Positions 1 through 64,000 of a stretch of DNA of 64,000 nt are shown here, piece after piece. Each line of letters opens with the position of its first letter. Position 1 is the stretch's first letter. The notes under the pieces were generated by a model that had not been told where the DNA came from, did not search any database, and worked only from the letters and a program-made list of their open reading frames with translations. The position numbers and the translations under genes are program-made. The DNA comes from Promethearchaeota archaeon. Lineage in GTDB: Archaea; Asgardarchaeota; Lokiarchaeia; Sigyniarchaeales; SOKP01. The stretch spans positions 250,810-314,809 of the forward strand of contig JAHPZA010000003.1 of the NCBI GenBank assembly GCA_019058445.1, written 5' to 3'.

Positions 1-2397
1 GGAATTCCAATTGTTGTTATTATCTTCCATGTATATCACATAGGGTTTGATACCCGCAGTCGTGGGGGTCCACGAATAATTTCGCCACATGTCCGTGCCG
101 GGTATATTGTCCATGGTATAATTCACTCCTCCGATTTCGATTAAGACCTGATTAATCCCTGAAGGATCAGTCACATTGATTGTTATGATCTCAGTATTTC
201 CCAATTCTAACGGATCTGCACTTTCACTCAAATCCGAATAGGTTGGAGGTGTATTATCTGCGATTTGCTGGAATTCTGCTCCAATAGAGTAAAAAGAGTT
301 AAGTTCATGTTGGTTATTGTATTCGGTGGCTATCCAATCAGCCGATCGACCAATATTAGAGATACGGGCTTCATCTATAATTCCTGTAAAATTATAGTCA
401 CTATCACCAAGACCATGTCTTCCAATCTCTAATGTATCTCCTAAGGCATAATTAAATGAAGTTGTATTGGTATTTGTTTCCTTATTAACTCCATCAATAA
501 ATAAAAACATACCAGATGCATTTTGACCAGCAACTACATAATGAAATTCATTATCAATGACATCTACGGTATCTGGTGCCATATTTAACCAAGTAGTTCC
601 GCTAATATATTTAAAAAAGCAAATTCTGCCATTTGGCCAAACTCTTATGGCATAATTATCTCCCCTAGTTACAATATCACCACTGTGAGAAATAGAATCA
701 TTTACTTTTATCCAAGCAGAAATAGTCAATTCGTCCTCGGGATCACAATTTGCCGGACTTGAAATAGTAATGTAATCATCATCTCCAGAACAATTTACTG
801 CTCCATCAATTTTTCCAGTTGCGTTAGTAGAGCCTCCTCCACCATCTTCGAAATTATAAGGTGTACCATCGTTATTGTTAGCAGTAGAATCTTCATGACT
901 TCCTGAAGTTCCATCGCTTGGCATCTCATCTAAATGCCATACAGCACCATAATTACTATCCCAAACTTCATATGGATTTTGTTGTGAATTCATAGTTGAA
1001 TTTCCATAATACATAGTGATATTAGTATCAGTAGAGGTGGATAACGAGGGGATTCGAACCCATGCCACTAATTGAGCATATGTACCATTATAATCTTGGT
1101 CAAATAATTCTATTTCGTGATCTAACCAAGTAGTACCATTGGTAAATGCAATATCATCGCCATCTGGTTGTACGTCATTCCGTAAGTCGGAATCAAAAAT
1201 AGAAATTAGCACAGGAAAATTAATAAGATCACTTGATCCAGAGACTTTAGTATGGTCAATTGTTATAACTTTATAACACATAAAGTCATTAAATGTAGGC
1301 ATATCTAGTTTTTCTTCAATACCAAGGGATAAGCTAGGTTCTGATGAAACTAATAATCTAATCTTAAGATCATCAAAATATGAGGTGGAATCTGAAGTAT
1401 AGGTCATTAATCCAATCTGTGCTGCACTTAGATGATCACTATCAGTAGCACTATTTTTTAATGTTCCATTTAAGTATACCTTATAGTCGGAACCTAAAGC
1501 ATCAATTCTTAAATCATACCATTGATCATCAACTAATAAACCTTCTCCACCAGATGTCTCATCAATTAGAGATGGAGAATCATCGGTCCATTTACCAATC
1601 GCACATTCATAGTCCCAAAATCCAATTCCAGCAGTATAAAAATTAGCTCCATTAGAATGTCGGAACATTACTCCTGCTCCAAAATTTCCCCCTGCATTTT
1701 TCACACGTACTTCTATCGATGCATTTTCAACAGTATACGAATTTAATAAACTTCTGCCATCAATTACGAATAAATTTTCTCGGTATTCATTGTTCACAAC
1801 GGACCATGTACCATTAACTACTGTCCAACCTTCAGCATCTCCATTTGATTGAGTAAAATCATCATAATAGTCATAAATGTTATTTTTATTAATTGAAGGG
1901 TTATTTGCTTCTTCTTTTCCATAATAAAGATAATAATTCGTATCAATTTTGCTAGAATCTATTGATGCTTGCGTTTTAAACCAAATTCGTGTATCTTGGG
2001 TATTAAAATTTGTTTCATTGATGCGATCCAATTCTATCCATTTATCTTTGGATGAGTCAAACCATACAATGCTAAGATCATTCCCATCAGTTCTTAATTT
2101 CCCAGAAGAAATTAAATTAGCAGTATCTACAGATATATTCACAGAATATCCTTTTGGAAGTGAATCTATATGATTATTAGTAATGTTTATTGGTTTTCGG
2201 AATTGATATGATTTTTTCCACCAGCTGTTAGATGATGATGAAGAGTGAATGATTGAAGTTGGTTCATCAATATCCTTATTGAATTCCTCATTACTCTCAT
2301 TAATTTTAATATTATTACTTTTAATAGAAAGTATTAGTATTAAACCGATTAAAAAAAAAAAAAGAAATAATCTACTCTCTTTTCTATTAATTCTCAA
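1..2397 (-). CDS. Secreted/surface DUF2341 + ConA/LamG-like + Ig-like repeat protein, copy 1 (3' end runs off the window)
   Basis: Absent from the ORF track because it has no stop in the window. Manual translation from TTG at 2397 (GAGG upstream): MRINRKESRLFLFFFLIGLILILSIK...WWKKSYQFRKPINITNN...CYKVITIDHTKVSGSSDLINFPV...MEDNNNNWNS. The frame is consistent at both ends and in the segments checked. Clear paralogue of 5428..10386. Confidence 0.88.
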   Translation of the reverse strand, partial: MRINRKESRLFLFFFLIGLILILSIKSNNIKINESNEEFNKDIDEPTSIIHSSSSSNSWWKKSYQFRKPINITNNHIDSLPKGYSVNISVDTANLISSGKLRTDGNDLSIVWFDSSKDKWIELDRINETNFNTQDTRIWFKTQASIDSSKIDTNYYLYYGKEEANNPSINKNNIYDYYDDFTQSNGDAEGWTVVNGTWSVVNNEYRENLFVIDGRSLLNSYTVENASIEVRVKNAGGNFGAGVMFRHSNGANFYTAGIGFWDYECAIGKWTDDSPSLIDETSGGEGLLVDDQWYDLRIDALGSDYKVYLNGTLKNSATDSDHLSAAQIGLMTYTSDSTSYFDDLKIRLLVSSEPSLSLGIEEKLDMPTFNDFMCYKVITIDHTKVSGSSDLINFPVLISIFDSDLRNDVQPDGDDIAFTNGTTWLDHEIELFDQDYNGTYAQLVAWVRIPSLSTSTDTNITMYYGNSTMNSQQNPYEVWDSNYGAVWHLDEMPSDGTSGSHEDSTANNNDGTPYNFEDGGGGSTNATGKIDGAVNCSGDDDYITISSPANCDPEDELTISAWIKVNDSISHSGDIVTRGDNYAIRVWPNGRICFFKYISGTTWLNMAPDTVDVIDNEFHYVVAGQNASGMFLFIDGVNKETNTNTTSFNYALGDTLEIGRHGLGDSDYNFTGIIDEARISNIGRSADWIATEYNNQHELNSFYSIGAEFQQIADNTPPTYSDLSESADPLELGNTEIITINVTDPSGINQVLIEIGGVNYTMDNIPGTDMWRNYSWTPTTAGIKPYVIYMEDNNNNWNS
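2351..2363. repeat. A13 homopolymer (T13 on coding strand) in the N-terminal hydrophobic segment of the surface protein gene
   Basis: taaaccgatt aaaaaaaaaa aaag; encodes LFFFL in frame. Confidence 0.9.
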
Positions 2398-2876
2398 CCC
2401 TAAAACCTCGTAAATTTTATTGGTTTTCTCTTTTATTTTACAAATTTGGAAAACTCTATTTAAATAAATAAAAAATTTTATTTATAAATGAATTAGTTTA
2501 GCCCAAAAAGTCATGTGAAAATAAAGATTATCTTTTAATCATTAATTTTTTTGAAAATATTAAAGATAAAAATTTAGCATTTGATTATTAAAACGAATTG
2601 AGTAAGGAAAAATTGAGAGAAAAGATCAACTGAATCCTTTTTATACATTTTTATAAAATCTTAATAATTCCAGAGAGAGAGTACTTAAGAGGAAACATAA
2701 TTCGAGACAAGGAACCAGAATAATATACCTTAAGGTGCTAGAGATTTATAACATTATATAAAGAATTAATATATTTTATCTATTGGCATCTGCTTATATT
2801 TAAATAATTAATATAACATTAGTAATATTAATGGAATCACAATTATTTCATAGTATCAATTAAATTTTTATCAGTT

Positions 2877-5345
2877 TTGACAGTAAATAAAAATCAGCTC
2901 CTTACTGAATTGTTTAATAATTTTTTAGAAATTGATAAACAGATAGAAGCAATCATAGTTTCCGATGAAGAAGGATTTGTTATTGCTGGGGAAAAAAGAA
3001 AAGATGTTGATATGGAATTGGTTTCTTTTTTAACCGCAGTTGTCAACCCAATCATAGAACGTATGCGGAATGAATTTTCTTTTAAAAGATTTGGCACAGC
3101 AAGTTTCGATACAGATAAAAATCGTTTACTTTTTATTTCTATAGATGAAATAACTACTTTAAGTGTTGTTTTAGAAAGTGTGGCTTCGATCGATAAATTA
3201 GCTCCATATACATATTTTCTTGCCGAAAAAATTGCACAAATTCTTAATGTCAATGAGGGTGATTTAATACAATTAAATATTCCTGATTTTGAATACGAAG
3301 TGGAATCTTATAAAAGTTCCAATAGATTGAAAAACCAAATATATCAGAGTAGATTAGATCACGGAGGTACCTATCGCTTTAAATTTATAATAATCGGTGA
3401 TCACGAAGTTGGGAAGACTTCAATAATTCGAAGGTTTGTAGAAAATAAATTCTTAGCAGATTATCGTACTACTATAGGTCTTAATATATTATCACATGAT
3501 TTTGAAGCTTTTGGAAATGATGTCAGTTTATTCCTTTGGGACATAGGCGCACAGGAATACTTCAAAAGATATAGAAAAACCTATTATGGAGGAGCTCAAG
3601 CAGCATTCATAGTATTTGACCTGACGGCTCGAGAAACATTTGATAATGTCATAAATTGGTATAATGAACTTATGGAATTTATTGAAAATAAGGAATTACC
3701 AATTATAATAGTGGGAAATAAAACTGATTTGTATGAACAAAGAATAATTACTTTTGAAGAGGGTGCGAATCTCGCGAGTGAATTATCTGAGGTATCTGAT
3801 TATTCAATTAAGTCGGGATTATCTGAATTCTCTGATCTATCAGATTTATCTGAAGAAATAAAAACAAAAATTCCATATATAGAAACAAGTGCTTTAACGG
3901 GAGATCATGTTATAGATGCTTTTAATTTAATATGTTATCATTTCATAATAAGAAGCAAGGAAATAGAAGAAGTAAGATTAGATAACGAGATAATAAGTGA
4001 AATCAATTCAATCTTAGACAATATCGGATCTTTAAATTTATCTTTCATAACTAAGGATTCATTATGGAGCCCTGGTTTACAAATTCTAACTGAAATAAAA
4101 CAATTGGGAGAATATTTAAAATATAAAGATACCAAGAAAGAAAAAATATACCAATATACAAACGGCTTAATCATAAAGAATTATCTGTACAACTCTTTTA
4201 AAATTTCTGACTCTGATGGAGTTTTATGTTTATTTGATGCGAGAGAGAAAGATCATATTGACCCAAAATGGAGGGAAATAGTAATTAAAATCTTAAATGA
4301 AATTGAAATTGATAGAGTTGTGTTTATTGGAATTAGGATATCTCAAAAGACGGATTGGTCACTACTGAAAGAAGAACTTGATGTACATAATCATGTAAAA
4401 GACAAAAGTTTATCGTATTCATTTTTTAAAATCGAGGATGATTACAGAATGCTTATACACGAGGAACTCGTAGTCATGCTAAATTTTATTAAACAACGTT
4501 TATTTACAATCAAATTAGAAGAAAAGGCTGTAAGCGCAGTTAAAGTTGAAGCTAATGAAGTAATAACAGAAAAGGAGGCAGAAATTAAATCACAGCACTT
4601 AAGAAGTTTTAAAATGAAAGAAGAATTTGAGAGCGATAGTAATACTGCCGAAATTAAGAATGAAGAATCACTACCAAATAATTCAATAAAAGAGCCTCAA
4701 ATTAAAGTAAGTGGAACTGATAGTCAAATTGAATACTTAAAGAATGAAATTATTAAATACGAAAAGAAAGGAAAGAAAGGTAAAAAATTAAAAGAATTGT
4801 TAAAAGATCTCGGCCGTGCCTATACTCTAAAAGGTGAATATGATAATGCAATAGACGTGTTAAAGAAATCATTAGAAATAGACTCGAAATTTGCAGTTGC
4901 TTGGAATATCTTAGGTGCCGATTATTTCGCTAAATGTGACTATAGTCAAGCGATCGATGCGTTCCTACATCTAGTAAAACTTGAACCAAATAACCATTCT
5001 GCATGGTATAATCTTGGTCGTGTCTACACCATAAGGAGTGAATATGACAATGCAATAAAAGCGTTAAGGAAAGCACTAGAAATCGATTCGAACTTTGCGA
5101 TCGCTTGGAATGTCATGGGTGCCGCTTATTATGGCAAAGGGATCTATAATAAAGCTATAAATTCGTTCCAGCAATTTTTAAAGCTTGAACCGAATGATCC
5201 TGCGGCTTGGTATAACTTAGCTGAATGCTTTTTTTCTACGGAATATTATAAAGATGCTCTTGATGCTTGTAATCGCAGTTTGGAAATTGAGATTAATTTT
5301 GAAGCGGCATTAAAGCTCCAGGAAAGAATATTAGATAATTTATAA
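2877..5345 (+). CDS. Roadblock/LC7 + Rab-like small GTPase + degenerate GTPase-like domain + 5 TPR fusion protein, copy 1
   Basis: N-terminal IEAIIVSDEEGFVIA roadblock signature; G1 GDHEVGKTS, G2 YRTTIG, G3 WDIGAQ, G4 NKTD, G5 ETSAL; C-terminal 34-aa TPR repeats (WYNLGRVY, WNVMGAAY). Confidence 0.9.
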   Translation: MTVNKNQLLTELFNNFLEIDKQIEAIIVSDEEGFVIAGEKRKDVDMELVSFLTAVVNPIIERMRNEFSFKRFGTASFDTDKNRLLFISIDEITTLSVVLESVASIDKLAPYTYFLAEKIAQILNVNEGDLIQLNIPDFEYEVESYKSSNRLKNQIYQSRLDHGGTYRFKFIIIGDHEVGKTSIIRRFVENKFLADYRTTIGLNILSHDFEAFGNDVSLFLWDIGAQEYFKRYRKTYYGGAQAAFIVFDLTARETFDNVINWYNELMEFIENKELPIIIVGNKTDLYEQRIITFEEGANLASELSEVSDYSIKSGLSEFSDLSDLSEEIKTKIPYIETSALTGDHVIDAFNLICYHFIIRSKEIEEVRLDNEIISEINSILDNIGSLNLSFITKDSLWSPGLQILTEIKQLGEYLKYKDTKKEKIYQYTNGLIIKNYLYNSFKISDSDGVLCLFDAREKDHIDPKWREIVIKILNEIEIDRVVFIGIRISQKTDWSLLKEELDVHNHVKDKSLSYSFFKIEDDYRMLIHEELVVMLNFIKQRLFTIKLEEKAVSAVKVEANEVITEKEAEIKSQHLRSFKMKEEFESDSNTAEIKNEESLPNNSIKEPQIKVSGTDSQIEYLKNEIIKYEKKGKKGKKLKELLKDLGRAYTLKGEYDNAIDVLKKSLEIDSKFAVAWNILGADYFAKCDYSQAIDAFLHLVKLEPNNHSAWYNLGRVYTIRSEYDNAIKALRKALEIDSNFAIAWNVMGAAYYGKGIYNKAINSFQQFLKLEPNDPAAWYNLAECFFSTEYYKDALDACNRSLEIEINFEAALKLQERILDNL

Positions 5346-5427
5346 AGATCTTGAATAAATTAAGAAATTATTATTTTAATAATAATAAAAAATTTAGAAA
5401 AAAATTTAATTAATTTTTATTTTAATC

Positions 5428-8400
5428 CTAATCAATTATACTTTCAATTGTTTCTAACTCTTTTTCTCTTGGTTCACCGCTTCTTTTTTTAATAAAAATG
5501 ATAATGCCAATTAGGGCTCCTACTGATCCTCCAATTATCACCAGAATCATCGGTAAAAAATCAGAATCTCCGCTGCTACTTGAACTTCCACCACCGCCAC
5601 CACCGCCACCGCCATCAGAGGGAGGAGGTGTAGCACTTATTACAAAAATTTGTTCGCTAACAGAGTTCCAATTATTATTGTAATCTTTCATGTATATGGT
5701 ATAAGTATGATAACCAGTAGTGGTGGGGGTCCAAGAATCGTTACACCACATATCAGTCCCAGCGATATTTCTCATGCTATAGTTGATACCTCCGATTTCA
5801 ATCAAGACTTGCTCGATCCCTGAAATATCTGTTATAAGTATTGTGATATTTTCTATATTCCCCAAAGTTAAAGGATCAGCACTTTCTTCTAGATCGGAAT
5901 ACTCCGGTTTTATTGTATCTTGAACTTGAATTATGCCACACGCAGTAGTGTTCCAATTATTTCCAATATCCCGTATGTGTATAGTATAATCATAATCACC
6001 TGTATCTAAAGGTGTCCAAGTATCATTTTGCCACTTGTTCGCGCTAATATTTACCATAGTGAAATTAATATTGATGGGTCCAAGTTCAATTTCAAAAATG
6101 ACTTCTAAAATACCCAAATCATCAAATACATCAATGGAAATAATTTCATTATTCCCTAACTCCAAAGGATTTTCATTAATTTGTAGATTTTCCCAAGTTG
6201 GAGGTGTTGTGTCAGAACTATCAATTACGCTAATTGAATCAGTAGTCAAATTCCAATTCCCATAAGTATCATTCATATATATGGTAAAGTAATATATTCC
6301 CGTCTCGGAAGGTGTCCATGTATCATTTTGCCAAGTATTTCCTCCAATATTGACCATTGTATAGTTTTTATTATCTATTTCAAATAGTACTTGCGATACA
6401 TCTGAGAGATCAGTGACATCAATCATAATAGTTTCTGTGCTATCTTTTTCAATTGTTTTAGTGTAGATTAGATTGAACCACATTGGACCTGTAGTATCCA
6501 CTACTTGAATTGAATCGCTAGTGGAATTCCAGTTATTATGTTTATCTTCAATATATATTGTAAAATTATGTTTTCCTGCAAAAGTCGGGGTCCAAGAATT
6601 ATTATGCCAAGTATTTCCACTCACATATTCCATGGAGTAATTAGTTAGTTCATTGATTTCAATTAAAACCTGGTTGATCCCGGACAGATCAGAAACATCA
6701 ATTGAAATGATCTCTGTATCTCCTAATTCTAAAAACTCTTCACTTTCTCCTAAATTAGACCAAGAAGGGGGAGTATTATCTTGTACGAAAATATCTCCAC
6801 TAGTAGAATTCCAATTATTATGGTTATCCTCCATATATATGGTATAATTATGTTTACCTGTAAATGCTGGTGTCCAAGAATTATTACACCAGGTATTTCC
6901 ACTCACATACTCCATGGTGTAATTATTTAATTCATTGATTTCAATTAAAATCTGGTTGATTCCGGACAGATCAAAAACATCAATTAATATGATCTCTGTA
7001 TCACCTAATTCTAATATATCTTCACTTTCAACTAAATTAGTCCAGGAAGGTGGTGTTGTATCAACCTTTTGAGTAGTTCCAAGAGAGTAAAAGTTATTGG
7101 GATCTTGTGTATTATTATATTTTGTAGCAATCCAACTGGATGAGCGAATAACATTTGAAATACGGATTTCATCTAATGTTCCATTCCATTCTTGCATTAT
7201 AGTTCCAGGACTCCTTCCAACACTAAGAATAGATGTTCCAGCGGAAGTAATTCCACTATAGGAATTGGAACTTTTTTCAACTCCATCAAGATAGAGCTTT
7301 AAATAACCATTAGTAGAATCAGCAACTGCAACAACATAATGCCATTGACCGTCTGTGATTAAACTTAAATCCATTGATACAGATTTTGTATTATCATCTA
7401 CAAAGAACAAGAAATTATTTTCATCTAACTTGCCTAGCCAATAATTTTGATTATCACTTGTACTTCCCCACTTTGCTAATACTATTTCAACATTAGTATC
7501 GGTATCATTAGTCTTAATCCAGCTCGATATTGTAATATCCGCATTAAGTTGCAAACTACTACTATGAGAAACATTAAAGTGCATTTCATTAGAATCAGAA
7601 CTTCCCTCAAATGAAAGACCCCCATCGATTTTTCCTTCTCCTTGATTTGAGGAATCTAAATTTCCTTGTGTTCCATCATTGTCATTTTCAGTGCTATCTT
7701 TAAATTGAGGGTCAGGATCTTCTGGATTTTCTTTTAAATGCCACACCCCTTTATAGTTGGTATCCCAGACTCCTGTAGGATTTTCTCGGGAATTCATATT
7801 AGTGATATTGCCAAAATACATTATAATATTTGTATCAATAGATGTGGAAAGAAAGGGAACTTTAACCCAAACAATCAATTTAGCTTCAGTATCACTATAA
7901 CTTTGGTTAAACTGTTCAATTTCATGATCTAACCATTTATTTCCTTGCGTAAAAGCAATATTATCTCCATCTGGTTGAGCATAATCATGTAAATCTTCAT
8001 CCAACATTGAGATTAATAATGGAAAGTTAATATGACATCCTGATCCGAATACTTTAGTATGATCGATTGTAATTACTTTATAATAGCGAAATTGATATAC
8101 ATTAGAGGGTTCATCATATATAGTTTTTTCTGTTCCAACATTATAGAAACTATTTGGATCATATTGATTGTTATATTCTGTAGCTATCCAATCCGCCGAA
8201 TGACCAATATTAGAGATACGGACTTCATCGATAATTCCTGAAAAATTATAGTTACCACTACCAGCACCATGTCTACTAATCTCTATGGTATCTCCTAAGA
8301 TATAATTAAATGAGGTAGTATTGGTATTTGTGCCTTTTCTAAAACCATCAACGAATAAAAACATACCAGATGCATTTTGACCTGCAACTATATAATGAAA

Positions 8401-17272: not shown

Positions 17273-18118
17273 ATGTTGTTAAATGTAATTGATATTCCTA
17301 TGTGGTTGATTATATTATATACGGTTCTAATTTTGTTTTTATATATCCTCATCGCATGTATAGTTGGAACCATTAAGAAAAATTGGGGAACTATGGATAT
17401 TTTTTATGGACCTGCTTATTTTGTTGTTGCTTTTACTAGCCTATATTTCATTTATAAAGAGATTGGAATAGTTTCAATTCGGCAAATAGTAGTAACAATA
17501 TTAGTCTTATTATGGGCTTTAAGACTTGCGATTTACGTCCATATTAGAAATCGAGGTAAACCAGAAGATCGTCGATATGCATTTATGCGAAAAAGATGGA
17601 AAGAAAAAGGGAAAAACGTCTTTTTAAAAAGTTTTACAAACATCTATTTATTTCAGGGACTGGTAATATTTATCGTTGTTTTTCCCACACTCTGGATAAA
17701 TGTAAATGAAAATCCTCAGATAACAAATATATTAGAATTTTCAGCAATAACCTTATGGCTCGGTGTTATACTATGGATAATTGGATTTTATTTTGAAAGT
17801 GTAGGGGATTATCAACTCTATAAATTTCTAAATAATCCGAATCGGACAAAAAGAGTAATGGACGAGGGTTTATGGAAGTACACTCAACATCCAAATTACT
17901 TTGGTGAGACTATGATGTGGTGGTCTATATTTATCATCGCATTAGCTGTTCCTTGGGGTTTTATAACAATTTTTGGACCAATCTATATTACATTTCAAAT
18001 AATTAATGTATCAGGCGTAAGATTGCTCAATAAGATTCACAAAAATGATGATGAATTTGCGGAATATAGGAGAAGAACAAGCACGTTTATCCCATGGTTT
18101 CCTAAGAAAAAGAAATAG
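17273..18118 (+). CDS. DUF1295 family (steroid 5-alpha-reductase-like) membrane protein
   Basis: WALRL, GKPEDRRY, ESVGDYQL, GLWKYTQHPNYFGE, RRTSTFIPW. Confidence 0.88.
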   Translation: MLLNVIDIPMWLIILYTVLILFLYILIACIVGTIKKNWGTMDIFYGPAYFVVAFTSLYFIYKEIGIVSIRQIVVTILVLLWALRLAIYVHIRNRGKPEDRRYAFMRKRWKEKGKNVFLKSFTNIYLFQGLVIFIVVFPTLWINVNENPQITNILEFSAITLWLGVILWIIGFYFESVGDYQLYKFLNNPNRTKRVMDEGLWKYTQHPNYFGETMMWWSIFIIALAVPWGFITIFGPIYITFQIINVSGVRLLNKIHKNDDEFAEYRRRTSTFIPWFPKKKK

Positions 18119-18158
18119 TAATTATCATTTTTTTTTCCTTTAATTTTAATTGGGTGAA

Positions 18159-19142
18159 TCACTCCCAATAAGATCTACCTCGCCAACTATCTTTTAAATC
18201 AAAATTCATTAATTCTTCAGGATAAGGATTGAAAAAAGTCTGATTTTTAAGATACGTTTCATCAAATCTTGCTATCCAGGATTTTAAAAGATTTAATAAA
18301 ATAAATAGAGGTACCCAACCAACTCTATATTTTTCTAATTCGTCAAGGAAGAAAGCTTTTTCTTCTTGTGACAGCTTTTTTTTGAAGAATCCAAGTGCAT
18401 GCATTAATACATTGATATTTGATGTATAATCAGGTGGATTTTTTATAAGCTCTAAAAACTTTTGCTCGTATTTTTCTATGATATGATCAAAATCTTTTTT
18501 CTGCGGATTAGCTGCGATTCTTCCTAAGACTCTCATGGATTCTTGGTTATATGCCATGAAAAGTAACTTATTCTTCGTGTGAAATTTAATTAGTTCATTC
18601 ATTGAATGGGACTCTTTAACTTGTCGGAAGCCTGTGATGGTGTATAATTTAATCAACCAATGTTCCCTTATCCTAAAGTTAGTTAATCTTCTCTCGGTTT
18701 CAATAGCCTTATTTGGAAAATTCTTCATTACTGCACCTCCAAATAATCCTGAACCCTTTTTGATAACATGGGAGCCTTTTAATGTTCCAGAATAATGCTT
18801 AGTTTGAAAAAGTCCGCAAGAAGGAGATTTAGATTTTAAAATAAATCCATCTACAGACCCAAGTGAATTAAAGTATTCTTCAGAGAAATTTATCATTTTA
18901 AGAGTTAAATTTCTTCCAGTACTGGGTTGAATCATTTTTAATTCTGTGTTCTCAATTATTAATCTTACTGGATCCCTTGGTACGCCTAAACCAATTCCCA
19001 CTTCTGCACACACAGGTCGAAAACCTACATACGATTTTAATAGAGTTATAAACGGACTTTTAATTATCATCCCATTCCATCTACAAAATTCAAATTCTAT
19101 ACACTTACTTATTACTACTATTGGTTCAGGAAATTCATTCAA
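18159..19142 (-). CDS. DUF523 (2-thiouracil desulfurase-like) + DUF1722 (YbgA-like) protein
   Basis: SKCI..CRWNG, PVCAEVGIGLGVPRDP, LKSKSPSCG, FHTKNKLLFMAY, NVLMHALGFFK. TTG at 19142 after GGAGG preferred over the ORF-track start 19223, which overlaps the next gene. Confidence 0.82.
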   Translation of the reverse strand: MNEFPEPIVVISKCIEFEFCRWNGMIIKSPFITLLKSYVGFRPVCAEVGIGLGVPRDPVRLIIENTELKMIQPSTGRNLTLKMINFSEEYFNSLGSVDGFILKSKSPSCGLFQTKHYSGTLKGSHVIKKGSGLFGGAVMKNFPNKAIETERRLTNFRIREHWLIKLYTITGFRQVKESHSMNELIKFHTKNKLLFMAYNQESMRVLGRIAANPQKKDFDHIIEKYEQKFLELIKNPPDYTSNINVLMHALGFFKKKLSQEEKAFFLDELEKYRVGWVPLFILLNLLKSWIARFDETYLKNQTFFNPYPEELMNFDLKDSWRGRSYWE

Positions 19143-19207
19143 ATTCCAATTCTTCCTCCATAAATGGATAATTTTGTTAATATACCCGTTTTTTTTAAAT
19201 TTTCTTT

Positions 19208-19903
19208 TTAATCTTCTACGCAAAAATCAACAGCTGCCTTTAAATGGATCTTTAAAATATTGAAAAGCGGTATATTCACATCTTCTTGCTTTATGAGTAA
19301 AGGTAATTCGGTACATCCTAAGATTATCCCTTGGACCCCGCGTTTTTCTAAATTTTCAATGATATCTAAGAATTTTATTTTAGTTTCGTCCAAAAATATT
19401 CCTTTAGCAAATTCATCATAAATCGCATTATGAATATATTTTCTATTTAATTCCTTTGGAATAATTGGATTCAAGTTATACTTATCTTTCAGTTTCTCAA
19501 TATAAAATCCACTTTCCATTGTGAATTTCGTACCTAACAACCCAATAGTCTCAACATTTCTCTCTTTAATAGCTTTGGCAGTCTCGTCAATTACATTAAT
19601 TATAGGTATTACTATTTTCTCTTGGACTTGATCTGCGATCTTGTGCATAGTATTAGAACATATAACGATTGCTGAACAGTTGGCTTTCTCAAGCGTGATG
19701 CATATTTGTGAAACTTTATCTGCTATGATATCCCATTCCTCATTGTTTTGGAGTGAAAGAATTTCCTCAAAATTAACAGAATATAATATGATCTTAGCTG
19801 AATTCCAGCCCCCTAATTTACTTTTTATCATTTCGTTTAAAATCCGATAATAATCAATCGTATTTTCCCAACTCATACCTCCAATTAATCCTAGTAGCTT
19901 CAT
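19208..19903 (-). CDS. Aspartate/glutamate racemase family (RacX/YgeA-like)
   Basis: MKLLGLIGGMSW, CSNTMH, GLLGTKFTM, ILGCTELP. Confidence 0.92.
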   Translation of the reverse strand: MKLLGLIGGMSWENTIDYYRILNEMIKSKLGGWNSAKIILYSVNFEEILSLQNNEEWDIIADKVSQICITLEKANCSAIVICSNTMHKIADQVQEKIVIPIINVIDETAKAIKERNVETIGLLGTKFTMESGFYIEKLKDKYNLNPIIPKELNRKYIHNAIYDEFAKGIFLDETKIKFLDIIENLEKRGVQGIILGCTELPLLIKQEDVNIPLFNILKIHLKAAVDFCVED

Positions 19904-20145
19904 TTTTATATTATACTCACAATTTTAATTTAAAATTAACTCTTAAAATCTATAAACATTGAAGCCTAAGTTTATTCAATCCGATTACAAATAAAATCTA
20001 GTCTAATAAAATAAAAATAGAGAATTCAAATAACATTATCTCTTATTTTTAACTAAACATATTTTAAGCTATAATTGATTACATCAATTTGAAAAATTAA
20101 AATTTGAGATAATCGCTTCAAAAAATCATCTAACAGGATTTTAAA

Positions 20146-20922
20146 ATGATAGAAGAAAAGAGAAATAAATTTTTACAGATATTCAACATTGTCGCATTCT
20201 TCATCATGATTGTATTTAACGCACTCTCGGGAACTAGGATCTTTAATAACAAATCGGTCGGTGAAGTTTCAAACAAATATCCTAATTTATTTACCCCAAC
20301 TGGTATCACATTCAGTATATGGAGCGTAATTTATCTTTTTTTACTCATTTATGTTTTTTACCAAGCTAGAGATGTTTTTAAAGCTCGAAAAGAAGAGATG
20401 CCTTTTTTAGATCAAATTAGTATATATTTCATTTTAAGCTGTTTATTTAATAGTATATGGTTAATCGTATGGCTTTATGAATTGATTTTGCTCAGTTTGA
20501 TTGTTATGATATTCTTACTCTTAACTTTAATAGCTTTATATTTACGTTTAAATATAGCAAGAGGGGATTTAAATAAGCGGGAAAAAGTCATCGTCTGGAC
20601 GCCATTTAGTCTTTATTTAGGCTGGATAACAGTAGCTACCATTGCAAATACTACAGTTTTCTTAGTTTCCATTAATTGGGATGGATTTGGAATTCCCCCG
20701 TTTATATGGACAGTTATTGTAATCATTGTTGCCTTGATACTTACTTTAACAATCCTTTATACCAGAAGGGATTTTGTATATCCGCTCGTTACTATCTGGG
20801 CTTTAATAGGGATAATTATCAGAAGATTTGATCAATATTATGATTTAGCTGTAGTTGCGATAGTCATGATTATTATAATTAGTGTAAATATGTTATTTCT
20901 CCTAATTAAAACATACAGGTAA
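20146..20922 (+). CDS. Tryptophan-rich sensory (TspO-like) multipass membrane protein
   Basis: VSNKYPNLFTPTGITFSIWSVIY and PFSLYLGWITVATIAN motifs. Confidence 0.7.
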   Translation: MIEEKRNKFLQIFNIVAFFIMIVFNALSGTRIFNNKSVGEVSNKYPNLFTPTGITFSIWSVIYLFLLIYVFYQARDVFKARKEEMPFLDQISIYFILSCLFNSIWLIVWLYELILLSLIVMIFLLLTLIALYLRLNIARGDLNKREKVIVWTPFSLYLGWITVATIANTTVFLVSINWDGFGIPPFIWTVIVIIVALILTLTILYTRRDFVYPLVTIWALIGIIIRRFDQYYDLAVVAIVMIIIISVNMLFLLIKTYR

Positions 20923-21087
20923 TATATTTGTAATTATTGCCCAAAAAGAGTGTGTGCTTTTTCAGTTAATCTGCCTTTTCCAATATAAAACTTATAAGTT
21001 AAATAAATAAGAATTAAATAGTGGGTTAAGGTATATCATTTAACATATAAGATTTATGAAAAATAAATTCACTACAGATGAGAAAAA

Positions 21088-21489
21088 TTGGCAGTTGATA
21101 TTAATTGGGTGGCAGTAATTGTTGTTGGTATTATATATTTCTTAATAGTGTTTTTCTGGTATTATCCGCAAATTTTTGGAAATATGTGGCTCAAGTTAGT
21201 TGGTAAAGAAGGAGTAGAAAAATCAAAAATCATCAAGGAATCAATTGTTATGGTGTTAACAAGCATCATAACTGTGCTAATAATTGAGGTTCTATTAGAT
21301 TTGACAGGTTGGAACGATGTAAGTTCCGCTTTACTAATGAGTTTGCTTTTATGGGTCGGATTTGTAGCAATGCTAGCGATAAATCAGAATATCTTTAATG
21401 ATAGAGGTGTAAAATTATTTTTTATTGAATATGGTGCCTATTTAGTTGCTTTTTTAGTGTCAGGATTAATTTTAGCTCTATGGCAATAA
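21088..21489 (+). CDS. DUF1761 family membrane protein
   Basis: INWVAVIV..WY.P.IFGNMWLKLVG; four TM segments. Confidence 0.75.
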   Translation: MAVDINWVAVIVVGIIYFLIVFFWYYPQIFGNMWLKLVGKEGVEKSKIIKESIVMVLTSIITVLIIEVLLDLTGWNDVSSALLMSLLLWVGFVAMLAINQNIFNDRGVKLFFIEYGAYLVAFLVSGLILALWQ

Positions 21490-21578
21490 ATAAATCCATT
21501 TTTTTAATTATTTTGTTTTCAAGGTTGCTTAAAATTAACTTTTACTCCAAAAAAAAGAGAAAAATAATGAAATATAAA

Positions 21579-23360
21579 TTATTTCTTATACTTTTTAAAA
21601 AGCGGGTCTTCTATTTGTAATGCTCTCCGTTGAACCTTACCCAAGATATTTTTTGGTACCTCATCAATAAATTCAACTAATTTAGGGACTTTCCAATTAG
21701 TCATATATTCTTCCATCCATGTGTGTAATTCTTCTTCGGTTATGGTTCCCACATATTCCGGTTTTATGGCTACCCATACTTTTGCAATCTCTCCGACTTT
21801 ACCCTCCGGATCAGGTAGACCTGCAACAGCTGCTTCACTCACTTTTTTGTGTTTCATAATCATAGTCTCTACTTCAGTGGGAAATACAGAATGGCCAGCT
21901 ACTTTAATTAATTGTTTCTTACGATCTCTAAGAACCACAGTCCCATCTGGATTCATAAATCCGATATCGCCAGTTCGAAGCCAAATCCTATCATTCCATT
22001 CCTGTAGAGTCTCTTTGGTTTCTTCTGGTTGATCCAAATATCCTTTCATAACCTGTGGGCCGGAAATACAGAGTTCCCCGGTATTCTGTTCTCCATATTT
22101 TGAACCAGGTAATCCGATAGCTATAGGACCATCATCAAGAGTGGGGGCATCTGATGGCCAAATGCCCCAATCCGTACCAGGTAATGGCAATCCTATTACT
22201 CCAATTGGGCTCTCACCGAACAGGTTACCAGCCCCTACAACAGGAGAAGCTTCACTTAATCCATAACCCTCGACCAGTTTCCCTCCTGTTTTTTCAACAA
22301 AAGCATCTCGAACAGGTTTATGTAGAGGTCCTGCGCCAGAAATACAGAGCTTTAATTTTCCAAATAATCCTTTAAATTGTCTTAGATTCTTATAATCTGC
22401 AATTCTTTTAAAAAGGATTTCTGCTCCTGCATAGATAAGCCCATTTGGAGCGTTAATTTCGTTGAGTTCATTAAGAAATTCTCCAGTTTCGGGAGGTCTC
22501 GGAAAGAGCATTATGAATCCCCCTAAAGCAATAGATGCATTCATACATGCTGTCATTCCGAATGAATGAAAGAGTGGTAAAGCGGCGATATCCCCAACTC
22601 CCGGATCTTCACCACCAAACCAGAGCATACATTGAATAGCGTTAGTAACTATATTAAAATGGGTTAATATTGTGGCTTTCGGTATGCCAGTTGTTCCCCC
22701 TGTCATAATGTACGTTGCTGTGTCATTCACGGGATCAATCTTAATATTAGGGAGATCTGGTGGTGTTTTTAAGAGATCTAATAACTTATAAGTGTTAGGA
22801 AAATCAACTTTGCCTCCTGGAATTCTCCCTATTATCTTACCCAATAACTTTTTATATCCTGGAAGTCCAGAAGCTAAATCGGCTATATTGGAAGATATTA
22901 TAAAATCGAGATTAATTTTATGGAGAATTGGTTTGATTAACTCGCTATACAAAAAATCCATTATAATTAAATATTTAGCCTTTGTAATTTCTAGATGATG
23001 TAAAATCTCTAACGGTTTGTATGTTGGATTAATACCTGTAGCTATAGCTCCTATCTTTAACGCAGCATAAAAAGCTATAACATACTGGATACTATTTGGC
23101 ATGAGAATCGCTACTGTCTCTCCTTTTTTCACGCCTAAATTATGAAGTGCGGTGCCTAATGAATCAATCATTTTTCCGGCCTCTTCATAAGTCATCCAAG
23201 AATATAAAAACCACATCATAGCTTTATCACTATATTTCTTGCGCTGTCTCTCGAAAAACTCTCCAGCAGATATTTCTTCAAAATCATAAGTATGAGGTGT
23301 GTTTTCTGGCCACCATTTTCTAAACCATGCTTTTTCTTCATTTATTTGCAATTCTGTCAT
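21579..23360 (-). CDS. Long-chain-fatty-acid--CoA ligase (FadD-like)
   Basis: MTGGTTGIPK, EGYGLSEASP, GELCISGPQVMKGY, RTGDIG, DRKKQLIK. Confidence 0.92.
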   Translation of the reverse strand: MTELQINEEKAWFRKWWPENTPHTYDFEEISAGEFFERQRKKYSDKAMMWFLYSWMTYEEAGKMIDSLGTALHNLGVKKGETVAILMPNSIQYVIAFYAALKIGAIATGINPTYKPLEILHHLEITKAKYLIIMDFLYSELIKPILHKINLDFIISSNIADLASGLPGYKKLLGKIIGRIPGGKVDFPNTYKLLDLLKTPPDLPNIKIDPVNDTATYIMTGGTTGIPKATILTHFNIVTNAIQCMLWFGGEDPGVGDIAALPLFHSFGMTACMNASIALGGFIMLFPRPPETGEFLNELNEINAPNGLIYAGAEILFKRIADYKNLRQFKGLFGKLKLCISGAGPLHKPVRDAFVEKTGGKLVEGYGLSEASPVVGAGNLFGESPIGVIGLPLPGTDWGIWPSDAPTLDDGPIAIGLPGSKYGEQNTGELCISGPQVMKGYLDQPEETKETLQEWNDRIWLRTGDIGFMNPDGTVVLRDRKKQLIKVAGHSVFPTEVETMIMKHKKVSEAAVAGLPDPEGKVGEIAKVWVAIKPEYVGTITEEELHTWMEEYMTNWKVPKLVEFIDEVPKNILGKVQRRALQIEDPLFKKYKK

Positions 23361-23508
23361 ATATCATCACTTCTAAAATCTATAATGTTAGAATTCATGA
23401 AATTGAAATTCAATTTTTTTTAAAATTGGGAAAATTTGATATTAAATTTTGTATCTAATTTAGAATCTTTAATATATAAATCTTTAAAGTTTTCCAAGAA
23501 ACTTTCAA

Positions 23509-24693
23509 TTAGTTTAGTTGAATCGGATATTTACCATATTGGCTTAAAGTCTCTCTCATGGCAAGGAAGTTATCTAGTTTAACTGCGGGATTTATACTGT
23601 GTCCAGAGCTTAAAATTAAACCTCCCCCAGGCGCGATTTCTCTGAGTAACCTTTTTGTATACTCCTTAATAGTTCCAGGACTCTTATCTGAGAGATCCTG
23701 GGGTGACACATTGCCTACAAATGTGATTTTATCTCCATACTTTTCATTTAACTTAAAAATGTCAAATTCAGAATTTGCGGTTGTAGGTTCGATTGGATGA
23801 ACCGCATCAACTCCGCATTTGATGATATCCTCAAATAGCTTTTCTATATCACCGCAACTGTGTAATATGAATTTTAATCCTCCTTTATGAGCCGTATCAC
23901 ATATGCGCTTTAACCAAGGAAATACATATTTCCGATAATTTAAAGGGCTCATGAATGGCCCTCCTTTATAACCATAATCATCACACATAATAACTGCTCC
24001 GTTTTCTCCCCATTCAATTAAACGTTTAACTAATTCTACCGTAAATTTACCTCTATTATCGAAAACTTTCTTAATATTTTCTCTTTGAGCTAATAAACGG
24101 CTAAAATTTTCTAATCCAAATGCCTCCCAAGTCATTTCCATCATACCAAAAATCATTGGTGCTATATGTACTTTCCCCGCAAATTTTTCCTCAAGACGTT
24201 TAGCTTCTTTCTGAATTTCTTCCCTTCTTGGATCATCTGGATCTAAAGGAGGAAATTTTTCAAATTCTTCAAAGTCTTTTATCCCTCCTCCCATATAATA
24301 TACAATGTCCATATTATCAGAAGGATTTAGTTTAAAATGATTAATCCTTCCATATTCATCTATAAAACCATCTTTATCGAATAATTTGGGAAATAAAGCT
24401 ACTGGTGAAGGAACAAGATCTATTCCAATTCGTTTATATAATTTTACAATAGTTGGCAAACCCATTTTAAAAGAATTTATTCCCCCCAATAACTTATTAA
24501 ATTGCTCGCTATTTTCAAATTGTGTCTCATATACAGTTTTATAAGCCTGACCAGCACCTAATAATCCATACTTAACTTTAAAATGTTTGCATACAGCTAA
24601 ATTGTCAATTGATGACTCAAAAGAAGGCACACAATCAGCTTCTTCATGATTAATTACTTTAATAATTCGTTCCCGTGCAGTCATTCTCTCCAT
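23509..24693 (-). CDS. Uroporphyrinogen decarboxylase/MtaA-CmuA-like family protein
   Basis: MTARERI..NHEEAD, DDYG...FMSP, LHSCG, HPIE, GGGLILSSGHSI. Start moved to ATG 24693 (AAGGAG upstream) to avoid overlap with fucI. Confidence 0.85.
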   Translation of the reverse strand: MERMTARERIIKVINHEEADCVPSFESSIDNLAVCKHFKVKYGLLGAGQAYKTVYETQFENSEQFNKLLGGINSFKMGLPTIVKLYKRIGIDLVPSPVALFPKLFDKDGFIDEYGRINHFKLNPSDNMDIVYYMGGGIKDFEEFEKFPPLDPDDPRREEIQKEAKRLEEKFAGKVHIAPMIFGMMEMTWEAFGLENFSRLLAQRENIKKVFDNRGKFTVELVKRLIEWGENGAVIMCDDYGYKGGPFMSPLNYRKYVFPWLKRICDTAHKGGLKFILHSCGDIEKLFEDIIKCGVDAVHPIEPTTANSEFDIFKLNEKYGDKITFVGNVSPQDLSDKSPGTIKEYTKRLLREIAPGGGLILSSGHSINPAVKLDNFLAMRETLSQYGKYPIQLN

Positions 24694-24718
24694 TTTTCTC
24701 TCTCCTTTGCAGGCGTTC

Positions 24719-26515
24719 TTACTTATAAAGTGGACCAAAATTTGCACATGCTCGATAATCTGCTCCTTCCAAATCATTTGTTCCGAAAGCATTCCAAGCA
24801 CTTGGTCTAAATATATTATTTTCTACTATATTATGCATGCAGACAGGAATTCTGAGCATAGATGCGAGCGTAATTAAATCTGCACCAATATGACCATAAC
24901 ATAAAGAACCATGGTTAGCACCCCAGTTATTCATTACATCATATACTGTTCTAAAAGCACCCTTATCTGTTAATCGTGGGGCGAACCATGTTGTAGGCCA
25001 CGTAGGATCAGTACGTTCATTAAGAATTTTATGAATCTCTTTTGGAAGATCTACCGTCCAACCCTCCGCAAGTTGTAAAACGGGGCCTAATCCTTTTACA
25101 ATGTTTAATCTTGACATAGTTATTGCCATTCCACCCCTTGTAAGAAAATTTGTAGAAAATCCACCTCCCCTAAAGTACGGAACTGTCGCAGCATGCCAAG
25201 TTGTAAATTCACAGCACTTCCTTGCTTCATCTTCTGAAATTTCCCAAAAAGGTTTTAATGCCGGATTTCCATTTCTTTCTTGTTGACCCGTTCCGTCTAT
25301 CGCTGCTGGTCCAGAATTAATTAAATGTATTATTCCCTCTTTAGCAAGTCCTGTTAATTCTTTGCCAGTTACCCGCTTCACTGCATTAGCACTCCAATAG
25401 GTTCTTACATCCGCAAAGATTTGTGCTGTACCCGTTAATAAGTGTCCAAATAGCATTGTAAGTCCATTTAACGAGTCATTTTCAGTTGCCACTAGATATG
25501 GTTGACGGATCCCATTCCAGTCAAAAGATGAATTTAGTAGTGATTCAATAAAATCTCCATTTGGCATCCAATCAGTCCAATGTCTTTGACCTTGAAATCC
25601 TGAGACAATTGCATTATGACCAAATGATTCCTCTCCATACCCTAATTCTTTTAACCTCGGATTTCCGACCATCAAATCTCGTACTATCATAGCCATCTTA
25701 ACCATAATATCCCATTCTTTGTCCTTTTGCTCCCTTGATTTTTGTATCTCGGGGGGATTATGGTCTTTTCCTTCTTTACAATTTTGCTTTACCCATTTAA
25801 TTGCTTTTTCGAATTCTTGTTTATCATATATATTTTCTTTTAATCTACGGCTTATCTCTGACATATCAACATATTCATTACGCATACCTAAATAATCTTG
25901 GAAATAATTCTCCATAATTATAGAACCCGCTATCCCCATGGAGACAGATCCAATTGAAAGATAAGACTTTCCTCTCATCCATGCTACTGCTAATCCCGCT
26001 TTCGTAAAGCATAAAAGTTTTGCTTTAACATCGTCAGGAATTGTCCTGTCATCCGCTTCTTGAACGTCTTGTCCATAAATACCATAAGCGGGAATGCCCT
26101 TTTGAGAATGAGCTGCTAAAACTGCCGCAAGATACACTGCACCTGGTCTTTCGGTTCCATTAAATCCCCATATTGCTTTAGGAATAAAAGGAGTCATATC
26201 CATAGTTTCCGCACCATAACACCAGCTAGGCGTCACCGTTATTGATAATCCAACATTCTCTTTTTGAAATTTGTCTGCACAATCTATAGCCTCAGCTACA
26301 CCACCAATAGTAGTATCAGCAATTACACATTCTATATTCATACCATTAGGATGTTTCAAGTTTTTTCTTAAAAATTCGGCACAGGCTTTAGCCATATCCA
26401 TTGTTTGTTCTTCAAGGGCATCTCGAACACCCATTTCTCGACCATCAATAGTAGGTCTTATTCCTATTTTTGGAAAATCTCCACGGAGTCTTTTTTTACC
26501 AACATGTTTTTGCAT
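24719..26515 (-). CDS. fucI: L-fucose isomerase
   Basis: [73 protein letters not shown]. Confidence 0.96.
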
Positions 26516-26603
26516 TTTTTAATCACTTTTATTAAATAATTGCTAATGGCTAAAATTTTCTGTCATTTATTCAAATAATTATTATTTTTTTTAATTTTTT
26601 CTT

Positions 26604-27638
26604 TTACTCTATAACTGCTTGAAAAAGAGCTTGTATATTTACTGGAGGTACATCGGGAAGTATTGCCTCATGACTTGGGGAGATTATTAAACCTGTCGGC
26701 ATGATAGTTTTTAATTCATATACTTTCTCTCTGACCTGATCAGCTGTACCAAAGACTAATAACTCTTGGGCATCAACTCCTCCACAAAATGAAACTTTAT
26801 CGGAAAAATGCTTTTTTAATCTTACAAGTTCCATATTAACTGCTAATGCTTGAATAGGATGTATAGCATCCACACCTATATTTATTAATTCGGGAATTGC
26901 CTCAAAAATCGAGCCACAAGAGTGATAAATAACTTTTAATCCATAAGATTTTGCTTGATCAACGAGCTTTTTTGCTCCAGGCATTGCAAATTTTTTTATA
27001 TTATCTGGAGAAAGCATTAAACGTTTCTGACCTCCAAAATCATTACCTATTAAAACCGCATCGAGCATACCTTTTGTTGCCTCGTAGAATATTTTATTGG
27101 CTTTAAGATAAAACTCAATGATTTTATCATGAACGGCTGTAAAAATATCTGGATATCTTAGCATTGTAACAAATGCTGTTGACATTCCAAATGCCGAATA
27201 CACATCTTGAAAGTGTGCAGACCAAAGAACCCCCATAACAGGATAACCCTCTGGCACTTCTTCTACCACCCTTCTACATTGCTCCTCATCTAAATGTTCA
27301 TCAGGTTCAGGCCAATCAAAAGCATCAATATCATCTTTTAATGGATCTTTATAATCTTCAAAAAATCCAGGTGCTGTTAATGTCCTATGTTCCATATCTT
27401 GACCCTTTTTAGGAAAATCGAATGCCATTGCGATATGATTATTTGGAGGATGATTATAAGGAACATCCACATCCCAAATATCACTTCCTATTTTTATTTT
27501 TAATTCTTGAAGATTGGACACTTTAAAATACTTAAATAGTGCTTCATAAGCTGCTGGGACAGGCATTCCTAACCAACAAGCTGGACGATCTACAGGTTTT
27601 CTCTCTATTGTAGCAAAAAATCTGTCAATATGATTCAA
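26604..27638 (-). CDS. Uroporphyrinogen decarboxylase/MtaA-CmuA-like family protein
   Basis: PVDRP, GNDFGGQKRLMLSP, YHSCGS, HPIQ, FCGGVDAQ, SPSHEA. Confidence 0.85.
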   Translation of the reverse strand: MNHIDRFFATIERKPVDRPACWLGMPVPAAYEALFKYFKVSNLQELKIKIGSDIWDVDVPYNHPPNNHIAMAFDFPKKGQDMEHRTLTAPGFFEDYKDPLKDDIDAFDWPEPDEHLDEEQCRRVVEEVPEGYPVMGVLWSAHFQDVYSAFGMSTAFVTMLRYPDIFTAVHDKIIEFYLKANKIFYEATKGMLDAVLIGNDFGGQKRLMLSPDNIKKFAMPGAKKLVDQAKSYGLKVIYHSCGSIFEAIPELINIGVDAIHPIQALAVNMELVRLKKHFSDKVSFCGGVDAQELLVFGTADQVREKVYELKTIMPTGLIISPSHEAILPDVPPVNIQALFQAVIE

Positions 27639-27658
27639 TTAAACACCATCCTTATTAA

Positions 27659-29041
27659 TTAATTCTTGTTAATTTGATTTATTTTTATTTTGAATGAAAT
27701 TGCGGGTGAATCAGCTATTTTGGACGGGAGTTTAATTATTAAATTTCCATTTTGCATTTTCCATTTTAAATTTTCTTCATTACCAAGTAAATTAATTTGT
27801 ACGATATGTTCCAAGTTAACATTTTCAATAGAGACTTTTTCGGTCTCTGGTTTTCCCATTAATATTATATAGAGCATATCATTTTTTTGCGTAAATCTCA
27901 CAGAGATCCCTTCTGTGCTATTTCCTTTTGCCCTTATCCAGGGTCTCGTCCCAAAGATGGCATCTCCATTGACATCAAGCCATTCTCCGAGTCCCAATAG
28001 GCATTTTTTTTGCCCTTCTGGAATAGTACCATCGGCCATAGGACCCACATTCAATAACAAATTACCGTTTTTACTCACAATATCAATTAGCATTAAAATT
28101 ATTTGCTCTGCAGTTAAGTAATCCTCTTCAGATTCATATTTATTATTTCCAAAAGAATTACCTACTCCTCTACACGTTTCCCACTTTTTTTTCTTTATTT
28201 TTTTAAATACTACATATTCTGGTGTCGTGAAATCGCAGTGTGCTAATTTTGTGAACTTTTTCACTTTCGGAAGAAATTGTCTCCATCTATCGTTCACTAC
28301 TCCGTCGGGAATTTTATTATAAAAAAAGGCAAAAATTTCGAGAACATCTGTTCCAGGAGGATATCCCATATCCGCCCAGAGAATCTTTGGTTTATATTTA
28401 TCAATTAATTCATAAATATGGGTGTTTACATAATCAGTATATTCTGGTGGATTGATATAATTATTTAGAAAACTTGCTGCATCTTTAATGGGATTCAAGT
28501 TAAAGGACCAATCCCATGCAGTAGAATAATAAAATCCCATTTTCATTCCTTCTTTTTTGACTGCCTTAGTCAACTCTCCTACAAGATCTCTACTGGCAAT
28601 ATAGTTTTTTTTGTTAGGATTAGGTTGTTTACTCGGCCACAAGAGAAATCCATCACAATGTTTTGAAGTTAATACTATATATTTTGCCCCAGCTTTTTTG
28701 AAAAGGGCTACCCAATCGTCTGGATTCCATTTTTTGATTGCCTCATTGAAAATAGGAACAAAATCATCATATGAGAAATCTTTACCATAAGTATCATAAT
28801 GGTATTTTTGGGTGGGGCTGTTTGGAATTCGAAGCGAATTTAAATACCATTCAGCGTACGGATTGTTTTTAAAGTGTTCTTCTGGTCCTTTTTCCATTGA
28901 TTCTACAAGATCTATTCCAGTAATCGCGAAAGCGGGAACTGAATAGAGCCCCCAATGAATAAAGATTCCTAGTTTTGCATCATGATACCATTCCGGAACC
29001 TCATGTTGACTAATCGATTTCTTATCAGGTGTATAGTTCAT
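27659..29041 (-). CDS. Alpha-L-fucosidase (GH29)
   Basis: WYHDAKLGIFIHWGLYSVPA, YAEWY, KHCDGFLLWPS, LWAD, NDRW, VSKNGNLLLNVGP. Confidence 0.95.
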   Translation of the reverse strand: MNYTPDKKSISQHEVPEWYHDAKLGIFIHWGLYSVPAFAITGIDLVESMEKGPEEHFKNNPYAEWYLNSLRIPNSPTQKYHYDTYGKDFSYDDFVPIFNEAIKKWNPDDWVALFKKAGAKYIVLTSKHCDGFLLWPSKQPNPNKKNYIASRDLVGELTKAVKKEGMKMGFYYSTAWDWSFNLNPIKDAASFLNNYINPPEYTDYVNTHIYELIDKYKPKILWADMGYPPGTDVLEIFAFFYNKIPDGVVNDRWRQFLPKVKKFTKLAHCDFTTPEYVVFKKIKKKKWETCRGVGNSFGNNKYESEEDYLTAEQIILMLIDIVSKNGNLLLNVGPMADGTIPEGQKKCLLGLGEWLDVNGDAIFGTRPWIRAKGNSTEGISVRFTQKNDMLYIILMGKPETEKVSIENVNLEHIVQINLLGNEENLKWKMQNGNLIIKLPSKIADSPAISFKIKINQINKN

Positions 29042-29156
29042 TTTAATTTCATTTATTTATTTTTTTCAATCTCTCTTATTTTTACCGTTTCTTGTTTAAA
29101 TTTAACCTTCACTTTAGGTAAATTAAAGCTTTTTATTTCTTGCAATTAAACATTAA

Positions 29157-29300
29157 ATGATGATAAATAAATCCTATGAAATTGATGAATCGAGGTATCA
29201 GCGTTTTGACGAGAAAAATCATATGATTTTTCTTTCGATGTGGGATAAAAGTCTACCCACTTATAGACAAATGTTTTTTACTAAAGTGAAAAATATTTAA
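29157..29300 (+). other. 47-codon small ORF or gene remnant, resembling the N-terminus of reductive-dehalogenase-like proteins
   Basis: MMINKSYEIDESRYQRFDEKNHMIFLSMWDKSLPTYRQMFFTKVKNI*; higher GC than flanking intergenic DNA; the family resemblance is from memory only. Confidence 0.35.
29212..29233. repeat. Perfect 22-bp palindrome
   Basis: AGAAAAATCAT|ATGATTTTTCT. Confidence 0.9.
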
Positions 29301-29318
29301 TTTTAATATCTAATAAAA

Positions 29319-30374
29319 GTGGAAAAAATGAATAAAATTAAAGTTGGAATAATCGGTTCTGGATTTATTGCAGAACATCATTGCTATTCCTATAGTTTAT
29401 TACCTAATGTTGAGATCGTAGGACTTTCCTCGCTTTTAAAGGATCAAGCTACGGATTTAATGAAAAAATTTGGAATTCCAGGAGATCCGCTTAAGGATTA
29501 TAAAGATTTATTGAAAATTGAATGCGATGTAATATCTATTTGCGTGCCTAATTTTCTGCATAAGGATATTACAATTGATGTAATTAATTCAGGGAAACAT
29601 GCTTTGGTAGAGAAACCCTTAGCTCGATATGTTTCAGAGGGTAAAGAGATGCTTGATGCTTCTGAGTCTGCGAACCGAAAAATATTTTATTGCGAAAATA
29701 ATATGTATGCCCCGACTTTTAGTAAAGTTAAAGAGATTATTGATGAGGGTGGTTTAGGACGAATATATATGGGCAGAGGAAAAGAACAACATTCTGGACC
29801 GCATTCCGCTTGGTTTTATAAAAAGGATAAAGCTGGTGGAGGAGCTTTAGTTGATCTTGGGATACATGATATCGCTTGCTTAGTTTGGTATTTAGGATGC
29901 AAAGTAAAAGAAGTTTTCTGCCAAATTAAGACTATTGTTCCTAACAGAGGGGAATTTGGTACATGTGAAGTAGAAGATAATGCCGTCGGGGTGCTTTATT
30001 TTGAAAATGACGCTCAAGTTATAATCGAAGAATCATGGACCGCTCCGGGGGGATATGATATGCGTTTTGAATTATTCGGAACTGAAGGTCAAATTAAAGT
30101 CGCTCCTACATTTAGCAATCTAATCAGTGTATATAGTGAAAAAGGGTACGGATATGCAGTTGAAAAGGCCAGTACTACTGCAGGGTGGACTTTTCCGGTT
30201 CCGGCTGAAGCATGGAATTTTGGTTACCCTCAAGAAATTAAACATTTTATTGACTGTATTATTGAAAATAAAGAACCTCTCACAGATGGGAAATATGGGC
30301 AAGAAATTTTAACAATCGTGGAAGCCATGTATAAAAGCGCTGAGAGTAAAAAAATAGAAGAAGTAAATTACTAA
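29319..30374 (+). CDS. Gfo/Idh/MocA family oxidoreductase
   Basis: KVGIIGSGFIA, PNFLH, LVEKPLA, GGGALVDLGIHDI, EDNA. Confidence 0.92.
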   Translation: MEKMNKIKVGIIGSGFIAEHHCYSYSLLPNVEIVGLSSLLKDQATDLMKKFGIPGDPLKDYKDLLKIECDVISICVPNFLHKDITIDVINSGKHALVEKPLARYVSEGKEMLDASESANRKIFYCENNMYAPTFSKVKEIIDEGGLGRIYMGRGKEQHSGPHSAWFYKKDKAGGGALVDLGIHDIACLVWYLGCKVKEVFCQIKTIVPNRGEFGTCEVEDNAVGVLYFENDAQVIIEESWTAPGGYDMRFELFGTEGQIKVAPTFSNLISVYSEKGYGYAVEKASTTAGWTFPVPAEAWNFGYPQEIKHFIDCIIENKEPLTDGKYGQEILTIVEAMYKSAESKKIEEVNY

Positions 30375-30398
30375 TTTTTTATTAATTATTCTTAAAAA

Positions 30399-32285
30399 TT
30401 AAAATCGGTATTTCCCTTGAGATATCCTTTCATAGATTTCGTTTGTGAGAGGAACAAATTCAGAACTTTCAGGTAAAAGAACAGATAGGGGATCATCTAA
30501 CTCATTAATATTAAAACCCTCTTTTTTTAGTTTCACCTTTTGAATCTTATGTGTCGCGGTAAAGCTAAACTCCGTAATAAAACGGATAAATTTAGGTACT
30601 GCATAATGCGGTAAATACTTTTGCACGAAAGTTAAAAATTCATTGAAATCAAATTCATCGTTATTCCTTTTATGTATTGATACCATTCCTGCACGACCCT
30701 CTGTATGCGGAATTATAACGCCATATACCGAACACATATCAATTTGATGAAAAGTATTAATTACCGATTCGACTTCTTCAGTAGAGACGTTCTCACCTTT
30801 CCACCTGAATGTATCGCCTAAACGATCGACAAATTGAACATGTCCATACCCAATATCCCTTAAAAGATCTCCAGTATTGATGTACATATCTTCCTTTCTA
30901 AAAACATCTCGAAAAACTTTCTTCTCCGTCGCTTCTTTGTCTTTATACATATAAAATTTCTCAGGCTCGACTATTTGACCTAAGCATAACCCAACTTCAC
31001 CTTTCTTTACTTTTTTCATGCGACCCTTTTCTGTTCTAAACGGCTCATCTTTTTCAAGATCGTATCTCACAATGGCATAAGGGGTCATACATACTCCGCA
31101 AGATTTATCTATATTGTGGATATTGGCAAAATTAGGTACAAAATCTTCTGTAGCCCCATAAAATTCTCTTATTTCTTGAATATTAAACCGTTTTTTAAAA
31201 TCCATCCAAATATCTGGTCTAAGTCCATTTCCAACTATTTTTTCAATTGGATTGTCACCATCGTTAGGTTTTGGCGGTTGATTATATAAATATCGGCATA
31301 TTTCTCCTACATAATTGAAACAGTTAGCGTTGAACTTACGAGCTTCATCCCAAAATTTACTAGCGCTGAATTTCCTAGCGATTGCCATTGCTGATCCTCT
31401 ATAAAGTGCTGCAGCAAATGCTACCTTTATTCCGTGTGAATGGAATAATGGAGTTGTGACATAAATAATATCCTCTGGTTTCATTCCAACCACCATAGCG
31501 CCCCACCAATTCATTGCTGTTAATATTGATCTTTGCTTTAAAATTGCAGCCTTAGGCAGTCCCGTGGTACCTGATGTGAAGATGTAAACAAATGGATCAT
31601 CCATTATAATCTCGGAAGTAGTTGGAGGATTTTTTGTACTAGAATCCTTAATTTTTTCCTTAAGATTGATATACCCCTCTGGTGTACTCATTTCTCCTTT
31701 ATCAGGCAAAAAGAAGAGCATTTTTTTTTGTTCATTGGATAATTCCAGTTTAGATTTCACCTCTTCAAACGCTTGAAAAAGTTCTTCTCCAATGATATAA
31801 AGCTTCCCGGGAGTATGTTTCATACTATGAATAAGAGGTATTTGACGTAGATTGGTGTTAATTAATGAAGAAACTACTCCTAATTTACCTAATGCCACAA
31901 TTATAAACATGTATTGTGAGCGATTTTCCACAAAAACAACAGCCTCATCCCCTCTTTTCAGCCCTAATTCTATAAAATAGTTGGCATAACGATTAATATA
32001 TTCGTTAAATTCTTTATGAGTATATTTTTCATCCTCATATAAAAGAGCCCAGTTATCGGGATATTCTACTGCATGTTCTTCAATCCGAAGTCCTATAGAG
32101 TACTTGGATTCAGGTGGATGCGCTTCTATCCATGCTGCTCCCTGCAATATCAATGGAGTTTTTTCATCCCATGATGGCTGGATTTTAGCTTTATATTTTT
32201 CTTTTGATATGACGTAAGGTTTCGTTTCCTCTCCGTTTTGAGTAGTTTCTCCTGATAATGGAATTTCTGATTTTTGATCGTTCAT
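30399..32285 (-). CDS. Long-chain acyl-CoA synthetase, FATP/VLACS type
   Basis: YIFTSGTTGLPKAA, EFYGATE, NTGDLL, FVDRLGDTFRWKGENVST, EGRAGM. Confidence 0.92.
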   Translation of the reverse strand: MNDQKSEIPLSGETTQNGEETKPYVISKEKYKAKIQPSWDEKTPLILQGAAWIEAHPPESKYSIGLRIEEHAVEYPDNWALLYEDEKYTHKEFNEYINRYANYFIELGLKRGDEAVVFVENRSQYMFIIVALGKLGVVSSLINTNLRQIPLIHSMKHTPGKLYIIGEELFQAFEEVKSKLELSNEQKKMLFFLPDKGEMSTPEGYINLKEKIKDSSTKNPPTTSEIIMDDPFVYIFTSGTTGLPKAAILKQRSILTAMNWWGAMVVGMKPEDIIYVTTPLFHSHGIKVAFAAALYRGSAMAIARKFSASKFWDEARKFNANCFNYVGEICRYLYNQPPKPNDGDNPIEKIVGNGLRPDIWMDFKKRFNIQEIREFYGATEDFVPNFANIHNIDKSCGVCMTPYAIVRYDLEKDEPFRTEKGRMKKVKKGEVGLCLGQIVEPEKFYMYKDKEATEKKVFRDVFRKEDMYINTGDLLRDIGYGHVQFVDRLGDTFRWKGENVSTEEVESVINTFHQIDMCSVYGVIIPHTEGRAGMVSIHKRNNDEFDFNEFLTFVQKYLPHYAVPKFIRFITEFSFTATHKIQKVKLKKEGFNINELDDPLSVLLPESSEFVPLTNEIYERISQGKYRF

Positions 32286-32411
32286 TTTCCATCGTTATTA
32301 AGAATAAAATATTATGGGCAAGAAAATGTTAAAATGTTAAAAAAATTTAGTAATTATTCTTCGAAATAGAGAAATTTTAAAATCAAATTTAGAATAATAA
32401 AAAAAATTAGA

Positions 32412-32762
32412 TTAAAACTGTTTATATTCTCCTTTGTACCACCATCTCTGAGATTTTCGCAATTCTTGAGGCATATCTTCATAGGGTGAAATTTCCTCAT
32501 CTAATTTACAATCAGAACCATATCGATGTTGATTTCCAGGATGAACAAAACCGGTTCTCGCGATTCCATTTGCTGCTCGCAGGGAAGTTCTTCGTGCTAT
32601 AAGAGAAGCTCCCTTAATGTAGAAATATCTCCATTTATTTTCGTCTTCGACAAGCTCAATAAATATTCCTTCATCCATACTATTATCAGATTCGATGGGT
32701 TCGAACTTACCAGTAGTTTCATTCCATTTTAATAATAAGTTCTTAGGTTTTTCTTCGTTCAT
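32412..32762 (-). CDS. Hypothetical protein (possible single gelsolin-like domain)
   Basis: 116-aa ORF in a same-strand gene run; IFIELVEDENKWRYFYIKGASLIARRTSLRAANGI resembles a gelsolin strand-strand-long-helix core. Confidence 0.6.
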   Translation of the reverse strand: MNEEKPKNLLLKWNETTGKFEPIESDNSMDEGIFIELVEDENKWRYFYIKGASLIARRTSLRAANGIARTGFVHPGNQHRYGSDCKLDEEISPYEDMPQELRKSQRWWYKGEYKQF

Positions 32763-32825
32763 TTTACCGTTAAATTTTTTGGATTTTTTTTCAAATATTA
32801 AAATTTGATAATATAATAGTGTACT

Positions 32826-34031
32826 TTATTTTAAAGATTTAATAAAATCAACCACAAAATCAAGTTTTTCTTTTGAAGCCAAAAGCATCTCATGGGGGAA
32901 TTCAATACTCCGAGAATATATATCCGAAACGATAGGGAAATTTTTATCATCACTTTTGGTACCTCCCCAATTTGCATTCGAATAATCTATTCCTTTTCGC
33001 AAATCCATATTTTTAAAGCAATCTAATCTATGTAAAGGAGGATAACAATCATCTGTAGGAATTTCATTGCGATTCAATTTTTCTTTAAATTCTAATTTTG
33101 AAATATTCCCAAATTTTTCGGGTTCGAAAATAAAAGGATACACATAATAACCCAATTTCTCAGTACCGGGAGTAGGATTCATAACTCGAATGCCATCAAT
33201 ATTATTAAGTTTTTTCATGAAATACTGAGCATTTTGATTCCTTAATTTGTGCTGGGCAGGAAATTTTTTAATTTGTTCCAATAAGATTGCTGCCTGATAT
33301 TCAGACATACGATAATTTGTACCATATATAAAATGAGCATAACCATATCCATTCTTTTTTCTTCCACAGTCAGAGATTGAATATATTAAATCAGCTAACT
33401 CATCTTCATTAGTAATGACTGCCCCTCCTTCTCCTGCCGTTAAAACCTTAGAAGCTTGAAAACTAAAGGACCCAGCATGCCCCCAATTTCCTACATGTTT
33501 TCCTTTATATTTTGATCCGTGAGCATGTGCACTATCTTCTACAACTTTTAAATTATGTTTATCTGCAATTTCCATTAGTTTATCCATTTCGACAGGATTT
33601 CCAGCCAAATGCACAGGAACTATAGCTTTCGTTCTTGTAGTGATTAATCCCTCGACTTTATTAACATCCATAACAAAAGTATCTGGATCTATATCACAAA
33701 AAATAGGAACAGCGTTAGTAGCAACCACCGCAGATGCTGAAGCTACAAAGGTATAATCTGAGACTATAACTTCATCCCCTAGTCCTATTCCTAATGCTAA
33801 TAAAGCAACTTCAATAGCTACAGTACCATTAAAAACTGCTATACAATGCTTAGCACCTTGAAATTTAGCAAAATCTTCTTGGAATTTCCATACATTCTCT
33901 CCTTGGTGAACTCCTGGAGCACCACACCACCAATTTCCTGACTTAATAACATTTGCTAAAGCCTCAACTTCTGAACTATCATAAATTGGCCATTTAGGGA
34001 ATTGCCTTTTTGCCTCTTGTTTAAATGACAT
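32826..34031 (-). CDS. DegT/DnrJ/EryC1/StrS PLP aminotransferase (RifK/inosose aminotransferase-like)
   Basis: FPKWP..SGNWW, NGTVA, EDSAHAHG, SFSFQASKVLTAGEGG, GTNYRMSE. Confidence 0.92.
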   Translation of the reverse strand: MSFKQEAKRQFPKWPIYDSSEVEALANVIKSGNWWCGAPGVHQGENVWKFQEDFAKFQGAKHCIAVFNGTVAIEVALLALGIGLGDEVIVSDYTFVASASAVVATNAVPIFCDIDPDTFVMDVNKVEGLITTRTKAIVPVHLAGNPVEMDKLMEIADKHNLKVVEDSAHAHGSKYKGKHVGNWGHAGSFSFQASKVLTAGEGGAVITNEDELADLIYSISDCGRKKNGYGYAHFIYGTNYRMSEYQAAILLEQIKKFPAQHKLRNQNAQYFMKKLNNIDGIRVMNPTPGTEKLGYYVYPFIFEPEKFGNISKLEFKEKLNRNEIPTDDCYPPLHRLDCFKNMDLRKGIDYSNANWGGTKSDDKNFPIVSDIYSRSIEFPHEMLLASKEKLDFVVDFIKSLK

Positions 34032-34102
34032 TATTACACAACTCTTAATTTAATATTAGGATAATAAAATTATGAATAATTAAAAAAAAGTATTTTTTTA
34101 GA

Positions 34103-35518
34103 TTATTGGTTTTTTACCTCATCAAAAAGATTTAGTACTTCTTTAATGGTATATTCACCACATTTTGGACTGAAACTTGCAACTGGTTCATAACCTCCAA
34201 TTTCTATATACTCCCTAGGAGAGAATAAATAGGCAATCCAGTCGTTAGCATTTTGAAAGATAAATGTATCTTCTTTTCCAGTAGGTGATTTTTTAAACAA
34301 GATTTTACCAAGATCTTCAAATAACTCTCCCGGAACGGTTAAAATACTTAACTTATTTTCTGCTTTATTTGATTTTAACCTTAACCTTACATATTGTATA
34401 ATAGAATAGCAATGGAATCGAAAAGGCTTACGTTTAATTATAAATGCTGGAAAATTAGCATTTTCGCTTAAGATCTTAGTCACGGGGAGAATTAGATATT
34501 TTTTTATTATAAAGGATAGTTTATTTTGAGACCAAGCAGGGGTAAAATATTTATAATCTTTAAAAGGAATCCAATAATGCCTTACTTCAGCAATAAATTC
34601 CAATTCTTGATAATATTCCTCACTTTTGATGGATTGAGCCATTTTTAAAGCCTTTTTTGCGATAATATTTCCTATCCTTTGCGTATCATCATAAGTACCA
34701 GATTGACCATACATTTTTTTTCTGCCCTCTTTACCAGCATTTTCTAATTCGTTGTAATTTGTGCCACATGTGGTTATTGGATTTAAATCTGCGGAGGGAC
34801 CATTAAAATACACTGCTTCTATTGTGTTATTAGTTAATTCATTAATATTATTGATAATCCTACCGGGATATTCCGCTGATATCTTGTTATTTTCACCGGG
34901 GAGTGTCGTTGGATGACAAGCATAATTAATGATAAACCCTATCATTTCATTATTGTCAAATCTACGAAATGTAATTACTCCTAGTTCGGGAGTGGATCTT
35001 CTGGATGGATGCCTTCGATTTATAACTATATCCGGATTAAAAGGTGTTTTCATCCACGCCATTTTGCAGGGAATTAATTTGTCAAATAGTTTTTGGACCA
35101 TTTTTACTATTTTATCTACAAAATAGACGACATATTTATCATTTCTATTCATGCCGAACATAATTCCTTTTATTGCGTTAAATATTCCCCCTGGAAATTG
35201 AAATTCTCCAGTTAGATCAGGAGCAGAATGAGTATGGGTACAGTGAATTAAGATTTGTTCTGGACTTAAAAAGTCAAAAAGTTTTTTTATTTTAAGTTTA
35301 ATATAATCTGCTATACTCATTGGGATTTTAAGTAAATCTAATGAAATTAATAGCAAATATTTATTAACAATATCTTTATTTGAAGCTTCTAGTAGAATTC
35401 CATATGCAAATATGTCATCTAACTTACCTAAGCATGGATCAGGACGAGTATATCCGGCCATTGGCATGCCAATATAGTTTTTAGGCGTAATTGTTATATT
35501 GTCAAATGCTACTCTCAT
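34103..35518 (-). CDS. Neutral/alkaline ceramidase-like hydrolase
   Basis: ITP..MAGY, HCTHTHSAP, NRR, NYACHPT, PGELF, GGYE. Confidence 0.75.
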   Translation of the reverse strand: MRVAFDNITITPKNYIGMPMAGYTRPDPCLGKLDDIFAYGILLEASNKDIVNKYLLLISLDLLKIPMSIADYIKLKIKKLFDFLSPEQILIHCTHTHSAPDLTGEFQFPGGIFNAIKGIMFGMNRNDKYVVYFVDKIVKMVQKLFDKLIPCKMAWMKTPFNPDIVINRRHPSRRSTPELGVITFRRFDNNEMIGFIINYACHPTTLPGENNKISAEYPGRIINNINELTNNTIEAVYFNGPSADLNPITTCGTNYNELENAGKEGRKKMYGQSGTYDDTQRIGNIIAKKALKMAQSIKSEEYYQELEFIAEVRHYWIPFKDYKYFTPAWSQNKLSFIIKKYLILPVTKILSENANFPAFIIKRKPFRFHCYSIIQYVRLRLKSNKAENKLSILTVPGELFEDLGKILFKKSPTGKEDTFIFQNANDWIAYLFSPREYIEIGGYEPVASFSPKCGEYTIKEVLNLFDEVKNQ

Positions 35519-35644
35519 GATTTATCAGTTTAAGTTATGAATTGAATTTATAACAAATTCTTTTTGAATTTTATTTAGTATTTAGATTATTAATCATTTC
35601 TCATAGAATTTTTCATTTTAGGAAAAAAAAAAGAAAAATTAGTT

Positions 35645-36370
35645 TTAATCTTTCTTAATTAAAGCTTTCTTTATTATATCTGGTAAGGTAAATCCAATAT
35701 AAAATTCAGTAAATGAGGTAATCTGAACTATTCTTGCGAGTGTTTCTGTTAAAGCTGTTGCCTCAAAAGCAATATCCAAAATAGCACCAATTACAAATGA
35801 GATTAAGGCTATTAAAATAAACTTTCCTTTTAACCGAACTTCTTTATTGTCTGATTTTAGAGATCCACGAGCAAAGAAAAAACCTGCGATTAGAAAAATA
35901 AGCATCAAACATAAATAATAATATATAAGTATCGGCGCTTCCCGATAATATCTGCTTCCATAAGGTATTAGAATCAATGTAGGCTGTACTAAAATCGCAT
36001 ACACTAAAAATGTTTCAAATACCACCAGTTGTACTATAATGATTCCTAATATTATCTTCTGTTTTTCTTTATATAATAGATCTGTTATTAATGTGAGCCA
36101 TGTTAAACTTGCAAAAGCTACTAATGCAATTCCAAGATAAATTATTTCAACTGGTGGAGTGATACCTATTAATAAAATTGTAAGAAAATCAATTACTGTA
36201 TATACATATGGCATTATCATTAGTATTAATGTTATACCCGCTAAATAAAACTCTCTTCTCTTATGTTCAAAATACTTTAAACAAATTTTTATACCCAAAA
36301 CTACCGCAATGGAAACAAAAATTAATGTAAATAGCCCTTGTAAAAACTCTAATTGTGTAAGTTCAACCAT
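35645..36370 (-). CDS. Hypothetical 7-TM membrane protein
   Basis: About seven hydrophobic helices; ends FYIGFTLP. Confidence 0.75.
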   Translation of the reverse strand: MVELTQLEFLQGLFTLIFVSIAVVLGIKICLKYFEHKRREFYLAGITLILMIMPYVYTVIDFLTILLIGITPPVEIIYLGIALVAFASLTWLTLITDLLYKEKQKIILGIIIVQLVVFETFLVYAILVQPTLILIPYGSRYYREAPILIYYYLCLMLIFLIAGFFFARGSLKSDNKEVRLKGKFILIALISFVIGAILDIAFEATALTETLARIVQITSFTEFYIGFTLPDIIKKALIKKD

Positions 36371-36534
36371 AATAATTCCCGTTGAAAATAAATTATTATA
36401 TATTATTCTTTGAGATGATTGAATTTAAAGTTTTATCAATTTCATTATTATTATTAGTAGTGATTATTAACAATTGAATTAAGCCTAGTTTACAATCATA
36501 AATTTATTTAAGGAAGATTGTAGAATTAATTAAT

Positions 36535-37884
36535 ATGAATAATAGTACTAAAAATAGTTCAATTCTTTCTTTATTACTTTTTATTACAATAGTGGCAATA
36601 ATTAATTCTGCTCAGTATATGATTTCTCCGAATCTACTGGTTATTTCAAAATATTTTGGATTTGGTAAAAATATAACTCCATTAGGAATCTTAGCTTTTT
36701 CATTTATCATCTTATCAGGAGTATCTATGCTCATATTCGGTTATTTAGCCGATAAGATTGTAAGAAAATGGATTTTATTCTGTGGGGTTATAATTTATTC
36801 TATTTCATCAATATTTACAATTACTGTTCCTCCTGGAATAAATGGTTATTATCTGTTTTTTCTTCTAACAATTATTATTGGAATTGGATTTGGAGCGATA
36901 ATTCCAAGCACTTTTTCATTAATAGGAGATATTGTTTCTAAAGAAGATAGATCTAAGGGATTATCATTTTTTTCTATAGCCTCTCTATTTGGTTTGTTTG
37001 TAGGGACTGGATTAGCTATATTTGCAGGTACTGCAGATTGGAGGTTCCCATTTTTGATTATAGGGATTACAGGAATTATAGTAGCAATTATAATTCTATT
37101 TTTTAAGGAACCCTCTAGGATTGGAAAAGATTATTTTAATGTATTAGAAAAAGGTGCAATAGATTATACATATAGAATAAAATTCTCTGACTTAAATATA
37201 ATCTTCAAAAAAAAGTCTAATATTTGGTTGATTATCAATTTTGTGGATACTATCCCTACAGGTATAATTTTATTTCTGCTTTTTGCCTATATGGAGAATT
37301 ATCATAATCTAAAAGGAACAATCCCATTGATTGTATTATTACTTACACTGTTAAGCACTTTAATAGGTACCATTATCTTTGGATTTGTTGGAGATAATTC
37401 TTTTAAGAAAGGAAATAAGAGGGCAAGAGTGAAATTGGCTCTCTTAGGGAATATAATTCCAATCCCCTTCGTATATATTGCTTTAGTATTTCCTTTCTGG
37501 GTTCCTGATAATGCAACAATAGTAGAAGTATTTTTAATTCCAGGATTTCTAATTATGTTAATCTTTCTTATAATTGGATTATTCGCAAATGGCGCTGTAA
37601 ATGGAAATTGGTACGCTACAGTTGTAGATTTAAATTTGCCAGAACATCGTGGAACTGTTCTGTCAAGTGCCAATTTTTTTGATATCATTGGTAGGGCTTT
37701 GGGACCGCTAATTGGTGCAATAATAGCAGACAATTATGGATTTGTATGGGGTATGGCTATTTCAATTATCTTTTGGATCTTCATCCCCGTCTTTTGGATT
37801 TCAGTAATGAAAAATTGTGTATCTGAGATGGAAGCAACCGAAGCGATATTTGCAGAAAGAATAAAATCTATGAAAAATAATTAA
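36535..37884 (+). CDS. MFS transporter (not of the GPH type)
   Basis: FGYLADKIVRK motif A; about 12 TM segments. Confidence 0.88.
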   Translation: MNNSTKNSSILSLLLFITIVAIINSAQYMISPNLLVISKYFGFGKNITPLGILAFSFIILSGVSMLIFGYLADKIVRKWILFCGVIIYSISSIFTITVPPGINGYYLFFLLTIIIGIGFGAIIPSTFSLIGDIVSKEDRSKGLSFFSIASLFGLFVGTGLAIFAGTADWRFPFLIIGITGIIVAIIILFFKEPSRIGKDYFNVLEKGAIDYTYRIKFSDLNIIFKKKSNIWLIINFVDTIPTGIILFLLFAYMENYHNLKGTIPLIVLLLTLLSTLIGTIIFGFVGDNSFKKGNKRARVKLALLGNIIPIPFVYIALVFPFWVPDNATIVEVFLIPGFLIMLIFLIIGLFANGAVNGNWYATVVDLNLPEHRGTVLSSANFFDIIGRALGPLIGAIIADNYGFVWGMAISIIFWIFIPVFWISVMKNCVSEMEATEAIFAERIKSMKNN

Positions 37885-37939
37885 CATCAAAATATCTTTA
37901 TTTTTAAATTATTTAGATAACAAAAAGTGAAAATCTCAC

Positions 37940-38572
37940 ATGGTCGATGTAAGAGGAAGCTCAAGTTTCGCATTTTCAACAACTTTTAATACAATAGAAG
38001 ACATTTCTGATGAATATAAAAATAAGATGAGTGAAAGACTCGATGAAATAATAAAAGCAATAGAAAATCCTAATGAAATTATGGACGAAGCTGTACTTCA
38101 ATGTTTTCAATTATTTGAAATACCCAAAAAAGATTTTAAGAAATTTAGTAGCGAAGATGGTGAAATCGAGTACAGGAACAAATCAAGAATTCTTAATATC
38201 TCTTATAAAAAAGTCAACCAGAATAAAAATTCTAAAGTTATTTCAGAAAAGCTCAAGAATGTAAACAAAATTCACGCTTACGAAGTTGATTGGGTAATAT
38301 TTAATGTAAATTGGGATCAATGGAGTGAAAGGATACGAAAAATCCATGAGTTCATTGTAAATAAAGGGTTTAAAGCACGAATACCTGGGCTTGGAGGGTT
38401 ATTAGCAGACTTTATTAACAAAAAAATAAAGGAGACTGGAGATAAATGGATTGTCAAAGACATTAATAGCGAGTTTAATGAAATTTTTTACTCTTTATTA
38501 AAATCTAATCCCGCAATAGAATACATTAAATATGGAAATAAAAAGCTAATAAAATCCAGCGATTTGAGTTAG
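37940..38572 (+). CDS. Hypothetical protein
   Basis: 210-aa ORF filling the gap between two recognisable genes. Confidence 0.65.
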   Translation: MVDVRGSSSFAFSTTFNTIEDISDEYKNKMSERLDEIIKAIENPNEIMDEAVLQCFQLFEIPKKDFKKFSSEDGEIEYRNKSRILNISYKKVNQNKNSKVISEKLKNVNKIHAYEVDWVIFNVNWDQWSERIRKIHEFIVNKGFKARIPGLGGLLADFINKKIKETGDKWIVKDINSEFNEIFYSLLKSNPAIEYIKYGNKKLIKSSDLS

Positions 38573-38577
38573 AAATG

Positions 38578-39555
38578 TCAAATCGAATTGTGTTTCCAAG
38601 TATCCTTAAATACACGCATCAAGTTTTTATGGGATATTTTTTCAATATCTTGAACGCTGTACCCTTCTTCAAAAAGGTAATTCCATAGATCAGGATACTT
38701 CGAACAATCTTTAAGGCAATTTGGGGTGTTTGCTCCATCAAAATCAGAACCTATAGCGACAGTATTAATATCTGCAATCTTTGCAATATGATCTATTTGA
38801 GTCTTAATTGCATCAAAACCCATTTCGTAATTATCTTCCCCTGGCTTTTCAGCATTTAAAAATCCCATACTAAAATTAATCCCAATTGTGCCTTTTTTTT
38901 CATAAATTGCTTTAATTTGATCGTCGGTTAAATTTCTTGGATGATCCACAATGGAACGGGCATTGGAATGGGAAGCAAAGATCGGTTGTTGGGCAACTTC
39001 ATAAACATCCCAAAAAGAAGGTTCATTTAAATGGGATACATCAATCGTAATTCCTAAAGATTGTGCTTCAGCAACTAATTCTCGACCTTTATTTGTTAAT
39101 CCAGTCTCCTTTTGAGGGTCCTTGAACATCGCACCTGTGGCAAACTTGTTTATATTTGCCCAACTTAATCCTAGAGTTCTCAATCCTAATTGATATGCAA
39201 TTCTTAAAAATCTGAGATTATTATCTATACCACCTGCGCCTTCGAAGTGAAGAATAGCTCCTTTTTTTTCTAAAGATAAAGCTTTTTGAAAATCATTAAG
39301 ATTTTTGATCTGCATTAACCCATTTTCACGATTCATCACAAGCTTAAACCAAATATCTAAAGACTTCAGGATATAATTCAGGGAAGATGTTGGATAAATC
39401 GCGAATAATGCCGCTTGTACATTTCCGGTTTTCATTCGGGAAAGATCATAATGACCAATTTCAGATTGTTCCGAGAAAATACGCTTATCTTTTGGCATTT
39501 TATATACGGTATCTACATGTCCATCAATTACTGGAAAGTTACGTTTAGCTATCAT
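38578..39555 (-). CDS. Membrane dipeptidase family (peptidase M19)
   Basis: DGHVD, HFEG, DVSH, ASHSNAR..HPRNLTD, IGSDFDG. Confidence 0.92.
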   Translation of the reverse strand: MIAKRNFPVIDGHVDTVYKMPKDKRIFSEQSEIGHYDLSRMKTGNVQAALFAIYPTSSLNYILKSLDIWFKLVMNRENGLMQIKNLNDFQKALSLEKKGAILHFEGAGGIDNNLRFLRIAYQLGLRTLGLSWANINKFATGAMFKDPQKETGLTNKGRELVAEAQSLGITIDVSHLNEPSFWDVYEVAQQPIFASHSNARSIVDHPRNLTDDQIKAIYEKKGTIGINFSMGFLNAEKPGEDNYEMGFDAIKTQIDHIAKIADINTVAIGSDFDGANTPNCLKDCSKYPDLWNYLFEEGYSVQDIEKISHKNLMRVFKDTWKHNSI

Positions 39556-39675
39556 CGTTATAAAATTCTGACCTTTATTGTAATAATAAGAATTGATTAA
39601 AGATAATTATATAAATAAATTCATCCAATATTTAAAAAATATTAAAGATTTTAATCATAATTCTTAGGGATTTTA

Positions 39676-41076
39676 ATGGAAAATAATAAAATTGAAATTT
39701 CTCATAGTAAAGCTAATATGGCGAGCTATGCGGTTGGTACATTTATTAATGAATTTATTATGATGGCCTTTTTTGCTTTCACTTTCTTTTTTTATGAGAG
39801 CGAGATTGGGTTAGATGTATGGCTGGTCGCGGCAGGTTACATTATATTTGCTATATGGAATGCGATAAATGACCCTATAGTAGGGTATTTAACTGATAAA
39901 CCATTTAGGTTCACAAAAAAATGGGGTCGGAGGTTTCCTTGGTTAATGTTAGGAGGATTTCCATGGGTTTTAAGTTATATACTTATTTTTATGCCTCCCG
40001 CTGTTGATCCAAATACTCAACAAGGAGCCTTGATTCTTCTAGTTTGGTTTATTATGTCTATGTGTTTATTTGATACATTTGCCTCTGTCTTTTGGGTTAA
40101 TTATGCAAGTCTATTTCCAGACAAATTTAGATCAACTGAAGAACGTCGAACGGCAAATGGATTATCGATTTTTATTGGCGTCTTTGGAACTGTAGCTGGT
40201 GCGATTGTCCCTCCATTATTTTTCACTTTTGGAGTATTATCATCGTATATAATTCAAGCAGGAGTAGTAGTTTTGATAGGCATTATTGCTATGGTATTGT
40301 TGATTCCTGGTGGTCGAGAAGAAGAGATTCTAATTGATCAATTTCTTGTAGCATATGAAGAAAAGATGGAGAGAGCTTCGTTTTTTAAAACTTTAAAAGG
40401 GGCTATGAAACATAGAAATTTTGTTGTTGTAATTATCGTCCTTTTTCTTTATCAAGTCATGATTAGGTCAATGACAGCTTCGATGCCTTTTATTGTAAGA
40501 TTTATTTTAAGTATGGATGCAAGTGTAATAACGGTAATAATGGGACTATTTATGATCTCAGTGCTTATCTGGACACCGATTTGGGTTAAAATTGCCCAGA
40601 AGAAAAATGATAATCGTAAGATAACTTTAATTACTGGAATACTATTAACTATTTTCACAATACCCTTAATATTTGTCAATACATTTTTAGGTTATATTTT
40701 AGCGATGATTTTATGGGGGACTGTGCTAGGCGGATTTTGGGTAACACAACTGTGGATTTTAAGTGATACTATTGATGAAACTGTTTGTAAAACAGAGAAA
40801 CGAGAAGAAGGAATTTATAATGGAATTAATCAATTTTTTAGTCGTATCGCTCTTGTAGTCCAAGCGCTTAGCTTCGCAATTGTGCATGAATTAACAGGGT
40901 TCGTTGAAGGTGCTGACACACAATCAGCTCAAGCAATAATAGGAATACATATTCATTTCGCTGTGGTCCCCTTCTTTGCTATGGTAATGGCTATGCTAAT
41001 CTTTTGGAAATGGTATGATCTTACTCCCGAAAGAGTAAAAGAAAATCAACAAAGGATGAAAGAGCTGTGTCTCTGA
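39676..41076 (+). CDS. GPH/MelB-like MFS transporter, paralogue 1
   Basis: WNAINDP..GYLTD..WGRRFPW; DTIDE..KREEGIY. Confidence 0.92.
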   Translation: MENNKIEISHSKANMASYAVGTFINEFIMMAFFAFTFFFYESEIGLDVWLVAAGYIIFAIWNAINDPIVGYLTDKPFRFTKKWGRRFPWLMLGGFPWVLSYILIFMPPAVDPNTQQGALILLVWFIMSMCLFDTFASVFWVNYASLFPDKFRSTEERRTANGLSIFIGVFGTVAGAIVPPLFFTFGVLSSYIIQAGVVVLIGIIAMVLLIPGGREEEILIDQFLVAYEEKMERASFFKTLKGAMKHRNFVVVIIVLFLYQVMIRSMTASMPFIVRFILSMDASVITVIMGLFMISVLIWTPIWVKIAQKKNDNRKITLITGILLTIFTIPLIFVNTFLGYILAMILWGTVLGGFWVTQLWILSDTIDETVCKTEKREEGIYNGINQFFSRIALVVQALSFAIVHELTGFVEGADTQSAQAIIGIHIHFAVVPFFAMVMAMLIFWKWYDLTPERVKENQQRMKELCL

Positions 41077-41104
41077 ATAATAAAAATTAAAGAATATAGA
41101 ATAA

Positions 41105-41171
41105 TTTATGAATTCTTACTCCAGAAAAAGCACAAGCGAATCAATTAAAGATAAAAGAGATGTGTATCTAA
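41105..41171 (+). pseudogene. Orphan 3' end of another GPH transporter paralogue
   Basis: 41115..41171 reads LTPEKAQANQLKIKEMCI*, matching the LTPERVKENQQRMKELCL* end of paralogue 1. Confidence 0.75.
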
Positions 41172-41254
41172 TTTTTTTTTAATTTTATTTTCATAATTGT
41201 TCTTCAAAAAGGATCCATATAGGATGAAATTTTGGACAAAACTATATATATTTC

Positions 41255-41272
41255 TTTAACTAATTAGTTAAA
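41255..41272. promoter_or_regulatory. Perfect 18-bp palindrome directly downstream of a TATA box (candidate operator)
   Basis: TTTAACTAATTAGTTAAA after CTATATATA, upstream of paralogue 2. Confidence 0.5.
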
Positions 41273-41317
41273 AATAAATTAGTTTTCGTTAAAATAATAA
41301 TCCTATAGGTTTTAAAT

Positions 41318-42709
41318 ATGGAGAATGAAGTAATTAAAATCCATCACTCAAGAAGAAGCATAGCTTCATATAGTTTTGCTGGATTTATCTGGGAATTTCT
41401 AGTCATGGCTTTTAGTGCTTATAGCTATTTCTATTATGAGACAGAGGTTGGATTAAATAGCTTACTTTGTGGTTTGGCATTTATCATTTATGCCATATGG
41501 AATGCAGTGAATGATCCCCTTATGGGTTATCTAACTGATCGCCCATTTAAATTTACGAAGAAATGGGGCCGACGTTTTCCTTGGTTGCTTATCGGGGGTT
41601 TCCCATGGATCATTAGCTATATCCTTATTTTTACTCCACCTGACGTGAACCCACAAGATGGCGCGTGGATTATATTTGCATGGTTTACAATTACCATTTG
41701 TTTATATGATACTTTTGCAACCTTATTTATGGTCAATTATGATGCTCTTTTTCCTGACAAATTCCGTTCAGATGAAGAACGTAGGATGGTCACTGGAACG
41801 CGTGTACCCATAGCTGTTTTTGGAACTGTTTTAGGAGCAGTCTTACCACCACTTTTTATAGAATTTGGAAATGAACAATCATATTTATTACAAGCTGGGT
41901 TTGTATTTTTGATATGTCTTATTGCTCTTTTTATTTCACTTCCTGGCACCCGCGAGGATCAGGTAAGAATTGATTCTTATCTTGAAAGTTGTGAAGAAAT
42001 TGAGAAAACCTCCTTTTTTAAAGAATTCAGGAGGGCTCTTAAACAAAAAGCCTTTGTAGCATACATTTTTCTTTACTTTTGCTATATGGTCCTGGTAAGA
42101 TCTATGACATCCTCAATCGCCTATTCAGTAAGATATATTTTAAAAATGGAAGCAAATGCAATCTCTTTAATCATGTTAGCTTTTCTCGTAGGTGTATTAA
42201 TTTCAATTCCAATATGGTATAAACTGGCAAATAGGATAAATAACAACCGTAAAGTAATGATAATATCAGGAACCCTTGTTGGACTTTTTGTATCACCCTT
42301 AATTATATTAGAAGATTATACTCTTATTATTATTACTTTGTTCATATGGGGTTTAGCTGAGGGAGGCTTTTGGCTCATGTTATCACCAGTTTTTGCAGAT
42401 ACTATCGATGAATCAGTAGTAGAAACGGGTGAACGTAGAGAAGGATTATATAATGGATTTTTAGCTTTTTTTGCTCGACTGGCTATAGCAGCTCAAGCAA
42501 TCAGTTTTGCTGTAACACATACATTAACGGGATTCGTAGAAGGTGCCGATACCCAATCTGATTTGGCAGTATGGGGAATTCACATTCACCTTGCTTTGAT
42601 CCCTATGATTTTCATGTTAATAGGGATATTTATCTTTTGGAAATTTTATGATCTCACCCCTAAACGTGTTCAAGAAGTCCAGCTTAAACTAAAGCAATTA
42701 AAACTCTAA
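41318..42709 (+). CDS. GPH/MelB-like MFS transporter, paralogue 2
   Basis: WNAVNDP..WGRRFPW; DTIDE..ERREGLY. Confidence 0.92.
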   Translation: MENEVIKIHHSRRSIASYSFAGFIWEFLVMAFSAYSYFYYETEVGLNSLLCGLAFIIYAIWNAVNDPLMGYLTDRPFKFTKKWGRRFPWLLIGGFPWIISYILIFTPPDVNPQDGAWIIFAWFTITICLYDTFATLFMVNYDALFPDKFRSDEERRMVTGTRVPIAVFGTVLGAVLPPLFIEFGNEQSYLLQAGFVFLICLIALFISLPGTREDQVRIDSYLESCEEIEKTSFFKEFRRALKQKAFVAYIFLYFCYMVLVRSMTSSIAYSVRYILKMEANAISLIMLAFLVGVLISIPIWYKLANRINNNRKVMIISGTLVGLFVSPLIILEDYTLIIITLFIWGLAEGGFWLMLSPVFADTIDESVVETGERREGLYNGFLAFFARLAIAAQAISFAVTHTLTGFVEGADTQSDLAVWGIHIHLALIPMIFMLIGIFIFWKFYDLTPKRVQEVQLKLKQLKL

Positions 42710-42753
42710 ATTAATTAATTTTACATTTTTTTCAGATAACGTTTAGTAAAGCA

Positions 42754-42790
42754 AAATATATAAATTGATTCAACAAATATTGAAAAAACG
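42754..42790 (+). promoter_or_regulatory. TATA box plus AACAAATATTGAAA element shared with the paralogue 4 promoter
   Basis: aaaatatataaattgattcaacaaatattgaaa versus aaaatatataaatgcttttaacaaatattgaaa at about 44278-44310. Confidence 0.6.
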
Positions 42791-42826
42791 TAATCTATAA
42801 TATATAAAACAAATTTGGTAATGTTT

Positions 42827-44221
42827 ATGGAAAATAAAGACACAGAAATATTACATTCGAAAAAAGAAATGGCTTCATACGGTTTCGGGAAGATAATCAT
42901 GGAACTTTTAAATATGGCATTTGGAGCATATGTGTTTTTCTATTATGAAAGTGAATTGGGATTAGATGTGTGGTTAATAGCTTTAGGTATCATCATATAT
43001 GCAATTTGGAATTCCATCAATGATCCCTTTATCGGTTATTTAGTAGATCGCCCCTTTAAGTTCACGAAAAAATGGGGTAGACGATTTCCATGGGTATTAA
43101 TTGGAGGAGTGCCATGGATCTTTTTTTACTTACTTCTTTTCATACCACCGGACGTTAATCCTCAAGAAGGAGCTTGGATCCTCTTTGCTTGGCTTGTAAT
43201 CATAGCGTGTTTATATGATTTATTTGGATCACTTTATCTTGTAAATTTTACTTCGATTTTTCCCGATAAATTCCGTACAGAAAGTGAAAGAAGAGATGCA
43301 GGTGGAATTGGCACCCTGGTTGGGACTTTTGGCGTAGTTTTGGGGGCTATTGTACCTCCAATGTTCATAATTTTTGGGAATAGAACATCATATGCATTGC
43401 AAGGAGTAGTAATTATTATTATATGTTTAATAGCTTTAGGATTAACTATTCCAGGGATACGGGAAGATCAATATCGAATTGATTGCTATTTAGAGGTGTG
43501 CGAAGAGGGTTTTGAAAAAGAATCGTTTTTTAAGACACTTAAATACTGTATAAAACAAAAGAATTTCTTGGCCTATATTATCGCATTTGTGTTTTATTCA
43601 ACTATGACGACAATGATGATAGCATCCATTCCATTTCTCGTACGATTCGTATTTAAGATGGAAGCGGGAGCGGTGACTTTAATAATGGTAGGTTTTCTCC
43701 TTGGATCATTTTGTTCCATTCCTTTATGGATTAAAATTGCTCATAAAACAAATGATGACCGGAAAACAATCATTATAACCGCGTTTTTTATGGCATTCGC
43801 TTTAATACCGATGATCTTTCTTAGAGACTATTATTTGTTCATTATTTCAGTTGCGATATGGGGTATAGGGCTAGGAGGTTTTTGGGCCATGCAAAATCCA
43901 GTTTTATCTAATGCGATTGATGAAAATGTAATTAATACCGGTAAAAGAGAAGAAGGGATATATGGTGGTATTCAAACCTTATTTTCACGTTTGGCAATTG
44001 CTATCCAAGCGATTTGTTTTGCAATTGTGCATACCCTCACTGGGTTTGTAGAAGGAGCTAACACACAATCTGAATTAGCAGTATGGGGTATAATTATTCA
44101 TATGGCTTTGCTTCCAATGATTTTCATGTTCATAGGATCTTTCATACTTTTAAAATTCTATAATTTAACACCTGAAAAAGTAGCAATTAATAAAACTAAA
44201 TTAGCTGAAATGGGACTATAA
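42827..44221 (+). CDS. GPH/MelB-like MFS transporter, paralogue 3
   Basis: WNSINDP..WGRRFPW. Start set at MENKD by comparison with the paralogues (ORF track 42815). Confidence 0.9.
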   Translation: MENKDTEILHSKKEMASYGFGKIIMELLNMAFGAYVFFYYESELGLDVWLIALGIIIYAIWNSINDPFIGYLVDRPFKFTKKWGRRFPWVLIGGVPWIFFYLLLFIPPDVNPQEGAWILFAWLVIIACLYDLFGSLYLVNFTSIFPDKFRTESERRDAGGIGTLVGTFGVVLGAIVPPMFIIFGNRTSYALQGVVIIIICLIALGLTIPGIREDQYRIDCYLEVCEEGFEKESFFKTLKYCIKQKNFLAYIIAFVFYSTMTTMMIASIPFLVRFVFKMEAGAVTLIMVGFLLGSFCSIPLWIKIAHKTNDDRKTIIITAFFMAFALIPMIFLRDYYLFIISVAIWGIGLGGFWAMQNPVLSNAIDENVINTGKREEGIYGGIQTLFSRLAIAIQAICFAIVHTLTGFVEGANTQSELAVWGIIIHMALLPMIFMFIGSFILLKFYNLTPEKVAINKTKLAEMGL

Positions 44222-44351
44222 AGTGATTTTTAGCTCCATTAATTTTCTATTCTTTTTTTCATTATTTTTTTTTAAAAAAAATATATAAATGCTTTTAACA
44301 AATATTGAAAGAACATACTTTATTAAATTCAAAACCAATTTGGGAATGTTT

Positions 44352-45746
44352 ATGGAAAATAAAGACATGGAAATATTACATTCTAAAAAAGAAATGGCTT
44401 CATATGGGTTCGGTAAGTTTGTAAATGAATTTCTGAATATGGCATTCGGTGCTTTGGTCTTTTTCTATTACGAAACTGAACTGGGTCTTGATGTCTGGTT
44501 AACAGCATTTGGTTATATTATATTTGCTCTCTGGAATGCTTTTAATGATCCAATACTAGGCTATTTAACAGATCGCCCTTTTAAATTTACGAAGAAATGG
44601 GGAAGACGCTTTCCATGGGTTTTTATCGGAGGAGTGCCTTGGATACTTAGCTATATCTTACTTTTTACACCCCCTGATGTTGATCCTAAACAAGGTGCTT
44701 GGATCTTGTTCGCATGGCTCGTATTTTCAACTTGTTTATACGATACCTTTGCTTCTCTGTTTAATGTCTCTTTCTACGGGCTTTTTCCCGATAAATTTCG
44801 TGAAGATAAAGAACGTAGAACTGCTGCTGGAATAAGTACTTTAGTAGGGACTTTTGGCGTAGCTTTAGGGGGAATTTTACCACCGCTGTTTATCGTATTT
44901 GGAGACAGATCCTCATATGCGTTGCAATCGGGGATTGTTGTTATTACTTGTATAATAGCATTGGCATTAACAATTCCAGGGTGTAGGGAAGATCAATATC
45001 GAATTGATTGCTACTTAGAGAAGTGTGAAGAAGGATTTGACAAGGTGCCGTTTTTTAGTAACGTAAAATCATGCTTGAAACAAAAGAATTTCCTCGCGTA
45101 TCTCAGTCAATGGATCTTTTATCGAGCATTGGTTGTTATGATAATTGGCTCAATACCCTATCTCGTACGATTCGTATTAAAAATGGAAGCAAGCGCTGTG
45201 ACTTTAATAATGATTGGATTCCTTTTAGGCTCATTTTGTTCTATTCCAATATGGACTACAATTGCTCATAAAACCGACAATGATCGCAAAACATTCATTC
45301 TAGCAGCATTTCTTATGACAGTACTCTTAATTCCATTAATATTCATCGTTGATTATGTCTTAGTCATTATTTTTGTAGCAATCTGGGGATTTAGCCTTGG
45401 AGGGTATTGGCTCATGCAAGATCCTGTATTATCTGAAATTATCGATGAATCTGTCATTTTAACTGGAAGAAGAGAAGAGGGCATCTATAATGGGGTGGTG
45501 AACTTCTTCGGTCGTTTAGCACTTGTTATTCAGGCTGTCTGCTTCGCGATAGTTCATACTTTAACTGGATTTGTAGAAGGCGCTCCCTCACAAACCGCCA
45601 CAGCACAATTGGGAATTCAAATTCATTTCGCCTTACTGCCAATGATTTTTATGTTATTTGCAACCTTAATACTATGGAAATGGTATAACTTAACGCCTGA
45701 AAAAGTTGCTGAGAATAAAACAAAACTAGCTGAAATGGGTTTGTAA
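44352..45746 (+). CDS. GPH/MelB-like MFS transporter, paralogue 4
   Basis: WNAFNDP..WGRRFPW. Start set at MENKD; the ORF-track start 44289 lies in the promoter. Confidence 0.9.
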   Translation: MENKDMEILHSKKEMASYGFGKFVNEFLNMAFGALVFFYYETELGLDVWLTAFGYIIFALWNAFNDPILGYLTDRPFKFTKKWGRRFPWVFIGGVPWILSYILLFTPPDVDPKQGAWILFAWLVFSTCLYDTFASLFNVSFYGLFPDKFREDKERRTAAGISTLVGTFGVALGGILPPLFIVFGDRSSYALQSGIVVITCIIALALTIPGCREDQYRIDCYLEKCEEGFDKVPFFSNVKSCLKQKNFLAYLSQWIFYRALVVMIIGSIPYLVRFVLKMEASAVTLIMIGFLLGSFCSIPIWTTIAHKTDNDRKTFILAAFLMTVLLIPLIFIVDYVLVIIFVAIWGFSLGGYWLMQDPVLSEIIDESVILTGRREEGIYNGVVNFFGRLALVIQAVCFAIVHTLTGFVEGAPSQTATAQLGIQIHFALLPMIFMLFATLILWKWYNLTPEKVAENKTKLAEMGL

Positions 45747-45867
45747 GTTAAATTCAAAATTAAATATCAAATTATTTTTTTCTTTTATCTTTATTTCTGG
45801 ACAATTATTAATAATGCTTATGATTAATTAATTCTATAATAGTTCTCAAAAAAAAATTGTTATAGAG

Positions 45868-47067
45868 ATGAACGATTCAAATATTCTTAATCTAATAGAA
45901 GCGGAACGTATGTATAGCCATGTGTTGGAGATTGAAGGTTCAAGGCATCCTGTTGATGATTTTGAAAAATTAAATGAAGTAGCAGATTATATATCACTGG
46001 AATTTGAAAAGTATGGGTTAAGGGTAAATGAACATAAATTCAATGTTAAGGATTTAGATAACACATTTAGAAATATAGAAGGCAGTATTGGTGATTCGAA
46101 GAGTGCTGAATTTATACTTGGGGCTCATTATGATACAGTTCCTAATTGTCCGGGAGCAAATGACAATGCGTCTGGAGTTGCTGTTATGCTTGAAACTGCT
46201 AGAACTTTATCTCAGGTGGAAAGTTTAAGTAATATTCGATTTATAGGATTCAGTCTTGAAGAACCTAGCGCTGTTTTGCGAAATAAATATAGGGAGATCG
46301 CCCAGAGATATGGGGTGATGGATGATAACGATCACTATACATCTTATAGAACTCTAAAGCTGATAAAAAAGCACTCAGATCAATTAAGTATTGCACGTGG
46401 CTCGATTAAAACATACCCTGAAGCTTATTATGAAGTTACAGAAAATCTCAAGTCAAGTTTGACACAAGAGGAATATGATTTCTTTAATGAAATCGCCAAA
46501 ATTTACGAGGGAATAATGACCAGTTCTTGGGTGGGTAAGACTGCGATAATAGGAAGTAGTAGATGGATTAGAGATGCGTTAAAATCTAATAAAAAAATAT
46601 CAGGAGTAATATCAATAGATTCGGTGGGATATGCTTCTAAGAAAAGATACTCTCAACACTTCCCCAAAGGATTAAAAATGAAGATCTTTAAAACTCATAA
46701 TGTCAAGGAAAAGTATTTCATAGGGGACTTTATCTTTGTAATCAGTAATAGTAATTCCAACGAGCTAGCTGAAGTGTTTTGTTCTCAATGTCAAAAAGAC
46801 TCGATTAACCTTCCCTATGCTTGCTTTGAACCTTCAGTTACATTTGAAAAATTCTGTGTAAATTTGCCCTTTTTACTGGGTTCTGATCACGCGCCATTTT
46901 GGCGAGAGGGAATACCTGCCCTGGAATTAACGGATACTGCGAACCTTAGAGACCCATATGCTCATACATCAGCAGATACCATAAATAATCTTGATTTTGA
47001 TTTCATGAAGAAAGTCGGAAAAGCGGTTTGTATGACAGCAATAAATAGATGTCAAGAAACTTCTTAA
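45868..47067 (+). CDS. M28 family metallopeptidase
   Basis: GAHYDT, PGANDNASG, LEE, SIDSVG, GSDHAPF, HTSADT. Confidence 0.9.
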   Translation: MNDSNILNLIEAERMYSHVLEIEGSRHPVDDFEKLNEVADYISLEFEKYGLRVNEHKFNVKDLDNTFRNIEGSIGDSKSAEFILGAHYDTVPNCPGANDNASGVAVMLETARTLSQVESLSNIRFIGFSLEEPSAVLRNKYREIAQRYGVMDDNDHYTSYRTLKLIKKHSDQLSIARGSIKTYPEAYYEVTENLKSSLTQEEYDFFNEIAKIYEGIMTSSWVGKTAIIGSSRWIRDALKSNKKISGVISIDSVGYASKKRYSQHFPKGLKMKIFKTHNVKEKYFIGDFIFVISNSNSNELAEVFCSQCQKDSINLPYACFEPSVTFEKFCVNLPFLLGSDHAPFWREGIPALELTDTANLRDPYAHTSADTINNLDFDFMKKVGKAVCMTAINRCQETS

Positions 47068-47187
47068 AATCAAATTTCATATACTATATCTTCTATATTT
47101 TTTTAAAGATATCTATATAAATTTGATTAACTAATGTTTAAAATACATATCAAATTTTCATATGTAAATTTATGATGGTAATTAATT

Positions 47188-48579
47188 ATGGAAAAAAATA
47201 GTGAAGAAATTTTACATTCTAAGACAAGTATAGTTTCCTATGGATTCGGAAAATTTGTGTGGGAATTCTTAAACATGGCGTTTGGAGCGTTCGTATATTT
47301 TTATTATGAAAGTGAGTTAGGTTTAGCTTCATGGTTAACTGCTTTTGGATATATTATATTCGCGACTTGGAATGCGGTCAACGATCCTATTCTTGGATAT
47401 CTTATTGATCGTCCCTTTAAATTTACGAAAAAATGGGGGAGACGATTTCCATTTGTGTTTATAGGGGGAGTTCCGTGGATTATTACATATGTGTTGCTTT
47501 TTATACCTCCAGAGGGGGCTGGGATGTGGATTATTTTTGCGTGGCTGGTGATAACCACTTGTTTATACGACACTTTTGCTTCAATTTTCAATGTGAGTTT
47601 CTATGCGATTTTTCCGGATAAATTTCGTGCTATGGACGAGCGTAGGAGCGCAGCTGGAATCAGCACATTAGTTAGTACTTTTGGTGTGGCGTTAGGGGCA
47701 ATTATACCTCCATTATTTATCGTATTTGGTGATAGATCGACATATGCGATGCAATCAGGAGTCGTTCTTATTGTATGTTTGATTGCTTTAGCGTTGGCCA
47801 TTCCTGGAGCCCGAGAAGATCAATTCCGCATTGATTGTTATTTAGAGGCTTGTGAAAAAGGAGAAGAAAAGGCATCCTTCATGAAAACTCTAAGAGTATG
47901 TTTAAAACAGAAAAATTTTGTGGCGTTCATTTTTGCGTATATTTTTTATCGTTCATTAGTGATGATGATTGTTGCTTCTCTCCCATACATGGTAAGATTT
48001 GTATTTCTAATGGAAGCAAGCTCATTGACTCTAATAATGGCAGCGTTTCTCATAGGATCCTTTGTTTCCATCCCTATATGGATTAAATTCGCTCAAAAGA
48101 CTAATGATAACCGGAAAACCTATATGTATGCTGCGTTCCTTATGACGATACTTACTGGAATTCTTTTCTTTGTCCAAGATTATTATTTAGCGGTTCTCGT
48201 GATTTTGTTCTGGGGAATGGGGCTCGGAGGATTTTGGGTTATGATTGATCCCACTCTTAGTGATGTAATTGATGAAGCAGTTATTACTACTGAAAAAAGA
48301 GAGGAAGGAGTTTATATTGGCATTCAGACATTTTTTAGCCGCATGGCAATGATAGTGCAGGCGGTTTGCTTTGCAATTGTCCATATTTTAACAGGATTTG
48401 TTGAAGGTGCAGGACCAGAAGCTCAACCCGAGTCTGCGATATTGGGGATTAGAATGCATTTTGCGTTACTCCCAATGGTTTTTATATTTATAGCAGGTTT
48501 GATCCTATGGAAATTTTATAAATTGACACCTGACCAAGTAGCGATTAATAAAGCAAAATTAGCCGAAATGGGATTATAG
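47188..48579 (+). CDS. GPH/MelB-like MFS transporter, paralogue 5
   Basis: WNAVNDP..WGRRFPF; DVIDE..KREEGVY. Confidence 0.92.
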   Translation: MEKNSEEILHSKTSIVSYGFGKFVWEFLNMAFGAFVYFYYESELGLASWLTAFGYIIFATWNAVNDPILGYLIDRPFKFTKKWGRRFPFVFIGGVPWIITYVLLFIPPEGAGMWIIFAWLVITTCLYDTFASIFNVSFYAIFPDKFRAMDERRSAAGISTLVSTFGVALGAIIPPLFIVFGDRSTYAMQSGVVLIVCLIALALAIPGAREDQFRIDCYLEACEKGEEKASFMKTLRVCLKQKNFVAFIFAYIFYRSLVMMIVASLPYMVRFVFLMEASSLTLIMAAFLIGSFVSIPIWIKFAQKTNDNRKTYMYAAFLMTILTGILFFVQDYYLAVLVILFWGMGLGGFWVMIDPTLSDVIDEAVITTEKREEGVYIGIQTFFSRMAMIVQAVCFAIVHILTGFVEGAGPEAQPESAILGIRMHFALLPMVFIFIAGLILWKFYKLTPDQVAINKAKLAEMGL

Positions 48580-48643
48580 ATATACTATTTATATTTTTTT
48601 TCTTTCTTATTTTTAATATTTTCTATTCTCAATCTACTTATCC

Positions 48644-50104
48644 CTATAAGTCTTTTATCTTATGAAACCTGTTTCTTTCAATGTATAAATCTATTTTACC
48701 TGCAGACTCCACATCAAATTCCACATTAGTTCTCCCTCCTAGTCCTGATAAGAAATAAAACTTAAATTCATCGAGAGATTCGGGAATTAAAGGAGCACTC
48801 ATCCCATTATTGAAAGGTGTAGGGCCTTCTTCGGGTTCAAGATAAACTACTGCTCCGCGTTTTATTACGGATAATTTATTTATGCCCTTATACGTTTCAT
48901 AAAATCCCTGCAATAATGATAATTTCTGCTCTATCTCGATAAATTTAATATCTTTTAAAGGATTCTTCCCTAATAAAAATACCATAGTTAACAGAGGGAT
49001 TGCAGAAATAAGAGAATTTCCACCTCCAGAATTACATGCACATGCTATGCCAAGCTTTTTCTCTGGTATGAATCCAATGAATGATGTTGATACATTCGTT
49101 CCCCCCACATGAAAAATTGTTGTATGCTCAAAAAAATCCTCAATTATGATCCAACCATAGCCATATCCCACTTTCTCAAATTCCCCTATTGCATCGCGTA
49201 TTATATCAGTTTCAATATAGTTTGTATGCATTTTTTGTATCAAATCTTTATTTAATATCGTTGTTCCCTCAAAAGTACCTTGGTTAATATTCATTTTTAT
49301 GTAATTTATCTGTTCGATAGCCGAACTAAGCAATCCCCCCGGAGCAAAAATATATTTATCGAAGGGATGAGACGCAGGCTCGATTTGGATAATATTTCCA
49401 TTTTCAAATTTTGGAAAGTATGCTGTCATGATATCCGAATCTTTTTCAAACTCATCTCTTAAAAAACAGGAACGTTTCATGTTCAGAGGATTTAGTATGT
49501 TCTCTCTCACATAATCTTCGTATTTCATGTTACTAACTTTTTCAATAACCACACCCAACATTGTATAACTTTCATTTGAATAAGCGAAGCGTTGTCCTGG
49601 CTCAGCTGCAACCTCTTGTTTCGCATCGTTTATGAAAGTTAAATAATCATCCCAGCTACTCAACGGAATATGATATTCATTGTAACCAGCATTACGACCA
49701 AGTAAAATTTCTGCAGTACCAAGATTAGGAATTCCAGATGAATGAGTTAAAAGATGATGAATGGTTATTGGATTTCTTTTCTTACCCAATTTAAAATTGA
49801 AATATTTTTTCACTGGATCATATAAATCTAATTTACCTTGTTCATATAACTGCATTACTGCTAATGCTGTATAAGATTTTGTGCATGAACCAAATCCATA
49901 TAACGTGTTGGGTGTAGCAGGGATATTCATTTCTAAATTTCTAGCACCAAATCCTTTAGCATAAAGTATATCTTCTCCTGAAAGAACGGCTAGACTCATT
50001 CCAGGTATTTTAGATTCTTTCATAATGGAAGCAATGGAACTTTCCAAAAGTTCAAGTATGCCTACCGGAATAGTCTTTGGAGTATCGTTTTGACTCATAG
50101 ACAT
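48644..50104 (-). CDS. Serine hydrolase, beta-lactamase/D-aminopeptidase-like family
   Basis: GSCTK (SxxK), LLTHSSG, YSNESY, PGGLLSS, HVGG. Confidence 0.9.
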   Translation of the reverse strand: MSMSQNDTPKTIPVGILELLESSIASIMKESKIPGMSLAVLSGEDILYAKGFGARNLEMNIPATPNTLYGFGSCTKSYTALAVMQLYEQGKLDLYDPVKKYFNFKLGKKRNPITIHHLLTHSSGIPNLGTAEILLGRNAGYNEYHIPLSSWDDYLTFINDAKQEVAAEPGQRFAYSNESYTMLGVVIEKVSNMKYEDYVRENILNPLNMKRSCFLRDEFEKDSDIMTAYFPKFENGNIIQIEPASHPFDKYIFAPGGLLSSAIEQINYIKMNINQGTFEGTTILNKDLIQKMHTNYIETDIIRDAIGEFEKVGYGYGWIIIEDFFEHTTIFHVGGTNVSTSFIGFIPEKKLGIACACNSGGGNSLISAIPLLTMVFLLGKNPLKDIKFIEIEQKLSLLQGFYETYKGINKLSVIKRGAVVYLEPEEGPTPFNNGMSAPLIPESLDEFKFYFLSGLGGRTNVEFDVESAGKIDLYIERNRFHKIKDL

Positions 50105-50156
50105 ATTAGGATGTTTATTTATTTAAACCTTTTTAGCTTTGGATATTCATAAGACC

Positions 50157-51200
50157 TTAGAAAGTTTTTACAAATTTAATGATATCTTGTATTTTCTCAT
50201 TATCCATAATTAATGTTGGTAAGTTATAAAGAGAATATAGTAAGTTTTCGTCTACCACGTAATTTTTTACTTGTGCTAAAGCTGATTTTAAATGAGTATA
50301 AGATATCCCCTGATGTTTGGGGGTAAAATTTAATTTAATATCATCTAAAAATTGCATTATATCATCTGAAGAGAATTGAGCATATTCCTCCTGTAAATAA
50401 AGACTTATCAAAATATTCATTCCTATAAGATTCCCGTGGATATAATGATCATGAGTAATTGATTCTAAACAATATGCTAAAAAATGCTCACTCCCCTCCT
50501 CAGGACGAGCATTTCCCCATCCTTCACACAAAAGTACCTCCTTATAAAATCCATCCACTAAGGCTTGTATTCCCTTTTCAGTCACGTCTCTAATTTCATT
50601 TCTAGAATCCACTAAATTATTTGCGATGGATTTAGCTCTATTGAAAACACTCTGGTCAAATTTTTCATCTATTTCATCTTTTGCGATTAACCAATCTCCC
50701 AATGCTGACGTGATAGATATTGTGTCTGAAACGCCTGCTCTATTTAGAAATTCTGGAGCCTCTCTAATTAAATCAAAATCAATAATGATATCCTTCGGAT
50801 TACTTTCCCCGATATACTTCACTTTATTATCGATTCTAACGGCAATTGCAGAACATAAAAAAGCATCTACAGAAATGATTGATGGCATAAGATATAGTTC
50901 TAAATTAAAATTAAATTCTTCTTTGAATTTCCAAGCTAAGAATTTTGCTGAATCACACGCCGTACCCCCACCCATACCTACAATAGCATAGTCATCCGTA
51001 ATAAATGGTTCAAAACTGTTGTAAAACTTTTCTAAGCTATCTAAAGACATATCATAATTAAATTCCAAATATGTAGGCTTGTTGGTAATTCTATTTTCAA
51101 TAATTTTCCATGGCTCCTCCATGGTAATGAGAATATATTTATTTAATGAATCTAAAGTATCAACTGCAAGCCATTTACCAAAATTTGGCTTAATAACCAT
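50157..51200 (-). CDS. Glycerol-1-phosphate dehydrogenase-like (EgsA/AraM; iron-ADH/DHQS superfamily) enzyme
   Basis: GMGGGTACDSAKF, SVDAF..S, AGVSD, DW, RPEEGSEHFLAY, HG. Confidence 0.7.
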   Translation of the reverse strand: MVIKPNFGKWLAVDTLDSLNKYILITMEEPWKIIENRITNKPTYLEFNYDMSLDSLEKFYNSFEPFITDDYAIVGMGGGTACDSAKFLAWKFKEEFNFNLELYLMPSIISVDAFLCSAIAVRIDNKVKYIGESNPKDIIIDFDLIREAPEFLNRAGVSDTISITSALGDWLIAKDEIDEKFDQSVFNRAKSIANNLVDSRNEIRDVTEKGIQALVDGFYKEVLLCEGWGNARPEEGSEHFLAYCLESITHDHYIHGNLIGMNILISLYLQEEYAQFSSDDIMQFLDDIKLNFTPKHQGISYTHLKSALAQVKNYVVDENLLYSLYNLPTLIMDNEKIQDIIKFVKTF

Positions 51201-51321
51201 AAATAAAATAAGAAGAAAATAAAAATAAAAATTAGGAAAAGATTTTTTTTATTCTAAATAAAAAATCTTCTAAAAAACTAGACGAGAATTGATTAGACCT
51301 CTCTATTAAATTATTCTGTAT

Positions 51322-52725
51322 TTAAATTTTCAATTGTCGTAATTTGATTTTAATTTCCTCTGCCTTTTGTGGAGTTATGTCGTAATATTTCCAAAAAATT
51401 ATCAAGCCTATAGCAACAAATATTCCAGGTATTAATCCTAAGTGAAGTCTTATGCCAATTAAAGCCAATGGTGTTTGTGTATCTGATCCCTCAACAAAAC
51501 CTGTTAATTCATGAACCGTTGCAAGTGTTATTGCTTGAAGTACCCTTGCTAAATTAATAAAGAAATTCCGAATCCCTCCATAGGTACTCTCTCTACGTTT
51601 TCCACTTATACTTACAGACTCATCGATCACGTCGCTATATACTGGACTTAACATTACCCAGAAACCACCTATAGCTATTCCAAATAGAAAGACAATGATT
51701 ATTATACCTATTAAGCCATAGGTAAAAGTCATTATAATTGCAAAACAAGCCATCAAAAATGCTGAGATTATAAATGTTTTCCGATGATCTTTGGTTTTGT
51801 TAGTATAAAGCAACCAAAATGGAACTGAGACTATTCCGCCTATTAATAGCATTCCTGATATGATAGCCACCATCTCAACCTGTCCTCCTAAATTAAATCT
51901 AGCAAAATATACAAATGAAGCCAACATTGTCTGAACTAAAGCTTGATATAAAGTATACAGACATAAAAACGCAACGAAATTTTTTTGAGAGAACATATCT
52001 TTTAGACTTTTAAAAAAGGAATCTCTTTCCTCTTCCTTATAATGCATTAGATAATTTTCAACCGTTTTTTTGTCATCTCTTACACCAGGGATCATAAAAA
52101 TCCAGCATACGAATGAAATTGCGACGCAAACCCATGCCATTAATGCGTATGAACTAAAATTCCCATAAACTATTATAAAAGAAGGTAATATAAAAGCTAA
52201 AACTGAACCGATAAAACCCAGATATACTTCGAACATTGCCATCGTTCTACGTTCAGATCTATTTCTAAATTTATCAGGAAGTAAAGATAAATAATTTACA
52301 GTCCAAAGAGATTCAACAACATCAAAAAGGCATGTCGAAAAAACCAGCCAGCTGAAGACAATCCAAGGTGATTCTTGAGCATCTATATTCGGTGGCATGA
52401 AGATAAGTAGAAAACATACAAGCATTGGTATATACCCTAACATAATGAATGGAAATCTTCTTCCCCATTTTTTCGTAAACTTAAAGGGGCGATCTGTCAA
52501 ATAACCGATAAGAGGATCATTAAAGGCATCCCAGATTGCGTAAATTGCTATTCCAAGTCCGACTAATAAAGAATTTAATCCAATTTCAGCCTCGTAAAAG
52601 AAAAATATCAAAAGACTGAGCACTCCTTGGATTAATTCAATAGGAAGACTTGTCACATTGTAAGAAATAAGTTCTTTTTTAGAATGAAGCTTTATGGGAT
52701 AGTTATTACTTTCATTAACGTCCAT
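51322..52725 (-). CDS. GPH/MelB-like MFS transporter, paralogue 6
   Basis: WDAFNDP..WGRRFPF; DVIDE..KRRESTY. Confidence 0.92.
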   Translation of the reverse strand: MDVNESNNYPIKLHSKKELISYNVTSLPIELIQGVLSLLIFFFYEAEIGLNSLLVGLGIAIYAIWDAFNDPLIGYLTDRPFKFTKKWGRRFPFIMLGYIPMLVCFLLIFMPPNIDAQESPWIVFSWLVFSTCLFDVVESLWTVNYLSLLPDKFRNRSERRTMAMFEVYLGFIGSVLAFILPSFIIVYGNFSSYALMAWVCVAISFVCWIFMIPGVRDDKKTVENYLMHYKEEERDSFFKSLKDMFSQKNFVAFLCLYTLYQALVQTMLASFVYFARFNLGGQVEMVAIISGMLLIGGIVSVPFWLLYTNKTKDHRKTFIISAFLMACFAIIMTFTYGLIGIIIIVFLFGIAIGGFWVMLSPVYSDVIDESVSISGKRRESTYGGIRNFFINLARVLQAITLATVHELTGFVEGSDTQTPLALIGIRLHLGLIPGIFVAIGLIIFWKYYDITPQKAEEIKIKLRQLKI

Positions 52726-52813
52726 TTTCTAATTCTCCTAATTAATTTTAATGATTTTATTATTAGTTTTTAATGTTTATAAATCTATTTTTAACTAATT
52801 TCAATTCCTCAAT

Positions 52814-54733
52814 TTATCTAAACCATCTCTTTGCGGTTATAATTCGGTTGAAAATCCATAAAAATAGATTTCCATCATTTTCAGGCCTCCAAGCTTTCCA
52901 CGTTTCTGAAGGAATAAAGCCATGGTCCACCATTAAATCCGGAAAAGGGCCGAGATTTTTCTTATTCCATTTTATATCTGCTGTAATAATGGTTCTCTCG
53001 TTTGAATTAGCATTTTTAGGGATAGTTATTAAGATTGGAATTGCCTTAAAAGTATTAGGTTCAATAATTATTGTTTCACTTGAGGGGGAAGCCTTCCAGC
53101 TATCGGGTAAATTCACGCTATATTCTAACTTGCTTTGCTTGTTGAGATAATTCCGAATAATAAGATTGGTCTTAAATTCATCTCCTGGTTTGGCTACAAT
53201 TCTGATCGGTTTGAAGCAAATCCAATTTGGATCAAGCCCCATATTTGGATTATCCTGTGCTACAATATCGTTAATTACAGGTTCGTATTCAGAAACAAAT
53301 TCTTTAAATTTCTTTAATAGGGATTGGTCTACTTTGATAATACCGTAATGACTAATGGCAATATACTCAGGGTTACATTTCAATAAAATATCAGCACATT
53401 TCATAAATCCAACTTGTTCCCCTAATCTACAGAAGTTAAGTCCATTTAAATTCGTATCCCGATCTACAAACGATCTTTGTGTAATTGTATCTCCTGCAAA
53501 AAAGATAGATTTTCCATCAATCTTTCCGAAAAGACTCATATGATATTCTGTTTGACCGGGGAAGTGGAAAATCTGGAATTCATACTCGTCCCATTTGAAA
53601 ATTTCCTTATCCTTTAAGACTCGATCTACCTTAATTTGCTGGTCTATTAAACATCCAATTCTATAGTGCGTAGGATTTTCCAAAACATCTACCATATTCT
53701 CTAAAGCATACACTTTAAGCCCTTGTTTATGCTGCAAAAGCGGGATTCCTGATGTATGATCATCATGGTAATGCGTTGGTAAAATAAAATCAATTGTTTC
53801 AATATTATTCTCTTTTAAAATCTTTTGTAATTCGGGGAGTTCATATCCATGCTCATCATCTCCAGCAAAATCAATTAGCATACAATTTTTATTATTCCCT
53901 TTAATTATGAATGGAGGACAGATATCTCTATGAAAAATATGTGGAAATTCTTGTTTTATATCAACAGTTTTCATTTCCCTTTCAGTTAATTCAGGTACCT
54001 CAATATCTATCCCCGAAAATCTGGAACAAAATGAAAATCTAGCCCGTTCGAATTTGTTTTTTAAAAGATCGATCTCTTTTTTGGGACTATCAATAATTGC
54101 TCCATGCGAGGGTAATAATACATCAGGGTGGGATTCCATTAGTTTTTTAAAGGATTCAAGTGAGCGCTTTATACCTCCCTCTCCATTATCATTATAGATA
54201 TATTCTAAATCATAATACGTAATCACTTTCGCACCAGAATGAATTAAATCTCCTGTAAATGCAAGAACTTTTCCATTATATTCCAAGATATAGGAAATTG
54301 AGCCTGTTGTATGGCCACTTGTACGAAGGATTTTAAATTGGAAAGGGTTCCAGTTAAAAATGTCACCATTCTTAAAGGTTTTCTCTAAAGGAATATTATA
54401 AGTCGAAACAAAAAATGTAGGTTTAAAATAGTAAAGATTATAGTAAGGTTGTGTTTTCCAGAATTCCTCAGCAGAAACAAACAATTTTCTTTCATGACGT
54501 GGAGCTGCTATTTTAATATTGCGCTCTAATGCCTTTATATCACCAAAACATTGATCTCGATGATAATGTGTGTGAAAAATATAATCAATCGTATCAATAC
54601 CTAATTCCGGTAAATAGTTTAATATGGCTCCTGAGCCGAAATCTATAAGTATTGCCTTTTTTCCATTTTTGATTACGTAAACATTTATAACGTCCTTAAA
54701 AAGATAAATATCTTTAAAAATTTCAGTAGACAT
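52814..54733 (-). CDS. Tandem metallo-beta-lactamase-fold hydrolase with C-terminal Ig-like domain
   Basis: THYHRDQ/GHT/GD/PSHG in domain 1 and THYHDDH/GQT/GD/SHY in domain 2; VNLPDSW beta-sandwich region at the end. Confidence 0.85.
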   Translation of the reverse strand: MSTEIFKDIYLFKDVINVYVIKNGKKAILIDFGSGAILNYLPELGIDTIDYIFHTHYHRDQCFGDIKALERNIKIAAPRHERKLFVSAEEFWKTQPYYNLYYFKPTFFVSTYNIPLEKTFKNGDIFNWNPFQFKILRTSGHTTGSISYILEYNGKVLAFTGDLIHSGAKVITYYDLEYIYNDNGEGGIKRSLESFKKLMESHPDVLLPSHGAIIDSPKKEIDLLKNKFERARFSFCSRFSGIDIEVPELTEREMKTVDIKQEFPHIFHRDICPPFIIKGNNKNCMLIDFAGDDEHGYELPELQKILKENNIETIDFILPTHYHDDHTSGIPLLQHKQGLKVYALENMVDVLENPTHYRIGCLIDQQIKVDRVLKDKEIFKWDEYEFQIFHFPGQTEYHMSLFGKIDGKSIFFAGDTITQRSFVDRDTNLNGLNFCRLGEQVGFMKCADILLKCNPEYIAISHYGIIKVDQSLLKKFKEFVSEYEPVINDIVAQDNPNMGLDPNWICFKPIRIVAKPGDEFKTNLIIRNYLNKQSKLEYSVNLPDSWKASPSSETIIIEPNTFKAIPILITIPKNANSNERTIITADIKWNKKNLGPFPDLMVDHGFIPSETWKAWRPENDGNLFLWIFNRIITAKRWFR

Positions 54734-54756
54734 TTTTCAAGGAATAAAATATATTA

Positions 54757-55113
54757 TTAAATTTTATCCATTAAATAATCAATAAATTCTGAATCAATGG
54801 TACCAAACACCCTAATCACATCTTCTGATTTAAATGCTTTAAAATCATCAAAACTAAGGTCTATATCGTCTCCTGTTTCTAAGGACTTGAACATTTTTAG
54901 TTTAAAAAAATTATAAACTAACTCATATGAATAAACTTCTGTATTTTTTGAGTCTAAAATTAATTGGCTATTATAATTTTCCTCAATTTCCTTTATTAGA
55001 TCTTTAATTTTAATATTTTTTAAATTATTCTGCTGTAAAAATTCTGAAATATTGAGAAAACTATTTATTTCTATTTCCTTCGTTATTAATTCTACAATTT
55101 CTTTTGATTCCAT
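54757..55113 (-). CDS. Hypothetical protein (possible winged-helix-like)
   Basis: 118-aa ORF, tightly spaced in a three-gene cluster. Confidence 0.6.
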   Translation of the reverse strand: MESKEIVELITKEIEINSFLNISEFLQQNNLKNIKIKDLIKEIEENYNSQLILDSKNTEVYSYELVYNFFKLKMFKSLETGDDIDLSFDDFKAFKSEDVIRVFGTIDSEFIDYLMDKI

Positions 55114-55124
55114 AATTTTGAATA

Positions 55125-55781
55125 TTATATTTTAGTAATCGTTTTATTTTTAATATCTATCAAAATGTTAGAATATGCCTCTAAAGGAAAAAAACTGCGA
55201 AATAGTCTAATATCTTCTAATTTTTCTTCATTCAATACTTTTAAATTTCCGCTCTCAATAATCTTCTGATATTGTTCAAATTTGTCCCTTATAATTTCAA
55301 AACGTTGAATTTTTGAATAGAGCTCCTTAAATTTTTCTTTAAAATGATGAAAATTGGTTAAACTTTCTTTTAATTTATCACATTTATCTTTAAATACATC
55401 TCGCTTGATTTTTTCATGAAATATATCGCAAAATAAAAGTTTAAATGGTGATATAGAATCATTTTCATTTAATTGCTTAAATAAATCATGTTGTTTATTA
55501 AAATTAATTAATTCATCCGTGTCAATGAATCTTTGAAAAATTCTTTTAATACTTTGATTTAATCTATTAAAATCTTTTAGTTTAATTTTAGATTCTAATA
55601 TTTCCTTTATGGTATTTCTTAAATAATAGAATCCTAATGTAAGTTTTGTTTCTTCAACTTGATTATCAGGATTGATGAGGGTAACTCTAATTTTCCCTAA
55701 ATTAAATATGCGCTCCTTGGCAAGATCTTGAAAGTTTTTAATTTTGTCCTGTAATACATTTAAAGAATATTCTAAACTCAT
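55125..55781 (-). CDS. Hypothetical helical protein
   Basis: 218-aa ORF, 1 bp from the upstream gene. Confidence 0.65.
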   Translation of the reverse strand: MSLEYSLNVLQDKIKNFQDLAKERIFNLGKIRVTLINPDNQVEETKLTLGFYYLRNTIKEILESKIKLKDFNRLNQSIKRIFQRFIDTDELINFNKQHDLFKQLNENDSISPFKLLFCDIFHEKIKRDVFKDKCDKLKESLTNFHHFKEKFKELYSKIQRFEIIRDKFEQYQKIIESGNLKVLNEEKLEDIRLFRSFFPLEAYSNILIDIKNKTITKI

Positions 55782-55782
55782 A

Positions 55783-56514
55783 TTAATTTGGATTTTGGTT
55801 GATTTCAGTTAATGAATTTTTTTCAAATTTTAATTTTTGAACCATAATATCATAGATTTTTTCTCTTACCTCTTTATTATCGGTAAAATCAATATGATCC
55901 ATTTTTAGAAAGAATTCTCCAAATTCTTTTTGGATTTCAGATGTAAATTGGTTCATCCTTTCTATTAATATTGGTGAAGGTACTCTTCCTAAAATAAATA
56001 ACACCGCTAAATCACTATCTTGAAAACGAATCATCTTAAATTCCATACCCTCAACACTTAATCCTTTAAGTTGTCGTTCAATGGCCTCCTGACTAAAGCT
56101 AGTTATTGCAGTAAAAAGACCAATAACTAACTCAATACTTTTTTTAAAGATTGAATGATTCCAACCAAATTTTACAAGCCCAGCTGACGCGTTAAAAATT
56201 ATATAACTCTTAATACATTCTACGTCAGGATCGCCTTTAAGTAACTCTATTAAATATAACCGAATTAACTCCAGTTCTTGATTAAAATCCGGGAGCTCAA
56301 AAAGATCTTCAAAATCACTTACTTTTTTTTCTAAATTTGACTCAATGATTAATTCAATCGTTGATTTAATATCCATTAAATAATCTTCATTTTGCAGATT
56401 GCTTTTTAATATATCTTCAGTGCCCTCAGAACGATTTTCAAATTTCTCTAATAAATAAACCTTCCTTAACTTATCAAATGCATCAACAATTCCAGGAGTT
56501 ATAGCATTTATCAA
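55783..56514 (-). CDS. Protein with C-terminal longin-like domain
   Basis: YIIFNASAGLVKF..ELVIGLFTAITSFSQE..LKGLSVEG..VLFIL..IQKEF follows the beta-beta-alpha-beta-beta-beta-alpha longin order. Confidence 0.6.
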   Translation of the reverse strand: MINAITPGIVDAFDKLRKVYLLEKFENRSEGTEDILKSNLQNEDYLMDIKSTIELIIESNLEKKVSDFEDLFELPDFNQELELIRLYLIELLKGDPDVECIKSYIIFNASAGLVKFGWNHSIFKKSIELVIGLFTAITSFSQEAIERQLKGLSVEGMEFKMIRFQDSDLAVLFILGRVPSPILIERMNQFTSEIQKEFGEFFLKMDHIDFTDNKEVREKIYDIMVQKLKFEKNSLTEINQNPN

Positions 56515-56743
56515 TTTAATCTCAATGACTCAAAAAATTTAGTTTTGTTATTATTTCACTATATTTATATAAATTCTGTTATTTTAATTATTTCTTATTA
56601 AAACAATTATTCTTGTTGTTAATGGTTAACATAAAATAATAAAAATAAAATTTTAAATAGAATTGGTTAGACTAGATATTTGCTATTTTTGTCAGGAAAA
56701 TTGGAGATTATAATAATTTATTTCAGTATTAGAGGAGTTTTTT

Positions 56744-58621
56744 ATGGAAATTAATTTAGAAAACCTTGATGATCAATTAAGATGTTTTTATGAATTCTCT
56801 TTAGATTTCCTCTTTATTTTGGATTTAAATGAGAAAATTCTTGATATGAATTCTATTGCTTTAGAAAATCTGGAATATACGAGAGAGGAGATTTTCAATA
56901 GAACCTTGAATGAATTTATTTTAAATGAAGATGTTAAGATATTTGAAGAATATATTATCAAAATCAAGAAAAAAGAAAAACCTATAGAAAAGATCACCAT
57001 AAGATTAAAAAAAAAATATGGTACTTATTTAGATTTGGAATTAAATGGAGTACCAATTCAGACAAAAGATAATAAGTATATAATATTAGTGATAGCTCAT
57101 GATATCACAGAATACAAAGAAGCTAAACAAAAACTAATAGAATCGGAAGAAGAATATAGACTAATTACAGAAAATGCCAACGATCTTATTGCCATTGTAA
57201 ATCAAAAATATGAACATGAATTTATTAATGAACAAACTTACATGAATATTTTAGGGTATTCTAATAAAGATATGCTAGGAAAAACCAGATTAGACATAGT
57301 ACATCCTGATGATTTGGAAAAAGGAATGAATGCTTATAAAACTGGCTTTCTAAATGGCGTAGGAACAGTTGAGCTAAGACTCCGACACAAACAAGGACAT
57401 TATATCTGTTTTGAATTTAAAGGTAAGACATATCGGAATTTAAAAGGTGATTTGAAAGGCTTATTAATTGGCAGAGAAATTACACAACGGAAAAAAACAG
57501 AGCTAAAATTAAAAGAATCGGAAGAAAAATATCGGAATATTACGGAACAATCTTTAATGGGTATTGGCATAATCCAAGATAATAAAATTAGGTTCATCAA
57601 TAAGACTTGTGCTGATATATTCGGATATACTATTGAAGAAATGATGCAATGGGAATTAAAAGATGTTATTAATGCTATGCATCCTGAAGATAGAAATTTT
57701 CTGATACCACAATTAACCAAAAAACAGAGAGGAGAGAAAGGATTTGAAATTTCTTATCAATATCGTGGTATTAAAAAATCGGGTGAATTAATATGGATTG
57801 AGAATTATTCTAATTCAATTCAATTTAGAGGTAAACCTGCAGATCTTATAACTGTGATAGATATTACGGAGCAAAAAATAGCAGAACAAAGGTTAAGAGA
57901 ATCTGAAGAAAACTATCGAAAAGCATATGAACGAGAAAATTTTTATAAAGATTTGTTTGCTCATGATATGAGCAATATTCTTCAAGGAATGCTTATATCT
58001 CTAGAAATTTATGGATTAGAATTTAGTTCTCCTAAAGAATCTTATATTTCTAAGGAAATTTTAAATATATATGAAGATCAAGTAAAAAGAGCCATTAGTT
58101 TAGTGAATAATGTAATAAAATTTTCTGAACTTGATCAAGCTCAGATAATATTAAAAAAAATAGACTTTAGAAAAACAATTAAAGAAGCTTATAATCTCAT
58201 TTTAAATCAAGTAGCAGATAAGAAAATCAATCTACAATTAAACTTCTCGTCTGATATCTTTTTTATAAAAGCTGATAATTTTTTATTGGATGTATTTGAA
58301 AATCTACTCTATAATTCTGTTAAACATAATGAGAATCAAGAAATTGAGATTCTCATTAAATCATCTACCATCCAAAAAGAAAAAAATCGATTTTTGAAAT
58401 TAGAAATAATTGATAATGGAGTAGGTATCCCTGACGAGAGAAAAGAAAGTATATTTATGAGAGTAAATAAGGAAGATAAAAGTGTTAGTGGAATAGGACT
58501 TGGTCTTTCTCTTGTAAAAAAAATCCTTGAGAATTATAATGCAGAAATATATGTTGAAAATAGAATCAGTGAAGACTATACTAAAGGCAGTAATTTTATT
58601 TTAGTATTTTCGGACGTATGA
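56744..58621 (+). CDS. Cytoplasmic 3xPAS sensor histidine kinase
   Basis: Three PAS/PAC domains (HDITE, VHPDD, MHPED, IDITE); H-box FAHDMSN; ENLLYNSVKH, DNGVGI, GIGLGLSLV. Confidence 0.93.
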   Translation: MEINLENLDDQLRCFYEFSLDFLFILDLNEKILDMNSIALENLEYTREEIFNRTLNEFILNEDVKIFEEYIIKIKKKEKPIEKITIRLKKKYGTYLDLELNGVPIQTKDNKYIILVIAHDITEYKEAKQKLIESEEEYRLITENANDLIAIVNQKYEHEFINEQTYMNILGYSNKDMLGKTRLDIVHPDDLEKGMNAYKTGFLNGVGTVELRLRHKQGHYICFEFKGKTYRNLKGDLKGLLIGREITQRKKTELKLKESEEKYRNITEQSLMGIGIIQDNKIRFINKTCADIFGYTIEEMMQWELKDVINAMHPEDRNFLIPQLTKKQRGEKGFEISYQYRGIKKSGELIWIENYSNSIQFRGKPADLITVIDITEQKIAEQRLRESEENYRKAYERENFYKDLFAHDMSNILQGMLISLEIYGLEFSSPKESYISKEILNIYEDQVKRAISLVNNVIKFSELDQAQIILKKIDFRKTIKEAYNLILNQVADKKINLQLNFSSDIFFIKADNFLLDVFENLLYNSVKHNENQEIEILIKSSTIQKEKNRFLKLEIIDNGVGIPDERKESIFMRVNKEDKSVSGIGLGLSLVKKILENYNAEIYVENRISEDYTKGSNFILVFSDV

Positions 58622-59073
58622 AAGGATTTGAATAGGCAAAAAAAAAAATTATTAATTGTTTATAATTTCATTTCAAATGCATCTATAATTTCAGGATTTA
58701 AAGTATTTATCAAACTAATCGTGATTATTCTTAAAATTATTATTTATTCCTTTTCTATTATATTTATATCAGTTCTTTTATTTTAATTAATTCTTTCCAA
58801 AATCTCTATTCTAATAATAGTTGTTAATAAAATGTTTCGAAATGAGATATAATAAATATTCTTTTAAGCTTCAATATCTTTAATAAATAAATTTAAAATT
58901 CTATGTCTTTCCCTTAAGATTTAATAAAATTTACCATAAAAGAAAAATTTTTAATAAAAGTAATTTTATTTGAAAGTTATAAACGATTTATCCAAATAAA
59001 TTAAATCAACAATTATCAATTAAATTGTGAGTAGTTAATATGCTTATAATTAGGTGATTTAGAAATATCAGAA

Positions 59074-60261
59074 GTGATGATTTGGAATCCTATTGAACGA
59101 TTCTTATGGGGGTTAGCGACAGCAATTCTAATATTATGTGGCCTACTATATTTTAAAAGAAGTTTGGAACGGGATGATAATAAAGAAAGGAATTATCTAA
59201 TAGGTTTTGGAATAGTCTTCATTTCTATGGCTATAACTAGATGTATTTTTATTCTTGCTGATTTGCAAATTCAAGGACATTTTATAGATAATGCATTTTA
59301 TGGGGATATTTATGCATCAAATAATTCAAATTACTGGATAATGATTAAAACAGGAAATATTATTTGGAATATATGTGTATTAATTTTTTTATTCACTTTA
59401 CCATTAAACTCCAAACGTATCAAATATACTCTTTTGACAATACAATTTGTTTTTTTGCTATTAATTATTTTTACTCCAGATCAAATATCTCATGAAATTG
59501 ATAGTATTGAGGTTATCTTTTTTTTCTTAGTTTTTTATATAAATTTAATTTCTTTAACTAAAAAATCAAGACTTGAATTAAAGGGTATCTCATCAATATT
59601 ATTATTTGGAATGAATATCCATCTTATTGGTGTTATATTTTATTCTCCAGAAATAAAAAGTCTTAATACAGCACCCTTAATATTAGCCCCATTACTTACC
59701 TTAATTGGTAGTCTAATTTCTATAATTCCTATGATAATAAAACAAATCTATTATACAAACGCTTTAAAATTTTGGTTAGTTCTTGGAATCACTACTATTG
59801 TAATATCAAGTTTTATGGCATTTTATTTTATATATCTAGGGCTTATAGTCTTTTTTATTTTAGCAATAATATCAATTTTAATTTTAATCTATATATTTTA
59901 CCAGGCAATAATTAATATTGAATTTGAAGCTAAATCAGATATAGAAGTAGAACATGAAGATATGTTGGGTATATTTACCAGACCTGATAAAATTAATGAA
60001 GAGGATATATCACTTTCTATAGAAAAAAAAATTTGTTTAGTTTGTAAAGGAAAAGTATCAAGATTTAATAGTTATATATGTGAATGCTATGTTTTATATT
60101 GTGAAAAATGTGCTCAGGCATTATCGAACTTAGAAAATGCATGCTGGGTCTGCAATGCTCCCTTTGACGAGTCAAAACCAGTGAAAGAATATAAAAACAT
60201 AGAAGAAAAAACAGATGCTGGATTTTTGGATATGATTAAAAAAAATTCAAAAGTTAATTAA
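59074..60261 (+). CDS. Multipass membrane protein with C-terminal C4C4 RING-like zinc finger
   Basis: About nine hydrophobic helices, then CLVC-x11-CEC-x4-CEKC-x10-CWVC. Confidence 0.8.
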   Translation: MMIWNPIERFLWGLATAILILCGLLYFKRSLERDDNKERNYLIGFGIVFISMAITRCIFILADLQIQGHFIDNAFYGDIYASNNSNYWIMIKTGNIIWNICVLIFLFTLPLNSKRIKYTLLTIQFVFLLLIIFTPDQISHEIDSIEVIFFFLVFYINLISLTKKSRLELKGISSILLFGMNIHLIGVIFYSPEIKSLNTAPLILAPLLTLIGSLISIIPMIIKQIYYTNALKFWLVLGITTIVISSFMAFYFIYLGLIVFFILAIISILILIYIFYQAIINIEFEAKSDIEVEHEDMLGIFTRPDKINEEDISLSIEKKICLVCKGKVSRFNSYICECYVLYCEKCAQALSNLENACWVCNAPFDESKPVKEYKNIEEKTDAGFLDMIKKNSKVN

Positions 60262-60357
60262 GAATTTTCTAAAAACTAATTATAATAAATCGATTGATAA
60301 ATTAGGTTTGAATTTAATTAAAAAAAGATAAAAAAAAATTGATCTAATTAATAGTTT

Positions 60358-61752
60358 TTATAATTTCATTTCAATTAATTTTGCCTTGTTTTGTTTAACC
60401 TTATCTGGTGTTATGTCATAGAATTTCCAAAAGATTAAGACTCCAATACCTATATATATGGCTGGTAAAAGTCCAAAGTGTAATTGAATTCCAAATAAGG
60501 CACTCTCAGGTTGTGTAGCAGCGCCCTCCACGAACCCTGTAAGCGTATGTACGAGAGCTAGTGTTACTGCTTGAATTACTCTTGCTAAATTGAGGAAAAA
60601 TTGACGAAATCCTCCATATGTAGATTCTCTTCGCTTTTCGGACATAACTACGGATTCATCAATCACATCGCTAAAAACTGGTGTTATCATAACCCAAAAA
60701 CCTCCAAATGCAAGACCGTACAAGAAGAGCACTATCAAATCACCGGTTAAATTCGTCATAAAGGTTAAAGGAGCTGCAGTTATTGCCATAAGAGTAGCAC
60801 TGTAGATCCAGGTTTTTCGATTATCTTGAGTCTTATTTGTCCATCTGATCCATAATGGAAGTGAGATTAATCCTCCAAAAAAAAATGCTAATATAAGAAA
60901 AGTTACAACCTCCGGGTCTACGTTTAAGATAAATCTAGTATGGTAATATACTGAAGCCAGCATTAACTGAACCATTGCCTGATATAAAATATATAATAAT
61001 AGATATGCCAGATAATTTTTATGTGATAAAACAAATTTTACTGATTTAAAAAAGGATTCTCTCTCCTGTTTCTCATAACTAACCAGAAAATGTTCTACTG
61101 TTTCTTTATCATCAGTTATACCGGCATACATAAGAAACCAGACACCAACACTAATTCCTACGCATACCCACGCCATTATTGCATAAGAGCTAATATTTCC
61201 AAAATCTATAATCATTGGGGGGACTACAAATGACAAAATTACTCCAATAAAACCAAAATATACTTCAAAAGTAGATAGTATCCTACGCTCTCCCTGGTCT
61301 CTGTATTTGTCTGGGCCAAGAGCCCAATAATTCACCGTAAAAAAAGATTCGACGGTATCAAATAAACATGTAGAAAAAACAAGCCAACCAAATAAACCCA
61401 ATTGAGAATTTTGAACAAAATTTGGCGGAGAAAACACAAGTAGAAAACAGAATATCATTGGAATGAAGAAAACAGCGATAAATGGAAATCTGCGTCCCCA
61501 TTTTTTAGTCCATCTGAAAGGACGATCGGTCAAATATCCGACTACGGGATCATTAAATGCATCGTAAACAGCATAAATAGCTACCCCGAGTCCAGCCAAT
61601 AATGAGTTTAATCCAAGTTCTGCTTCATAGAAGAAAAAAATCAGAATACTAAGCACACCCTGAATTAATTCAATTGCTATGCTTGCCGTATTAAACGAAG
61701 CCATATTTTTTTTAGAATGTAATATTATTGGTGCTTCTTTTCTTTCACTCAT
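60358..61752 (-). CDS. GPH/MelB-like MFS transporter, paralogue 7
   Basis: YDAFNDP..WGRRFPF; DVIDE..KRRESTY. Confidence 0.92.
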   Translation of the reverse strand: MSERKEAPIILHSKKNMASFNTASIAIELIQGVLSILIFFFYEAELGLNSLLAGLGVAIYAVYDAFNDPVVGYLTDRPFRWTKKWGRRFPFIAVFFIPMIFCFLLVFSPPNFVQNSQLGLFGWLVFSTCLFDTVESFFTVNYWALGPDKYRDQGERRILSTFEVYFGFIGVILSFVVPPMIIDFGNISSYAIMAWVCVGISVGVWFLMYAGITDDKETVEHFLVSYEKQERESFFKSVKFVLSHKNYLAYLLLYILYQAMVQLMLASVYYHTRFILNVDPEVVTFLILAFFFGGLISLPLWIRWTNKTQDNRKTWIYSATLMAITAAPLTFMTNLTGDLIVLFLYGLAFGGFWVMITPVFSDVIDESVVMSEKRRESTYGGFRQFFLNLARVIQAVTLALVHTLTGFVEGAATQPESALFGIQLHFGLLPAIYIGIGVLIFWKFYDITPDKVKQNKAKLIEMKL

Positions 61753-61820
61753 TTTCTAATACCTCTTATAGGTTTTTCCTATTTTTTTCATTAAATTTGT
61801 TATTTTCTAGTTTATTTTTC

Positions 61821-61836
61821 AGATAAATAAATATTT
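61821..61836 (-). promoter_or_regulatory. 16-bp promoter element AAATATTTATTTATCT, identical upstream of paralogues 7 and 8
   Basis: agataaataaatattt at 61821..61836 and 63427..63442, each 66-69 bp from the start codon; GAGGT RBS in both. Confidence 0.6.
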
Positions 61837-61966
61837 ATAACTAACTCCTTTTTTTCAGAAAATCTTGTATAGTTAAACTTGTATAACATTGCAAAATTTA
61901 AGGTTTTATTAAATGAAATGATTCGAAATGAAAAAAGGAAAAAAAAGAGGAATTAATTAATTTCTT

Positions 61967-63361
61967 TTATAATTTTTTCTCGATTAATTTTGCCTTGTTT
62001 TCTTGTACTTTGCTTGGCGTTAAATCATAGAATTTCCAAAATATTAATACCCCAATGGCAAGGTAAATTGCAGGAATAAGACCAAAATGTAATTGGATGC
62101 CAAATACTGCCAAAGGAGACTGTTTGCTGGCACCTTCCACAAAACCTGTAAGTTCATGTACAAAGGCCAAGGTTAGTGCTTGTATCACTCTCGCTAAATT
62201 GACGAAGAATTGGCGAAGACCCCCATAGGTGGATTCTTTTCTTCGTTCAGAATTCACTACTGACTCATCAATAACATCACTATATGTGGGCGTAATCATT
62301 ATCCAAAAACCTCCGAATGCCAGCCCCCATAGAAAAAGAATAACCAAATCAGCAATTAAACTTGCCATAAAGGTTAAAGGTGCGGCAAATATCACCATAA
62401 AAGTAGCAGAAAGTAACCAAGTTTTTCTATTATCTTGTGTTTTTTCAGTATACTTTTTCCAGAATGGAATTGAGATTAATGAACCAAGAAATAATGTCAA
62501 AATTAGAAGTGTTACTACTTCTTCTTGTTCCTTTATGACAAATCTGGTATGATAAAACACAGAGGCTTGCATTAACTGTATCATCGCCTGATATAAAATA
62601 TATAAAATTAGAAATGCTATGTAGTTCTTATGGGTGACAACTGATTTTAAAGACTTAAAAAAGGGTTCCCTTTCTTGGTTTTCAGCATTTGCCAAGTAAT
62701 TATCAACTGTTTCTTGGTCATCTCTTATGCCAGGTAGCATAACAAACCAAACTATAGAACTAATTGCAACGCAAATCCAAGCCATTAGGGCGTAAGAACT
62801 GATATCTCCAAAATTAATTATCATGGGAGGAATAACAAAGGATAATATTACACCAATGAATCCTAAGTAAACTGTAAAAGATGACGCAGTCCTACGCTCT
62901 TCTTGGTCTCTAAATTTATCTGGTGCTATACTCCAGTAATTCACAGTGAAAAAAGACTCAACTGTATCAAAAAGACATGTTGAAAACACTAGCCAACCAA
63001 AAATACCCATTTGGGACCCTTGAATTGCTGTTGGGGGAGAAAAAACTAGTAAAAAGCAGAGAAGCATTGGTATAAAAAATATAGCAACGAATGGAAATCT
63101 TCTTCCCCATTTTTTTGTCCACCTAAATGGACGGTCAGTTAACCATCCTATGAGAGGATCATTAAACGCATCATACACGGCATAAATTAAAATACCCATA
63201 CCAGCGAGAAATGAACTCAATCCAAGTTCGGTTTCATAAAAGAAAAAAATCAATATACTTAGAACTCCTTGAATCAATTCTATAGCTATACTTGCTGAAG
63301 TCATGGAAGCCATAATCTTCTTAGAATGTTTTATTGCTGGTACTCCCTTAATTTCACTCAC
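61967..63361 (-). CDS. GPH/MelB-like MFS transporter, paralogue 8
   Basis: YDAFNDP..WGRRFPF; DVIDE..RRKESTY; GTG start. Confidence 0.92.
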   Translation of the reverse strand: MSEIKGVPAIKHSKKIMASMTSASIAIELIQGVLSILIFFFYETELGLSSFLAGMGILIYAVYDAFNDPLIGWLTDRPFRWTKKWGRRFPFVAIFFIPMLLCFLLVFSPPTAIQGSQMGIFGWLVFSTCLFDTVESFFTVNYWSIAPDKFRDQEERRTASSFTVYLGFIGVILSFVIPPMIINFGDISSYALMAWICVAISSIVWFVMLPGIRDDQETVDNYLANAENQEREPFFKSLKSVVTHKNYIAFLILYILYQAMIQLMQASVFYHTRFVIKEQEEVVTLLILTLFLGSLISIPFWKKYTEKTQDNRKTWLLSATFMVIFAAPLTFMASLIADLVILFLWGLAFGGFWIMITPTYSDVIDESVVNSERRKESTYGGLRQFFVNLARVIQALTLAFVHELTGFVEGASKQSPLAVFGIQLHFGLIPAIYLAIGVLIFWKFYDLTPSKVQENKAKLIEKKL

Positions 63362-63555
63362 TCTTGAATACCTCTAAATAACTTTTTGTTTTTTTTATAA
63401 ATTTATTATTTTATATCTTGCTTTGTAGATAAATAAATATTTTGAACTTAGAGCTATTTTTAAGAAATTGTATAAAATTTAGCTTTTCTAATTTTTTAGA
63501 ATTTCATTTTTGGATATATGAAATTTTTAATATTTACGCTATATTTTCAATTCAC

Positions 63556-64000
63556 ATGAGTAAAAAACCTAACATCGTATCATTTATAACTCACGATCAG
63601 GGTCAATTTATCGGGTGTTATAATACACCTCAAATACCTAATTCGTTAAATACCCCAAATCTGGATAAATTAGCCTCAAAGGGCGTAAGATTTACAAATT
63701 ATTTTTGTACAGCTCCTCAATGTAGTCCTAGTCGAGGAAGTATTCAAACATCATTATATCCTCATCAGAATGGATTGATGGGACTTGTCAATAGAGGATG
63801 GACATTGCCACTTGAAAATAAGACGATACCAATGTATTTGAAAGAAAATGGATATTCCACTCATTTAATAGGGTTACAACATGAAAGTCTAAAACCATCT
63901 GATTTAGGATACGATACTCTTAGTGAGAGATTTTTTCATAAAGATCTCGAAATTGATTTTATGTATAATTGTAAATTAGTAGAAAACGAGTGTTTAAAGT
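63556..64000 (+). CDS. Sulfatase (formylglycine-dependent), truncated by the window end
   Basis: Manual translation MSKKPNIVSFITHDQG..TPNLDKLASKGVRF..PQCSPSRGSIQTSLYPHQNG; CxPxR signature. Absent from the ORF track because it has no stop. Confidence 0.92.
   Translation, partial: MSKKPNIVSFITHDQGQFIGCYNTPQIPNSLNTPNLDKLASKGVRFTNYFCTAPQCSPSRGSIQTSLYPHQNGLMGLVNRGWTLPLENKTIPMYLKENGYSTHLIGLQHESLKPSDLGYDTLSERFFHKDLEIDFMYNCKLVENECLK

Follow-up and report, generated by a model that had tools for sequence, protein, structure and literature searches.

Tandem divergent pairs of lectin-like surface protein and roadblock-GTPase-TPR genes in a Promethearchaeota genome

Among the hallmark eukaryote-like proteins of the Asgard archaea are small GTPases that have roadblock and longin regulators. 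They include the Loki-type roadblock-GTPase (RB-G) fusions which, in the relevant sections of Tran et al. (2024; PMC10933270), are described as possessing an N-terminal roadblock domain and a Ras-superfamily G domain; the same sections report RB-G fusions with further domains of unknown function. In Myxococcus the GTPase MglA, the roadblock GAP MglB and the TPR effector SgmX jointly control the polar surface machinery, as set out in the corresponding part of PMC9481161. The archaeal proteins considered here have in common with the RB-G fusions, as those sections of PMC10933270 present them, the N-terminal roadblock and the Ras-superfamily G domain. They differ in that the G domain is followed by a second, degenerate one, by a coiled coil and by 6-8 TPRs, and in that the gene is paired with one specifying a surface protein. 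Neither a TPR fusion nor a receptor linkage was found in the searched text of PMC10933270.

The window, that is, the whole stretch of 64,000 nucleotides analyzed, displays at positions 1-13406 two homologous divergent gene pairs arranged in tandem, as revealed by ORF and domain searches. In both pairs the minus-strand member is a type-I DUF2341/LamG surface protein, and the plus-strand member has the order roadblock, Rab-like GTPase, degenerate second G domain, coiled coil and TPR. The initial annotation had described this twofold head-to-head arrangement, and it is borne out by the ORFs and by the homology of both members. GTPase 1 and GTPase 2 are 56% identical over 809 amino acids (70% over 2190 nt), the surface modules of the two copies are 72% identical over 342 amino acids (77% over 1012 nt), and the promoter block, like both genes, is homologous between the copies. 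A quick tree groups the TPR-fused proteins in a single clade (SH-aLRT 93), within which GTPase 1 splits off before the protein of the related contig L026. This branching, taken with the homology of both genes and the promoter block, argues that the pair was duplicated as a unit, long ago. Judged from the tree, then, the TPR fusion has a single origin and the duplication of the pair is old. An ortholog search with GTPase 1 returned nothing nearer than the GTPase 2 clade, with 45-51% identity in the C-terminal part.

GTPase 1 (822 aa; 2877-5345, plus strand; ORF and Pfam) contains roadblock, Rab-like G domain, degenerate G domain, coiled coil and a TPR array two repeats shorter than that of GTPase 2. 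The latter (10716-13406, plus strand; ORF and Pfam) is 896 aa long when read from a GTG, its true start probably being the ATG at 10722, which gives 894 aa as in its relatives. Its roadblock/LC7-like domain (residues 11-135; 10746-11120, plus strand) is sub-threshold in Pfam (E 0.02; 15 bits, the cut-off being 23). The roadblock call made initially is nevertheless upheld: the family profile matches PDB 7yh1, a Roadblock/LC7 protein [3.5e-4], and the model has the topology alpha-beta-beta-alpha-beta-beta-beta-alpha, with a pLDDT of about 70-85 in the domain. Profile match and model fold together place it in the Roadblock/LC7 family. The G domain (residues 170-365; 11223-11810, plus strand) possesses the motifs G1 GDHEVGKT, G3 DIGAQ, G4 NKKD (NKxD) and G5 ETSA, the last preceded by a Ser/Asp-rich insert; in every family member G3 reads DIGAQ, not DxxGQ. 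The assignment to the Ras superfamily, as Rab-like, is based upon the PF00071 matches [7e-43 and 9e-40] and the G1-G5 motifs; by fold the domain comes closest to Rab6, Rab8 and Rab11. Between this domain and the TPRs lies the degenerate second G domain (residues 385-560; 11868-12395, plus strand), without a P-loop, which was identified from its model and a profile match to Rho6/Rnd1 [2.8e-5]. A coiled-coil linker of about 80 aa leads into the TPR array (residues 640-896; 12633-13403, plus strand). The TPR assignment comes from the Pfam families TPR_1, TPR_2 and TPR_8 [1e-32 to 1e-42], with at least five repeats.

Surface gene 1 is present in the window as its 5' part, the N-terminal 799 codons (1-2397, minus strand; ORF and Pfam), specifying a signal/anchor, a LamG-like 3keto-disac_hyd domain, a DUF2341 + Laminin_G_3 module [PF13385, 3e-20; PF10102, 3e-12] and the first repeat of approximately 95 aa. 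Both the start of the window and a scaffold gap, seen as a run of N, cut the gene. Its C-terminal portion of 485 aa, with repeats, TM and a tail ending in ...SDKEIEIIEKLIGNR, is found just upstream of the window, and a frameshift between the ORFs of 849 and 485 aa was rejected since the run of N separates them. Surface gene 2 (1652 aa; 5428-10386, minus strand; ORF and Pfam) encodes a signal peptide, three DUF2341 + Laminin_G_3 modules [PF13385, 8e-58; PF10102, 7e-18], five repeats of about 95 aa, a Gly/Ser linker and a single TM helix (residues 1614-1632) followed by a 20-aa tail. The Pfam matches above cut-off, the N-terminal hydrophobic segment and the one C-terminal TM helix define both as DUF2341 + Laminin_G_3 surface proteins. 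They may be lectin-like adhesins or receptors, a glycan-binding or adhesion function being putative. The repeats previously called "Ig" do exist but gave no significant Pfam match here, and the label is presumptive.

The cytoplasmic tail of surface gene 2, with its stop codon, is encoded by 5428-5490 (minus strand; KKRSGEPREKELETIESIID) and is conserved in the orthologs, being nearly invariant in those of L025 and L026 while their ectodomains are 48-56% identical. The tail consensus of the orthologs is ...PR[DE]K[ED]L[ED]TIESII[DN], of which the surface gene 1 tail is a diverged version, and the relationships among tails match the GTPase tree (n=4 pairs). No other TM protein of the genome has this ending. 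The tails of the window receptors are short (20-25 aa), acidic and hydrophobic. A complex prediction for the TPR array with the TM-plus-tail peptide, run without controls, scored 0.02 and gives no answer for or against binding.

In intergenic region 1 (479 nt; 2398-2876) the promoter block of the surface gene is conserved and includes TATAAATGAAT at 2483-2493. Intergenic region 2 (329 nt; 10387-10715), with a mean column identity of 82% among four genomes, contains a surface-gene TATA block at 10466-10486 and, for the GTPase gene, a TTTATATAA box at about 10638. Upstream of the starts of the two surface genes, TATAAATGAAT occurs at distances of 86 and 90 nt. Its count by itself is not significant (two or more copies in 12 of 100 shuffles), but it falls within a block that all of the homologous intergenic regions (four or five) have retained, and the kept spacing therefore reflects common descent of the promoter. 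Of the promoter spacing claimed initially the surface-gene half thus stands; ahead of the GTPase genes, the "TATA-like box" is indistinguishable from background in DNA of 27% GC. Two palindromes in region 2 are candidate operators: TACAATTTTGTA (10430-10441), between the TATA block and the surface-gene start, and TACAATATTGTA (10659-10670), between the TATA-like box and the GTPase-gene start. The whole 4.6-Mb genome contains eight such sites, and the two in region 2 are both kept in L025, L051 and L052; region 1 is without them. Paired in this manner, the palindromes would allow co-regulation of both genes at cassette 2.

All TPR-fused relatives with enough flank (five contigs, 67-89% identical) are divergent from a giant type-I surface protein, and in L026, L053, L051 and L052 the other flank varies while this partner stays. 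L025 (83% identical) has ribonucleotide reductase, then the surface gene divergent from the GTPase gene, then the downstream genes seen in the window; more than 20 kb of it runs collinear with the window, so that part of the conservation is simple descent. Loss of cassette 1 from L025 through surface-gene recombination was considered and rejected on account of a gene-2-type tail and full-length collinearity with gene 2. The immediate partner in L026 and L053 (67-69%) is not a LamG protein. It is a 1743-aa TM-anchored heparinase-II/III-like surface protein, divergent from the GTPase and set amid other flanks; in L026 a LamG surface gene is found one gene further, and a surface-gene-1-like gene about 5 kb downstream. 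L051 and L052 (87-89%) show the surface-gene promoter or start upstream and differ in their downstream genes. In L051 another surface gene, convergent, follows the GTPase, so tandem cassettes probably occur there too.

The closest TPR-less orthologs, of 520- and 545-aa classes, are not located beside DUF2341/LamG genes in any of the 24 family genomes, and no DUF2341 match was detected within 40 kb of them. Their neighbors are ThiC, ThiN, RING-TPR and isocitrate/isopropylmalate dehydrogenase genes, or a 735-aa coiled-coil protein which is the partner of the 545-aa class. A 744-aa gene upstream of the window was considered as a counterpart of this last protein and proved to be the C-terminal part of ribonucleotide reductase. 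The 520-aa class pairs with the RING-TPR gene; BLAST found no match between its product and the fused TPR array, and consequently no fusion-based link can be claimed for that class. A contig scan with the pseudo-G/coiled-coil/TPR junction revealed no TPR-fused relatives among other species representatives, the examples being confined to one narrow clade of few closely related assemblies. The receptor/adhesin and GTPase pair proposed in the initial annotation is accordingly kept, as a divergent pairing, in all TPR-fused relatives with readable flanks, but is not seen with the TPR-less orthologs; and where a DUF2341/LamG linkage had been anticipated, what the TPR-fused forms retain is a giant surface protein, heparinase-II/III-like in two instances. 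The interpretation offered initially is supported in part, and the unlinked homologs that it named as counter-evidence were likewise found in part. That relatives carry this pairing in their genomes renders a link from receptor to GTPase plausible.

Within this genome, DUF2341 and Laminin_G_3 are combined in one gene at just two loci, both directly bordered by at least one of its nine roadblock-GTPase genes. The locus outside the window, on contig C9, consists of five 2650-aa receptors divergent from a G-roadblock-G protein (549 aa), with a roadblock-GTPase (318 aa) two genes from the other end of the array. To each of the five is fused, as a cytoplasmic domain of about 365 aa, a longin-WH unit modeled as a longin plus two winged helices (pLDDT 95.3). 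Mon1-Ccz1, GATOR1 NPRL2/3 and Fuzzy-Inturned match this fold best, though weakly (TM about 0.2 for the whole multi-domain model). C9-type receptors of L055, L056, L058 and L059 are likewise flanked by roadblock-GTPases; the last three have flanks in common with the C9 locus, from which they are not independent. Stand-alone longin-WH genes directly follow DUF2341/LamG receptors at 13 loci in relatives (nine genomes, eight genera), without a GTPase gene within about 8 kb. For the roadblock-GTPases of the 545-aa class, which is the sister group of the TPR-fused clade, a longin-WH gene is the convergent neighbor in 6/6 contexts.

Stand-alone longin-WH genes of this genome are located at C9:532985, C9:246647, C6:1217076, C4:192282 and C10:662811. 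An hmmsearch with the longin-WH profile revealed none in positions 1-16000 of the window or in the L025 and L026 cassettes, and the window receptors are without the tail motif of about 85 aa (…LGDKW..LGLSL.DILG…) found ahead of the longin-WH gene or domain in other receptors. Downstream of GTPase 2 the 303- and 292-aa genes are not longin-WH genes; they encode membrane hexapeptide-repeat proteins and show no similarity to the 275-289-aa genes beside C9-type receptors, of which they had been considered counterparts. A receptor beside a roadblock-GTPase is thus found in the two window pairs and in the orthologous pairs of L025, L026, L053 and L052; a longin-WH fused to or beside the receptor is not part of the cassette. 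On the evidence of fusions and gene order, receptor, longin-WH adaptor and roadblock-GTPase are a recurring set, of which the cassette is an adaptor-less, TPR-fused variant.

We therefore favor, with a probability of about one half, the reading that each cassette is a functional two-gene unit composed of a giant, fast-evolving, lectin-like type-I surface protein and a Rab-like GTPase switch. The short conserved tail of the receptor would bring the GTPase protein to the receptor at the membrane, the TPR array being the simplest means. The in-cis roadblock and pseudo-G domains would set the nucleotide state of the G domain, and through this state what happens at the surface protein would be linked to a cytoplasmic output, in one direction or the other. 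Homology between the cassettes, the domain architectures, and the conserved gene neighborhoods and fusions are observed; the contact between the two proteins, the direction in which information flows and the output are what we infer from the arrangement. The wider set in this archaeal family would comprise a LamG-type receptor, a longin-WH adaptor like NPRL2/3 and Mon1-Ccz1, and a roadblock-GTPase. One might tentatively suggest, though this is doubtful, that in one Lokiarchaeial lineage the TPR array replaced the longin-WH adaptor, so that the GTPase docks directly on the ...DKELETIESIID receptor tail in cassette-specific tail/TPR pairs. Were this true, the closest prokaryotic relatives of eukaryotes would possess a minimal two-component switch from receptor to small GTPase, duplicated and co-diverging.

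Alternatively, the two genes may simply be inherited neighbors whose products are uncoupled, a GTPase gene having landed by a variable surface gene in one lineage, undergone segmental duplication with it, and persisted there only through kinship of the genomes. The unlinked 520- and 545-aa classes, the long collinearity of L025 and the restriction of TPR-fused forms to a handful of close assemblies all fit such a history, and some adjacency is to be expected where an Asgard genome carries dozens of small GTPase genes (82 matches here). It accounts poorly for a giant type-I partner that remains constant while the other flank changes in L026, L053, L051 and L052, for the same association at a second, non-orthologous locus of the same genome, for a longin-WH family which ties both gene types by fusion and neighborhood, and for a tail conserved beside a fast-evolving ectodomain. 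The chance duplication of unrelated neighbors, raised in the initial annotation, is weakened by the kept pairing, the second bordered locus and the longin-WH links. We consider uncoupled inheritance rather unlikely, though the most probable of the alternatives.

Coupling could also be directed from the inside out, the GTPase-TPR protein serving to sort, position or turn over its cognate surface protein, for example by delivering it to protrusions or a cell pole, rather than to transduce contact. Adaptor functions, for cargo or for peptides, are common among TPR proteins. By its fold the G domain is Rab-like, related Rab-like roadblock-GTPases of the family have non-receptor partners, which would fit a general positioning role, and longin and roadblock partners are trafficking-type GTPase regulators (PMC12290439; likewise the pertinent sections of PMC10933270). 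Sequence offers nothing to separate this possibility from outside-in signaling, and according to one review internal membrane traffic is not shown for these organisms (PMC12290439); we regard it as improbable. Less probable again is an indirect coupling in which tail and GTPase do not touch, a longin-WH adaptor encoded elsewhere links them, and the TPRs bind something else. The genome does have stand-alone longin-WH genes, and the sister 545-aa class is always paired with one. Yet the cassette receptors are without the motif of about 85 aa, and the loss of the longin-WH neighbor from the TPR-fused clade suggests replacement of the adaptor, not its reuse.

In these cassettes, then, a surface-exposed lectin-like membrane protein and a specific Rab-like GTPase have been passed on, and duplicated, as a pair. 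That the same receptors are tied elsewhere to an NPRL2/Mon1-like longin module provides concrete candidate partners. If the link is real, receptor-coupled small-GTPase signaling or cargo positioning would be older than eukaryotes; if it is not, the cassette is merely a lineage-specific duplication in a variable surface-protein region.

Among known systems, MglA/MglB/SgmX of Myxococcus has the same three domain types (small GTPase, roadblock and TPR), and the likeness suggested initially holds in domain content only: no search revealed specific similarity to MglA, MglB or SgmX, and we do not assign the protein to that polarity system. There the three are separate proteins, the GTPase is of MglA type and the module has no LamG receptor, whereas the window protein is one chain with a G domain that best matches Rab. 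A GAP role of the fused roadblock domain is putative. The C9 longin-WH receptors share with the window receptors the DUF2341 + Laminin_G_3 modules, beta-sandwich repeats, type-I topology and roadblock-GTPase neighbors; they carry a longin-WH domain, while the window receptors have a tail of 20-25 aa and a partner GTPase with TPR and pseudo-G. TPR arrays act as peptide-docking adaptors in Hop/Sti1, with EEVD tails, and in PEX5, with PTS1. The cassette, with a TPR array beside a protein ending in a short conserved acidic-hydrophobic C-terminal peptide, is comparable to these by analogy only. With Rag-Ragulator, the longin GAPs (GATOR1 NPRL2/3, FLCN-FNIP) and Mon1-Ccz1 the common theme is that of small GTPases with roadblock and longin platforms. 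In Rag GTPases, however, the roadblock is C-terminal, whereas the cassette, which has no longin gene, encodes an N-terminal roadblock joined to a G domain that is Rab-like and not Rag-like.

Six-frame ORF listing and Pfam scans place four large genes in positions 1-13406 of the window, arranged as two divergent pairs. In cassette 1, surface gene 1 (1-2397, minus strand), which is open at the window start and carries LamG-like 3keto-disac_hyd, DUF2341 and Laminin_G_3 matches, is paired with GTPase 1 (2877-5345, plus strand; 822 aa); cassette 2 is composed of surface gene 2 (5428-10386, minus strand; 1652 aa) and GTPase 2 (10716-13406, plus strand; 896 aa). Because its relatives measure 894 aa, GTPase 2 probably starts at the ATG at 10722. 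The product of surface gene 2 has three DUF2341 + Laminin_G_3 units and five repeats of ~95 aa, then a Gly/Ser linker, and ends with a single TM helix and a tail of 20 residues. Surface gene 1 is incomplete in the assembly, being cut inside its repeat region by a scaffold gap (a run of N at about 250700-250809 of contig C3 of this genome, G000, on which the window spans 250810-314809) just before window position 1. Beyond the gap its C-terminal part (C3:249237-250694, minus strand) supplies 485 aa of repeats, TM helix and tail (...SDKEIEIIEKLIGNR).

Ribonucleotide reductase, represented by its C-terminal part, comes next; in L025, a contig of a related genome, the orthologous reductase bears an intein (LAGLIDADG) annotation. 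Directly 3' of GTPase 2 (13624-15426, plus strand) are two paralogous ~300-aa membrane proteins with weak hexapeptide-repeat matches; they are kept in L025 (67-74% identity), and a 302-aa gene at their position in L026, a contig of another relative, has no BLAST similarity to them. The window also holds an array of ~465-aa paralogues (39676-48579, plus strand, and 60358-63361, minus strand), the three scanned members of which are MFS_2 sugar-type transporters with ORFs of like size around them, a beta-lactamase/Pab87-like peptidase gene lying between these paralogues (48644-50104), and a PAS histidine kinase gene (56744-58621).

The initial annotation described a surface protein divergent from a roadblock-GTPase-TPR protein, twice in tandem; the duplication is real, and both gene pairs are homologous. 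The two GTPases align end to end with 56% protein identity, their genes being 70% identical over 2190 nt. Identity between the DUF2341-LamG module of surface gene 1 and the middle module of surface gene 2 (72% in protein, 77% over 1012 nt) is above that of the rest of the genes, and is compatible with module exchange. Promoter spacing was also said to be kept. Both cassettes indeed share a promoter-proximal block of the surface genes, also present in the spacers orthologous to theirs in L025 and L026, with TATAAATGAAT 86 and 90 nt upstream of the two surface-gene starts; the motif count alone is not significant (at least two in 12 of 100 shuffles), and the kept spacing reflects no more than spacer homology. 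In cassette 2 the spacer, 329 nt long, shows 82% conservation over four genomes and contains two TACAAT(T/A)TTGTA sites, each gene having one between its start and the TATA block. The whole 4.6-Mb genome has only eight such sites, none of them in cassette 1; those of cassette 2 are candidate operators for joint control of its genes.

The G domain of these proteins gives a clear Ras/Roc match in Pfam, and its nearest folds are Rab6, Rab8 and Rab11. The G1, G4 and G5 motifs are canonical, while G3 is DIGAQ across the family; switch II reads WDIGAQ in both copies (window 11400-11417 and 3537-3554), with Ala at the DxxG glycine position. Across the 33 family members in the alignment, every one of which has this Ala, D230, G232, A233 and Q234 do not vary. 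For the N-terminal domain Pfam returns only a sub-threshold Robl_LC7 match; a profile of 22 family members matches the solved Roadblock/LC7 protein 7yh1 (E 3.5e-4), and the AlphaFold model has roadblock topology. Between the G domain and the TPRs is a ~175-residue domain whose profile matches Rho6/Rnd1 over beta4-beta5 (E 2.8e-5); it lacks a P-loop, which makes it a degenerate G domain. Next come a coiled coil and 6-8 TPRs, GTPase 1 having two TPRs fewer than GTPase 2.

The cytoplasmic tail of surface protein 2 is KKRSGEPREKELETIESIID, those of its L025 and L026 orthologues are KKRGSKPRDKELETIESIID and KKRTKKPRDKDLDTIESIIN, and in surface protein 1 the tail has diverged further. The ectodomains of these proteins are 48-56% identical, as against 67-83% for the GTPases. 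No other TM protein of the genome ends like surface protein 2. That the tail is conserved while the ectodomain evolves fast suggests a partner in the cytoplasm, and the TPR array of the neighbouring GTPase would be the obvious candidate. The tail relationships agree with the GTPase tree; with four pairs only, this is an observation rather than a test.

TPR-fused relatives of GTPase 2 share 89, 87, 86, 83 and 67% identity with it. In a quick maximum-likelihood tree all TPR-fused forms group as a single clade (SH-aLRT 93) inside the ~545-aa class of TPR-less orthologues described below, and GTPase 1, for which no closer orthologue was found in the databases searched, branches before the L026 protein and before the GTPase 2 group. 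The TPR fusion therefore arose once, and the duplication is older than the separation of these lineages. In L025 (83%) there is just one cassette, the orthologue of cassette 2, with ribonucleotide reductase on one side and the window's own downstream genes on the other. L052 (89%) shows a surface-gene start upstream and an AMP-binding enzyme gene downstream; in L051 (87%) the surface-gene promoter is upstream, and downstream comes another surface gene, in convergent orientation. The divergent partner in L026 (67%) and L053 (69%), the flanks of which differ, is a 1743-aa TM-anchored heparinase-II/III-like protein; one gene beyond it in L026 is a 910-aa DUF2341/LamG protein. At L026:12345-17762, 3' of the TPR-fused GTPase, lie two more small-GTPase genes (428 and 260 aa) and then a gene that matches surface protein 1 at the N-terminus with 60% identity. 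GTPase and surface genes are more densely clustered here.

Searching the 24 same-family genomes (G001-G024) with residues 1-560 of GTPase 2 recovered orthologues in all 24, of 519-564 aa and all without TPR, and no DUF2341 match lay within 40 kb of any of them. The initial annotation had named lack of such linkage elsewhere, together with lack of co-expression and interaction, as evidence against a receptor-transducer pair; by that measure the TPR-less orthologues count against coupling. The TPR-less neighbourhoods fall into two classes. Members of ~520 aa have ThiC, sometimes with ThiN, on one side and an isocitrate/isopropylmalate dehydrogenase gene on the other, and are divergent from a ~190-aa RING-finger + TPR gene (zf-RING_2, E about 1e-7) kept in most same-family genomes (contigs L006, L008-L013, L016, L018 and L019), which may link this GTPase to a ubiquitin-ligase-like protein. 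Those of ~545 aa are convergent with a 415-420-aa protein and divergent from a 650-843-aa protein. The latter (minus strand; L027:5235-7442, L029:1243-3450, L005:6481-8595, L007:463-2415 and L014:4237-6768) is coiled-coil rich, with no TM helix and no significant Pfam family.

In the genome, DUF2341 and Laminin_G_3 are combined in one gene at just two loci, the cassettes and C9:430337-471657 on another contig, where five tandem genes encode proteins of about 2650 aa. Four of the nine roadblock-GTPase fusion genes border these loci: besides the cassette pair, a 549-aa G-roadblock-G protein is divergent from the C9 array, at whose other end, two genes away, there is a 318-aa roadblock-GTPase. 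In a genome of about 4000 genes such placement is far from random, although the duplicated copies are not independent events.

After the TM helix the C9 receptors have about 450 cytoplasmic residues, without a Pfam match, that belong to a large family (422 cluster representatives at E <= 0.001) of mostly stand-alone ~365-aa proteins. The predicted fold is a longin domain followed by two winged helices (longin-WH; pLDDT 95.3, 56-row alignment). Its best solved-structure matches, with weak scores for the whole multi-domain model, are MON1A-CCZ1, GATOR1 NPRL2/3, the SEA complex, Fuzzy-Inturned, BLOC-3 and SNARE longins, the fold names resting on predicted structures. These structures represent GEF or GAP platforms for GTPases. 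The longin-WH family also includes the 415-420-aa convergent neighbour of the 545-aa-class GTPase (hhalign probability 99.9%, E 6.5e-34), which is present in 6/6 contexts examined. In related genomes a DUF2341/LamG (or PA14) type-I surface gene has a 359-392-aa longin-WH member immediately after it in the same orientation (13 pairs, in 9 genomes of 8 genera); in C9 the two are one fused protein. The paired genes abut or overlap by 0-1 nt (L043:1051-6257 and L048:81-10737, both minus strand, L036, L034, L035, L046 and others) and form one ORF in C9; ahead of the junction the receptor tail has a conserved motif, …LGDKW..LGLSL.DILG…, also found in the fused proteins. No GTPase gene lies within about 8 kb of these 13 loci. 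C9-type receptors in L055, L056, L058 and L059 again have roadblock-GTPases on the flank; the last three share other flanks with C9 and therefore represent one orthologous locus.

LamG-type receptor, longin-WH protein and roadblock-GTPase are recurrent pairwise neighbours or fusions in this archaeal family. The window cassette is the one combination without a longin-WH member, and its GTPase, which has acquired a TPR array, descends from the class in which a longin-WH neighbour is the rule. The most economical reading is functional coupling of receptor and GTPase, the probability of which we put at about 0.5 from these sequence comparisons, with the TPR array having here taken over the linking role. 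The main alternative is synteny inherited in a narrow clade without functional meaning: the TPR-fused examples come from few assemblies, all related, but wherever the flank is readable a giant type-I surface protein stands as divergent partner and only the other flank differs, and we consider this explanation rather unlikely. Specific docking of the receptor tail on the TPR array is in our view somewhat less likely again, and a functional coupling could serve sensing as well as positioning. Full-text literature searches returned nothing tying DUF2341/LamG receptors to GTPases or longins in Asgard archaea. Of the components, GAP-like longins of Asgard archaea have been published (PMC12290439), and roadblock-GTPase fusions as such are already known for these archaea (PMC10933270).
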